Assembly: GCA_030704615.1 (NCBI GenBank)
Contig: CM060732.1
Coordinates: 31,806,001-31,870,000 of the forward strand
DNA: 64,000 bases
Reading direction: 5' to 3'
Source: Takakia lepidozioides
Lineage: Eukaryota; Plantae; Bryophyta
Numbering within the stretch: the first letter of the stretch is position 1; each line of letters begins with the position of its first letter. The notes under the pieces were generated by a model. The model was given only the letters and a program-made list of their open reading frames with translations, was not told the DNA's origin and ran no database searches. Made by a program: the position numbers and the translations under genes. Below, piece after piece: positions 1 to 64,000 of this stretch.

Positions 1-457
1 GTGCGATGGAGAGAAGCAATTCCTGATTACTGTTCACTCATAATTATAAACTTGAGACAGACAGTCAGAACTGACAGAGCATCAACTGACAGGTCAAAAT
101 TGATCCATTTCAACCCTTGCTCACAGTTTCCTTACCAGCTTCTTCCAAATCAAGGTCACCCGGGAGTAGAAAGGCTCCCTAAGAACCCAGTTGGCACACT
201 CAAGAGTAAAGCAAAGAAGCTTCTGCCCAGTCTTTGAAGGATGCATCACTGACTGAAAATTTTCATTTTCTGCTCAATAATATTATGCATGTGTACAGTG
301 ATGGGGTACATACAAAGAACAATGCCAACACACTAGGGGTTGAGCTCACTCAGGCAAATGAAGTTAACTGACTGAAATTATACACACTGGATCAACTAAG
401 ATATGGCGGCTGTAATATTATTTATTGTCAACCCAAGGGAGTGCCTAAATCATGCTA

Positions 458-3250
458 TCAGCATTGCAGATGCTGGTAGACCTGACACTTGATCACTTTC
501 TGGTGAACCTGGAACCCCGGCATGGTCATAAACTGCACTTTCGGCATCGTGCATTTTTGACATTGAATTGTTGCATCAGGAGTGACAGTCTCCACGTAGA
601 GAGGGTTGAGTTCCATACCTCTTCCCACCCTCAGGATTGTAGCCACAGGGTTGAAAGAGAATGCCAGGCGATGTAGCAACCATACACACTTAGCGGCATC
701 TAGGAATGCTCCAGTGAACACTTGTCGCTCTGCTGCTTCCTTGAATACAATGTTCCAAGGGAATAGAAACCACATTCCTCGCATTTTCCTCTCACAGAAG
801 GCCAAAAATTTCGGTTCAAAACTGACATGATGAGAATTGGCTGCATCAATGGCATCCACTAGTTTCATGCGTTGGAACTCCTCAAACCGTTTAGTGCATC
901 GCCTGCTAGGATCAATGATCAGGGTCAGCCCTGTCTCATCAAAGCTGTCATTCTCAAAGCAATGGTACATGGCCTGCCGACAATCCACACACCTGTTAGA
1001 AAATATTCAGACTGTCGTTGTTGTGGATTTGGAACACTGGACAAACAGGAGTTCAAACGTCCATAAAAGTGGAAGCAGAAATGCAGTAATCCAAGCCAGG
1101 TATGTGGCAATAGCCTTCTTATCCCAGACTTCCAACAACCCAACCACTTTTTACCCCAATGGTGGCACTGGGTTCCATTGTCAACAAATTATGTAAGTGT
1201 ACAAGTAGTACTCCAGAATCTCAAGCCCGCAATAAACCCTGAGCGATCAAACTTTGGGAGGTCAGATCTTCAAGAAATGTCTTCTAGATAGAGTGGAACT
1301 GTAATGTGCCAGTTTGTATCTACCTTGTTAATGTTGGACTCCAGTGCAAATGCACTATGCTCCTTTTTACCAAAGCTTGCATCAGGGTCAATTGCTGCAA
1401 GCGTCCTCCAGACTGAGTACCCAGAGATTTCCATCTGATTCATAAATACTTTGCAGAAGTAACGGACAGCAACCCGAGCCCGGATTAATGCCATCTCAAA
1501 CAGAAGGATTCTTGCTGACATTCTTGTTTCCTGTGTCCCTGGACAGGGGCCGTCTGAAGTCTCCTCTGCATCCCCAGAGCCCTCCGAAAATATTTCCTGT
1601 GTTGCAATCTTTGGCTTTGCTGCTTCTGGTCTTGTGCATGTAGGCTGAGAGTCATCGGTACTTTCCAATAAACCATTGCTGGAAGAGGAGGAACCTGAGG
1701 TTTCAGAGGATGTCTCATTTTGCAAAAGGTCACCAGGAGTGCTAGTCTTTGAGTGTGGGTTGCCTGCACGGGTAGCAGGCTTCTTACAATCTGTCATCTG
1801 CACTTAAAAGCAATTGTCTCCATCAGAAATCCAGTATCAACTCACCAAAAAACTGAAGACAAATTCAAGGGTTTTTAGAACTGCCATCCTCCATGTCTCC
1901 AACTCTTTGCATCTGCACATCTATGTGAATAGCATTTCCATCACTGTTCTTCAACCTCTCAGGTTCTAGCTTAAACAGTAAATAACTCCCAAAATGGAAG
2001 GATGAGTCCAAATTTCTATATCAGACTTGCTGTGGCGCTTCCCAAGGATCATGAGGCCAATCACATCCTCATGTCCTGCAACTCCACAGTAAATCATCAC
2101 TCAAAATATTAGAATGTCTACAGATTGAGAGAGTAAAGTGTCAAAGCTCACTCTGTCAAGAGGTAACCAGAAGTGAAGAGGACCAACCAACTCATTTTAA
2201 GCACTAGTGATTGGGTTCAGCCAAGCAGTAGTCTAGTATCTTCAAGGCATCAGGACGTCAATTTCAAAGATGCTGGCAAAATTGTAAGGGCGGACTGTAT
2301 GGCCAGGCAAATTTGGTAAACTTAATCTGCAAATTTGGTGTAGTTGCCTATGTTGCCGGCCAAGGTCAGTTTGCTTCCTGTCAATTTCTGAACTTCTTGT
2401 GATTTGATTTGTTCATCTTCTAGGACTTGCACCAGACACTGGTAATATATGAAGAGTACCTAATAGCTTGACTGCATCCACATGCGACAGAGAGAGAGAG
2501 AGATTCCACTATCAACGAGGGTAGAAATAATTTACAACCTGTAATTGCTCAAGCCTCCATTCCAAAACTTCAATTGCGTCTTGCTTATCTGTGAGAGCCA
2601 TTTGCTGTCGCTTATTGAGCTCGAGTAAGGTAATTGCTCTGTTTTTGGCCCAAGCCTTGGCTGAGATGCTCTCACCGGGAAACCAACATGCGAAAAAGTT
2701 TGAAAAGACTCCTGAAAAGGGGCCACGGGGCCGGCAGCGGTTGGCACTCTTGCAAACTTCACGAATTGCATCCTCGCTGTAAAATGAAAGTTGGGAAGCA
2801 CTGACACCCGGACTGTCTGCAGAATTGGCAACGACGAAGCGCAAAACATTATACACAATGAAGGGGCGGAAGGGGGTTCATACTGTCCAAAGGAAGTGCG
2901 AAGAACTTATGCGACATGATCCCCTACGCAAAGAAAAACAAGCAAACACGGAAACTAGCTTAAATCGCTGCTCAAGAGGAGTTCATTTAACTCTGACGTA
3001 GTTTTGTAGACTTCGCTTGCCACGGCCTTGTGGTCGTAGGCAGATAAAGAACGGGGCAGGAGCGCCTGGGCAGACAAGATGATGGACACAAACCTTTTGT
3101 AACGTTGGGTCTGATTTTTGGATCAGAGGTTCCATCGGCTGCGTGACCGACTGCGGCGGAACTTGTGCTGAGCATTGGTGAAAAGCAGTTGTCGCTCATG
3201 GGTACCCGTGGTTTTGAACTTGTTTCAGAGTCGCTAGGGGAGGATTTCAT
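458..3250 (-). CDS. IRK-interacting protein / GIL1 (DUF641-associated)-like plant protein, spliced
   Basis: Phase-consistent GT-AG exons 3094-3250 (MKSSPSDSE...), 2539-2816, 1324-1797 and 458-973. Splicing gives FALESNINK|AMYHCFENDSFD. The C-terminus has FLDAAKCVWLLHRLAFSFNP...FMTMPGFQVHQKVIKCQVY, typical of this family. An extra small exon may lie in 1798-2538 (e.g. ~1846-1920). Splice sites upstream of 3280 suggest an intron-containing 5' UTR. Confidence 0.85.
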
Positions 3251-5648
3251 GGCCAAATCCTGCAGATCGTCCAAAGATGCCTGCAAGAAGGAAAAGCTAT
3301 ACTTTAGATTACAACATACATACCATGAATAAAACGCCTCTCCCCCGTTACTGCGAAATTTCGAAATTGGGTTACATCTGCACATGTAGACTTATCTTGC
3401 AACAAGATAAGTCCTGATTAATCTCCCCTGTGCACACACACGCTTCTACATAGACCAGGGAGTTTCACGCATGGAAAACAGGCAAATTCCACTACAAGTG
3501 AGGGGAAGTGCGGTCGGCCACAGCTAGTTGTGCCTACCCTGCCGGCTTGCCAACCTCAAAATTGAGACTGTCGAAGGGAGAGATAGCTAGAGCTTCCAGG
3601 TAGAACGTGGCACCCAGGCCATAAATCCACTGCTCTAGAGCTCCCTCTGACACACTGAAGAGAAAGTTTCTCTGGTTTTGACAAAACGAGGCGAGGAAAG
3701 CTCGATGAACGCTTGGGAAGAAAGAGAATAAAAACCCGGGGGAGGAAGTTGGCACAGCGGGAGATGGATGGATACATAGACAAGGGTGCTCACTGACGTC
3801 AAGAAAGTTGGCAAGCACTTAGCTGCCTTCAAAGCAAGGTTCCCAGCAAACTAAGCACCCCACCATCCGGGAGTAGTATGCTGATATGTACACTGCAGTA
3901 CGCTGAATTGTAAGAGGCAGACATGAATGTTACCTGGGGCAAATTGTCAAGGGTGGGGCCTTCCATTGCCAGGCCAAGCATCCACTCCCCACCACACCAA
4001 CCAGCAAGGTTCCCTGCCATTCTATATTACTGATAACGAGATAAACACCAGGATGGCCAACGTCATAGCCTTCTTGCTCACATTCACAATGCTTTAAAGG
4101 CACGAGTAAGCTGATATGCGATGGGGCCGAAGAGTGCACAGGTGGAAGAGCAGAGGCCGCCTTTCGCCTCCGTCAATTCTGCGATACCACAACGACATCA
4201 TGGGACGCATCAGCGACCCAGCACCGCAAAGACCTCTTGTTCCAAATCCCTGTCGCAAACAAATCCTGCAGCTCAACGAAGATGCGCAAAATTGCCAACA
4301 GCACAAGTCAAAGATAGGTAACCCCGCAGCTGGAATGGAATCTACCACATCCAGAAGAACCTTCCCTACACCGCCACGCATTCCACCAAACAAATCCCTC
4401 CTCCTACACCCCCTCGCTGCAGCGACAGCCACCAAAATCTTCGGGAAATACAATACAAATTGCAGCTCCTGATCCTCGCACCTCGGCCGTCGCTCAACCG
4501 CAGCTGCAACAGTAGTCTGCCGAGAGAGACAACAGTCTACAGAGCGCAGCAGCCAGCCAGCTCGCCAGCAGACTTACTTACTAACCGCACTCACTAGTCC
4601 GTTAACCGCACTCACTACGCTCACCCAATCATGAGTTGCAGGCGCCCCGTTTACGTTAATAAGAGTCACTAATAAGATTCGGTGCCGGCAAAACCCGGGT
4701 TGAAGCTGCCCGCCGGCAAACGGCTTCCCGCCCACGCCCGTCTTTACTTAACGCCTTCACTCCCCACCCCCCGTCTTTACTACTGTTTCGCCGTCTTTAT
4801 GGAACCGATGAACGAGATTTTCTCGTTGGCCCCAGCGGGGTGGATGAAATGGATGAATAACTGTTAGTTAAGAACCAGAGTTAATTGACTTGTACGCCGC
4901 AGTGGTGGAAGTCTTGGCATTTCAATATTCTAATTACTCGAAAATTAATTCCACATTCAGAGCAGTTAGTAGCCTGTAACCAGTAACTGGTGTCAGTTAT
5001 GAGTCGAGCACGTTGTGGTAACAGAGTGCTCTCAGTTAGTTTGCGCGGGAAGGTCTGGCATCCACCGACGGGCGGATTCTGTCGCCGTATCATCCTTTAT
5101 CCATCCGTTGCCGGCTCAGCACCTGGCTCCGGACCTGGAGTGGACAAGCGGCGGAAGCGAGGGTTTTAGGTTATTGGAAATGTGAGATGTCGGTCTGTAC
5201 GGGCAGCAGCTGTGCTGCCCGAGTGCGGACCTGGTCTGTTTCGGCGGGTGATGATTAGCGCGCTTTATTTGGATGGCGGTCAGAGGCCGGGGAGGCATCA
5301 TAACTGATAACTGAGGCCATAACTGAGGGACTAGTTAGGGTAGTTATGCGCAAGGCGGCATCAATGCCGTCCTAAATGTGCAGGCCTCCCACCGAAATGT
5401 TTCCTGGGCTGCTCGAAAGCCCAACTAGGCAACGTAGTCAGGGCAGCCATAACTTTTTAGGGTTTCTGATACATAAACCCAATTCAACCGTTGTATGTGG
5501 ACAAGATTTAGATTAGGGTTTATGTCTCTAGTAGCGGCCTAACTACCAGTGGGTAGATAGTGTACTGCGTGCCACCCAGGAAGATTAGGGTTCAAATCCT
5601 TCTATCGACAGTGTGCCGCATTGGTGAAGTAGATAAGACTCATGCCAT

Positions 5649-5779
5649 TCCCCTTTCAGTAACTAGCACAAAGTTAGGGAAAATACAGTAAGTTTGGTAG
5701 TTTTTTTTTTTTTCCCCCGTTGAATCCCCTTTCAGTAACTAGCACAAAGTTAGGGGAAATACAGTAAGTTTGGTAGTTT
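5649..5779. repeat. 55-bp direct duplication
   Basis: tcccctttcagtaactagcacaaagttaggg(a/g)aaatacagtaagtttggtagttt at 5649-5703 and 5725-5779, one mismatch. Confidence 0.85.
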
Positions 5780-5898
5780 GTTTTTCTTTTTTTAAACAGA
5801 AAGGGGACGGGAAAAAAAAGGGGGGGGGGGGGCGTAATTCTTGTTTGTAGAGTAGTTGAGATCTCCCAAAGCGCAAGGCCTCCGTCAGGGGTCTTGAT

Positions 5899-6550
5899 AC
5901 TGTTGGATAATATCAGCCGGTTACAGGCCGGTAACAGCTGTTTAACTTTAACTTTTTGTTCACATCCTCCAGTTCCGGGGTTTTGGAGCTTTCCCATTTC
6001 TGATATTCTGCCGGTTCACAACAAATACAAAATTTAACCTTATGCGGTTATGGACAAATGGAATTTATGTGAGGATGGCCTCCGGCGGTTCAATATCCGG
6101 CTATCAAAAAATATAAGTTCATTTTATAAAATAGAATAACCCAAACTCAAAAGTCTCACGTATTGAATACTAATAAAAAAATAGTTACAATTATTAGGGC
6201 AAGACATAGAAGAGTGCTCTAGGAGATTTAAGAAAAAAAAAAAATGAAGTTAGAGAACAGGGAGATCTATTGTAGACAATGAAGAAAATACAAGTCCGTT
6301 CAAATCTTAGAAAATGGGCATGCATAATAAAATATGAAGTTATAAATATGAGTTCCCCTTCAAATGAAGACCGGGACTGCTCATGACTATGACCCGCCTG
6401 GTTTATGTCTAGTGAACCGGATCTTATCCGGATTATAACCTCCGATTTTAAATGCCGGATATATGGGTTCATAACCTGCTTCTTTTGGACCACTAGTTCC
6501 GGTTCAAATCAAATAAAAAAGATACACAAAACCAGCTGTTCTCAACAGGA
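5899..6550. mobile_element. probable non-autonomous DNA transposon (MITE-like)
   Basis: Degenerate inverted ends (ctgttg...caacag), many ccggtt/ccggat subterminal motifs, AT-rich core. No clean TSD. Confidence 0.35.
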
Positions 6551-9500
6551 TCTGGTTATCCCATCCCTTCATATCCGGCAGTTCTTAATGGAGGCGGATA
6601 TTTGATTTTTTGATCTCTGGCAGATCCACATATAGATCCAGGTTGGGCTCCACGGGGTGGTTGAGGCTGAATAAAATATCCACAGTGACACATGAGTTTT
6701 GAATGGTTCAAGTTAATCATTTTATTGTATCCAATGGTCTTCCGTATCTTAAATTTTATGGCTGAGACGTGACGCACAAATGGCTAGACACGTTGCTGGC
6801 TTTTGGTATTTGTGGATACTGCTTCTTCTGTGGGAGGTTTTCCATCCATCCTCGAGCGCGATGAGATCTAATTTCATCCATACTAAATTTTAAAACTCAT
6901 GATGAACAATATGCATTTACGTCACCTTATTAACTTTCATCATCTTCCATGGTCATGGTTTCATCCATTTGTTTTTGGTGGGGACGGATAAGTCGTGAGT
7001 GTGAGCGTGAGCGGGCAGGCTCAGGTCAGGCTCGGGTCAGGCTCGGGTCAGTCTTGGGTCTGGGAATATTCCGAGATAGGACCTTAACATGTTATGGGTG
7101 TGAAAATGAGTCCTAAAGGACTACAACATTTTGGGACATTTGAACCTTGTTCTATTCAAGACTCCTTTAGGACCCCTTAAACTTGTCAAATCACAAAACA
7201 ATTTATATGGGCAGGACAAGAACTTCAAGGGCTTTCCAATGATGTAATGTGTCTATGGTTTCATACTGAACTCAATATCCTAAATTTGGATCGATTGCGC
7301 CATATGTGCTGGAAAACAGTTTGTGACATCCTTTTTGGGTCCTATTAGTGTGCTTTGACCCATGTACCACACATTATTCCGAGAATATTTGATGGAGTAT
7401 CCCAATAATACCACCAATAAATATCCATTAGAATATTTGAATATACCAGGAATATTCCAAGAATATGCTAAACATATGCCTAGAATATATGAATATACCA
7501 AGAATAGTCGAATATGCTTAGAATACCTTTTCTGGCATTGATTGTTTGGGCTGTATGTTGAGTTTTCTATGGCATATCGATAGTTCTGTGCGGAAATATT
7601 GATGTTTCTTTTTTTTTTACGAATTCAGCATTTTTTGCATGAATGTTTTACTCACAAGTTAGGTTCGGGATATGTTTGGGGACAAAATTAGGTGGAATAT
7701 TCTCAAAAATTGAGTATTATTCCTCTTCTGCTCACAACATTTTCTGCTCACTCTCACAAGAACACTGCCTCGTTTTTGGTCAGTTATTGTACAACCTGCA
7801 AAGAGTTGGGGAATGTACAATGGGAGTTCTGGCACCCATGCTTGGTCCACTTGGAAGGAAAACCCAACAAATGGGCCCCTTAATTACACGAAGAGGAATA
7901 AACAAGCGGCGAGTCATGTATGGCTCTTCTTGTGAATAGTGGAATATACTTTCATCTTGAAAATTCATCCATTTGTTTTGTTGTTCATTAACAGAGATGT
8001 TACTTGAGGGAGGTGTTACTTTGAGAAGGCACATCATGGAAATTGTTTAGAGCAAAGGAGGGGAGGTGACAGTGACCTTAAGATTTTTTGACACTGATGT
8101 GTAGTCCACCCTTTACAGAAAGAGAAGCCAATAAATCTTTTCAAGAGAAGAGCACCAAGGGACGGGAGCGCATAATACTACACACAACCGCATCCCTATA
8201 GGTACTTTTAATTAACCTTGTTGGTGCCTTAGGCATACAACCAAAAAACTAACACTACTCAGAGTAGGTTAGTGCTTTGAAAGAGGTTATTTCTCATGTC
8301 ACTATTACTAATGGGCCTGTTGATTTGTTAGGCTTCACCGTATTCTCGTTTACTAAAGATGAAAAATTGCAGAACTACTAGCTTTTGGAAAAACAATAAG
8401 GAATAATATAAGAATACAGGCAATCTGACCGTACTTTTGTTGGATTCCCCCTGCCTCTGTTCCGGCCCCTGTCAAATTCTCCCCACCCCCTCTTATCTCC
8501 GACTCACTCTTAAATAGTTTAGAATGCGGACATCACTTGAGCATTGATGAGTGGTGATGGTAGCTATGCGGTCCAAGGTTTGATCCTTGGTGGACAGTTG
8601 TGTCACCAAGTCTATGTAGTGTGTTTCACCTCCACCTTAGTGCATGTTATGCTTAGTCAAATTTCAGGGCAGTAGGAGTGACACAAGTAGGAGTTACACC
8701 AATTGGAGTGTCACCCTCAAAAGGGGGTGGGGAATATTTGACATGCCGGAAACGGGATGCTGAACTCCGTGCTGTCGGAGTTCGTCTGTATTAAGTCCTT
8801 AGATTATTCTTACTTAGTGTGGCCTGTGCCGTTGAGCACATACATTCATGACAGTGTGTACCAAAAGAAAAATGAATGGCCACTATTCCATAAATCCGCA
8901 ATTTGCTACAAATTTAAAAATTTCCCATGACAAAAAATGCTTGACATAAAATATCTCCTACATCGCAGGTCCAAAAATCATGAACCACCTGGATGCACCC
9001 CTACTCATCCAGGCCCAAACAAATAACTGCACAACAATGGTATATACATACACATATATATTGGCAATAATTGCAAAATATCAAAGTTCAAAGACAAGGT
9101 GAGGAGCCAAAACACAAAATACCTAAAGCAAAAGGACAAGAAGAGACAACAAAAAAATTATTCAAGCTTTAAAACACACATGATAAAAGAGCTGATACCA
9201 TAAGCATAATAGCTCATATCTTGTTATAATTTATGAATGGTTCTGATTTTCTCTAAGCTTTTTTGGGCGGAGGCTCTTAGGTAGTGTGGTCAAATCTTAA
9301 GTACTCTAAGATTATAAAGACGCCTTTGAAGACTCTAGGAACATACTAAGCATATTATGGGAGATTAAGGCGCACGTGGAGATTTACCATATGGTCGCCG
9401 GGGTTGGGAAGGTGCCTTTGGCACCTACCGTCAGCCCTATTTGCAAGCCTAGCTTGTAGATCAAAACTTTAAAAAAGTGAAATGCATTAAATGAGCAATG

Positions 9501-12035
9501 CGGGGAATGAAACTATCTCACGTAGTGTGGTGCAATATTGGGTTGTGATTAACCTTTAACACCTAAACGGTAGCGGGTCCGTTCACTTTTTCCCAGAAGA
9601 ATGGGCCCCGCCCAGTAAAATACCACGTAAATTTTGGAAAAGCTTGAATCTGAAAATCCTGACTGGACAATATGGAGCCACCTACCCTGGCATGCCCTGG
9701 CCACACTTCGGGCCAATCAAATAAGTCTTGCCCACCATTGGAAGTGGGGCCCAGTTTTTTGGATTTTTTGGAGTTTGCAGTTGGTGAGGGCATGATGCAG
9801 GACCAAAATTGGCAAGAGTTGATCCCCACGTCCCTCTTGTTCCAACAAGCCCAAGATGACCAAATTGGAGCCCATTAGAGCTCCCAGCACTTGATCAAAG
9901 CAGAGGGAGTATGGAGTGCTCATTTGAAGACTATGCACATGTTATTGTTATGCAACTGAACTCTCCAGCTAGTTCTCTCTCTCTCTCTCCTTTTCACCCA
10001 CACCTATACATGAAATGCATGGGTGTGATTTGAACCCACTATACTGCCCTTTGGCACTCATACATGCAGTACACAAGGGGGGAGTTAGTCTTCCCCCTTG
10101 TCTACACCCACGCTTTGATAGGGGACTACACTAATTTTGACTACCACTACATGTTTAGTGCGGTTATCAAATGAAGAATTGTTGAACCCTACCCAACATG
10201 CACATTCTGAACTACTTTTTGATTCAACAACATATTGTTGCTCAGAACTATCTATACCTAAATGCAGCAAACTATAGACTTGCAAAAAAAGTGGTGGTCA
10301 TTTTGTCATGTGCTTAAGTTTCCACCTGACAGACCACAGCAAAACAATTCAGGCATATTAGCCAGCAAACATCCAACTTAACAGCGAAGAGTACCCTAAT
10401 GACCCATTCCCAAAACTCTACTTGTGTCATAGTATCTATCCAAGCGACTCTCTATATTGCCACCCCAACTCTGTCCAAATGACTCACTAATTACCTATGA
10501 CCATCTATTAATAAAACCTCTTCAAAGCCAATAAAAGCATGAAGCCACTACAGTCCAGGCAAACCATAGTATTCAAAGACAAACACACCATTACAATTAT
10601 AGACAAAGAGAAATAAAAAGAAGGTACCCCCTCCTTCACATTAACAGTTTCCTCATCTCTGCAAGAGCAAACAAAGCACAGCAATAGTTAGTAAATTGGA
10701 GCTCATATGGATCAGCCTCTACTATGATGCTTCACAAAACATGTCCCCAAACAGAGGGGGACGGCTCGGCAACAACAACCTGCAGGAGAAGAAAAAGGCA
10801 ACAACAACGTGCAAGACAATCACAAGGCCGATGGGAACCTGCCAGCAACGCGTGCAAGGCTACGTGTGAGAGAGAAGGAAACCGCGGGAAGAGAGTGAAA
10901 CAGATGGAAGCCGGCCCAACCAGACCCCAAGCCACGAAAAACCCTATTCTCAGCCATCGATTCTCATCTGCCCAATCGCTCTTGCGTGCACGATCCCAAC
11001 AATGACACGTTGTGCGCGCACAACAAAAAATGAAATTTGGGTAACATTTGCGCTTGTGACACCTGTTTAAGCCCAGACTCTAGCCCATTTCGGGCCTTGT
11101 GGGAGCCTTGTGGGCGTTTAGGGATTAAGGACGTGCCATTAGGCAAATTCATCCCCAAAAAAGTAACCTCAGCTTGCTAGTTAGGTAAGGCTACACATCT
11201 ATTCCATTACATCCAAAAAAAAAAAAATCTTACTACATTTATCTTATCTATCATATACATCCACTTAACAAATTATGGACAAATTCACCATAGGACAAGA
11301 GATATTTTTATGTTTTAATGGGGAGTTTTTTGTTTTTGGATTTTGGAAATTATGAACTTGGAGCTTTGATTAGGCTTTTGAGCCACTTGTTGATTTTCCT
11401 ACTATCGTCTCCCATATAGAATGTGGCATGGTATCCTAGCCAACTATGTCTGTAATAAGTTCAAGTCAAACAACCTTTTTCCTAGTAGGGTCTTTTGTAT
11501 GTGTTAATGGGGGGTAGGGTCAAGCTGACCTCCATAGCTTGGCAATTCAATTCAACGTATGCCAATGTCAGCCATAGATTCTTTGGTAATCAGATGTTTC
11601 ACTCAATCCCTACGGTGGGGGGGGTGTGGATTGTACTACAATAGTGAGCTTGGTAAAAATGATTCTAGATCTAAGGGTGAAATTTATAAATGTGCAGGGC
11701 ACTGAGTGGGCCCAATGTGTGACCAATTATGCTTGGCCATGCAGACAGACAACTTTACGTAGGCCCTCCTGCAAGCTCCAATTTCATGACCTATGTGTTA
11801 TTTTCAAAAAATCTGCAAGTCAAAGAATTCACTAGAAGGTATTGCTTTCAATGCAAGGACACCGGTCATGTTATCAGAAAAACTACTTCCTCGAAACCCG
11901 AAATAGGTCTTTTGTACCAATATATGCATCTACATATATGGCGACCAATGGGGAACACTCGTCCCGAGTGTAAGAGAATCCAGTGTTCATCCACTGAAAT
12001 TCGGATAGATTCATCATTCTCCGTACTTTCATCCA

Positions 12036-12118
12036 GAGAGAGAGATGACTCTAGCCGAAGCCGGCGTAACTAAGAGCCACTTCGCCTTGCGGCTATTGCC
12101 CCTTTTCAGGTGTGGGCT
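12036..12118 (-). mobile_element. short 3' end of Dualen-like LINE (extreme 5' truncation or SINE) with (TC)n tail
   Basis: Matches the LINE 3' end at 22605-22692. Flanked by a 13-bp TSD gtactttcatcca (12023-12035, 12119-12131). Confidence 0.8.
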
Positions 12119-12984
12119 GTACTTTCATCCATTGATATAATCCATATCTAGAAAATTCATCCATAATTATTTTTTATTTGGAAAAATTTGGTGATTTCAT
12201 CCATGAAAAAACAGGGAATTTATGATAGAGTATTCCATTTTATTTCTAGAGGTCAAAATTTGACGATTATTTGCTATTAAAAAAAAAATCTTGGGTCTTT
12301 AAGTGCTAAGAAGATATATGGTTTTATATTGATTTTTATTTTTATTTTTTAAATCTTTGTTTTAGAAGTAGATCATGAATCATGACCCATCCCTCTTGTT
12401 CCCCATTTTCGAGCTTCCAGCCTCCTGCTTCTCTATTTTGGGACTCTTTAGGAGTGGGAGAAGCATGTGAGACTACAACATTGGACATGGCGGGAGTGAG
12501 TATTTGACAACGGTCCCATAAGATGCATCTCCGGCTACCCGGACGGATTACCATACTAGTATGGCCGATTTCCATATCCCGGACTTGGGCCAATATCACA
12601 CCACATAAACATAAATGACACCTCTTTTCAATGTGTTATTTTTCGCCAATCGCCTGGCCAATGCAATATCTGGGAATATGGTCAAAAGTTCATTGCCCAC
12701 AGCCGGCAACTGACTTGATTATACTCAGTTACATGCATGTTGTGTGAACCATCACCCTTCTCCCCTTGTCTCAATCGCCCCCCCTCTTCGATACATATGC
12801 CTAGCCTCCATCTCGCCACCCATTGGGATCCACCATATGTCTGGTCACCACCTCATTGGGTCATAGCCCTGGACAAGAAGACAAACCTACTCCCCACTTG
12901 TTTGAATTAGACTTACTCACATAGTAAAATGCAACATTCCTTACTCTCCGTTCAAAAGGAAGGGTAAGGAGGAACGTCATTTTC

Positions 12985-13320
12985 ATTCAACATTTGCAGA
13001 AGTTCATTCAAGAGAAGTGCATGGCAAGGTTTTTTGCGATTGAAAGAGGTGGGATTCTATCTCATTTGCATTTTCAGATGGTTTTCAAGTTGTTAGCAAC
13101 AAGTACATGCAAACAAACTGATCAAATCCTATTTTGGTTGGGACAAACGTCTGCCACCAGGGGATATAGTAACTCAGGCAAGCTCGCTTGCATACCTGGA
13201 AAGGTATGTTAGGTTACTGTTTGAAAGATTTTGGTCAGCCTTATTTTCAATTTTTTGTGAAAATGTCACTACGGAAGAAATGGAAGAGAGAAAGGAGTTG
13301 TATGCTTTATATGGTAGTGC
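12985..13320 (+). pseudogene. Replitron-like HUH endonuclease remnant
   Basis: FAIERGGILSHLHFQM (HUH motif, 13063-13071). After frameshifts: NKLIKSYFGWDK, HTWKGMLGYCLKDFGQPYF (YxxK tyrosine at 13215) and ENVTTEEMEERKELYALYG. Confidence 0.75.
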
Positions 13321-14556
13321 CTTAATGTTGGATATAGCGGTGCATTTGTTGACGTTGTTATCAACTAGCAAAAGTATACTCCGTTACATTTTGGACCTAT
13401 CGAACCGGATACACCTATCTATTCTGTAACGTTTTACATACTTTAATCTATCTGTATATACATTTGTTACACTTCAATTCGACGCGATATGTGTGTAGAC
13501 TCGCATTTTATTCAGAATATGATACACAAATGGATTAGGCAAGGTTGCACTAAGACCATAGAGTCAATGGACGGTATCCCCGACCATTGGACCACAATGT
13601 ATACTTCTAATTTGAACATCAGTTTGCCCAATTTTGTCCATCATCCCTAGTAAAAAAACTAAAATGAATGAAATTTATGTTCTCATTTGAAAATGAAAGA
13701 ACAGCCAAAAGTTGGACTCGTATAATCAACAGCCGGGAATTGACTTATCATACTTGGTTATCTGCCTATGATGTGAATGGTCACCTTTTTCCCCCTCGTC
13801 TCAATCGGCCACCCATTCAGACTTACCTCGGCCACCCACTCGGACTTACCTCACATATCTAGCCTCCATGTGTCCCCGCCTCCCCCCCCCCCTTAGGACC
13901 CACCATGCGTTAGGTCATCCCCTCGATGGCTCACAACCATTTTCGGGCGAGTAGTACACAGGTGAGACCCATGTATGTAGGTGAGACCCATGTATGTATA
14001 CTGGTATATCCAACCCCAACCACCCAGCCCCCTACTTGCTTTTGACCAGCCCCAGACCTTACCTAGGCGGATTTGCCTCTATGGGCAGTCCCAAGACTTG
14101 CAAAGTCTGGTTAGGGCTAGTTTTAGAGTGGATATTAACTATTTTAACGTCCGCCGGTTCCGGGTATTATCAACATGACAAACAGTAGATCCGGGTTAGA
14201 GGTGTGAACAAGCCAGCACGGGCTAGTGATGTCTAGTGATCAACAGGGCACGAGGTACTTGAGCCCTTGTTTCACTGACAACGATTTTCAATTGAGTGAG
14301 GATTTAGGGGTTTGTTGGTGGTGGTGGATTGGCCAATTTAGGTATTGCAAAACTTTTTTCAAAAGAAAAATAACATCATTGAAGGAAATCAAGAACTCAT
14401 TGAGAGTTTTCTATTTTTTGACACAAATTTTTGAGATAGACTCTATGCATACACCTGATATGATTAGTTTGATTCACTTATCTATGTATTTATGGCTTAT
14501 GTTTAAAGCTTTGATGTAGACAGTGCAATAATTATTTAATTTAAGCGAGATATATG

Positions 14557-16276
14557 TTTTTTTTTTTTTTTTTTTTTTTTTGGATCAAAAGGGATTGTAG
14601 CCCTGATTATTTTTATTATATTTTTGGTTGGCCAAAAGGCCATTACAATTTATTTGGGATTATTCGGGGAAAAAAATTAAAACCCCTAATTTCGCCATAA
14701 GGCACACACACCGTGATCAGTGAAATTAGAACCCGTACCCTCATTGAGGTAAACTTGAGCCAAAGCAGCCCCGAACTTGGCCCCTCGAAGAAAGAAGTGT
14801 GAACCATGGTAACCAGAAACGAGAACCGTAGGTTCTATGTTACTACCCCGGAGGAAGAAGCAGAAACCGGAAGTCCACACATGAATGCAAAGAGTAGTGG
14901 CACCAGAGTGAGTTAGTGCACTGCCTAGGAATTGTTAATGCAATTACACCTGCCTAAACTAGGGCAGTTAACCTTAATATGTCCCATTTGTCCACAACTG
15001 AAGCACGCTGATGATGAGCAGTCTTCAATGAGGTGGATAGTGTAGTAGTTACCTTTGTCGTCTATAGGGAGTATGACATATTCTGGGAGGATGTCTTCAT
15101 TTGGCATAGTAAGGACCATTTTTATAGAACCTGTCTCATGAAGCCTGGATGCTATGGTCACTCATTTCCACGCCGGATCTTGCCTCAGGTATTCTGTGTC
15201 CATCTTTGGGTCAAATACTGCTAAACAGCCTAGATAGAAACCAAAGAGCTTGGCAATGTCCGGCAGGTTAACAAGGTACTAGTCAGGAATAAATGGCAAT
15301 GAAACAATTCTTGGTCCCCAGAGTTTCCCATTCCTATTGTCCAAGTTGGAATTCCATGGGAAAATATTGACATTAAATCCCTTTGTATGAAGGTTGAATC
15401 TGAGTGCTTGAGTTGCTGCTTGTTTTGTCTCAAATACGATGGAGTAAAACCCCCGCCCTTTGGAGTGGCAGAATTGTTGCTTAAGCTCTCCTGTACCTCC
15501 CAGGTATCTTGTCGCCCAGTCCCTGACGTGTGCTCTGTCCACCTTCTTGCCTGGAAAATGCGGTAAAATACCATGCTCCTCCATTTTTCCCACCCTCTTG
15601 GAAAGATTTGGAAGGTCAATGTCCGCCAGTGGGAAGTCCTTGTTCATAGCTACCTGTTTGGTAGCTGTCTCCTCAACGTAGTCTTCAACTGGTGGAGATA
15701 GAAGAAGGACTCCCAACAATGCAGGATCTAGCCTAGGCATTTTTAGAAGGGGCAGGGGAGGGGATGGAGTGTCGACATAAGAGGATGAAGGCCTGGGGGA
15801 TGGGTGTCTCACTACTCCAGCCCCTCCAGCATACCCCGATAGCGTTGATGAGCCAGAAAGAACCCCGTACTCGATGAGGGAGCGAAGCTCCTGTGCTGCA
15901 ACTGTGCAGGGGCGGAGGGGTGACGAATCTCTACACTACCCTTTGATCTAGGACCGATGTATCCGCTGGACCCATAATGCAGAGGAAAGGAGATGAGCCT
16001 ACTGAAAGCAAAACATCAACAAATAGGAGAGAAAAAAGCAAAACAAAAGCGCAAGGAGGCGAGGAACCAGTATGCAGAAAATTTAGCTGAGAAAGGAAAG
16101 AGAGGGAGAGAGTGGGGACAAACGTCAGAAAACCATGAGGTAAGAGTGGCGGCAAACGAGCTGGCCAGACTATTAATTAGCCGTCATTCCTAGGAGAGGA
16201 ATGGGTAAGGGCGCCGCCTGCCCGAGACTGGGATCAAAGGAGGAAGGATGAAGAGTTCACAGAAAAGAGAGAAATC
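14557..16276 (-). mobile_element. L1-type LINE derivative carrying only ORF1
   Basis: Poly(A) tail (T-run 14557-14581 on +). Frameshifted ORF1 at 15279-15812 and 14925-15161, with a DUF4283-like region (KGRGFYSIVFET, NIFPW) and zinc knuckle CFSCGQMGHIKVNC. No ORF2. Confidence 0.7.
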
Positions 16277-16637
16277 ATGATGTTTGGTTTGTTTTGTCAC
16301 GTTGAGATGTCCCAAACCGCGAGACCCCATCCCTGGTGCTTGGTACCGTTGGAAGCCCTCGACGAGGAGGGGTGCACGGGCTTGGTCTCACGATTTTTGG
16401 ACCCACGGTGTGGGAGATGTGGAATTCCAAGTACTTTTGGTCGCTGGAAATTCACAAAAAATAGCAAAAATGGCAAAGTGGGCATTCTTGGGACAATGGT
16501 TGAAGCCTCGACGGGAGAGATATCAAGGGAAAGGTCTCCGGTTCAAATCTGGTCGTTGGCTCTCTAGAAAAACAATTGATTAGATAGGGGACATAGATGA
16601 CACTGGACACTTGGGCCAACGGCACAGGCTACCCTAG
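16277..16637 (+). mobile_element. non-autonomous Helitron copy (same family as the array at 50466-52000)
   Basis: Reverse complement of the array unit. Ends in hairpin cttgggccaacggcacagg, then ctaccCTAG followed by T. Confidence 0.7.
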
Positions 16638-17601
16638 TTTGTAATTAAGATGGAGCCATTATGCAACCAACCAAACGTCTCGATTCATATATTGATTAGA
16701 AAGCTAGCGCTGACGGCCCCAAATTTATTGGAATAAATTTTATAAATACTCACTCAAAGTATAAAATCGGGACGGTGAGTGTAGTAAATATCATTTAGGA
16801 TGAAAAAAAACCACTGTATTTTATGTTTTTTTAGAAAGGGGTCATCATTTTTTAAATGATAATTATATTATTCAGATTATTATTAATGAATGATGATATA
16901 CTACAAGTGACTACAGATCAATGTTTTTTTCTTTTTCCACTTTTCTGAAATCGCCGCCACAAGGGTCACTTGTAAATTCTACCCAATCCTATGTTGAGAG
17001 TAACAAGGTGACATGATTATAAAAGTGGCTATATAATAGGTGTCACATTTTAACAGGTCCACGTAGGAAAAGTCTGGCTCCTAATATTTAACCATTGGCA
17101 CTTTCTGGCAAATTTTTGTATTTTTACTCCCATAATTCCTTTGTAAAAATAGCTGACCCATTTTTCAGGTCGAAAACTGATGATTTTTTGCCAAATTGAA
17201 AAACACTGCTACAAATAGTTTCAAAACAATAAATATTGGTTTATGATTCAATAGTCCCATATATAATGTATTTTTTGTTTTTATGTAAGATATTTATCCA
17301 AATATGATAAAGATTTGAATCTTACTAGATAATACTAAGTAGATAATTCATGAATTGAATTAAAATTTCATGTGATAGATATTCATGAATTGTTTTGTGG
17401 ATGAAAAAAATTGATCTCAATAATTGACATGCAAAGATTGTATGAAGTAAACTTCTTAAAAAATAGAAAAAATAAAGGCGTTGGCCATCTACTTTATGTA
17501 AACTATACACTTAAAAAATAATCGTGAAATCTAGAAATGGAATATTTTTTATTCTTCACCTCAATACAAAATAATGGTAATAAATCAAATGCAAGGTACT
17601 A

Positions 17602-20315
17602 CCGTACTTACCTAGCTTATTAGGCAATAATTAATTCAAAATCAGGCGCCTAACTAAATTTAGAACATTTTTGGAAAATGTACCTAAAACTTGGAAAAAC
17701 CTCCTGAGAAGTGCCTAATTGCTCGAAAATTATGAAAAAATACCAAAATGTACAAATATGTGGAAAAAATGCCTGAATTATATTATTTAAAGTCCCAAAA
17801 ATTGGCAAAAATACCTACAATTTAAAAAAATTCATGTCCACACAACTTCCAAAGGGCCCTGCATTGATGCAACTACATCTTCATAAGTCTCATCACCTAT
17901 CTCATGTGAATCTTCTGATTCTGAGAGAAGGTTAAGGTCAGGAACATCATCATCCTCGATATGCATGTTTGCAAGACTTCGGCTCGGCTCATGCTCTCAA
18001 TGACACTTCCATCAAAATAGACATCAGGAACATCCTCCATGGCAAGATCTCCTTCCAATTGGGTGTTTGGGTTTGAAAACAAAGAAGATATAAAATTGGC
18101 ACTCATTGTCTCACCTTGAAGGCATTCACGCATAATTGACAACTCTGTCTTCAACAATATTTGATATGTAGGCACACCAGCCCTTATGTATTCTTGAATC
18201 TCTCTTGCAGACCAATTCTTGAATCGAGCTGAAAATGCACACTTGAGTGGTCTCTGCAATATAACATCAGCAGGCTGCAACTTTGCTGTGCAATTTGCAA
18301 GAATGTATAAAAGACAAATATATATGAGGATGATTCTCCTTCATGTTTGCCCTGAATTCTTCAGACCGATGGACGCTCCAACAATCAATTAACTAGATCA
18401 TTTTCTGGTCACTAGGCAACTGCAACCAGGTCCTCTCAGAGTGTAAATAAGGTAATATAATACTCTCCACAAATTGTTGGCAAGTGCTCAGGTTGGACCA
18501 ATGGTTATGGGAGATAGTCAAATGAAAACCATGTTTTGCAATACGACATGCCAACGTACGCAAGCAGTTATAGCTCTATTGTCCTCCACTCCAATCTATG
18601 CCACATCTTTTTTACCCCGCCTTTCCCATGTTCTCTCCCCTGCCATTGGTACCAAATAAATACTTGTCTGGTCCGTGTTCACAATGAGACTCAGTGGGAT
18701 GTTATATATCTTGACCAAATAGGCAATCCGATGAGCCATAGTGGTGCCTTAGGCCTCCCAATCATTTGGAGACTTCCCATGCATTGTTGGTGATCGTTTG
18801 TAACTCCAATTTAGTGAGTCATGCATGAACCTTCTAGTCCAATCCAAGCTGACGCAAAATTGCCTCTGCAAAACATGAGGCACCTTCTCCCTCAAATAAC
18901 CCAATATAATAGACTGCACAATGCTTGTATGAAATGATTGACCAGCGGCCTACATAGAAAATAATAGATTGACCAAGTCTCGTACAATTATTGGATCCAA
19001 ATTTGCTAAGGCCAAATTTGAAATGGGCCACTTAGAACCCCATAAATGATTCCTACCAATCATTGCCGGCACATGTGGCTTCAACTCTATTGTGCTTGTG
19101 AACCAATTTGCAAGAGTCCTTCTTGTCAAATTGTCATAAGGACTTGTAGGCTCTCCATGGACCCTGTAGGCACGTCGGAGATGATTCATTGCATCAACAA
19201 AAATTTTGTGCTACTTCATTGCAGCTGTGGCCATGTCTCTGAGCTAAACCAATTGGTATAAGTTCCTCTTGTTTTGTGCTTCCGACTTGGCCCTGATGTA
19301 GATCCCTGAGTGGGTTCAAGGAGAAGTTCAGGTGGGAGCTTCTTTTTCAAGTCCAGACTGAGATGACAATGGACAAGCGAATGGTACCTGCTGAGTCGAT
19401 ACTCTAAATATGCGAGGGCGTCCTACTCTTCGCTTTGTAGGCTCCGTAGTCAACCCTTTCCTATCCATTGGGCCTAACTGTTCACCTTGTTTCCGAACCT
19501 CCTTTAGATGCTGGTCTTTGTTGACCTTAGAGAACATGGTTAATAAATTGGATTGTGGCATGGTGTTGGCACCTGCATTGTGCACAACAATTAACAATGA
19601 TCAAAGTCTAAGAATATCAAGTTGAAGATGCATTCAGAGTTTGAGAGAGGGTCCAATTGATACGTAAAAGCCCTTCATAAATATGTAATCAAAATGCAAT
19701 CATTACTTTTGAAATTCAGTGTGTGGGTCACTGTAATAAGCACTAGGTGGGTCCTTTTGTACTTTCAAATTTGTGGGTAATCATCTCAAGTGCTTTTAGT
19801 GTTCACAATGCCATATGCTTAGAGCAAGAGTTCCAGTACCTTCTAAACAATATGATAGTACCTCTTAGTCTGAGGCGCCCTCCTGGTACGTCCTAGTCTG
19901 ACGATATATGCAGCCTCGAGCTTCCAACTGCGGCTGCTACCGTATCTCCAACGCCCTGCCACTTCCTGCGCCTCCAACTTGCCCAAGCTAGGTAAAAGTA
20001 CGGTATGCAGAGACACTAACCAAAAAACCAGTTGGAAAGGTATAGGGTTTAGGTAGTTACCATGCATGTAGGTACGTACAGCCTTCACTGCAGCCATTCT
20101 TTTATCACATATCAAACATTATGTGTTTTTTTTAATAAAATAAGGGAGGTAAAAAACAATTGTGCATCATTATCCAAGGTCGACTGAAATACATGCTTAG
20201 TATTAGAAAATTACCTAGTTGAGGTGCCTAAATAATAAAAACAAATATGACTAATAATATTCTATTTTTATTAACTACTAGGCGCGGAAGTGCCTAATAA
20301 GCTAGGTAAGTACGG
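17602..20315 (-). mobile_element. pogo/Fot1-like (DDE_1) DNA transposon with degraded transposase
   Basis: Perfect 25-bp TIRs ccgtacttacctagcttattaggca (17602-17626; reverse complement 20291-20315), TA on both sides. Transposase pieces include NCTAKLQPADVILQRPLKCAF (ORF 17897-18280) and fragments up to ~19600. Confidence 0.9.
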
Positions 20316-21229
20316 TAATGTGACAAGATAAAATTGAATGTGATGGAACTGGTTATATGAGGGATATATCTGAAAAAAACTGAATATAATCACACTCAAT
20401 GTGATAATCAGTGAAGAGAACTGAATATAATAGAACTATAGGAATAAAACAACTGAATGGAACTAAATATAATAGAACTGAAAGAATAAAATCAAGAAAG
20501 AAAACATAACATAATAGAATTGAAGGAATAAATGTGAAGGGAACTGAACATAATGAAATTATAGCACTCACCAAGTAATAATAGGCAGCTGAAAATCTAT
20601 AGTCTACTGCAAATGGGAGAAATAATATCTTGAAAAGAAGGTATAGAAGGAGAAAACAATCTATGCGTGGTGTCTCTCTTTACGGAGGATCAGCCAAAAA
20701 AATTCACGACCTGCCCTCCTAGATGACTGGCGGGCTTCTATAAGAACAAGCCCTTCATATCCGTCCGTCAAGGGGAAAATGAGTACAAATTATACATATC
20801 CGCTGGACAAGGAGAAATCTTTGTTTCCTCATAAGCCCGGCCCAACGGGCTTTTAACCCCTAAAAGACCACACTACACATTTTGGGCACCAATCAATCTG
20901 CTCTAGGGTCCTTACACCAAATCGAGCCCCACAATAGGTTGTCTGCAGTTTGGAGTTAGGCACAAATATGTTTTTCTTGACCTGCCTGTGTGATCTATTG
21001 GCTATTTATGGCTATCTATTTTGAACCTCCCATTAAATGGCAATGTGGCAATTGGTGTTTACTAGTTTATGATCTTGCAATGGCTTTTTCCATAATATTA
21101 AGTTAATGCTGGTCCAATCCTGCCACAAAAAGCACGGATACCCAAATCAGGTCACTGTTTACATTTGATTAGAGGCTTTAGCCAAAGAATTTGTATTTTG
21201 GCTACTTTTTGTTTTAGAAAAGTTCAATA

Positions 21230-21331
21230 GGGAGAGAGAGAGAGAGAGAGAAGACTCCGGCCGAAGCCGGCGTAATTAAGAGCCATTTTGCCTTCCGGCT
21301 ACGGTCTCCTTTCAGGGGTGGGCCCTATAAT
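21230..21331 (-). mobile_element. short 3' end of Dualen-like LINE with (TC)n tail
   Basis: Same sequence as 22605-22692. Flanked by a 9-bp TSD agttcaata (21221-21229, 21332-21340). Confidence 0.8.
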
Positions 21332-22604
21332 AGTTCAATATAGAGAAATGGTACAAAAGTTTGGCAGTTGGGCATGGCTTTTTACTTTTAGCAAAGGTGG
21401 CTACTAGATGGCAAAATATAAATAGCCAGTGAAATTGTTCATAGCTCACTTACCCCAATCCACAAAAGAGGTCCCATCAAATCTACTTCTTTTCAGCTGA
21501 AATTTTTAAGATATGATTCACTCAATCTTGCATTGTTGTTTTCACTTTCTGTTTTCATTCGAAAAACAAATCCTTGATTTGTTTTGCGATACAAACTTTG
21601 AGGAAGACAAGCTCCATTAATTTCAGCATTGCCCCAAGATCAAACTTTATAATCTCATAGATCCGATGATGAATTCCGTCTTTTGTTTTTACATTGAATT
21701 AAGAAGGAAGGTGGGTAGCCAATCCTTAGAGGGTTTGATCTACAAGGCCATTTTCCAACCAACCCCTAGACCTCCTTTAAGGGTTATTGACAAGTCGAGG
21801 CCCGTATGTTGCAGCTACCTACATTGAAAAAATCATGCAATTACCTGTATGGAGGTCATTTTAAATTTTCTAACCCAAAAAAATTCTTAGTCTTTGACCT
21901 AATTGATCTACGCAGGTAATTTGCTTCTATGTTAGTGAGGTGGTGGACCCCACCACATGATCAACCTCATTAGGAGGAACAGGTCATCCCTCATGGTATA
22001 AGGTCTATAATGTTGTAAGGGTTATTTTCCATGTCAACTAGTTCTCTGTCTATGACACCATCCTAAAATGGTTGCGAGTATGGGCTTACCATGGGTCACA
22101 TCCATTGAATAAGGGCCCCAAGTTTACTTGGGCCCTGTCCGTTAAAGGATGGTCCATGAATTAAAAAGGAGGGATATAATAGATTTGAAGAAATAACGGA
22201 TTTGTAAGGGGCTCCAAAATAAGTTGCGTGGGCCTTGTCCATTAGGGGATGGTCCAAGAATTAGAAAGGGGGGATTTTTAATAAGGCATAGAGGGATTTG
22301 AAGAAATAATATGTAATGGGGTCCAAAAAAAGACGATAGGAAGGCGACATCTATTGAAGGAGGATGGTTGACGGATGTGAACCTGTGGGCTGTCTGTGTC
22401 GATTGTTCTAGAAAACTACATGCACGGTGACGGGTGGTTGAAACAACGAAGAAACAGGTTGCATAGAGAATACATATGAAGAATAAGATAAGGTGATAGC
22501 GTGATGATCTTCAAGGCGATAGCGCGAAAGAGGAGCTGCGCAGGATGAAGAGCATATTCAAACAAGGAAACGGAATGAACAGAGGAGGAAGCCTCTCAGA
22601 TGCA

Positions 22605-23290
22605 AGAGAGAGATAAGACTCCGGCCGAAACCGGCGTAACTAAGAGCCACTTTGCCTTACGGCTACTGCCCCCTTTCGGGGGTGGGCCCTATAAAGAAAA
22701 CAAGTGTAAAAGGGACACCGGGTAGCCAGGTAGTAGTGGTGCCTAGGAAATCTAGAGTACCCGAGAGTACCCTAGGGTACTCTCGGGTACCGAAGAGGGA
22801 TTGGATTCGAGTTGTCGCTTATTGGTGATGATAGCTGTGAGGGAATGAAGCGTCGTGAGGTGTATGGCTTCGAAGCATTTATGGATAGAAGTGATGGGGA
22901 GTTTAAAGTTGTTTTGAAGTGCAGAGATGCTGGCATTATGTATACCCCCTCTGGTGCCAGCAGTGATGACAGTAAGCGGGTCTGTGACCCAGCCCAACCG
23001 GCGGATAGCAATGATAAGTGGTGCATATTTTTGGCGTTTTTTTAGGATGGAGGAGCTTGGAAAGCGGTCATTGCAGTATTTAAATTCTATGAAATGTATG
23101 GTAATGGCTCTGGAAGGGGCAGTGGGAGGGGAAGCGTTAATGGGGAGTCCCTGGACTAGTAGGATATCCGGGCAGAGTCTAGTGGGGCAAGTGCAGGGTG
23201 CGTGAGGTCGGCATACATACGGGAGTAGCCATGTTGGTACTGTATGATCAGGCTCGGTAGGTGCCTTGTGAAGGGATTAAAACATGTCTC
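22605..23290 (-). mobile_element. Dualen/RandI-like LINE 3' part: restriction-like endonuclease and 3' UTR
   Basis: Minus-strand translation CTCPTRLCPDILLVQG...IHFIEFKYCNDRF...KRQKYAPL...GWVTDPLTVITAGTRGGIH fits a PD-(D/E)xK RLE. It is followed by a 3' UTR and (TC)n tail. Confidence 0.75.
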
Positions 23291-23579
23291 GTCTATAGAC
23301 GGCTTCGGGGCCTAGGCGGTAGGAGTTAGACAATAAAACACAAAGACTTGGAAGACAGTTACTAAATAGATTGTAAGATACCGTAGGACTTAGAAACGCA
23401 AACTCGCCCTGTGAAGAGGAGTACGTGATTTCTCTTTGCCGGTAGGACTTAGCTAGTGATCATAGCCACCATGTATGACCACGGACCCCATGCACTAACC
23501 GCAGTCGGGTAGGCGGTTCAGTGAGCCCAACCTACACCGCAACTTACCACGACCCCCCTAGATTAATATGCCATCACCC

Positions 23580-24620
23580 TGACCGCGCGCGCTCAGGCCT
23601 CGTCATCCGGGCCCCTCACCCATGAGGCTCTACAATGGGCGCGCCTCGTCGCCTCTTCCTCCCCTCCGCCATCACTATCATTATTCTCACTCAACAAAGT
23701 TCACCTAATCACCACCACCCCCTTCTCCAACTCCCCCCTAGGTAACGCCACTAGCTGCCATTGAACCCAACCACCTCCGCTACAGGCGCACCCTGCCCTT
23801 CCTCAAATATCTCCGCCACAAATAACCCACTATAACCCTGTTGCTGTTAGTCCAGAAACCCCCATGCACCTCCATACCCGCAAACTTCCCCACTCGCCTC
23901 AATCATCTTTTATCCGGCACCCATGGCATGTCCCTCACCATCTACCCACCCTCACCACCACATAGTCCTCCCTTCAAATCAACCTATAAGCCAAAACCAA
24001 ACAAAGATTGGGCCATGGCACCCCCCCGCCCTATCACCATCCACGATATAACCTCCACGGATGCCCCCCCGGTACATTTGGGGCCTATCGCCCCCAAATC
24101 CCCCCCACTTCATTCACACTATACTGATGGCTCCCACTCCGGCTCAGGAGCCGGATACGACATCTACCACGCCGCCACTAACAATGGTACCGCCTACCGA
24201 CTTCCCGGCCCCACAACCATACTACGTGCTGAACTCATGGCTATCTTTGAAGCTCTTTCCCAACCCACTCCGTTTCCCACGCCATACTATATTTTTACGG
24301 ATAGTCTCACTTCACTCTTTCTACTTCGTAACCACCTCGCATGTCCTCCTCCCATCACCACCACCCCGATTGTAACCTTATTACTGCTATTATTAACCTT
24401 GCTATCTCCATCAACAAACCCATCCATATTATCAAAGTCCGCTCACACACCGGTATTAACGGGAACGAGGAGGCTAACCTCCTCGCGCAGCTGGGGGCCT
24501 CCAAACCCCCGGTTGAGCCCTCGGCTGACCCCATACATATTTCCCTTCACACCCATTCTGGCTGATTCACCCGGTTCCTGGCCCCCCCGAACCCCGGCCT
24601 ATCCGTAACCTCCTTACTAC
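23580..24620 (+). mobile_element. inverted LINE segment encoding RNase H
   Basis: HYTDGS...TILRAELMAI...YIFTDSLTS and KVRSHTGINGNEEANLLA (ORFs 23841-24608, 24341-24565) are RNase HI motifs of non-LTR elements. Confidence 0.8.
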
Positions 24621-25439
24621 CTTAGAAGCCAGCAAGCAAGCCGCTGCTTCCCTCAGCCACACCAAACTGCATATTCAAGCTCATTTTGATACAAGGATCG
24701 AAACTGCGTCTCTGACTGACTTTGTTCGGCCAAGTGGCAATTTGCATGGTCTATTGAACGATCATGCACATGTATACGGTGTGACGCAGTGATGGAAGCT
24801 ACGTCAGCCTCTGCTTCCGTTCACAACGAAGGTGTTGATTTGGGCATTTGGCGCTGGCTGTGCAGGTCCACCCAACACAGTTCAGAGACAGAGGAGACAT
24901 GTGACCTTTGTATCCATTTGGGGGACCGAATGGTTTCCAGCAACGAGCTCTTAGGAGATCTACAGCCGTTTTTCTTCCCCAAATCACAGATGAATGAAGG
25001 TCCATTAAGATTGAGTTTTTTTTCTCTCAGTTTAATGTTTTTGTCTAATCCTAGGAAGAGAGGGGCGTCGCCCCGAGGTCGCTTATCTTAGAGGTATTAG
25101 TTGATAGCTGGGATTAACTAACCTGGTTGCGAATCATTGCTAGGGTCTACGATGCCGAGAGACTGAACGACAATCAAGTAACGTCAACCAGACCTCCAAA
25201 TTATTTGTAATTTCCCACAACTTCCCTACAACAATGATTCAAGATCTCCAGCGTGAAGGAAGTATTAAAAGTTGCGCAATTTGTCTTCCCACTTTCCAGG
25301 TCTGGACACCTAATGCATGGTTGAACGCTGTTGCTGCCCAATTGAGTCTTGAAAACTCTCACATTTTCACCAACATGTTGCAGAGTCATGGAACTTGAAT
25401 GCCCAAGAACTTATCACATGGATGGACTTTTGTAACCAG

Positions 25440-25735
25440 CACTACAAGAAAAGGGGGGGGGGTTTTCGACGCCGCAGCCACGCCTCGGCGTCGTAAAACA
25501 GCCCTTTTCGGGCAGGGGGGAAAACCCAAATTTGCGACGCCCGGACGTCGCAAGCCCGTCGCAAAAAAAACGTCGCAAATTTGCGACCAATGGGGGTCGC
25601 AAATAGGCGAAACCGTGATTTGCGACGCCCGGGCGTCGGGAAAAAACAAAAAAAACAAAAAAACAAAAAAAAACCTACTCTATAATGCAGAATTAGCACC
25701 GTCCGGGGGTTGCAAAGTGCGACGCCCGGAAGTCA
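25440..25735 (+). mobile_element. CACTA (EnSpm) terminus with subterminal repeats
   Basis: Begins CACTACAAGAAAA, followed by repeated gcgacgccc/gggcgtcg motifs in both orientations. Confidence 0.8.
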
Positions 25736-28700
25736 CAATTTAAGGGGGTACATTTAAATTTAGGTGGGAAAATTTGAATTTGAAATTTGAAGTGATGTCA
25801 GCTCTTCCTGCTGCTGTAATTAAGGGCCTGATGAGGCATACTGTGGGCAGTTGTCATTCTAGTGCCAAATCCTGGTGTGATGGTGGCTTTGTCTTCTTTC
25901 AATTTTAAATCAACTTGTAGCACCTGATTTAATTGTCAGTAAATGCATTTTTCAGATATAGAGTGAGTGGTTATCCAACGTTGAAGTTTGCGGCCAGTTT
26001 GAACACTGTTGCTGCCCAAGTGAGTCTTGAAAACTCTCACATTTTCACCAATAGTGTATACAGAAGTGTTGCTACAGAGTCATGAAACTTGAATGCCCAC
26101 GAACTGGGTTTACTTACTGAGGTTTGGGCTCGGGGGTTGTTAGAGGGCTGTCTGGGACTTGGACAGTTTTATGGGTTCTGTGGGGTACCCTTAATTTTTG
26201 TGCAGACTTGGGGATGGTAGATTTAGACCAACACAGGCCTTAGGGGAAGTAGACAGGCTTGCACAGTTAGACACAGCTTCACACAGCTTGTCACAGTCGG
26301 ATACAGCCTGACACAGCTTGTCAATAGACACTTTTCGATGTACTCCACCACAAACTATCTAATCATTTCTGGCACACTAAAGTGGCATCTGACGCACAAA
26401 TCCGACAAACACTTAAATTCAGATACGTTCAGTACATGGGACATCAGCGTAATCACACCTTCTGGCCAACCATATACCCATCGCCACACTGCCCTCTTTG
26501 CTCCAACATATCGCTAGACACAACCATGTAGTATGACATATATATAAACTTTTACTGCGACGTAATGAAACCATATGGTTCTCATTCATCAATGCTGGCA
26601 CCTACCAAGGTCGCCCCTCAGAAGAAGAGGGAAAATCTTCCTCTCCCAATGCCCCTCATTCACCGAGTGCTTGAGTTCAAGTTATTTTCTAATTGAAGGG
26701 CCAACACTTCCTACCCCAGTGCCTAAATACTTTGTCTTAGCAAAGGAGTGGCCAAAATTCCTATCATAATCCAATAAGTTCACCAAGTTCAATAAGGTGG
26801 TTCTAAGCCCTTCAAATCAATAAGTTCAATCAGTGTGATCAACGCCATTCACGCTATAACGTGCATCATGTGCATGTATCCTATTTAAATAATTTCGCAA
26901 ATCAGAAATACTGGAAAATAAAAGAAATTAAGAAAATCATGAAAAATACCTTCCATATGGGAAATCACGTGGGGAATCCAAAGATCCCCTTGGCGCCTAA
27001 AGATGCCCTTTGGGAACCCCGTGGGAACCTAATGAGAACCGAGGAACACCCGAGAACCGTTCCCTGCCGCGGGGAACTGCCGCGGCCCTATCGGATGAAT
27101 GAATCTCGCTGAGAGCTCATCCCTGCCACTACGTTCGTTAGACCGAAATATGCATGCGTAAATAATAAAATAACCACTGGTGGATCCAATCCAGATTTCA
27201 CCCCCTTACTTTATTTTAAGGCGCTGATGCGCTTTCTCTCCGTGGAACAAGTCATCCTCTACCTTGGGCTCTGACATAAAGGCGCACTGTAGCCGAGTTT
27301 TTAGGACAGAGTACTTTCTCTCCTCCCTTGTCTCTTGAGGTCTCCGCCTTTAGCTCACTGCTCATAGACCCGCTTGGCTCTCTCTTGGAGTCCTAAGAAC
27401 ATTCTCCTCCAAAGCTACGTTCTCCCAAAATCCTAGATTTTATCTACCACTGGCGCCTTAGATAATGGCTCCTAACCCTTAGATGGGTATAAATTGAATC
27501 TAATAGCTAAATGTAAGAATACCTCCCTTTAAGGGAATTTGCAAACACGTTGTCCGCTGGGTAAAATGTCCCCGCCACGTGGCGGAGCGCAGATCCGCGC
27601 GTAACGGTCCAAGCCGTGGACCGCTGCGGTTAACGCCGGCGTCCGCCGGTCCGTCTCAGCTTTTGGTTATCCTGCGGGTAAAGACCCGCCCTCTGCTCGC
27701 ACGCTTCAGGGCCTCACGCCTAAGCCACGCGGCTGATGTACTTGATCTCATTACGACTTAAGGTCAGCGTTGGGGCCCCGCACGTCGTGGCTGGGCCACG
27801 GCTACCGCAACGCTTTTAGTAATCGAGTGCCTACTCTCTAGGCAGGATACCAGACCAGAATTCATGCCAATACCAAGGGAAAGTCAACCAACATCAAACT
27901 GAAGAAGAACTTCAAGCTTTGCTTGGAAAATAAATGAATCACATATAGAAATGGTGAAATTGTAAGATGGGATCAACATTTCTATGCGAGAGTGCTTGGG
28001 ATGCTTTACCGACTCAAGTAATGGTACTCTATGAGGCCTCCACTTGGGCTCTCGTTCATAACTCCACACCAGCCCCTCCTACTCGTCCTCAAGTCACTTT
28101 CCTCCACATGAACTTGCCCTCTTCCTTCACAAATGAAATGGCTCAAAGGCCCTCCATTGAAATGGCTCAAAGGCCCACAAGCTAGGCCACTTGCCTTAGC
28201 TTACAAGAATTCTACCTAACTAGGGAGCTTCAAGCTCCACTCCTTAGGATCTAGCCCCTCCTCAAGCCAAAAACTATCAAGCCTAATGGAAAATACTCAT
28301 TAAACTATTGTTTCCTTGGAGGATCTATAATATAATATTCAACATGGATGAAAAGTCTTAGAGGCAAATGAAATCTGGCTTTTCATCCATCCATTGGATG
28401 ACCAGTTGGCGCGAGTTGTCATTTCATCCATCCAGCTCCTCAAGGCGAATTCCAGGATTTTTCATCCATCCAAGAAGTAGAAATGCAAGTAATAGGCCAT
28501 GTAAGTGTTGTTGACTCAATAATTTGGCCCCGCTGCTAATCAGCTCCATAAATCACCAAAGTTGGTGACAAACTACAATTATATACCTCGTATCAGCTTG
28601 TAAATTCTCAGCTCCATCGGTGGTAAAATGTTGCGCTTCTTGCCATTCGTCGTATTTTCGCTACACACAGATTTTGTGGTATTTTTGGAAATCAAATCCC

Positions 28701-29231
28701 TGGTGCTGGCTTTGGGGTCTTTGACCCTGCCACTGAGTCATAGGTTGTCCGGAGTCCCCTCCAGTTGTCCCGCACCGCTAACAAGTCCACGCTTTGCCAT
28801 TTGAAGTCGTCCTAACCTGCTGTCATTCCGATGCGACCAATTGTTTTGTTGCGATATTTCATCGCTGTACATTTCGCTTGCATCAATTGCCAAGCTCCTC
28901 GCCGTGTGTTCCTACTGGACTTGAAAGGCGGGAGGAAAGAGAGATCGTAATCTGAGACTGGAACAGTCGTCCTGTAATGTTTGAACATGATTACCTCGCC
29001 GTTTCTGGTACCGAATTGGCCGCCTAATCTGCTGTCGATGCAGCTTCCTACGGTCATCTTGACACCAGAGTTCTACTCCATGGTCATCGCAGACACTGTC
29101 TAATTTCATATGTGCTTTACCAACGATTTCCAGACAACTAACAAACTAACATGTTTTGGCAGTACAATGCCGAAACCGCTTGTCTTATGATCAAAACAAT
29201 CTGAAAAGAAAAGTGTACCAATATATGCATC

Positions 29232-32200
29232 TACACCGGGTGGTGGGTGCGCGAGGCCACCTCCGGACCAAGTATGTTGGGTAGCGGAACCAAGGGCTCC
29301 GAATACACAGTCTTTGGGGTGCGGGTTGTCATAAGAGGAAAGCTCAAGGGGGCATGTGAGTGGGCTAGAATAGTATGAGTGTGTAAGCTTAAATGTGGTG
29401 ATGAGAAGTTTGAGAATGTCTGGTGGGATGGTGCTATGAGTATATGCAAGTGCTAGTTTATCGAGGGTGCGGGCTTTTTTTTGGGGGGGGGGGGGGGGGG
29501 GTGTGTCGCGAAGGTACCGGTCTAAAACCAGTACGCAAAGTCTTTTTTGGCAGTTGTAATTGGGTAGTGTGAGGGGTGAAAGTGGAATATTGAGACCAGA
29601 GCCAAGCAAGTCTGATGTTGGAAATTGACCCGGCGAAACTGCTGCTGAGTGTGTATATGTTGGACATATTAGGACTAAGGCATATGATGGGGGAATCATG
29701 CGCAATGTCTTTGTTTGGGTTACATTCGGTGGTTTGTATATGCATATTTGGGGCAGCTAGGGAGGTGCGGATGTAGCGGGCGGCTATCAATTGGGTTTGG
29801 GAGGAGTGGTGGTGGTGGATGTGTGCTAGATATTTGGTGTTAGTTCGTTTGTGGAAATTGATTGGAAGATCACGGTTATGGGCGGGGTCGCAGTCCTCAG
29901 GGGCCCCAAGAGGTCTTCTTCGATTTGTCACGTGTTGTCTTCAGTAGAATAACCTGTCCATTTACAAAGGGAGAATGTATCAACACTAGTAGCGTCAAAT
30001 GCATCGAGTGAGGTTTGGGTTTTGATGCCAAGGATGGCCTCAATGATGAAGGCCTCGGGATGGTCAAAGTTGGTTGGGTGAGGGGGGGTAGCTACTAGTG
30101 GGGAGTCGAGAGGGGATGTTGGTATTGGCAGCTAGCTGCGATGTTGGGGAGAGGGGGGGCGATGTGGGTGAGGAGAAGGGAGATGAGTCCTAGCAAAATT
30201 GAGTAGTAGTGCGTTGGGAGGCTTTAAGCTATTGGAGTATTAAGGCCGTTGGGGCATAACGGAATTATGGGAGGAGAACTTGTCGGTTGTGGGGAAAAAG
30301 TGAGCAAGGGAGGTCACAATCAATGGTACAAGAGGTAATTGGGTGACAAAATAGGGAACGAAGGTGAAGCATATATCAGCGTGTTTTGATAGTACCACGG
30401 GAATGTTTCAAGGTAAATTGACACGGAGTTAGCAGTCGGTTCCCAGTGGCTGTAGTGAGCTGAGTGATATTAGTAATATGGTATGCTTTGAAGTAGGCAA
30501 GGATAAGTTTTCTTTGACGGGGGTGTGAAGTTTTGAATTGTATGAGGAATGGGCTGTTGAGCCACGCGCGTTCAAGTGGTGATACGGAGTTGGGGTAACC
30601 CGAGAGGTCAATTTGTATGCTGATTCTCATTTGGCGTAAGATGAATAGTGTGCGAGCGGTAGGGGAGTGAAGGCAGGATTGGGGGTGGAGAGATGGGAGG
30701 GAGTATAGTCCATTATATATATAGGCCAAGTGTTGAAGGAGTCCTCTAAAAATTAGCCCTAGACGTCCAAGGTCGTTGAGGGCCTCAAGGAGTTGTGAGC
30801 CAAGGGTGCGGGCATATGATGTAATCAAGGGGCTAGATCCTCTCCCATAACTATCTTGTGGAAGCTAAGTGAGAGCATTCGGGGTACTGGTAGGTAGACC
30901 ACAAATGCGTTTGGTGAGCTGAATAATGTTTTTGTCAGGTAGTCTAATGTCAGGTAAAGAGAAGGGGGCCGCATGAAATAGGTTGGATTTGTGGATTGAG
31001 GACTTTTTGGATGATAGCTAATTTGGGGCGGATGGAGATCGGAGACTTGAGTAAGACTAAGCTCATGTTGGTTAATTTGGAGAGGGTTGTGTTCTTCTGT
31101 ATATGCCACGTGAGCGAGGGAACCAATTGTATGCCTAAGTAAGTATAGGGTTCGTCCGGGCCTAAGAAGGGAAATGGTTTTTGTTGATAGTGTATGTGTA
31201 GCCTGCAGTGGGAGGCTATCGTGGATTTTGAGAACTTGCTTTGGTGTGTAGCAATGGTGACCGCGCATTTGTGTAGGCTTAGTTCCATCCCTGACCACTG
31301 GTTGAAGCGGAATAGTTTGTCAACCTGTCGGTTGAGGTGTTGAGGTTTGTGTGTGAGAATGGCTAAGTCATCCGCATAGGCTACTGCAAAGATTTCATTG
31401 GGAGAAGTTTGTACTGGTATCCGAGGTTGTCGCGAGCAAGCCACCGCAATAGAGGTTCAAGAAAAATAATAAATAGATATGGGTTCAGTGTGTCACCTTG
31501 AATGGTGCCATGCAATATGGGGATAGAGGGGGTGGAGCCGTAGTAGGAGCCAGAGTCTTCAGTGGTACTGTTAGTGTAAATATTACCAATAAGGTGAATA
31601 GAATCAATGGGGTATCCTAGATCCGTCATAATGGCCAGCAAGCGTGGGTGATCTAAAGAACCAAAGGCATTTTTGAAGTTGATATACAGGAGATAGATAT
31701 CTTGTTTCGTGAGTTTTGCGTCTTCTAGGGCAGATATGAGGTATTGTATTTGTCTGGTAGTGCTACGCGTAGCACGGAAGCCTTCTTGGGGGTCGCTCAG
31801 AATACGGTGTTGTTCACCATAGGTGGAGAGCATCGTGGTTAATGTGTTGGTAAATAGTTTGTATATGATGTTTGCGACGGCGATGGGCCTGTAGTTGTTG
31901 AGGTCTGTGGGGTCGTTTTTTTTAAAACAGTAGGATGGTCCGGCTGTGCTTCCAAGAGTGTGGGATACGATGTAATTGGTAACAGAGTCGGAAGAATTTC
32001 AAGAGAAGAGCGTGGAATTGGGAGTCTAATGCTTGTAGTATGGAATTGGGAATGAGATTTGGGCCTGGGGCCTTTGATTTGGATAGAGCTTTTAGGCAGG
32101 AGCCATACAAGTCTATTGTGAAGAGGTCAAGAATGCGATCAGAAGGGGGGCCTCGCTTATCAAGTGAGAAGCCATCAGATTATGCCATGGGTAGTGTTTG

Positions 32201-33560
32201 ACTTTATATATGCAATTAGATGTGTGATGGTTAGGATGCATATAGTTAACTACAGTAGGTGAGTAGGATGACGAGGCCTAGAGCCAAATTTCTTTGTTGA
32301 TGTCGTTGGGTTTGGTTAACAGGTGGCCTAGTCTGTGTTTGAGACAGTCAATAGGTGGGTTAATTGCAGGGTTGAAGATGGCTTTGTGGGCCTTTTTAGG
32401 GTACTCGTTTAGGAGTTGGCCAAATGAAGCGACAAATTGTTTGTGGTTATCCGTGGCTTTTTGCTTTGTGATAGCATCCCAATCGAATTTGGAGAGGGAG
32501 GCGACCCACTGAAGAAGGTGGGATGGATCCACCGGTGGTGGCATAAGCGATTGGCATATAGGCAGCGTGTTTAGACATGTGATGCGGGGGTCAGTTTTCC
32601 AATTATTATACGATGGGGTCGAGGGGTTGGGGATGACAACAAGAGCCCGGCGTATGGTATGATAGATGTCTAGATGGGAGGTCCATTCGCGTTTTTGAGT
32701 TCGGGTAAGGTAACCTCCGTTTTATTTTGAACGGGCGGTCTGGGGGAGATCAGGGGGGGGCGGAGCATGTGGCTACTACACTTTTAGTCATTTCTTGGAT
32801 TGTAGAGGTGAGTGTAATTTCGGCTTCCATCCATGCAGCATTGGGGGATGCAAGTAGGTTAGTATCGGAGAGTATTAGGGAGATTTTGTGTATGAAGTTT
32901 GAGGAGGCGGGGTGGAAATGTTTTTTGAATGCTTTGATGTTGTGTTGGGGTATGGGTGAGAGTATACGGGGTTGAGGAGGCGGGGTGTGTATATCTCGAA
33001 TGGGTCGGAAGGGGATAAGGGATGGAGGTAGATAAGCGGATATTGGGTAATGGTCCGAGTTACATAAGCTGCTGATGTGTATGTGACTAAGAAGGTATGG
33101 TGGGATTTCATTGTTTAATTTGAGGTAGAAACCATCAATAAGGCTTAGGGAGGAGTAGTTGAGACCTCCCTGCCTGGAGTAGTGGTAGTCCGCATGAATG
33201 TATTTGAGTTGTAGAAGCTGTATGAATTTGGCCCATTCGTGGTCTGCTGATGATGGAGGTTGGTGGGTTCCGTTGTATGAGTGGCCTAGCATAGCAATGT
33301 CTTTGTTAAAGTCTCCTGCTAAAATAAAGTGGTGGTGTTGGTTATCTGGATGAGTGAGAGTGTGGGAGATAATGTTCCGTATGTCGGGTATGAGAGGGAG
33401 GTCGTCGATATGTGATGGCATATACAGATGTATAAGGGTGATTGGACATAATGCTGATGGGTGTAGATGGATGATTTGAAGGTGAGACCGGAGGAGGCGA
33501 GGGACGGTTATTTTTGTGGTGGTACAGGGCGAGTAATGTGTGAAGAGAATACCGAGTGCA
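29232..33560 (-). mobile_element. Dualen/RandI-like LINE body (APE, RT, chromodomain, MTase-like fold), frameshifted
   Basis: APE motifs FILAGDFN, SLIDGFY, SDHYPI (32750-33646). RT motifs KAPGPN, QEGFR, NFKNAFGS, GTIQGDTL, AYADDL, YTYLGI (30950-32110). Same C-rich composition as the RNase H and RLE pieces at 22.6-24.6 kb. Confidence 0.8.
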
Positions 33561-33569
33561 ACTCTCACA

Positions 33570-35600
33570 CCTAGTTGTGTGTTGCCCCACATCAGCAGCT
33601 CCAGCGTCTCTGAATGTGACTTGATGCCCCTCATCGATTGCCACATAATCCTTCAAGGTTGACTGGTGTCCTGCAGTAAGAGCCCCAAGCTGTTGGGAGT
33701 CCCACATCAACTGAGTCTCTCATAGTCCTGTAAAGTAATCTGCTGCTCCACTTCAGTAGCTCCAAGATTTATCAAATTGGTTTGATGGCCAACGTCAAAT
33801 GCCCGGGACTCCAATTTAATCTGGTTCCTTATGTGAGGGAAGAGATGAGGTTTGAGCAGATCCATCGACTCAGTCTGATGACTATTTGCAACGTTAATGT
33901 CTACATCTGCCGCTAGTTCGGTGGGCATCACATGATCACCCAAAGTGGTACTTGAACCTGAGTCATCACATACGAGCTCTTGAGATGCCTTCGATCTGTT
34001 TGTCTTTTGACTTCCGCGTCAAAGATGTGCATCTTTAGGTTCGTATTCTCACTCGACAAATTTTTTTCTTGTATCTTGTAAGTTTTTCCTTGTAAGCTTT
34101 TGGACTCTTGCTGCAAACTACCAGAGGCACTTGATAGGCACACCTTGATCTTTTTGTGGATCACTTTCTCAAGTGTAAGTGGCAAATCGCCAGCCCTGTG
34201 CAAGCAGCAATCCCATGGGTTTGAGCTCCTGAGTAGCTGGGATTGCTGAGGTAAGTCGTGATGGAAGAGCTCATGAACAGTTCGCTCTTTGCTGTCATAT
34301 AGAAGGATTATAAGGGCGGGAGCATTCTCTTGTAGCATCTCATTGTTAACATCGTAGTGTTAAAATTTACCATGATAACGACAGCAGTTGAGTTGCTCGA
34401 TTCAGGACAGCCTCTGTCAGCTCTATTGCAGCTAAGCTCTTCAGCCGGTCTTGGAAAATATGCTCATGACATTCCCCAAAAATGCAATGGCAACGGATGG
34501 GAATTTTGGTTTGATTACCGAGTTCCAAAAGCCCATCACTAAAGTTAACTTGGTAGTTGATATGACCCTGTTGAGGCTCCGTCCAACCCCACTTGATTTC
34601 ATTCTCAAACATAAGCTGTGAGATTGCAAGGGGCCAGCCTTGAACGGGCAAGTGAAGCATTAGGTAGGGGCTAATAGATCTACAGATCCACAACGTAATT
34701 AAGTCATCCGTAGCCAGGCTTGGAGTGGAGTAGGAAAGCCCAAGCAGATGGGGCAGCTTTGCCCTACTGTTCATGATGGTGTATTCGAGATGGAACTTCC
34801 GCTGAGGGTCGATGACATGCATAATACATGAGAGGCTGCAAAGGGGGTTAATCATGGTGTTGAAAATGGAGCCTCTCATACCTGCAATGACTAAAACTAG
34901 CTGCAGGTCGGACAACGCTTGCTCGGGCAAGAGAGCAAGGCCAACATGATTGGTTTGGTTGTGGGAGTAGGCCGGCCAGTGGTTGCTATAGAATATGCGC
35001 AGCTCGTATGCACGACATGACTTCTTGCAGGGCAGCCAATCCCAACATGTATCGCCACTAAGAGCCTCTGTCCGTGCCTGCACACACCCAACCTGGGGCT
35101 CTACAAATCGTTCAAAATTCCAAAATCACCTTGGTGGCTTCTTCAGCAGACCAAGATCGTGGGAAGCCTTTCTTTCCTCCCTAGTCTCAAACAAGTTGTG
35201 GAGAAGAGAGCGTTTATGCTCCGCTTGGGAAGTGACAAGTCTTGTAAAGATTGCCTTGGTGCATTTAGTGCCATAATCACTATGGGAAACGGCTAGCAAA
35301 ACCATATCATGATAGAGATCGTATGCTGCATGTGAAAGTAAGAGACGTGCCGACTCAGACCGTCGTTCGCATAAGTCTTGAGGAAAAAAGCGTGAGTGCA
35401 TGTAGGTGCACCATTTTACCGCGCAAAATGTTTTTTGAGTGTTTTTGAGGCAATGAGAGCCGATTTGTACACAGACAGCGACTAAACATGACCATTTGTA
35501 TCGGAAACGGTGAAACATCGACATGGCTACTGGTATGGCCCACAAATGGAAGAGGTCTGCGACGTCCATGAAGCCAAAGCGCTCATGAGTTTATGTGATT
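33570..35600 (-). pseudogene. disrupted coding-like region of unknown family
   Basis: Chain of overlapping minus-strand ORFs (35126-35569, 34367-35083, 33928-34338, 33707-33943, 33342-33710) downstream of a ctgcag acceptor near 35610. No motif recognised. Confidence 0.35.
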
Positions 35601-36403
35601 AGGGTACCTGCAGGGAACAGCAGGGCGTGCGATTCCAGTCGACCGTTCGAATATCTAGGGGCCGATTAAAATGACTGCAGGCAACGGTTTGCTGCCTGTC
35701 ATCACCTCAACATCCGATCATTATTCAAGCAGAGGCAAGTTATGAGAGCTTGACCTCAATGACAAACTACCCACTGGAATATTCTTTGATTGCCTATTCC
35801 ATCCAAGGATTTTTGGATGTCATCCATTCTTTTTTTATAGTATTTCTAGTATAAGTAGGTTAGGATTTTGCTCAAGACTTCACTTGTGTTTTTTTGCTTG
35901 TTAGTTGCTTGAAGCTAGCTTGAGAAGCTTGCTTTATGTTTCGGCAACTAGTTTTTGTTGTGAAGTTCCTAGATTGCTTGTTGGCTTAGAGCTTAGCCTA
36001 GATGTTTTAGGCAAGCTTGGAGAAAGCATCTAGTTTGTGCTAGGGAGACTAGGGAGATCCTATGACCTAGTGTGTAAGGGCCAAGAGTCATTTTTATGTG
36101 AAAAAAGAGAACATCTTCCCCAAAAAACAAAGAGGTTTTGTCATTTGAGAGTGTGGTGAGCCCTTGAGGAGTGAAGTGGAGGTAGGAGCAACAAACCCCA
36201 TAGGAGAGGTGAGCACTACCCCTTCCCTTCAAGTTTTGGTAGCCTACTTAGCCAAGTGACCCCATTTGAGTGGAGAGATGATAGTCTTACCCCTTGTTCA
36301 TGTGTGATGCATTTTGGTGTTCTCTTGCTTGTCCATTGTTGTTGGAAGCTTATATCTAACCTTAGCTTGGTCCTAGCTACCTAAAGAGTAGTGGGAGCTG
36401 GGG

Positions 36404-36406
<3 letters not shown>

Positions 36407-36436
<30 letters not shown>
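36407..36436. repeat. (GA)n microsatellite
   Basis: Uninterrupted AG dinucleotide run. Confidence 0.9.
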
Positions 36437-36441
<5 letters not shown>

Positions 36442-38393
36442 CTCTTTAGTGGCCAAGAGGCCCAAGGAGTTGTCATTTTTATCTATGCTTTGTCTTTTGG
36501 CTTAAGAATGGAAAAATCTAACCCCTAGAGAGCTAACCATGCAGTGAGATCTCTAGGAGGGGTGTGGGTTCTCTTTGTTGTTGGCCACTAGGCTTGATGA
36601 TTCATGTGTGAAGCTAGCTAGGCATGCAAGGGAAGCTAACCCACTAATATTGGGTAGATGCTTGCATAGAGCTTAGTGGGAAACCTTCTTTTGTTTTGTT
36701 ATTTCGTTTCATTTGGCGCATGTGAGTGTAGCTTAGTGTGCACTGAGCCCTCTAGACTTGCCATTTATTTGTCTCTTTGTTAAGCATATTACCCCCCCCC
36801 CCAATAGGAGAGGAGCAAGGTGGAAGAGCTAGCAAATTTGTGATTTTTTTTCAAGTTTATTTTGTCGATGGAAATTTATTTTTCATGCATAACTAATTTA
36901 CAGATCAAAAATCAGATCTAATATGGCCTCCCTAGCTTGGTTAAGCTATGGAGGACCATAGCTAACCCGTGGGAAGGTTAGGCTAGCCCCTTTGGAGTTA
37001 GCTTGGGGTTTATTTCTTTGTTTTTTTTAGGTGCAAGCAAAAGACATGGATTCATGATGGGGTTCCCAAAAGTGAGGCGCCATAAAGGGGATACCATGGC
37101 AATAGCCATGAGTTGGCTATTGGTTTGAAGAGGGCTAAAGGCCCCGCGGAATCCGAGGCGTTGACCACCCCAGCCCCAAGCTGCTCGACAGCAGCCATGC
37201 AGGGGGGGGGGGGGGTTAGGCCGTGCTGGAGACCTAAGTGTACTCTGACTTTACCCAACGGTCCGTCGCTTTACTTGGGCGGCCGCGACCAGCGGTCCGT
37301 TGGCCCGCCCTACCACATGCTGCCATGCTGCGTTGCGACCAGCGGGTAACCAGGATGGTCCGGACCAGTGGGTAAGAAATTAAGGGGGGTCTTAGCTAGG
37401 AAAATACTTTTTGAATGTTCTTGCCTTGTTCGATTGAGGGAGTGTTGAGATGTTGCCGGCTAGGTTGGGAATTTGAATGGAAGTTGAAGGTCTTGCAGGC
37501 CTTCGTTTTGGTATGTCATAGGTGGTCAGTTCGGAAATCGGCCGCTCGGCTCACACCCAGACACGTTGCTCACGAAAAGCGGACGATAAGTACAAAGCTT
37601 TTGGGAGGGGTAGAAAAGGGTTTAAAGTGGGAAAGGGAGTCATTTCCGGTTGCACCCAGCCTTAAAATGCACGTAGATAAGGTGGAGGAACCAAGAGGGG
37701 ACCCACCAAAATATTTTATTCATATGTGAGGAGCGTTTTTTTGAGGAATGTGGAATAGTGGATGGTTAGGAATGGATGGATGAGGGGCGGATGAGATAAG
37801 CAGTATTTCATCTGCAGAATGGATGTAAGACGGATGAAGGCAAGATGATAGATGCAATTTTTCATCCATTGCAGGGATGAACGATGGATGATCTGTGGAT
37901 GATAAATGCAATTTTTCATCCAGTATTTTAACAAAGTTATTTTAGCTCTAGGGGGGTTTGAACCTGAGATCTAGAGGCTAGGGGCTATGTTTTAAGGGCT
38001 TAGGGGGTTGTTTGGGCCAATTCCCTATGGTTCCACATCTTGATAATGGTTTTGGGGCAATGAGAGGGGAATTATCTAGAGGCCAAGCCATGGATCATTG
38101 GAAAGCTTACCTGCCTTATGCCTATTTTTCTAGAATTAGTGAATTTTCAGCCTTAGTAATTAATTTTGAAGTGGGTTTTCTGTTTAGAAAATTACCAGAA
38201 AATAGGAATAGAGGTAAATAAATCTAACCTTTTTATCTCTATTTCCAAATTATCATAGCTTTCCTAGGATTGTATTTTTTCTATTTTTCTTATCAATATC
38301 TAGTGCTAGAAAATAGCCAAGGGCCCTAGCAACTAACGAAAAAATGGGATATTGTCTAGGTAAAGAGCTTTTCGGCTAGGCTAGGGTGTAGCT

Positions 38394-39319
38394 CAAGTGT
38401 TGTGTGGGTTCTGCCTTTTTAAGGAACCCGCCGGGTCCAGGTGCGGTTATTTTCCCGGAGCCAAGTCCGGGTCCGGATCCGGGTTTTTGAAATTTGGAAA
38501 ATCCGGGTCCGGGTTCGGTCCGGGTTTGTCAACACGGACTTTTGTTAGGGTCCGGGTAGTTGTTGGGAGATATTAGCGGGTTCACGGGTTCGGATCCAGG
38601 TCCTAATTTATTTGATTAAATAAATTAGAAAATTAATATTAATTAGGGATAAATCTATTTTTGGCTGGAAAAACTTTAAATCCTAATAATGAATTTTATT
38701 TTAGGAGACATTCCTTCAAAATATACCATGAATATGAATATGTATACCATGAATAAGAATTAAATTAAGTTTGAGTTCCATTTTCTATTTTTCAATATCA
38801 ATTCTTTAAACATGTTAAGAATAGTAATATGCCTCAAGGGTAGATCACTATAGCATGGATGTGTGGGATCTGGCATAATAATAATATAGACGTCTCCGGG
38901 AGGTGTAAATTATGGTCCCAGAGGGCACAACTTTGTGACACCACTCCGGAGATTGAACCCACAACCGCTTTTGAGGTGGTATGTGGGCATTACCACTGGG
39001 CTACAACGTGGTGGGGCTGGCTGTTGCGGCCTATTGCTGCTCGTCCCCTCCACACATATGACAAAACCTCAGATCTAAGGTGGACCCCGCATGCCCCATC
39101 TAAATTTAAGACCCTGACCCTGACCTGTTACATTGGCCCACGGGTAGCGGGTTTAAGGGGTTCTGGACCCGGCAGGAGGGTCCGGGTCCGGTTCCGGGTT
39201 CATTTTAGAAATGAATCCAGGTTAGGGTCCGGGATTTTTGTGATAGCACGAGTCCGGGTGCGGGTGCGGGTAACCCGGATCCTTACCCGCCTTCAAAACC
39301 CGGACCCGCACAACATTTG
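38394..39319. mobile_element. hAT-like non-autonomous element
   Basis: Imperfect TIRs caagtgttgtgtgggt / acccgcacaacatttg. Clusters of gggtccggg/acccgg subterminal motifs at both ends, AT-rich core. TSD not clean. Confidence 0.6.
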
Positions 39320-39748
39320 TGTGCTCTCCCCTTCGGATAGCGGCTTTAACGCTTTCGGTAGCAGTCAATCCAGGTGAAGAAGATCTTCCGGGGACACCGA
39401 CAAGCTCGGGGTGAAGCCGTGTTAACCGTAATAAAGAAGACTTGGAAGGCAATTAGCTAGGAGTAGATTCCGTAGGTGACAACAAACGAATTATGCCCCG
39501 CGAGCGTAGGAATTGAAACCTGCATTTGCTGGTAGTTTAGGATAGCGGGAGGCAGTTCTCTCAATCGACCGTTGACCCTCCGCCAAGCTTAACGACACCC
39601 TTCACGGGTGGACGGTTTTTGAGCCCAACCCACCTTGTCGCCGAACTCCAGGCCCCGGATCGACGTTAGCCTTCGTTTTCCCCGCGGATGTTGCAGCCTT
39701 AGGACTCCATATGATGTTTTTTTGCGCTTCTTTGATCTGTTTTTCAGC

Positions 39749-39792
<44 letters not shown>

Positions 39793-41699
39793 CGTTGCAG
39801 CGTTTTAGAGCTCTCGGCTGCATAACTTTGTAGATTCTTATATTGTTTTCTTATGGAAGATGCTCCTAGATCGCCTCCATGTCGTATTGCTTTGGCAACA
39901 TTGTGTGAGAATGTCACGCATATTTTGTCTTCTAGCTCAAAGCGGCTAGTCTGACGATCTGTTGATAGCTCTGGCCATCTTTTTGGTGGATATGGTCATG
40001 TTTGTGGATATTACAGCCCTTGCTTCAATTCGCATGTCTCAGAGAATCAGAATACTGAAGTTGTTGTGATGGCTAAAACATCAAATAGTGACACTGGTGG
40101 TGGCATTATTTCTTCCGACTAGCATTCTAGATCCTTCGTCATGCACTACTATTGATATTCCTTACCTTACCACGTTTGATATTGTTGCTATCACCTCTAC
40201 CACCTTGATAGATCCTCTGAATGTGGAAACATATATTGTTCCCATTCATCATCTTGGTAGTACCGAATTGAAATTTGGCGATGTCACTATTCTGGATCTT
40301 GTCGCTAATGATCCCATCTGTCCTAAATATCCTAAATGTCCAAATGTCTTTGAGCTCTGACACTGAGATTGTTATGGAGCCTTGTGAGAGTGTGTCCGTT
40401 GGCAGCACAAAGATTACAAAAAATACAACCGTCAACCACACCTTTGGAATTTTTTCCCATTGTTCTATTCATTGAATTTTGCAGATCCCCATTCAGCAGC
40501 AGATGTACTCAAGATCCTACAGGTTCAAAAGGAATGAACAATTATATGATGGCAGAGATAGACCTTCCTGGAGGCTTTTGTATTGATGTAAGTGGTTTTG
40601 AGGATAATTTGTTTTTTTATAGTTTTGTTGTTTCTGCTTTTGATGTATCTGCAGATTACTAACCTCGTTTCCATTGTATTGTTTCTAGGCATATTTCAGC
40701 CTAACGAGAAGGTGACAAAGAAAGAACGGTTGTAAAGCATAGTTTCGAAGATATCAATGTCTACAGGAATTTGATACATGTAGGGGGTTGATCCATTACT
40801 GTAGAACTCTTAGAGTCAAATAGATTGGTAGAAGATATACATTTTTTGAGAAATTCTTACATGCACATTTGTACAACAAATTGATAGAAGAATTGATTAC
40901 ATACCCAAATTTTCCACGATCTGTAGAAGTGTAGACTAAGACACTCTTTTGGATCAGTGAGAAAATAATAAGATTGGCATTTGAAGCCATTTGATACTCG
41001 GTTTTAATACATGTGTACCATCTAAGTATAATTTTACGCCTATTTCATGAAGGAGCAATATCTTTGTAGTAACAACAATCGTTGCCAAGTTTGAAAATTG
41101 TCTGCCCAATATTAAGAATAATAGATCCATAAAATATGGGGGACAATTTCCAGATTACAGCCCCCGTCCCTGGGCAAAAACCTGTAATCACGTGCCAGGG
41201 AAAATTCATGTCAGGGAAGCCCTAATTTTAACAAAGCCAAAAATTCTGAAGGTTTTTACGTGGATCTAACACATGACATAACACATGCATAAGGGGGGTG
41301 TGCCGGCCAAACTCCAGGTCCTTTACTATTATTTGCCCCCTGATTTCAGTGAGAGGAAATTTTAATTATTTTTAATTTTGTTTTTAAAGGAAACCTGTGA
41401 GCGACAACCCACAATTCATTTTAAAAAAAAAGAAAAGAGAAATATTGCATTTATTCCAAAATTATGGGGAAAAAAATAAAACCCTTTTTTGCACCATGAA
41501 GGCTACACACTGTTGTCAGTGCAGGGTGATCAAATACCTGTTGCTAAAGTGCAGCAGTGTGCTCATAGAGAGAGGACCTCTCGAAACAGCTTAGCCCTGT
41601 CCGAGAGACTTCCAAAAAATGTCTAAGCCTGCAGCAAAGACTACCGAGGAGCTAATGATCTACAAGTACGCTTTAACGAAAATTTAGCCTGGAAGTAGT

Positions 41700-44600
41700 G
41701 GCGGGGTGCTTGACGTGTTTCCAGTTCACGTCTCTCTCAAATTCCGGCGAGGCCGTGGAGTGGAGCTCTGAGGTCTCTCCAGCGCTGAGGGGGGAGAGCA
41801 TTCCAAAATCTTCATTGCTAGGGAACCCTGTCCAGAAATTTCTAGTTTCTGAATACCTAGTTGTACATGCTCGTCGCTTTGACAAATGATGCCATGGCAG
41901 GCCCACGTCGCTCTGATCGTGGCATGGATTGCTGGCGCCTGCCTGGGGGTCCTGTGACAATCTGCAACACATTTTGTCCAAGCTTTTTTCGACTCCGTTA
42001 AAAGGTCTTTGTACACCATCGCCAACAAAGCGGAGGTACTGATTGTCTCCTTGCTAAAGGTCGTTTTACATCTAGCACGCCATAAGTGCCATAACGTAGA
42101 TGCGCGAAGAGTCTCAAAGACCGGACATGGATCAAAGGATCGGGCCCTGGCTGTTTTGTTGTAATTAAGTAGCAGATCCAGAGGGTCAATGGCTGAGAGG
42201 CTCCAATGTCTGTAGAAGACCTTGATCAAGGGCCAGATTTTGGCTGGAGCTGTACAGGCAAGAAGGCAGTGCTCATGAGTTTCAATGATACCCGAGGAGC
42301 AGCATCCACATAGTAAAGCTTCATGGAATTGCGACCATTCTCCCACTTTTAGGGCTCTGTTCGCTACTTGCCATAAAAACGCCAAGATCTTGGCAGGCCT
42401 AATTTTTAGCCAGATAGAAGACCAGATTGCTGGCCAGTTCTCATTCAAGAATCCAAAGTGACTCCATTTGCTATTCCACTTAGTGGAGAGGGATGGCTGG
42501 ATGTTAAGAGCCCTATATGCCTTCTTGGGGGTGTACGTAAGAAGGGGTGTTGCAGTGCGGCCAAAGGCCCATTCCCATTCTTTGGGGTCCAGCTGGAGGT
42601 CCGCTAGAGGTCTTCCCAGGATCCACACAAATATGGAGGCATTAACCCAGGACATGACATGTACGGTAAGAGGCGGTTGGGGATCAAACTCTTTGAACTT
42701 AGATGACCAATTTCATATTCTCACCGGGGTGTGATTGAATCGAGGGAAGAGGGTTTGGGATTGAGAAACCAAGATCAGAACTAGAGTTTTGGGGTTGATA
42801 TGGTAAGCGAACCCTGAGAAGTGGGTGTCTGTGGCAAAAATCACCAATAGGATGGTGAGTCTGTTGCTTATGACTCCCAATGTCCAGAAGTTCGTGGAGG
42901 GGGTCATTGGTCCCGCCTGCAGAGACACGGTCCAGGTTTGAGGTATAGAATTTATGACCGTCTGAAGCCTGGCCTTGGGTCTGATTGACCCCAGTATAGG
43001 GCTCATTGTGTCAATATGCAGGAAGCCTGCAGGCAATCACAGGTGTTTTAGTTGACTGATGCCCCTGCTGTCCCAGGCAGACCACTTTTTTGCCAGCGAT
43101 TTTTCAGTTGGTGTGGGCACGTTGGTGTTCAAAAATAGGTGCTGGCGGAGGGTTTCCTCGTAAGTTTCTGGCTCTTTTTTGCGGAGAAATGGTCTCAGTG
43201 CAGCCCAAGCTTTCCAGATGACGTTCCATAGGGACGATCCCACCATTTTGTGCTTGAATCCTTGTGTGATCCAGCGAATGGAGGGGTGCCATTTAGAGGT
43301 CTTAAGGGGGCTTTCCATCATCAGATTTCCTACCACCAAAAACTTCCACCAGCCTCCTTCTGGGCCTAAGAATCTTGGCAGCCACTTCCCACTTTGAGGA
43401 GGGCTGTGATTTGGATCTCCGGGTCCAGAACCCCCAGTCCTCCTAGTTTTTTTGGCTGGCAGATCTGTCTCCAGGAGACCTGTGGCTTGACCATTTGGCC
43501 TGCTTTGTTAGCTCCCCATACAAAATTTTGCAATAAAGCTTTGTATTCACATATTTGCCTTTTGGAAGGGCGCCAGGATGCTGCGTAGAACCATAGGCTA
43601 GCTGAAAGAATCTGGTTGGCCACAAGTGCCGACCTGTGATTGAGAGGAACTTAGAGCCCCAAAAAGTGAGGTTTCTTTTGATCTTGGATAGAATGGGTGC
43701 AAATCATTGCTCATCAGTGATATCAAGCCCATAGGTGTACCCTAGCAACGTTGTTGTTTGGCTAGGTTGCAACCATGAGAGGCCCAAGGCCTGGCCCCAA
43801 GAGGGCACACATCCCAGAAGGGATTTTGATGTGTCTCCAACGAGGATGGCACAAGTTTTGTTCCAGTTGACCTTGAAACCAGAGGCTTCACAGAAGGCCT
43901 CCAAAGTTGTTGTCCAGGTTGGTTTGGCTTGCTTGAAGCATAAGGAAAGTGTCCTCTACATACATGGATTCCCTGATGTAGGCAGGCTGGTTAGTTATGT
44001 AGTTAGTGATTCTAAGACCCAAAATCTGCCTGTCTGCTTGTAGCATGTATCCAAGCGTGTCGGCGGCAATAATGAAGAGGAAAGGAGCCAGGGGGCAGCC
44101 TTGACGGTCAGATCGATACAGGTTGAATGGCTTTGACACTGAACCGTTGATGATTACCCTGCTGGTTGACCCATTCAACAAAATGCGCACCCATTGACAA
44201 AAGGAGGGAGGCAAACCAATCTTGGCCAAGGTGCCCATCAGGAAAGGCTATTCTACTCTGTCAAACGCTTTCTAGTCTAGAAGGATAGGGCAATGGCCTG
44301 TTGGGTTTGAAGGGCATACTGGGGAAGCTCTTGTGCAAGAAGAATGTTATCCATGATGTATCTCCCCTTAATAAAGCCCGATTGGCTAGGTCTGATGATT
44401 GAAGGAAGAAGAGGCTGAAGACGTAGAGCCAAGCTTTTGGTTATAATCTTATATGCAACATTGAGGAGAGTTATGACACCTGCTGACAGCTTAAGCTTAA
44501 TTCTACTCTTGTAGGTCTTGGAAGAATTGCAGATTTTGTTTTGCTTCCAGGTAGGTTTCGTAAGTTTCTTGATCACAGCGAGGAGATTCCATTCTTCTCT

Positions 44601-45450
44601 GACAGACTGACAGGCACTTGATGAGTGCCCTTACCCTCTTTTTTCTAGTGGCTGCAATTTCTCTACTCATCTGCTAACTGGCTGCCCCCACTGCTTTGAG
44701 CTTGGCCATGAACTTATCTGATGGGTTTTGGGAGACAGTCCCAGCATGAGACCAGCTGTCCGCAAGCCTTGTGTGAACTCTGGGATCTGTAGCAGAGAGG
44801 CATTCATTTTGTAAAGACCCTTGCCCCTTGGGCGAGTGTTTGGAATATCCAATGAAGCCTCGATGACGGCGTGATCAAAGCCGGGGTGGATGGGCTGTTG
44901 GGCAGCCTCGGCCCTCCGGGACCATTGGATACAGTCCAAGGAGGCGTAGAATCTGTCCAATCTAGCCATCTGGAGATCCACGAGAGCTCTGTTGTTTGAC
45001 CAAGTGAAGACTGGGCCAAAAGGGGGCATAGGCCCCCAGTTTGCCACTTCTATTTCCACCAAATTGTGGTTGAGGGTGAGGGAGTGCCAGTGTTGTGTCT
45101 CTACCACGTCTGGGTTAAATTGTCCAATCCCCTGCCTGTTAGTAGGAGACTCAACCATATTGAAGTCCCCTGCCAACACCCAGAAATCTATGTCCTGTTT
45201 CAGTTCCATATTGGTATTTATGGATTCCCAGAGCTGCGCCCTCTCTACTGGCGAGTTTGGAGCATAAATATTAATTAACCCCAGCCGGCCTCCTTTGGCT
45301 GGAAGGTCTATGGCACAGTACTGAACTCTGCCTGGAACCCATGAGCCTTCCGAGACTATATATTGAAAGAGGGATGGGGAAACCAAGATGGCGGTGCCTC
45401 CTCTGGAACCTTTGGAAGCAACTAGGGTCAAATTGCTGACATCAAATTGA
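41700..45450 (-). mobile_element. L1/Tx1-type LINE ORF2, 5'-truncated and frameshifted
   Basis: APE (INIYAPN, LAGDFNMV, ARLDRFY, FDHAVI; 44667-45578). RT (ITLLNVAYKI, QSGFIKGR, RQGCPLAP). zf-RVT-like C-terminus (CGCC...ETHEHCLLAC, LWHLWRARC; 41726-42655). Confidence 0.9.
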
Positions 45451-46113
45451 TGCTTGTATGAAGATATTTCTAGGGGAATTTGGAAAGCCCGAACCAATTG
45501 CTTATACCAAGGTAAGTCCAGTGAGCCTAAGATAGTCTCTGTTCCCTCTTGTTCCCACAAGGCTAAGACAAACAACAACTCATTAGTACATCTTCTTCAG
45601 TGCCAAGGGTGTACATTTTTTCCTGTAGTTCGTGTGTCCATGGATGGGTAGATGGTCAACTGGAAGCTGCAAAATCAGTGGCACAATTGATAAAATCAGA
45701 CACTGCTAATCAAGGTACCTTGTTCAACACATTTCACCCTATTTTTCGGCCCCAAATTTTCATGTTGAATTCTGCAAGTTAGTTGGTTGAGTGGATCTTT
45801 GATAGATTGGAGTGACTTTGACATGATACTGCCAATGTGACAACTGGAAAGTATCCAGAAACAGTAACAGAGACGAGGAAAAGCTGTGGGATGAATACTC
45901 TTCTGACCCCAGTAAGTGATGGGACAACCGAGGCAAAAAGGTGAATGCCTGTCAGATTACAAAGAGTAGCAGATGCAATTGCCCATAGGAATTAGTGTGA
46001 TTAGTTGAGCTGGGTGCAATTGCACTCTCCCTTTCCTCTCTACTTCTGTTTGCTGTTCAAAGGTAGTATCCCTGCCCTGAGTTTACATTAAATCAGTCTG
46101 GTGAGCAACTGTT

Positions 46114-46416
46114 GTGCGAAGGGTGAAGCCCAACCACATCACGTTTGTTTGTGTTTGCAATGCGTGTGCAAGGCTGGGAGCTCTGGAAAAGGGGAAAGAG
46201 GTCCATGGTGACATCGTCAAAGCTGGATTTGTACCAGATGTCATTTTGAACCCTGCCCTGGTGGACATATATGCCAAATGTGGGTGCATTGAGGATGCCA
46301 AGGGAGTGACGTTCAACACTATGGCTGAACGAGAAGTGGTGTCATGGAACGCAATGCTTGTAGGGTGTGTAGAGCAAGAGCGCGGGATGGGGCTTTGGAG
46401 ACCTGAAAGAAAATGA
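46114..46416 (+). pseudogene. PLS-class pentatricopeptide repeat fragment
   Basis: KPNHITFVCVCNACARLGALEKGKEVH...ALVDIYAKCGCIEDA...EREVVSWNAML: about one set of L, S and partial P motifs, then the frame is lost. Confidence 0.8.
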
Positions 46417-47589
46417 TGGGGGAAGGGGTGAAGGTCGACGATGAGCAAGACAGGAATGAGCAAATCAAAGTGGCAGTAGGATGGACGACAGCTTGGGTGG
46501 TTGTGACAATGCAGTTGGGCAGTCTCGCGCCTAAAGAGTCACAGTACTTGTAACCAACAGTGAGCGTCTACAGAGTGCTAGATCCCTTCATTTATATATA
46601 TGCCATGGTGTTTTGAAATGTGGGAAGTTGGATGTAGTCTGATGGGAGGACTAAAATTGGTTCGCTTGAAAGTCTAGGCAAGTCACTGGATCAATTCACG
46701 GAACACCAACATGAACTTGGGCTTTGTCACGCCTGTTCTCATTTCAGGTTGATCGAAGCTTGCGGCGAATGGAGCCATCAGTCGTGGCATCATTTCCATG
46801 CATAAAGTACAACCATTCAGTCTTTGCTTCGAATGAAGACGCACAATAAACATCACGACCTCCGTTGTTCCTCTTTCTCTCATCCCTCCTCCATAGCTAT
46901 GTGATATTAGAATAGCGTTCATGTAATCCCTGGTGGTTATATTGGGAGCCAATGCCCCTTATGGGAAACATTTTCTCCGATCAGCCAGCAGTTGTGTTTG
47001 TTGTGCTGCTAAGTACTTAAGTTCTCAAATGTACAGGGTAACTCGGGGTTTCCTTATTGATAAAAGCTTTGTGATACTTGAGAGAATCTGTGTAAATGCC
47101 ATAAGAATGGGCAGTCAGACAGTTTGGGGCAGGAGAAGTGAGCTCTCATCCAACAATACTGACATTTGCTGGTGTTAGCTGCAGTTCAGTAAAGAATTTC
47201 ATGCTACTGTTCCCAACCTGCAATTTTCCATTTTGCACACATCGAGTTTGTGTAATGGTGCTTAGACATACTCTTAGCAATGTTAGTTTGTTTCACATAT
47301 GTCAATGTTGTTGTTGCTATATTGCCTGAAAGCTTGCTCATGTATCTTCTGTCGTTTTCATGCTGGATGGCAGTTGAAGGTGGGTGACCAAGTCTGGCCA
47401 GTGTATGCATCTTCTGCTCAGGCATTTGGAAGTCTACTTAAACTTTGCAGCTTTGTGCATTTTTGTAGCAGCACCGGATTAGATTATGGAACGGATCTCT
47501 GAACATTAAGTCACGTTGTATTTGAATCGATGTTCCAATTTCAAATGTGCTTTCATGTTTCAATGGTGTTTTTGTATGCTTTCAATGGT

Positions 47590-48281
47590 GCTTTCGTATT
47601 TCAATGCTACGGTCATGTACACGACTACCTCCCATCCACAGAGCCTCCGCCACGTGCCACTTTCACCCCTTGTGTTCGCCCATACTCCTGCCACGTGCAG
47701 TATCCAGAGTGCGCCATGGAAGTCATATGTTCCAATCATAACGACCACCCCACCCCCATCCTGCATAATTTGACTCCACGTGTGAACTTGGGATTAAACG
47801 TCCGAAGTCATATATGCCAGTCACGAAATACCCTCCCGCTCCATATTGTCATGCCAAGTGTCATGTCCAGTCTAATCCACGTGTTGTCCTGGGGTTAATC
47901 TGCGGAAGTCACCCTATCATGCCACGTGTCGTTCTCGGTATTCTCCACGTGTTGTCCTGGGGTTAATCCACGGAAGTCATATATGCCAGTTGCGAAGACC
48001 CTGTCGCCTTCCCTTTGACGTGACACGTGGCATATCCCTTCCGTTCCATGTGAAGCTGACATGGATTCGCAGTCATTTACTACGGTCTTATCAATGACTA
48101 TGATTAGGCGTCCCTGTTGCCACGTCAACAGTGAGCTCCACGACTGGCAGATACGACCCTATGGCGCTTACGACTCATTTGTCACAACTGACTGGGTTTA
48201 TCTGACTGGGCAGTCATGCAGTCATGAAAGGCTGATACGATTGAAAAATAGCAGACGTAAAAACCGGGATCTGTTGTAGTG
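47590..48281 (-). mobile_element. CACTA terminus with subterminal repeats
   Basis: Ends ctgttgtagtg (CACTACAACAG on minus) at 48281. Repeated ccacgtg and gactg motifs. It cuts the adjacent L1 fragment. Left boundary approximate. Confidence 0.6.
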
Positions 48282-49665
48282 TTGGCTACGGTTGCCAGCC
48301 ATTGAGGTGGGATTGCTTGCACCAAGTCGTTATATCCTTTAACCGCCTTTGCCCTCCCCACCGTATCTGCTATTGAATCTAGGGATCAGATATTGTTCTC
48401 CTTCCAAATGTTATAGATCTGGCTGCTGCCTTGGTTGTCCCACGAGGACCAGCGCTTTGCTTGGTTTCGTTGAGTTGGATCAGGGTTGCTGGTATTCAAG
48501 AATAGGTGCTGTCTGAGAGTTTCGTAGTAGGTATCTAGCCGAGATTTATGGAGGAATTTCCTCAGTTTACCCCAGGCCTGCCATATGTTTACCCACAGAG
48601 AGGAACCAATTGTTTTGAGAATATTGAACCCTTGGGCAATCCAGCGTAGTGAGGGTTGCCAGGAGACAACTTTCAAAGATGAAGAGCTGACAACGTGTTC
48701 ATAGACAAGGAACTTCCACCACCCCCCTCTGGCCCAAGGAATTTGGGGATCCATTTCCCGAGGAGGGTTGTAATCTAGGTTTTAGGGTCTAGTACTAGTC
48801 CGAGGCCCCCTTATTCCTTGGGAAGGCAGATCTGCGACCAAGCCACTTGTGGTCTCTTATTTTGCGATGAGCTCTCTGCCCCCTATATAAAGTTCCTAAG
48901 TAAACGCCCGACTTCCTGGATTTGTTTGGAGTTGGGCATCCAAGATGCAGCATAGTACCAAATACCTACCGATAGCACCTGGTTGGCTACAAGGACTCTC
49001 CCTGTGATAGATAGGTGTTTGGAACCCCATAAGCTTAGTTTTCTTTTGAGTTAAGCTAGTGTACTAGGTGCGAATTTCTGGAGGGGGTGTGAGTCAAACA
49101 TGCTATCTATGATGGGGAAGAATTCAAAGTGTTAAGGTCACTGCAAAAGAGGAGCTCGAAGTGTTTCCTAGACATCTTTGCCATGGGTTTGGGAATGGTT
49201 GCTGTGAGACCTGAAGATTGATCACACAGTTCTAATATGGATTGGGAAGCTCTCCTTAGCCTTGTCTTCGCAAAGAAGTATTTTGTCATCTTCTCGCCTT
49301 TCGTTGACCAATTAACCGCCGCTTGGAGTTTCCATTTCCGCTCCTGGATTTTATAGTGTATGTCTAGGTTGCATCTGGCTTCCACATAGGTACGGTAAGT
49401 TTGTTCATCACAAAGGGTGGATTCCAATATGGATTGGCAAACCCTTAGACATTTTGTCAATGTAGCCACTTCCCCTTTTCTAATGATTGCCAATGATTGG
49501 CTCATTTTTTGGCTTTCTACATTTACTGCCCTCAGTTTGGTCATCAATCTGTCCGTCGGGTTTTGATTGTCATCCCCCGCTTGAGCCCAGGCTTGCAGCA
49601 GCCCCTGTTTGTATGAAGGTAATTTCAGCAAGAGATTGTTGATCTTGTAGAGGCCTCGGCCTCTT
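48282..49665 (-). mobile_element. second L1-type LINE fragment, internally deleted
   Basis: ORF 48386-48754 is homologous to 43037-43339 (W.PS.RWI.QGF, YETLRQHLFLNT). ORF 49107-49631 has KGEKMTKYFF. The RT core between them is missing. Confidence 0.85.
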
Positions 49666-49707
49666 TTAAATTTGAGAAAAAAAAGAAAACTTGAGAGAAG
49701 ATAATAC

Positions 49708-50110
49708 CAGAGTTGGACCGATATACTTAGTTGAACCTAGGTATGGTATACAAGTAGGAGTATGTGTATTGAAAAACATACCAGTCGAATATGAATGAAC
49801 CAATGTACTCAGGTAATGCACATGTACCAGGGTAGTAGGTCTTTAGGGTTTCACCCCACATACCAAACCATCTAGATAAGTGCCGGCGTAGCATGGTCCC
49901 CATCCCAATATTGCGGCCAGTTCATGGCGGATGGAACTAGGTAAGTATATGTTAGTGTAACTAGTTATAATTTGTACTCATACCAGATTCATGCTCGTAT
50001 ACCTCTATAGATACCTATACCAGCCCGGTATGAAAGAAAGGTGGGACCCTTCATACTTCATACCAGGACCCCGTCTGGTACCAAAATGTGGACATACCAG
50101 TCCAACACTG
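49708..50110. mobile_element. hAT MITE
   Basis: TIRs cagagttggac / gtccaacactg (10/11 match). 8-bp TSD gataatac / gttaatac (7/8). Many (a)tacca internal motifs. Confidence 0.75.
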
Positions 50111-50465
50111 GTTAATACCATGCACAACTAGGTAGTAGGATTTGAACCCGATATCACCAGGATGGCACTCACAGGTCTGCTACTACAGGTAATTTTTAGA
50201 AAAAACGAAAAGAAAACTAGAAGAGTAGCCGAACACACATCTCCCAAATCCCATATGGATTTTGAGCAGAGGCAACATGGCTATAGAGGAGATGGTTCTG
50301 GGTTCAAATCCACATTCGTATTTTTGTCACACAGATGAAATTAGACTATGGCGCCCATGTGGTTGATTAATACTGGATCTACAATTGATTGATTATAGAA
50401 TGCAACCACCAATCAGGAAGGGTAGAAATAAATGCGCGCTTGAGGACAAGTAACATAACACCATA

Positions 50466-52000
50466 CTAGGGTAGCCTCTGCCCTTGGCCCAAGTATGCAG
50501 TGTCATCTAAGTCCAAGTGCAATCTTAAGTGTCCAATGTCATCTAAGTCTAATCATTTTTTTTCCACAAAGCCTACGACCAGATTTGAACCGGAGACCTT
50601 TTCCTTGATATATCTCATGTCAGAGGCTCAACCATTGTCCCAAGGAGAGCCCACTTTGCTCGTACCCGAATTTCCAGCGACCCAAAGTACTTGAAATTCC
50701 ACATCTCCCACACCGCAAGTCCAAAAATCATGAGACCAAGTCGGTGCACCCCTCCTCATCGAGGGCTTTCCAACCGTATCAAGCACTGAGGGTGGGCCCC
50801 GCAGGTTGGGACATCTCAAATCTACAAAACAAAACAAAACAAAACAAAACAAACGTCTCGATTCATATTTTGACTAGGGTAGCCTATGCTGTTGGCCCAA
50901 GTGTCAAGTGTAATCTAAGCCCTGCAAGTGCATCTCCTATGTCGAGGCCCAAGTGCGACCTCTAGGGTAGCCTCTGCCATTGGCCCAAGGGTCCAATGTC
51001 ATCTACGTCCAAATGCATTTTTTTTCCACAGAGCCTATGACCAAATTTGAACCGGAGACCTTTCCCTTGCTATCTCTCATGTCGAGGCTCCAACCATTGT
51101 CCCAGGAATTCCCACTTCGCTATTTTTCGCGAATTTCAGCGACCAAAAGTACTTGAAATTCCACATCTCCCACACCGCAGGTCCAAAAATCATGAGACCA
51201 AGCCCATGCACCCCTCCTCGTCGAGGGCTTTCCAATGGTACCAAGCACCAGGGCTGGGGCCTCGCGGTTGGGGACATCTCAAATCTACAAAACAAAACAA
51301 AACAAACGTCTCGCTTCATATATTGACTAGGGTAGCCTGTGCCGTTGGCCCAAGTGTCAAATGTCATCTAAGTCCAAATCCAATTTTTTTTCCACAGAGC
51401 CTACGACGAGATTTGAACCGGAGACCTTTCCCTTGATATCCCTCATTTCGAGGCTCCAACCATTGTCCCAGGAATTCCCACTTTGCTATTTTTCGCGAAT
51501 ATCCAGCGACCCAAAATACTTGTAATTCCACATCTCCCACACTGCAAGTCCAAAAATCATGAGACCAAGCCAGTGCACCCCTCCTCCGGCTTTCCAATGG
51601 TACCAAGCACCAGGGCTGGGGCCTCGCGGTTGGGGACATCTCAAACCTACAAAACAAAACATAACATAACAAAGCAAACGTCTCGATTCATATATTGACT
51701 AGGGTAGCCTATGCCGTTGGCTCAAGTGTCCAATGTCATCTAAGTCATCTCAGTCTAATCATTTTAAACAAAACCTACGACCTGATTTGAACCGGAGACC
51801 TTTTCCTTGATATCTCTCATGTCGAGGCTCCGATCATTGTCCCAAGAAAGCCCACTTTGCTATTTTTTGTGAATTTCTAGAGACCAAAACTACTTGAAAT
51901 CCAACATCGCCCACACCGCAGGTCCAAAAATCACAGTCGGTGCAGCCAGGGCTTTCCAACGGTACCAAGCACTCAGGGTGGGGCCCGCAGCTTGGGACAT
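50466..52000 (-). mobile_element. head-to-tail tandem array of a ~365-410 bp non-autonomous Helitron
   Basis: Units 50466-50873, 50874-50961 (partial), 50962-51326, 51327-51698 and 51699-52000 (truncated). On minus, full units start TCAA(T/A)ATATGAA and end in a hairpin plus CTAG. Most junctions read CTAG|TC. Confidence 0.75.
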
Positions 52001-52397
52001 ATTTTTTAATTTTAATTTTAATTTTATTTATTTTTAATTTTTAATTTTTAAGGAAAGGGACAAAAGCCCTGTTCATCAAATTAAATAAGAAGGAGTTACA
52101 CAGGGGTGGAAAAAATAACCACCGGGGGGGGGGGGGGTGCGTGAGGCTTACTGAGAGGGAACTTCCCCGGAACCAAAGCAAACATGCTAAGGGAAAGGAG
52201 CAAGGAAACCCAAAGAGATGACTTTGAGAAGGATGGGTCGAGAGAGTGGTGTGGGGGGCCGAGAGAGATGTGGTAGGGATGGGGGGGATTAGAAGCAGGA
52301 TTCACTGAAGAGAAGTAGACAATGTCAGGAAAAAGCAATGAGCTAAGTCTTGAAAAAGACTTGAAACCAGAAGGGGATGCCTGGGGACGATGGAAGT
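52001..52397 (-). mobile_element. LINE 3' end with (TAAAA/TAAAAA)n tail, interrupted by the Gypsy element
   Basis: (tttaa)n tail at 52001-52050. Motif aaaggga-N-agccctg is shared with the LINE 3' end at 14587-14605. Confidence 0.55.
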
Positions 52398-52585
52398 TGT
52401 CGTGCGCATACATATCGCTACACAACTACATCGCTGTCCAAAACCACACAACACATGTGCACGCCACACACTAGTATATCACTAGTCCACCACTAGTCCA
52501 GCCACTAGTCCAACCACTAGGCTACAACTAGTCAGTCACTAGGCTGCCACTATGCTGCCCACTATGGCAGTCACTAGTCCACACA
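52398..52585 (-). repeat. LTR copy A (188 bp)
   Basis: TG...CA ends. 186/188 identical to 52917-53104. Confidence 0.9.
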
Positions 52586-52916
52586 ATAGATAAAGAAGAA
52601 GAATACAAGCACAAGCTCATGCGAGCTCACAAAGCTGAAGCATAAACTCATGCATATATAACCTCATCACTCAAATACAAGTCAAGCCAAGTGCACCCCA
52701 CGCGATGGGGAATCCACACTACGGCGCCATAGCTAGGCGCGGTGAGGCTCAACTCGAGAAAGATGAGCCTCCCGCGCTTGCTGTGAAGATAACCACTCCA
52801 AGGCCTAAATCTGCCTTGACCCCTGGATTGACACTTGGGCCAATCCCAAATGTCAATATGTAAAAGCTAGCTATTTCCTAGCTAGTTTCACACTAGTGGT
52901 ACAATAACTTGACAGC

Positions 52917-53104
52917 TGTCGTGCGCATACATATTGCTACACAACTACATCGCTGTCCAAAACCACACAACACATGTGCATGCCACACACTAGTATATCA
53001 CTAGTCCACCACTAGTCCAGCCACTAGTCCAACCACTAGGCTACAACTAGTCAGTCACTAGGCTGCCACTATGCTGCCCACTATGGCAGTCACTAGTCCA
53101 CACA
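52917..53104 (-). repeat. LTR copy B (188 bp), 3' LTR of the full element
   Basis: Directly follows the polypurine tract (cgcccccctagct on +, 53107-53119). TG...CA ends, internal cactag repeats. Confidence 0.9.
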
Positions 53105-53364
53105 ATCGCCCCCCTAGCTGGTGCTTAGGTCCCTCTAAGTCCAGGTAGCCACAAGATGTGATAGTGACCATAGCCTCACTAAGTCCTCCACCACTATCCC
53201 TACTACACTCAAACTCGATAGATCAAGAGGCCGGGTGCAAGAGTTGCCCCATCGTTAGTCGCCGTCTTACAACCTGTGAACTTGAGCTTGGGATCTCATG
53301 TATTGACTCCTATGAGCTTGGCCTCCCATGTCTTGTTAGCTGCCTCCAGTCATGTCCACTGCCA

Positions 53365-53592
53365 CTATCCCAAGCAGTGTGGACACAACCAATCTCCGTT
53401 AGGAACCTTCTCAAGAGGTGGTGTCAAGCATCCCATATGCCAACCCCTTGAGCATCGATCACACACCAGCATGGTGGCTGCCCCTTTGGCAGACCTACAG
53501 AGCATGCACCTCAAACCTGCAGGTACCACTGCCAAGTTTGGGTCAACTCTGCCATCGACATTGGGAAGGTGACATGGCGCACAATTACGCAC
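53365..53592 (-). pseudogene. PHD finger at the C-terminus of Gypsy pol
   Basis: CMLC...MLVCDRCSRGWHMGCLTPPLEKVPNGDWLCPHC: C4HC3 PHD consensus. Confidence 0.9.
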
Positions 53593-53601
53593 ATGGTTCT
53601 T

Positions 53602-54700
53602 CTAAGTCATGCCATCCCGACCCTCCAAGATCAGGACCCCTGAGGGCAACACCTCTCGAACCCTCAAAATAACACGCCCTACAGTAACATCTAGAGTCGT
53701 AGGAGCAGTCTGCTGCAAATAAACATAGTCACCAGGGCTAAACCTCCGAACCCCAGGACGATATCCTCCACCACATATAGTGGCATACCTCAACGTATCA
53801 CGGTGCTGTGCAATGGCAAGGTTCTCAAAAGCCATGGGCATGACTTTCTTGAACAACTCTGCACGCTGATCACATGCACGTACCCACACGTCCGGATCGT
53901 CAAGGTTAAGGACTTGAGCAGTGTCCCTACGAATGGCTGCAGGCAAATCCGGCTCTCGGCCAAAGAGAAGGAAATATGGTGAAGGAGGCAAGTGATGCTT
54001 GTTTGCTGAACTTGTAGCCCATGGCTAACCAAGGAACCTGAAGATCCCAATCTCATAGGTGTCCCTTCTGCAAGCCATACTTGTGCAAACCCCTCTTCAC
54101 CGTCTGAACAACTCTCTCTGCTAAGCCATCGGCCTCAAGATGATCCCGAGAAGTGGTGCGGTGGTCTATCAAGGCTTTATCACACAAAGTCTGAAACTCC
54201 CCCAAGAACTCTCTCCCTTGGTCCGTGAGTACCTCAGCTGGAGCACCAAATCGCACTGCTGCCTCCTCCATCCGGGAGCTAAGTACACGATCTAAGAATG
54301 CATACGCAGCCCCCTCACTAGCCTTGTCAGGCAATGGAACCAACTCAATCCACTTGGAGAAGTGCTCCACCATCACCAACACATATCTGTGGTGGCGCAT
54401 AGTCAATGGCAACGGTCCTGCGAAGTCAAGACTCCACTTGTAGCCCAATCCCATGATTGGTAAAAGATGCAACTGTGGTGTAGGGGTGTTGAATGAAGCA
54501 CGCACCCTGTCACACACCATGCACCTAGCCACGAACTGTTGTATCTCTGTATGCATACCACGCCACCAATATTACCCTTGCGGTAAACTTTGAGTGCGTC
54601 GCACTCCAAAATGCCCCAACTCCTCATGGGCATGCCGCACTAACCGTGCACGCTGTGTGGGGTGAGGCACAATCCTCACCCGACCATCCTCCCACACTCG
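53602..54700 (-). pseudogene. Gypsy integrase
   Basis: H2C2 zinc motif, DDE core (WSLDFAGP, VLTDQGREF, DGLAERVVQ) and SPYFLLFGREP. Split by frameshifts. Confidence 0.9.
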
Positions 54701-55081
54701 AAGTAGGTGTATCCCCTCCCACTTGAACCTCTTGGCTTGTTGCAGGATCCGATCCCTCTCCCTGGCAGTTACAGTGGCTGTCGTGTCTCCCGTGCGGAGG
54801 TAGTCCAACATAGCCGAATCCCCATGTATATCTTTGGCACCACCTGGCTCATCACTAGCCTCAGGGTCCTCAGATACTCCGTCTACAGTCATCCCTGTTG
54901 TAGGTCCAACCTGACCTCCCGATGCCAAAATACACAAAAATGCAGATGCGTGCCATCTCGGCACCATCTCCTCGTCCGTCTCACCATGTCACCGAGCTCC
55001 AGTATCATCCTGTTGGCTCATGCATGGATTGCAACTCAATCCATCCGCATCCCGATTGACCAAACCCGGTCGATGCACAAC

Positions 55082-56361
55082 CTAAAAGTCATACTCCTGG
55101 AGTATGAGTGCCCACCGTGCAAGCTTCCCCGTAAGCTTGTCTGACTCCATCAACCACTTGAGTGGCTGGTGATCCGTGACAAGGGTGAAAATATTGCCGT
55201 ATAGATAGCACCTGAAGTGTGCCACGGCCCACACTGCAGCTAAGTACTCTCCCTCATATGAGCTGTACTTAGTCTTTGCAGCGTTGTTCGAGCGGCTAGC
55301 ATAAGCCACTACGAACTCTCTTCCCTCATCATCCACCTGTGTGAGCACCGCTCCAAGCCCCAGCATGCTCCAATCCGTATGCAGCTGAAAGGGACGCCCC
55401 CTAATAGGTCGTCTTAGGATAGGCGCCGAGGTCAACCTCGCCTTGAGCTCTTGAAAAGCTCGTTCCTACTCATCTTCCCACTGCCACTCCTGGTCCACCT
55501 TGGTCAGCTTGGTTAGAGCCTTTGCAATGGTACTAAATCCCTTGACAAACCGTCTATAATAGTTTGCCAACCCCATGAAAGCTCGAACTCGGCTCACATC
55601 CGTGGGGCGTGGAATTTGTACAATGGCCTCTACCTTAGTTTGCTGTACCCCCAATCCTCCAGGATATATCATGTGACCCAGATACTCAATCTGGTTGTGG
55701 AAAAACTTGCACTTCCCCGGATGCAACTTCAATCCGTGCGCTCTCAAGCGCTCCAATACCACCTGAAGGTGTCTCTCATGCTCCTCCATCGTAACACTAA
55801 AGATGATGATGTCATCTATGTAGCACCGAACAAAGTCCACCCCTGCTAGAATCCTATCCATGACTCTCTGAAACTCTGCAGGAGCATTCTTAAGCCAAAT
55901 GGTAAGAACCGCCACTGATATAGGCAATCCTTGCCGTGCTCATTGATCCCCCAGAATGCCGTCTTCTGCTTGTCCGCCTCCTTGATTGGCAACTGGTGAT
56001 ATCCGGATCGTAAATCCAAAGTGCTAAAGACCTTAGCATGCCCGATGGCATCAAAGATCTCCTCTGGTGTTGGCATGGCATACTTATCGGACTTGGTCTG
56101 ACGATTTACAGGCCGGTAATCACCGCACATACGTCTCTCCGTCCAATTGCCATAGACATCCTTCTTGGCTGGCATCACTGTGGCTGAAGCATACTCTCCA
56201 CCAGAGAGCTCCACCAAACCTGCCTCCCAGAGATCTTGAGTCCTCATCTGAATCAAAGACCTCTTCATGTCACTATATCTATAGGGTCTCCGAAATATTG
56301 GCGTGTCAGTGGCCAACTCAATACGGATCTCTTGACCCTTCAGTGCTCCCAAGTCTTTCAA
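55082..56361 (-). pseudogene. Gypsy reverse transcriptase and RNase H
   Basis: RMCGDYRPVN, LDLRSGYHQ, LPFGL|KNAPAEFQR, CYIDDIII, EYLGH; LHTDWSMLGLGAVL, YSSYEGE, VTDHQPL. Confidence 0.95.
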
Positions 56362-56809
56362 ACTGAAGGCAAAACAATTCCTGTAAGCCCTCAGGAACCG
56401 CCGTATACGTCGTCTCTCTCCTCCGGTGACAATGGGTCCAATGTCAGGCTCCCAATTGTCCTCCGTAACTACAACCTTAAGTCAGTGGGCTTAGAGGTAG
56501 AGGACGCGTCTAGTGGTTGCTATGTTGCAACCTCTTGAGCAGTACTCCCTACCTGCTCAGTTAGTGACAAGGCCTCATCCTGCCCCATCATCTCATCCTC
56601 AAGGACCTCCTCCAAGAAAAATCCCCAACCTCATCTTTCATCGCCACCTTGGCTGCCAACTCTCTCTGAACCTCGAGCACCTCCCACGTGTGCCATGGAT
56701 GCCTGCACCCCACTCACATGCTCGCCCCCACTCACTGCCTGTACCGTCTTGGTAGGCAGAGAGACCATTGAGGGAAGTGTACTCTGCACTCTTCGTTGCT
56801 CAGCCATAG

Positions 56810-57765
56810 CCAAGCTGATAATCCAGGTCAAGCAATTGAGATCCATTACTTGCCCCAACACTTGACGACGTGATGCCTCAGAAAGAGACGACACACCGTG
56901 GTACCAGTGGTAAAACCCATTGCCCGCTCACGCTCGTCAGCATTAGGCTCCACTAACTGCTGCAACTGAGCATCCCACAGGAGGCCAGGTCCACTATCCC
57001 CGAAAGCATGCGATTCTGGGAAGCTGAGCAGTGTAGGTAATGCTGCTCGTGGTTGACCACCTTGTTGACCACTGCCAAAGGCGAACGGTCATCGTGTCTC
57101 ACACGCTGAGACTGCCTCCCTGTGTCCAGAATGCTATCCACTGTGAGATATGCTGGCCGCTGCACCCCATCAAATGCACACTTGAGCAGTGCGGGTGGCA
57201 TCAAGTTAGTCCACCATAGCCGTGGACGATGAGCCTGACCCCACTGTAGCTGCATCTAGCAACACTGCTGACCCAAGCCACGACCGACTTGATGCACACT
57301 GGCCATCACCCTGGCCCGAGAATCGCCCATCAGTGGCACATTCTCCAAGATGTATGCTGGAGATACAGCTTGATGAAGCTGCAAGTGGCGCAAAACCCGC
57401 ACCATCTCCCAAAACAGACCCGACCTCGAGTCTCGCAATCCATTGCCATGCCCGGCTGATGAATGCCCTTGGCAGGGCCAACCTGCCACTACCAGATCAA
57501 TGGAGCCAACCCGCTCCAAATCCTGCGCCCCCAGCAACGAAATGTCTGCTGGCAAGGCCTGCTGATATCCACGAATTGCAGACACCGACAACAATCAGGG
57601 TACGCTGCACCAACTGAGCAACATGGCGAAGTGAAACGCGTCGTGCAGTCTCATCCCTCTCCACATACAGGTAACGCCGAACTCGTACACTGCCTGTAAT
57701 ACAGCAGCCAATCCGGTGCTGATCCCGCCAAACAAGTCCAGAAGACAAATGCCTTCATCCGGATA
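56810..57765 (-). pseudogene. DNMT3-like C5-cytosine DNA methyltransferase domain within pol
   Basis: Motif I LDLFGGISTG (57712-57741), II VRRYLYVE, IV DLVVAGWPCQG (PC at 57472-57477), VI ILENV (ENV at 57337-57345), VIII AHRPRLWWTNL, IX ERERAMGF, X RRQVLGQVMDL. Correct order, across several frameshifts. Confidence 0.9.
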
Positions 57766-58149
57766 CTACCACACAATAGGTGTGTGGTGTCCAATGGAGA
57801 CAACTGAGGTGGTCCTGGTGCAATCCCGCACTCTCCTCCTCTCCTGACGGTACAAAAGCCTCCACCCAGGCTTGTTGCACCCGTCGATCAGCATCCCGCT
57901 GCAAATCCTTGCTCGTGCCCCACAATGGAGTCTGAGCAACCATGGTAGGCAACTCCGCCATACCATACATGTCATCCTGCTCTCCCGGAGGTGGCACATC
58001 CTCTGAATGAGCGTTGCCCTCAAGCAACTCTCTAGGCCAACTCACTGCCGCTGTGAATGCTGCTAGTGTCGGCATCTTGCCTTGCTGGGCAACCGCAACT
58101 CCCCTATGAATGTCACAGGGAGCTGCACACGCCGGCCCTCCCCTGACTG

Positions 58150-58560
58150 CCATGCAGGCCTATAGGAAGCTGACTCCTCCCAAAAATCCAGGGTGAAGCC
58201 CATGGGATACAACACTGCCCCACCAACCAGGACATCGTATGAGACCACGTCTGTCACAATGGCCTTGGCTCGCATCACTGAGCCATCTGTAGGGTGATCC
58301 GGCCGTAGTCTGATAGCCAACTCACGCCGTGTCATGCCCCGAGCCTGCTCCGATCCTCCAGAGACGTCTGTATCTGGAAAGGACAAGGCTCCATATCCGC
58401 CTCCGTGAGGCCCAAGCCTGCAATAGCAGCTCTGCCCAACATCAATGGCTGAGCTCCCGAGTCCAACAAGACCCGCAGTGGCCGGTACCTCTTGCCTGCC
58501 GGTCCACTCAAACTGCCATCCTGGTTGTCTAACATGACGACTCCAGGTGTCACCATGGCG
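58150..58560 (-). pseudogene. retropepsin aspartic protease
   Basis: RVLLDSGAQPLMLG and SYDVLVGGAVL. Confidence 0.85.
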
Positions 58561-59393
58561 CGCTCAATGGCTGGCCTAGCTGGCAGCTCCATCAACCTGG
58601 CAGTTGTAGCTTGCCATGGCGCCGCCGTGGCAGTCTTGACCCTGAAATCCGAGGATCCCTCCGGCACTACACCTCCCACTATCTCCGCAGAAGATGAAGT
58701 AACCTCCCCACTCTCACAGAGTGTAGCTGCCAGCCTGAACACCTCAGCTGGTCTTACCCGGCGTCGCAATCATGGTAGCCGAGAACAATGGAGCCTGACA
58801 CACAGATGTGGCCGCTCCTAGCAGCACACTAGCTGCCGTAGCCTTGGCAACACTAGGTAGTGGTGCTACCCGTGTAGCTCTCCCCAATGGTAACCTCCAC
58901 CTCGGTAACAGTCGGGGCGAGAACTAGGTGCCATGGATGGCGTCGACACTGTCTCCGCCAATGTGAATGACTGAGGAAGCCTAGCCTGACGGCTTGCCTC
59001 CCCACGCTGTGGATCCAACTCCACCTCTGCACCTCGTGGCTCAGGAACTCGTGCTGCTCCTCAAGTCACGGCTGCAGCAGACTCCACCTGCACTAGTGGT
59101 AGTGCTGCTCCACACATGAATCCCATGCCTCCCATATCTCCTCCCTCAGGAGCAGGAGGTGGACCATCCGGCCTTAGCCGCCGGTACCACCTGAGCTGTA
59201 GCCATGGCAGCGAGCCTCTGCTCTAGCTGCTGAAGCCGGTTGGCCATGCCTTGGTCAACACCCTGACCTCCGCGTCCTTGGCCATGTTGAGTTTGCCCTT
59301 GGCCTGCACCTCGTGGCTGGCCACCTCGTCCTCTCTGGGCTGCTCCACCGCCCCGGCCACCATTGTTCCCTTGGAAACTGGCCTGGGCGCAAC

Positions 59394-60435
59394 TCAGGAT
59401 GCAAACCATAACACTGGCCTCTCCATGCCGTGCTTGCCACAATGCCCACACTGCAACTGTGCAGGCTGTGCATGTGCCGACCCTTTGCCTCCCTCTGGGC
59501 AATCCTTCTTGACATGCAATGAAAGGGAGAGCCCTGCACTGAGGTCCTCTCTGCCTTCCCTGAGCTTCACCTGAGCCCCCTTGTTGCCTTGAGCACGTTG
59601 AGGTAGTGGTTGGCTAGGAGCACCACTACCCCGTGGTGTCTCCTTAGCAAATCCCACCATGACCACTCGTTCCTCCACCATGTTGAGCTCTATCCGCTCT
59701 GCCAGCAAAAACACATTTGCTAAGGTGGGTTGGGCCGCTTGTAGGAGAGTTGCATCCCGCACCCTTCTCCTCAGCTCCTTGTCCAATATCCCATACCAGA
59801 ATTGGACTGCCTGAGCTTCCGTAACCCCTTGGGTTACATTTATCAAGCGCCTCATGCGAGTGAAAGCCTCCCTCAAGCTCTCGGTCGGCTTCCGTTGGAA
59901 CTCTTGCAAGCTCCGCAACTTCTCTGTCCTCACCCCTTGGTAGTTCCCTCTCAACTCTTCGAAGAACTCACAAACAGGGTTGAAGGCAGGCACGGGTAGT
60001 GCTGGTGCGGTAGTGGCTTGGGTGGACGTCGTAGCTACTGTACCACCAGTCCCACTAGTCCCACTGCTACTTGCTGAAGCTGCCGGTGCAGCGGCAGGTG
60101 TAGCCACTGCCCTCGTGGCTCTAGTGCCCCTAGTGATGGAGACATAGTCGGGTGACAGTACATCCTCCACTCCTCGATCTCAACCTCATGCCCCCGCCTG
60201 AACTCATGGTAATCATCATAGGCGGCCCCTCAAGGTGCTGAAACAGCCCCTTCCATGCCATGAAAGGCGTAAATAGTTGTGGATTGCGCATTTGCTGCAA
60301 ATCACACCAACTATCAAACTCTTGGATAAAATCATCCAAACTCGATGGTGCCCACCGCCCCAGAGTACCTTCGTGGCCCCTTGGTAGCTCCATACATCTC
60401 CTCCATTGTGTCCCACAACAATGGCAAGGAAACAA
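59394..60435 (-). pseudogene. gag
   Basis: LDDFIQEFDSWCD, LQEFQRKPTESLREAFTRMRRL (retrotransposon gag-like) and C-terminal zinc-knuckle remnants (HVKKDCP, CGHCGKHG). Confidence 0.8.
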
Positions 60436-61270
60436 CTTGCACCGCCGGTATGAGTCTCCGATTCACAATCCGAATCAGAACCTTCCATAGAAGACACAGG
60501 AGGTGAAGGTGGCCTAAACCGCACACCTCGTCTCGTGTACCCACTAGTATCGCTAGTGCTCGAACCGGCACTGTCCCAGCAACTAGTGGCACCTCCGTGT
60601 TGACACTCAACCGGTCATGAACATGTCCCTAACCCCCTCTCCACAAGGTAACCGGGTAGAGAACCTGTTGCGGCTTATGGTTTGGAATACTAAGTTCCTA
60701 CATAGCCTACACCTGTACCTGCATCCACCGCAAGCACTCCTATGGTTGGCTGGTCATCACCTCCAACCTCACCACAGGAGAGAAACAATGATGGTCTGGC
60801 TGGTCATCACCCCAGCCTCCATCGACAGCATGCTCTAGGACTGGCCGGTGATCAAATCCGGACCAATCACCTATAAAAACAAGCGCCCACACAAAACTAG
60901 CATGGCGCACAGTCAAGCATGCAGGTATGGAGGGGGTCCAAACACAAGAAATCAGAACGACAACTCCCCCACACCAAAAACAACTCCACGGTGTTGCTCC
61001 TGCAAGGACACCCCAGCCCAAACCCGGACTGACTCTTGCCTCCACCTATGGAAAGGTCTTGGCCTAATGAGAGGGTGGAAACTACGAGGAAGAGAAGCTA
61101 AAGCAATGCCTAACCCCAGCATGCCCTCATCCCAACACTCTTCCTCTCCTCTCTTCCCTCACTTGCATGACCATGGGAATCATGAAGATACTCCTCAAAA
61201 ACGCCCTCCACGAGCTTCAAAATTCGGCCTTCAAGACCACATGCCAGTCCTTAGGCAGTCCATCAGTGCC

Positions 61271-62449
61271 TCCACAGCCATCACAGCCCTACACAGGTCA
61301 CAGGGTCACCGCCCCACAGGCCGCAGCCTGTCACAGCCCATCACAACCCCAAAGCCACAGGCACAGCCTGTCACAGCCCTACAAAGGTCACAGGGTCACA
61401 GCCCCAAAGGCCACAGCCTATCACAGCCCTTCACAGCCCCATAGGCCACAGGGCACAGCCTATCACAGCCCGTCACAGCCCGTCACAGCCCCACAGGCCA
61501 CAGGGCACAGCCTATCCCAGCCCGCCACAGCCCGTCACAGCCCGTCACAGCCCCACACAGGTCACAGGGGTCACAGCCCCAAAGGCCACAGTCTGTCACA
61601 GCCCGTCACAGCCCCACACAGGTCACAGGGGTCACAGCCCCGAAGGCCACAGCCCCTCACAGCCCGTCACAGCCCCACAGGCCACAGGGCACAGCCCGCC
61701 ACAGCCTGTCATAGCCCCCTCACAGCCCATCACAGCGTGTCACAGCCCGTCACAGCCCCACAGGCCACAGGGCACAGCCCACCACAGCCTGTCACAGCCC
61801 ATCACAGCCCCACAGGCCACAGGGCACAGCCTGTCACAGCCCGCATAACCATCACAACCCATCACAGCCTATCATAGCTCGCCACAGCCCGTCACAGCCC
61901 GTCACAGCCCCACAGGCCACAGGCCACAGCTTGTCACTGCCCCTTATAGCCCGTCACAGCCCCACAAGCCACAGGGCACAGCCTGTCACAGCCCCTCATA
62001 GCCCGTCACAGCCCCACAGGCCACTGGGCACAGCCTGTCACAGCCCGCCACAGCCATCACAGCCCATCATAGCCTGTCACACCTTGTCACATCCCGTCAC
62101 AGCCCCACAAATCACAGGGCACAGCCTGTCCACAGCCCCTCATAGCCCGTCACAGCCCCACAGGCCACAGGGCACAGCCTGTCAGCCCCTCATAGCCCGT
62201 CACAGCCCCACAGGCCACTGGGCACAGCCTGTCACAGCCCCTCACAGCCCCACAGGCCACAGGGCACAGCCTGTCACAGCCCCTCACAGCCCGTCACACA
62301 GCCCACACAGCCACATGGCATAGCCTGTCACAGCCCCTCACAGCCCATCACAATATGTCACAACCCGTCACAGCCCCACAGGCCACAGGGCACAGCCCAC
62401 CACAGCCTATCACAGCCCATCACAGCCTGTCACAGCCCCACAGGCCACT
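61271..62449. repeat. ~1.2 kb (cacagcc)-based minisatellite inside the Gypsy 5' region
   Basis: Dense degenerate repeats of cacagccc/gtcacagcc/cacagggcacagcc. Confidence 0.95.
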
Positions 62450-64000
62450 CATGACAGTTTAGCCATTTCTCCAAGGGGTTTAGCCACGCCAAACTAGGGT
62501 TTGTGTCTTTTGGACTCTAGGCTTATTTGCACCGAGCTATGGCGGTTGTGAAGAAATCAGCAAGGTATTCTTGCTCTTTCGGCTCCCACACACCACCAAT
62601 AGTAGCCCTAAGCCATGAGGAAGAGGTTGCCACAAACCAAGCCTTCTTTCTCACTTAGACTCCCCAAACACGCCACTAAACTCAATGGCAAACAACCAAG
62701 CCTTGCTAGTTTTCAGCCCTTGTGAGCACTCATTCAAGCATTTCCCTTGGCCATAACATCTGTCTTAGAGCCTATTCCAGCCCCCTACACCTGCCACTTC
62801 AAGAGCCATGCTCTATCTAGGCTTGAGGTTGAAACCCCAACTCAGAACACGCTCTACAAGTGTCGGACTGTCACATAAGAGCAGATCAGCCCCTTACCTT
62901 CACTTCTAGTTCTTTAAAGCTTGAAAACAAAAGCCCAATGGACTGAACGCATGCTCCACACATGCCCCACTCTCACCACCAGAGAATCAGCCCCTTTGCT
63001 TTCTTTCTTGCACCCACCAACCTGAAAATACACGCTTCAGCGGGCTGGAAGCATGCTCCACACATGCCCTACAGGGAAACCAGCTTCTTCCTTCCTTTCT
63101 TGCTTGCCCTCCAAGCTTGAAGATGGAAGCTTCAATGCTCCACACATGCTCCACACATGCAACCTCTTCACACAAGAGGTATCAGCCCCCTATCTTGGCT
63201 CCTTAGCTCCTTGATGCTCTCTAAGACAAGACTAAGCACTCCACAGCCTTTGCCAAGCTCCTGAAACCCTAAGGCTTACATTTCCAGCCACAAGACACTC
63301 CTCTTGTGGTGCAAGAGATCTTTTTCCAAGCTCTGAAACCCTAGGTGCACATTCCATGGCCTTGCCGCACCTTTTAGCTTCTGTTCCAATCCTGCTCTTG
63401 CCATGACAAGAGCCCTCTCAATGCTGAAGCTCGAGATTGAAACCCAATCTCAACATACTCCACAAAGTGCACTGATTTGCCCCAAGCCAAATCAGCCCTT
63501 TCGCTTGGTCTTGCAATCCTTCACACAATGAAAGCTCACATTCCCAAGTCCGGTTCTCAGCTTTGCCACCAAAGCCACTATAACCTGCTTTTGACTGGTC
63601 CTCTTCCCAATCATGCTTGCTCATGCATGTACACAATTTGAAACCATCAAGGTGCTCTGGAATTACCTGCAGCATGGTGCTTGAAGATCGAATGCCAAGG
63701 TCTACCACCTCGTAACCCACATCGCCTCCGCTTCTAACAACCAAGAGCTCCACGGTGCTCCTTGCATAACAACCTGGTTTCTCTCATTCTCAAGCAAAAA
63801 CCACAAGTGCTACAACTAACTCGTATCTGGCACTCACAGATACGAGCTCATCTTTCTCAAGTGATAAAGAAGAAGAATACAAGCACAAGCTCATGCGAGC
63901 TCACAAAGCTGAAGCATAAACTCATGCATATATAACCTCATCACTCAAATACAAGTCAAGCCAAGTGCACCCCACGCCATGGGGAATCCACACTATGGCG

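Follow-up and report, generated by a model that had tools for sequence, protein, structure and literature searches.

The insertion sites of LINEs are usually explained by their endonuclease. Chromodomains are found in other retroelements, including some of the DIRS type. The available text of PMC5348765 gives chromodomains for three LTR groups only (Chromoviruses, Chronos and CoDi-I), and that of PMC6338049 names them as LTR accessory domains. In these elements, which include the Ty3/Gypsy chromoviruses (MAGGY and Tcn1 in group I, plant elements in group II), the chromodomain is part of the retroelement polyprotein and lies at the C-terminus of integrase (PMC3350952, PMC5348765, as far as available). 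According to the accessible part of PMC3350952, the residues Y24/W45/Y48 form a methyl-lysine pocket, and the MAGGY chromodomain binds H3K9me2/3 and was proposed to target integration. Adenine methyltransferases have also been placed in retroelements: available excerpts report PCIF1-clade domains in DIRS elements (PMC4738411), and DAM domains in DIRS and LTR elements next to chromodomains in LTRs (bioRxiv 10.64898/2026.05.21.726589). The main text of the latter never names Dualen, RandI or PCIF1; it raises the possibility that Euglena DAM-LTRs whose RTs are LINE-like are chimeras.

Dualen/RandI LINEs encode an APE-type endonuclease, a reverse transcriptase (RT), RNase H, a zinc finger and a restriction-like endonuclease (RLE) in one ORF, and the domain lists in the available sections of these reports comprise a Josephin or C48 protease, SET, APE, RT, RNH, CCHC and RLE (PMC9977147, PMC5029228, PMC8557442). 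A PHD domain appears in a shared figure legend of this literature in which the element is not specified. In the parts available, the described lists name neither a chromodomain nor a PCIF1/CAPAM-like domain; PMC5029228 and PMC9977147 list Dualen domains without a chromodomain or adenine methyltransferase, and the excerpts of PMC5890265, PMC8557442, PMC3747384, PMC3956500, PMC4427930, PMC2864245 and PMC12477314 contain no such Dualen domain either. Our literature search thus found no chromodomain or CAPAM-like domain described in Dualen or other LINEs. The chromodomain-like module reported here is apparently an undescribed family trait of Dualen, a novelty that is provisional because the founding Dualen paper, Repbase and supplements lay outside the search.

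In the 64-kb stretch of DNA analysed here (the window), an earlier note had singled out a minus-strand segment at 30050..29928 as a chromodomain missed by the ORF track. Its 41 codons translate exactly as that note had read them, FIIEAIL...CKWTGYSTEDNT*, with a TGA at 29930-29928 (full translation before the TGA, FIIEAILGIKTQTSLDAFDATSVDTFSLCKWTGYSTEDNT). The surrounding frame is open only from 30131 to 29931, 67 codons, and was therefore missing from an ORF list with a 120-aa threshold. The TGA is premature: the compact chromodomain-like module spans 29907..30050 (minus strand), residues 292-341 of the relative P0276 align to 30056-29907 (tblastn), and the frame shifts near 29907. In translation, the three positions of the classical (group I) aromatic cage Y24/W45/Y48 are filled as F (30050-30048), W (29960-29958) and Y (29951-29949).

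The proposed chromodomain identity is borne out by which families the segment matches, but not by the curated Pfam threshold. PF00385 (Chromo) was the sole Pfam family matching at E ≤ 1, with E 0.034 and 14.5 bits up to the stop and E 0.01 and 16.1 bits with X at the stop, and PDB and Foldseek searches agreed; these 14.5-16.1 bits fall below the Chromo gathering cut-off of 25.1 bits. A PDB sequence search at E ≤ 10 returned 14 matches (best E 0.088): twelve are chromobox or chromodomain proteins by name, a thirteenth, 4quc, holds the chromodomain of Rhino, and one carried no name. With a seven-row profile that included the window piece, seven of ten PDB matches were named CDY/CDYL chromodomains (best E 0.0048); a 19-row full-length profile returned no named chromodomain in the PDB at E ≤ 10. 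A profile of 18 relatives, built without the window, matched 30062-29946 at 11.3 bits (E 9e-5), its only positive match across the six frames of the 64 kb (the next scored -3.1), and a second relatives-only profile gave the segment 22.4 bits against at most 6.2 for 355 shuffled decoys.

An AlphaFold model of the segment (19-row alignment, pLDDT 71) consists of two strands, a long hairpin and a short helix, and lacks the third strand of the chromodomain sheet. When this model was searched with Foldseek, whose scoring takes in sequence besides shape, all 39 entries among the matches listed were chromodomains, the best being Chp1 (probability 0.99, E 0.063, TM 0.52); none reached E ≤ 0.001 and the rmsd was 4-6.6 Å. 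An ESM Atlas search with residues 1-85 of the relative P0272 gave no usable match. Altogether, the single tests are weak and all point to one family. The segment is more than a chance resemblance, and a chromodomain fold is predicted for it from matches that are weak in score and consistent in identity. Like HP1/CBX, CDY and Chp1, the window family reads F-x-I-E-x-I-L ... L-C-K-W-x-G-Y-x-x-E-D-N-T-W-x-x-E-E-x-L with three cage positions filled; it differs from them in that strands 1 and 2 are separated by some nine residues more, and in scores below the curated cut-off.

We then compared the segment with other copies in the organism, using contigs from four runs of one sample, which count as one observation, aligned to 29150-30400. 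Each run gave 268-364 contig records, which are not a copy count; most were less than 95% alike, so the LINE family has many diverged copies. The suspicion that the TGA is a mutated TGG proved right: the base at 29928 gives TGG in other copies (70-79% of depth, 9-10 contigs per run), and Trp occupies this position in 18 of 18 aligned relatives. The TGA is decay of the window copy. Among 40 of 235 base differences, we read a Tyr in other copies where the window has Ser before LCKW, and a Phe at the third cage position; by this reading of the listed differences, the other copies are nearer the classical Y-L-x-K-W-x-G-F/Y motif.

The segment lies in the same LINE as the RT, as had been noted, between the RT and a CAPAM-like domain both in the window and in relatives. 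This is not the chromovirus layout: chromoviruses, Chronos and CoDi-I, as described in the available sources, are LTR elements with the chromodomain at the integrase C-terminus, whereas the window family is a LINE without integrase whose module is internal. It also differs from the chromovirus domain in its longer beta-hairpin and in the occurrence of split and PHD-nested forms.

On the minus strand, ORF2 of the window copy begins with a decayed APE-type endonuclease at 32753..33652 (Pfam Exo_endo_phos_2, E 0.0019), to which ORF2 of the relative L001 matches at 33529-32753 (tblastn); upstream of about 33700 there was no match to family proteins. The RT, split over two frames at 30953..31998 (Pfam RVT_1, E 5e-17 and 3e-9), is up to 70% identical to metagenome relatives. 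It is followed by a conserved region with stops and frameshifts at 30391..30978 (37% to P0276 residues 20-214, tblastn), the chromodomain-like module, a conserved domain with an ECNP.KDI motif at 29587..29880 that precedes the methyltransferase core (by alignment; profile-profile 99.5%), and the first half of a PCIF1/CAPAM-like core at 29235..29462, which runs to motif IV AHPP (Pfam PCIF1_WW, E 3.2e-4; 47% to P0276 residues 484-559). Residues 20-559 of P0276, an intact relative, map to minus 30978-29229.

At 29235 the LINE is cut by a very high-copy repeat, past which other copies continue. On the LINE the sequencing depth ranges from hundreds to about 3,000; at 29150-29233 it is 8,000-37,000, and loose contig ends lie at 29235. 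The foreign DNA, whose repeat end adjoins this break, extends over 26650..29234 (lower border approximate) and gave no Pfam match in six frames; 22 bases of the repeat end (29150-29234) recur at 11913-11934. Beyond it, part of the LINE lies on the plus strand. The distal part of this inverted segment, the post-RNase H region with a Cys/His zinc-finger motif, is at 26343..26623 (P0276 residues 934-1049, tblastn E 3.6e-10). The proximal part at 23618..24508 holds the second half of the methyltransferase core and RNase H (tblastn): residues 539-550 of the relative P0286 match at plus 23618, which places the helix after motif IV there, and residues 582-839 at plus 23751-24502, with RNase H itself at 23895-24508 (Pfam RNase_H, E 1.9e-6). 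The RLE and ORF2 end return to the minus strand at 22755..23249 (P0276 residues 1049-1110, tblastn E 2.6e-16), the RLE part at 23249-23061 being 56% identical to the end of P0276. No Pfam family matched this region; we take it to be an RLE from a PD..D/ExK-type motif, PDILLV...IHFIEFKY, recognised by eye. A perfect 34-bp palindrome lies at 22757-22790, at the end of ORF2.

Since both breaks are contiguous in P0276 (near residues 559 and 1049), which spans the chromo, methyltransferase and RLE parts in one protein, this is one element whose middle was inverted in place and interrupted. For the same reason, a second, twin-primed copy as the source of the plus-strand RNase H and the RLE was dropped. 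No inverted repeat was found that would explain the inversion. The order APE-RT-chromo-MTase-like-RNase H-RLE put forward in the earlier note is thus supported through P0276, with the zinc finger between RNase H and RLE, but here the stretch from the middle of the methyltransferase to the zinc finger is inverted on the plus strand. The window copy is dead and rearranged, and has no capacity to make the protein.

APE and RLE together define Dualen/RandI (PMC9977147, PMC5029228, in the parts available), and by this definition the window element, with both APE (33652-32753) and RLE (23249-23061), classifies by its domain content as a Dualen/RandI LINE. RNase H lies between RT and RLE, and the window family and its relatives share APE, RT, RNase H, zinc finger and RLE with the described elements, from which the window copy differs in lying in a plant-type genome, to judge from a GIL1/IRKI domain at 461-1006, and in being dead and internally inverted. 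Twelve of 22 long relatives combine RT, PCIF1 and RNase H in a single ORF, two with Josephin matches. An N-terminal cysteine protease is present in relatives, as Josephin in P0131 (E 2e-4) and as Ulp1/C48 in L021 (E 2.7e-6), whose full 2735-aa ORF2 has C48 protease, APE, RT, RNase H and RLE and no chromo module. No 5' protease region was found in the six frames of 33701-36102 in the window, where the copy seems truncated or interrupted. In an RT tree of 30 rows, which took in Josephin- and C48-bearing elements but neither a named Dualen reference nor outgroup LINEs, the window fell in a 100/99 clade with nine compact-type metagenome relatives. The close relative L001 has a two-ORF layout, with an upstream ORF of 1276 codons (49-3876; no Pfam match) before ORF2 (3845-10228).

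We further investigated how widely the module occurs. Of 953 candidates from the RT search, 204 were relatives, nearly all metagenomic and at most 70% identical, and those of sufficient length carry a colinear segment at the same place, a slot fixed between the RT and the PCIF1/CAPAM-like methyltransferase fold in Dualen/RandI LINEs. The segment is likewise kept in the organism's other copies, so the expectation that it would recur across the family was correct. A profile search gave 37 matches, 34 of them new proteins, from which the 18 aligned relatives were taken; the corresponding region of a distant relative, used as query, returned 841 cluster representatives at E ≤ 0.001. No relative passed the Pfam Chromo cut-off (the best, P0241, scored 21.9 bits), and Chromo matched one of 38 relatives at E ≤ 0.5, two of 74 at E ≤ 0.1 and four of 60 at E ≤ 1. 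In the 18-relative alignment, neither Trp column varies (18/18). Judging by these alignments, the chromodomain-like module is a family trait and not a capture peculiar to the window copy. One compact-looking member is named as coming from the green alga Cymbomonas.

In a census of 71 slots, scored by profile against 355 shuffled decoys and biased to module-bearing proteins because the searches were seeded with module-bearing queries, 27 were compact (26 and the window), 33 split, four unclear and seven without a module, the last two classes being called from score plus eye. Proteins entered the census if at least 170 residues precede the anchor; P0241, L021 and the window were added to these, and four cluster mates were excluded. 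The split form begins with the first strands as far as the cage Trp, continues with an insert of 40-100 residues and ends in a W-E-P part and helix. A PHD finger sits inside the slot in 12 of 74 scanned proteins, five of them above the Pfam cut-off. The split-form profile fails on the compact form and on the window (-1.0 bits), and one protein, P0188, scores with both the compact and the split profile. With the split profile blind to compact forms, we infer a common origin of the two from their position and from the chromodomain matches of each.

The domain downstream of the slot is predicted to be a homolog of PCIF1/CAPAM, with a strong CAPAM-like fold that comes from modelling a relative. 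A 60-row profile matched only CAPAM in the PDB (E 1e-12), and the model of the relative P0201 (pLDDT 79) matched CAPAM with Foldseek E 3e-10 and aligned to 6irx with Z 19.6 over 235 residues (rmsd 3.2), the next best hit having Z 8.9. The range of the model aligned to 6irx, 247-528, takes in the domain preceding the methyltransferase core as part of the CAPAM-like fold; the comparison hardly probes the chromo part. The downstream region of the compact clade matches the 60-row profile of distant relatives at 99.5% (profile-profile), and a word-based search with the window's methyltransferase half found none among 906 candidates. While the fold is that of PCIF1/CAPAM (6irv, 6irx), the domain is embedded in a LINE ORF2 and the catalytic motif IV NPPF is changed, to NPEY in 50 of 87 scored relatives and to HPxN or FPxD, without Asn, in nine of nine proteins of the window's clade. 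The window copy itself lacks NPPF and reads AHPP. Without this Asn, the domain in the window's clade is probably a dead enzyme and at most a binding module. One 4100-aa protein, P0227, is a Dualen-like ORF in which APE, RT and a PCIF1-like domain are followed by a C5 DNA methylase (E 4.3e-9), a LINE carrying two methyltransferase-type domains; it gave no RNase H match and has no chromo module.

What the module does can be approached by analogy. We give about an even chance to the reading that, in Dualen/RandI ORF2, it binds methylated histone tails and thereby biases insertion sites. In active copies, the module would hold the complex of ORF2p and element RNA on nucleosomes; HP1 and the group I chromodomain of MAGGY suggest methylated H3K9 or H3K27 as the probable mark. 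APE and RLE would then nick DNA close by, and the RT would copy the element RNA at that place. Chromodomains rank first by Pfam, PDB search, seven-row profile and Foldseek alike, and the PHD finger, a second type of histone reader in the same slot, is counted for chromatin reading. Against this reading weigh the sub-threshold Pfam scores, the third strand missing from the model, the cage aromatics lost in relatives, the failure of the split profile on compact forms, and the seven slots without a module, which make it dispensable.

The cage residues also leave room for a less probable alternative, in which the module has a chromo-barrel fold and is no histone reader. It may instead bind nucleic acid, either element RNA or target DNA, or have a structural or protein-contact role in ORF2p, packed on the CAPAM-like domain. 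Only the window copy's family retains all three cage aromatics. Among the 18 compact relatives the first position is F/Y in 13 and non-aromatic in five, the third is aromatic in none, and their long hairpin contains much Lys/Arg/His; the split form has the 40-100 residue insert in place of what follows the cage Trp. The module is always directly 5' of the CAPAM-like fold, and chromodomains serve also in dimerisation and DNA/RNA binding, as stated in the available part of PMC3350952. Against this, the window family has the complete cage, PHD fingers within the slot suggest chromatin reading, and the seven slots without a module still keep the downstream domain. Loss of cage aromatics in some lineages is a likeness to group II chromoviruses, as far as these are described in the accessible text.

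The neighbouring domain suggests another role, which we consider rather unlikely: a self-regulation kit in which the CAPAM-like domain would be recruited by the chromodomain to chromatin or nascent RNA of the element itself and deposit N6-methyladenine there, independently of insertion-site choice. CAPAM is by far the best structural match of that domain, and chromodomains occur together with adenine methyltransferases in LTR elements (bioRxiv 10.64898/2026.05.21.726589, available text). Such a role fits the NPEY lineages better than the window's. The clade of the window, with its Asn-less motif IV, speaks against it, as do available statements that DIRS copies of the PCIF1 clade are likely inactive (PMC4738411) and that eukaryotic DAMs lacked activity in E. 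coli (bioRxiv 10.64898/2026.05.21.726589). The weak single-sequence scores and a nearby Gypsy element might suggest that the resemblance arose by chance, or that the window copy took up a fragment of a Gypsy chromovirus or of a host gene; both are very improbable. The 26 compact relatives and the organism's other copies have the segment in colinear position, the family profile matches this place alone in the window, and that Gypsy element ends in a PHD finger with no Chromo match in the frames scanned; the family alignment already largely refutes the idea.

If histone reading by the module is true, it would be an independent arrival at chromodomain-guided targeting, in a class without integrase. 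The CAPAM homolog in Dualen adds LINEs to the DIRS and LTR elements that have captured adenine methyltransferases. A broader proposal, which we advance only tentatively, is that Dualen LINEs carry an old, widespread and undescribed cassette of a chromatin reader and an RNA-cap-methyltransferase-derived domain, and that it uses histone marks to steer target-primed insertion. The reader would be a chromodomain in compact or split form, in some cases with a PHD finger nested in it, and the CAPAM homolog would follow. Dualen would then be the first LINEs to have a histone-reading targeting module of their own, as chromoviruses do, and the NPEY lineages would have their own adenine writer as well. 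Active Dualen insertions are recorded in Chlamydomonas (PMC9977147, available part), and together with the compact, split, PHD-nested and module-free families as built-in controls they make the targeting idea testable.

Other features of the window include the decayed Ty3/Gypsy element at about 52500-60200 (minus strand), with gag, protease, RT, RNase H and integrase, a C5 cytosine-methyltransferase-like piece before the RT (57750-57046, tblastn E 8e-17) and the PHD finger after integrase (53508-53374, Pfam E 1.4e-10); it resembles KnitGypsy-Dnmt3 of Klebsormidium as described in the available part of PMC5890265. A second, unrelated decayed LINE occupies 41729-45596 (minus), with APE at 44670-45596 and zf-RVT at 41729-42712. 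A tandem array of ~370-460-bp units lies at 50465-51936, with one inverted copy 34 kb away at 16283-16638, and a 10/52-bp minisatellite at 61300-62490. Near the start of the window, a GIL1/IRKI C-terminal domain is encoded at 461-1006 (minus; Pfam E 3.6e-9).

Follow-up and report, generated by a model that had tools for sequence, protein, structure and literature searches.

Among the closest described systems are the KnitGypsy-Dnmt3 elements of the alga Klebsormidium nitens (de Mendoza et al. 2018, PMC5890265). Like the element reported here, they are described with DIRS-like split repeats and a Gypsy pol that includes a DNMT3-like domain without rearrangement; the name "Gypsy-DNMT3" is reused in a 2026 preprint (bioRxiv 10.64898/2026.05.21.726589). 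According to the text of the former, the KnitGypsy DNMT was without activity in yeast, a result its authors call inconclusive, and the role proposed for pol-encoded DNMTs is methylation of cDNA (PMC5890265). Chromoviruses (MAGGY and others; Neumann et al. 2019, PMC6317226) resemble our element in carrying a histone reader after the integrase C-terminal domain, and in the texts consulted the steering of LTR retrotransposon integration by histone reading is reported only for chromodomains, with PHD fingers proposed. PHD fingers are described as widespread in retrotransposons (PMC6673714; PMC8557442; bioRxiv 2021.11.30.470311). Similar in domain content is Gypsy-7a_cRei of Chlamydomonas, a Gypsy polyprotein with a PHD finger, for which a targeting role has been proposed and intergenic insertion is reported at 2.6 times above chance, a bias that may be selection (bioRxiv 10.1101/2022.06.16.496473). 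A histone reader and a DNA methyltransferase are combined in one LTR element in the EpiLTRs (bioRxiv 10.64898/2026.05.21.726589), and a PHD-like finger and a DNMT3-type catalytic domain form one unit in the ADD-methyltransferase module of DNMT3A (PMC10393158).

We analysed a stretch of 64,000 nucleotides from Takakia lepidozioides (hereafter the window), in which an initial annotation had placed a PHD finger instead of a chromodomain after the integrase of a retroelement that also encodes a DNMT3-like enzyme, and had suggested that the element combines integration guided by the H3 tail with de novo DNA methylation.

A PHD finger closes pol in a decayed Gypsy element

The minus strand of the window holds a decayed Ty3/gypsy copy in the order gag-PR-DNMT3-like-RT-RH-IN-PHD (Table 1), with the RT-RH-IN arrangement and DDE integrase of Gypsy elements. 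Its DNMT domain is intronless, keeps an unrearranged motif order and has the catalytic PC, ENV and RxR motifs; a related DNMT domain finds its best solved matches in DNMT3A/3B (E 1e-9). No Pfam match was found in the aspartic protease region or in the integrase C-terminal region, and the latter we infer to be SH3-like from its position and fold.

Table 1. Parts of the retroelement, with their positions in the window and the basis of each assignment.
Feature	Position	Strand	Basis or remark
Split repeat B2, element 3' end	52395..52587	-	
Split repeat A2	52589..52913	-	138 nt 99% to A1
Split repeat B1	52914..53106	-	98% to B2
PPT-like G run AGGGGGG	53109..53115	-	2 nt before B1
C4HC3 PHD finger, last pol domain	53376..53508	-	Pfam PF00628, ligand positions, nearest solved PHDs
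Integrase C-terminal region (long helix, beta-rich putative SH3-like domain, xAPCHLP linker)	53509..53979	-	P0002 model
Integrase HHCC zinc domain and DDE core	53980..54667	-	Pfam PF17921, PF00665; tblastn with P0009, P0020
Reverse transcriptase and RNase H, frameshifted	55091..56232	-	Pfam PF00078, PF17917, PF17919; own profiles
Conserved stop and hexamer, TAG CAA CCA, between DNMT and RT	56514..56522	-	kept in 11 related loci
DNMT3-like C5 cytosine methyltransferase, frameshifted	56772..57777	-	Pfam PF00145, 44.2 bits
Aspartic protease (limits approximate)	58150..58480	-	LDSGA motif at 58466
Gag remnant (limits approximate)	59397..60400	-	weak PF03732, below cut-off; translation
Split repeat A1, element 5' end, clipped by window edge	63863..64000	-	

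Translation of 53592-53365 (minus strand) gives 75 residues and then a stop. The first 28 are the tail of the integrase C-terminal region and the last 47 the PHD finger proper, which is thus shorter than the span first annotated. These 47 residues cover the full PF00628 profile (1-47) at 45.9 bits, above the curated cut-off of 24, with the core Trp and all C4HC3 zinc ligands present (C 53508, 53499, 53463 and 53454; H 53439; C 53430, 53385 and 53376). Because the pol stop (53367-53365) comes two residues past the final Cys, the PHD is the end of pol, and the canonical finger described there initially is confirmed. A search of all six frames of the window finds the C4HC3 pattern at a single place, against none in 30 base-shuffled windows, which rules out a chance match.

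Between the pol stop and the terminal repeat, a Pfam scan of three frames with E up to 1 returned neither a chromodomain nor any other family. As a positive control, a chromodomain was recovered in the equivalent slot of an unrelated Gypsy locus, L046, 132 residues past its integrase core. The scan and its control rule out a hidden chromodomain in the window element and agree with the initial annotation that none precedes the PPT; its phrase "instead of a chromodomain" holds for position only, the PHD occupying the same slot after the integrase. A conserved xAPCHLP motif at 53586-53563 (minus strand) joins the integrase C-terminal domain to the PHD; it has the version CAPCH in 46 of 120 relatives, and this linker is a possible extra metal site.

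The window copy is dead. Its PHD is cut off from the integrase core by a frameshift near 53980 together with an in-frame stop in the integrase C-terminal region (53604-53602), and frameshifts also interrupt RT and DNMT. In the source organism the family is very abundant (60,677 contig records in run X1), and its other copies there are unlike the window copy at both breaks. A host gene fragment captured only by the window copy is ruled out by these copies and by the relatives described below.

The ends of the element are split direct repeats in the arrangement A1 ... B1 A2 B2, 98-99% alike, and not ordinary LTRs. The full pattern recurs in loci L003, L014, L024, L026 and L040, and five related loci have the same G run ahead of B1. 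In the window and in L003, L014, L024 and L040, the B|A junction reads CA-GC-TG, the elements start with TG and finish with CA, and target duplications of 4 bp match exactly or with one mismatch. From the arrangement of the repeats, the ends look like those of a two-LTR circle opened within one LTR.

Around the element, about four tandem 370-bp units (50465-51936) adjoin its 3' end, with an inverted dispersed copy of the unit near 16.4 kb (16283-16581), and an array of 10-nt and 52-nt CACAGCC-type repeats lies in its long 5' leader (61300-62460). The window also contains two decayed LINE-like elements with endonuclease, RT and zf-RVT (29100-35600 and 41700-46500, minus strand), the first with a weak PCIF1_WW match below cut-off (29109-29756), and an exon-like ORF with the GIL1/IRKI C-terminal domain of a plant gene (461-1006, minus strand). 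No tRNA gene was found in the window.

Relatives and the pairing of PHD with DNMT

Among the matches listed for an integrase C-terminal region query (120 of 128), 114 of the 120 relatives carry a PHD, and in 108 integrase and PHD share one ORF with a spacing of 134-171 residues, a proportion biased upward by the presence of the PHD in the query; none of the 120 has a PF00385 chromodomain. The place of the finger is fixed, about 148 residues past the integrase core. The PHD is thus in frame with the integrase in intact relatives, and the out-of-frame finger that would have refuted the initial reading is not what they show. The closest named relatives among the matches listed, from Marchantia, Calypogeia and Sphagnum, are 62-78% identical, and the whole set spans liverworts, a moss, Coleochaete and the chlorophyte Tetradesmus, with complete transcript-derived ORFs from Coleochaete scutata and Tetradesmus deserticola. 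The single K. nitens sequence compared, an integrase fragment (P0113), is 54% identical over 74% of the query. In viral contigs, 28 pattern matches yielded no confirmed relative.

A quick, midpoint-rooted tree with SH-aLRT support only was built from 56 rows with RT, RH and IN, excluding P0113 of K. nitens. A branch with an SH-aLRT of 100 has all 48 rows with a PHD on the same side, and L046, the only locus with a chromodomain, is placed outside the PHD-bearing group. We further examined an AlphaFold model of a relative's protein, P0002, rather than of the broken window protein. The model (pLDDT 79) shows a PHD with confidence, along with a beta-rich domain and the integrase core, and does not fix the placement of PHD against core (pTM 0.44); a helix is predicted at 214-254 and strands at 270-320. 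A fold search with this model returned integrases alone, including those of PFV and Ty3. One locus, L078:4006-6477, is a Gypsy-type element with its integrase ahead of RT.

We scored the pairing of the two domains in loci chosen by their RT motifs, 80 of which collapsed to 72, 41 of them scorable and 31 too short. Both PHD and DNMT are present in 35 of the 41, neither in 4, PHD only in 1 (L005, an internal deletion) and DNMT only in 1; most of the scored loci are copies of two subfamilies and not independent events. A DNMT profile search yielded 353 DNMT clusters at 50% identity with E < 1e-30. Among the best 150 proteins by that profile, 70 include an integrase; 49 of these have a PHD after it, 19 end too early and 2 (P0253 and P0281) have none despite room, which leaves a PHD in 49 of 51 scorable proteins. 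An insensitive word-index search with the DNMT region found 4 proteins, all with a PHD. Co-occurrence of PHD and DNMT across the family, which the initial annotation had raised, is borne out in the RT-selected loci and in the DNMT-selected proteins alike.

The PHD position is constant after the integrase while the DNMT occupies two positions: among proteins spanning RH-IN-PHD, 26 have it between RH and IN and 3 have it ahead of RT, and 20 start too near RT for it to be placed. Each domain has also been lost singly, the PHD in P0253 and P0281 and the DNMT in P0157, a 2191-residue gag-to-PHD polyprotein whose cluster-mate P0062 nests among DNMT-bearing elements in the tree.

Of the best 150 DNMT-selected proteins, 72 have G-x-E-C-Q as the DNMT catalytic motif and 44 have G-x-P-C-Q; a Glu ahead of the catalytic Cys is unusual among C5 methyltransferases. 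Many relatives with the DNMT between RH and IN have a tail of 300-450 residues past the PHD with SAM-methyltransferase motifs (for example, P0073, P0174 and P0189, with a weak PF02086 match in P0174), and Atlas look-alikes of the tail at 0.95-0.96 include MTS and N6_Mtase clusters. DNMT, IN, PHD and tail occur together in 29 of the best 150 DNMT-selected proteins, a set that amounts to an EpiLTR-like kit with a PHD, of which we found none in the text of the 2026 preprint. In P0158, of the P0157 cluster, residues 225-306 directly after the PHD resemble PTM/DIR17-like Tudor domains (Atlas 0.85); this Tudor-like domain is possibly a second reader, which we offer as a lead only.

The window's sub-lineage has a stop codon and then CAA CC at the DNMT-RT boundary: the stop is at 56522-56520 in the window, and 11 further loci (L001-L007, L011, L025, L033 and L043) have it as TAG in 8 cases and TAA in 3, in frame with RT in 9 of the 11. 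This is not the usual gag-pol junction, and other sub-lineages of the family have no stop there. Stop and CAA CC are invariant across 1071 records from run X1, and in four runs the nine bases of stop and hexamer have no variant reaching 3%, though adjacent bases vary. The readthrough motif UAG CAR YYA (PMC3542737) is matched by TAG CAA CCA in the window and missed by the last base in the moss loci, which have CAA CCC or CAA CCT; no RNA structure beyond chance was found after the stop (z -0.02). Conservation and motif together suggest that the stop and hexamer are likely a readthrough site. The conserved stop explains why many database proteins of the window's sub-lineage begin some 90 residues ahead of RT.

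What the finger would read and how the element would use it

The solved PHDs nearest to the window finger are those of CHD4, PHF12, KDM5B/5A (PHD1), PHF21A, BAZ2A/B and ATXR5. The PHDs of CHD4, PHF12, PHF21A and ATXR5 are readers of unmodified H3. BAZ2 PHDs are likewise reported to read unmodified H3, as is KDM5 PHD1 (PMC4225485). In KDM5B, residues L325, D328, P347, G349 and W351 contact H3 A1 and R2 (PMC4225485), and their equivalents, mapped by alignment, are kept in the window PHD. Across the 103 PHDs with the full pattern, the Asp for H3 R2 is kept in 90 and the Trp of the A1 pocket in 100. The position two residues ahead of the ligand His, where the cage Trp stands, is Gly in the window and Trp in none of the 103; a cage Trp occurs in 1 of 35 in the DNMT-selected set. 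Since PHDs that read H3K4me3 (ING/BPTF type) have this Trp (PMC5415848), its absence rules out an H3K4me3 reader. Judged by its nearest solved PHDs, the finger belongs to the unmodified-H3 class, and it has no H3K4me3 cage.

The window PHD has no acids at the positions of KDM5B D308 and E321 and of BAZ2A D1688/E1689, and its net charge is positive. Among relatives' PHDs, an acid precedes the first Cys in 64 of 103 and an acidic wall is present in 61 of 103; both features are missing from 18 of 103, namely the window finger and 17 others. Loss of acidic contacts is reported to weaken KDM5B binding (PMC4225485), and loss of the acid patch to have drastically weakened that of BAZ2A. From the contacts kept and missing, PHDs of the window's sub-lineage are predicted to bind the H3 N-terminus with weak discrimination of K4.

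Reading these results jointly, we think it likely that the PHD tethers the integrase to chromatin and that the DNMT acts separately. In active copies the integrase PHD would tether the integration complex to nucleosomes via the free H3 N-terminus, presumably binding A1 and R2 with weak K4 discrimination in the window's sub-lineage, and insertion may be biased away from H3K4me3 promoters. Readthrough of the stop would make Gag-PR-DNMT abundant and RT-RH-IN-PHD scarce, protease cleavage would probably leave the PHD attached to the integrase, and the DNMT3-like enzyme, as a separate product, would act on the element's own cDNA or fresh insertion. The PHD belongs to the integrase more than to the DNMT because the DNMT moves and is lost, the PHD never moves and a stop intervenes; and a DNMT made in excess with Gag and protease, if readthrough is real, fits a packaged enzyme acting on cDNA and not an ADD-like module. 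Precedents for the proposed roles are the intergenic bias of Gypsy-7a_cRei and the cDNA methylation suggested for pol-encoded DNMTs. Several points speak against this reading: the window PHD has no acidic H3 contacts, as in 18/103; the linkage of PHD and DNMT is strong (49/51; 35/41), which functional coupling would explain as well; the moss loci miss the readthrough motif by one base and other sub-lineages have no stop; the KnitGypsy DNMT was inactive in yeast; the Gypsy-7a_cRei bias may be selection; and the P0002 model leaves the PHD unplaced against the core. An analogy with the ADD was drawn initially; spelled out, it would have the PHD read unmethylated H3K4 and direct or activate the element's DNMT3 at the insertion site. 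Besides the tight co-occurrence, it draws on the unmodified-H3 class of the finger and on the algal RT-RH-DNMT-IN-PHD layout, which could keep both domains on one cleavage product. However, the ADD works intramolecularly (PMC10393158), whereas the window layout sets the two domains at opposite ends of pol, parted by about 1100 residues with RT, RH and IN between, and in the window's sub-lineage by a conserved stop. With the DNMT mobile, each domain lost singly (P0157; P0253 and P0281) and the acids that sense K4 and contact T3 absent from the window's sub-lineage, the analogy is not upheld, and guidance of the DNMT by the PHD in the manner of the ADD is unlikely.

The missing acidic contacts and positive net charge of the window's sub-lineage would also suit a finger that binds a partner other than H3 (a host chromatin factor, DNA or the integrase), or that sets the chromatin of the new copy after integration, with no bias in landing; selection after integration can mimic targeting (De Mendoza 2019). 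The window and most relatives nevertheless keep the A1 pocket and the R2 Asp (D 90/103, W 100/103), and we regard this explanation as unlikely. Very improbable is that the finger is a relic in the window's sub-lineage, folded but no longer needed: two H3-contact features have been lost and PHD-less relatives exist (2/51), but the eight ligands and core Trp are kept in a family as abundant here as run X1 indicates, and across the liverwort, moss and Coleochaete relatives.

The tether could be part of a wider, decidedly doubtful picture, in which an old, green-lineage-wide Gypsy clade would carry a self-made chromatin kit: IN-PHD would steer to H3K4-unmethylated chromatin, a co-packaged DNMT3 would methylate each new copy before or at landing, readthrough would set the writer-to-reader ratio in land plants, and in algal members the PHD would be followed by a Tudor-like reader and a methyltransferase of adenine type.

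Comparison with known systems

KnitGypsy-Dnmt3 is reported from one alga, whereas the relatives found here extend to Coleochaete, the chlorophyte Tetradesmus, a moss and liverworts, and within the family the DNMT has a second position and can be parted from RT by a stop. Neither the text of PMC5890265 nor three supplement files contain the term "PHD", though its Fig. 4c may show one. More broadly, no text found in the literature names a PHD in Gypsy-DNMT3 elements, which the figures of PMC5890265 or the bioRxiv supplements may show. Unlike chromoviruses, the window element has no chromodomain at the integrase C-terminus; it has a PHD, with the H3 N-terminus rather than methylated H3K9 as its predicted ligand, together with split repeats and a DNMT. 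Gypsy-7a_cRei, for which the description lists no DNMT, has ordinary LTRs, in contrast to the DNMT and split repeats of the window element. EpiLTRs are defined by DAM, DNMT and chromodomain together; their DNMT is related to DNMT4, the text of the preprint contains no PHD domain, and its authors set them apart from Gypsy-DNMT3. Both DAM and chromodomain are missing from the window element. In the DNMT3A module the finger adjoins the methyltransferase and regulates the catalytic domain within one protein, whereas here a canonical PHD of KDM5/BAZ/CHD4 type sits on the integrase, distant from the DNMT and beyond a stop.

The dead window copy adds little alone. The family is a large natural series, with PHD variants, single-domain losses, two layouts and hosts, like Marchantia, that have chromatin maps, and it makes testable both the targeting of integration by a PHD and the purpose of a retrotransposon's own DNMT3. 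Going by the texts consulted, Gypsy-DNMT3, Gypsy elements with a PHD and LTR elements that join reader and writer have each been published singly already; the pairing of PHD with DNMT3 is apparently unreported but unsurprising, in an element of known kind, and it is the usual condition across a large family of green-plant elements, which has been partly described before.
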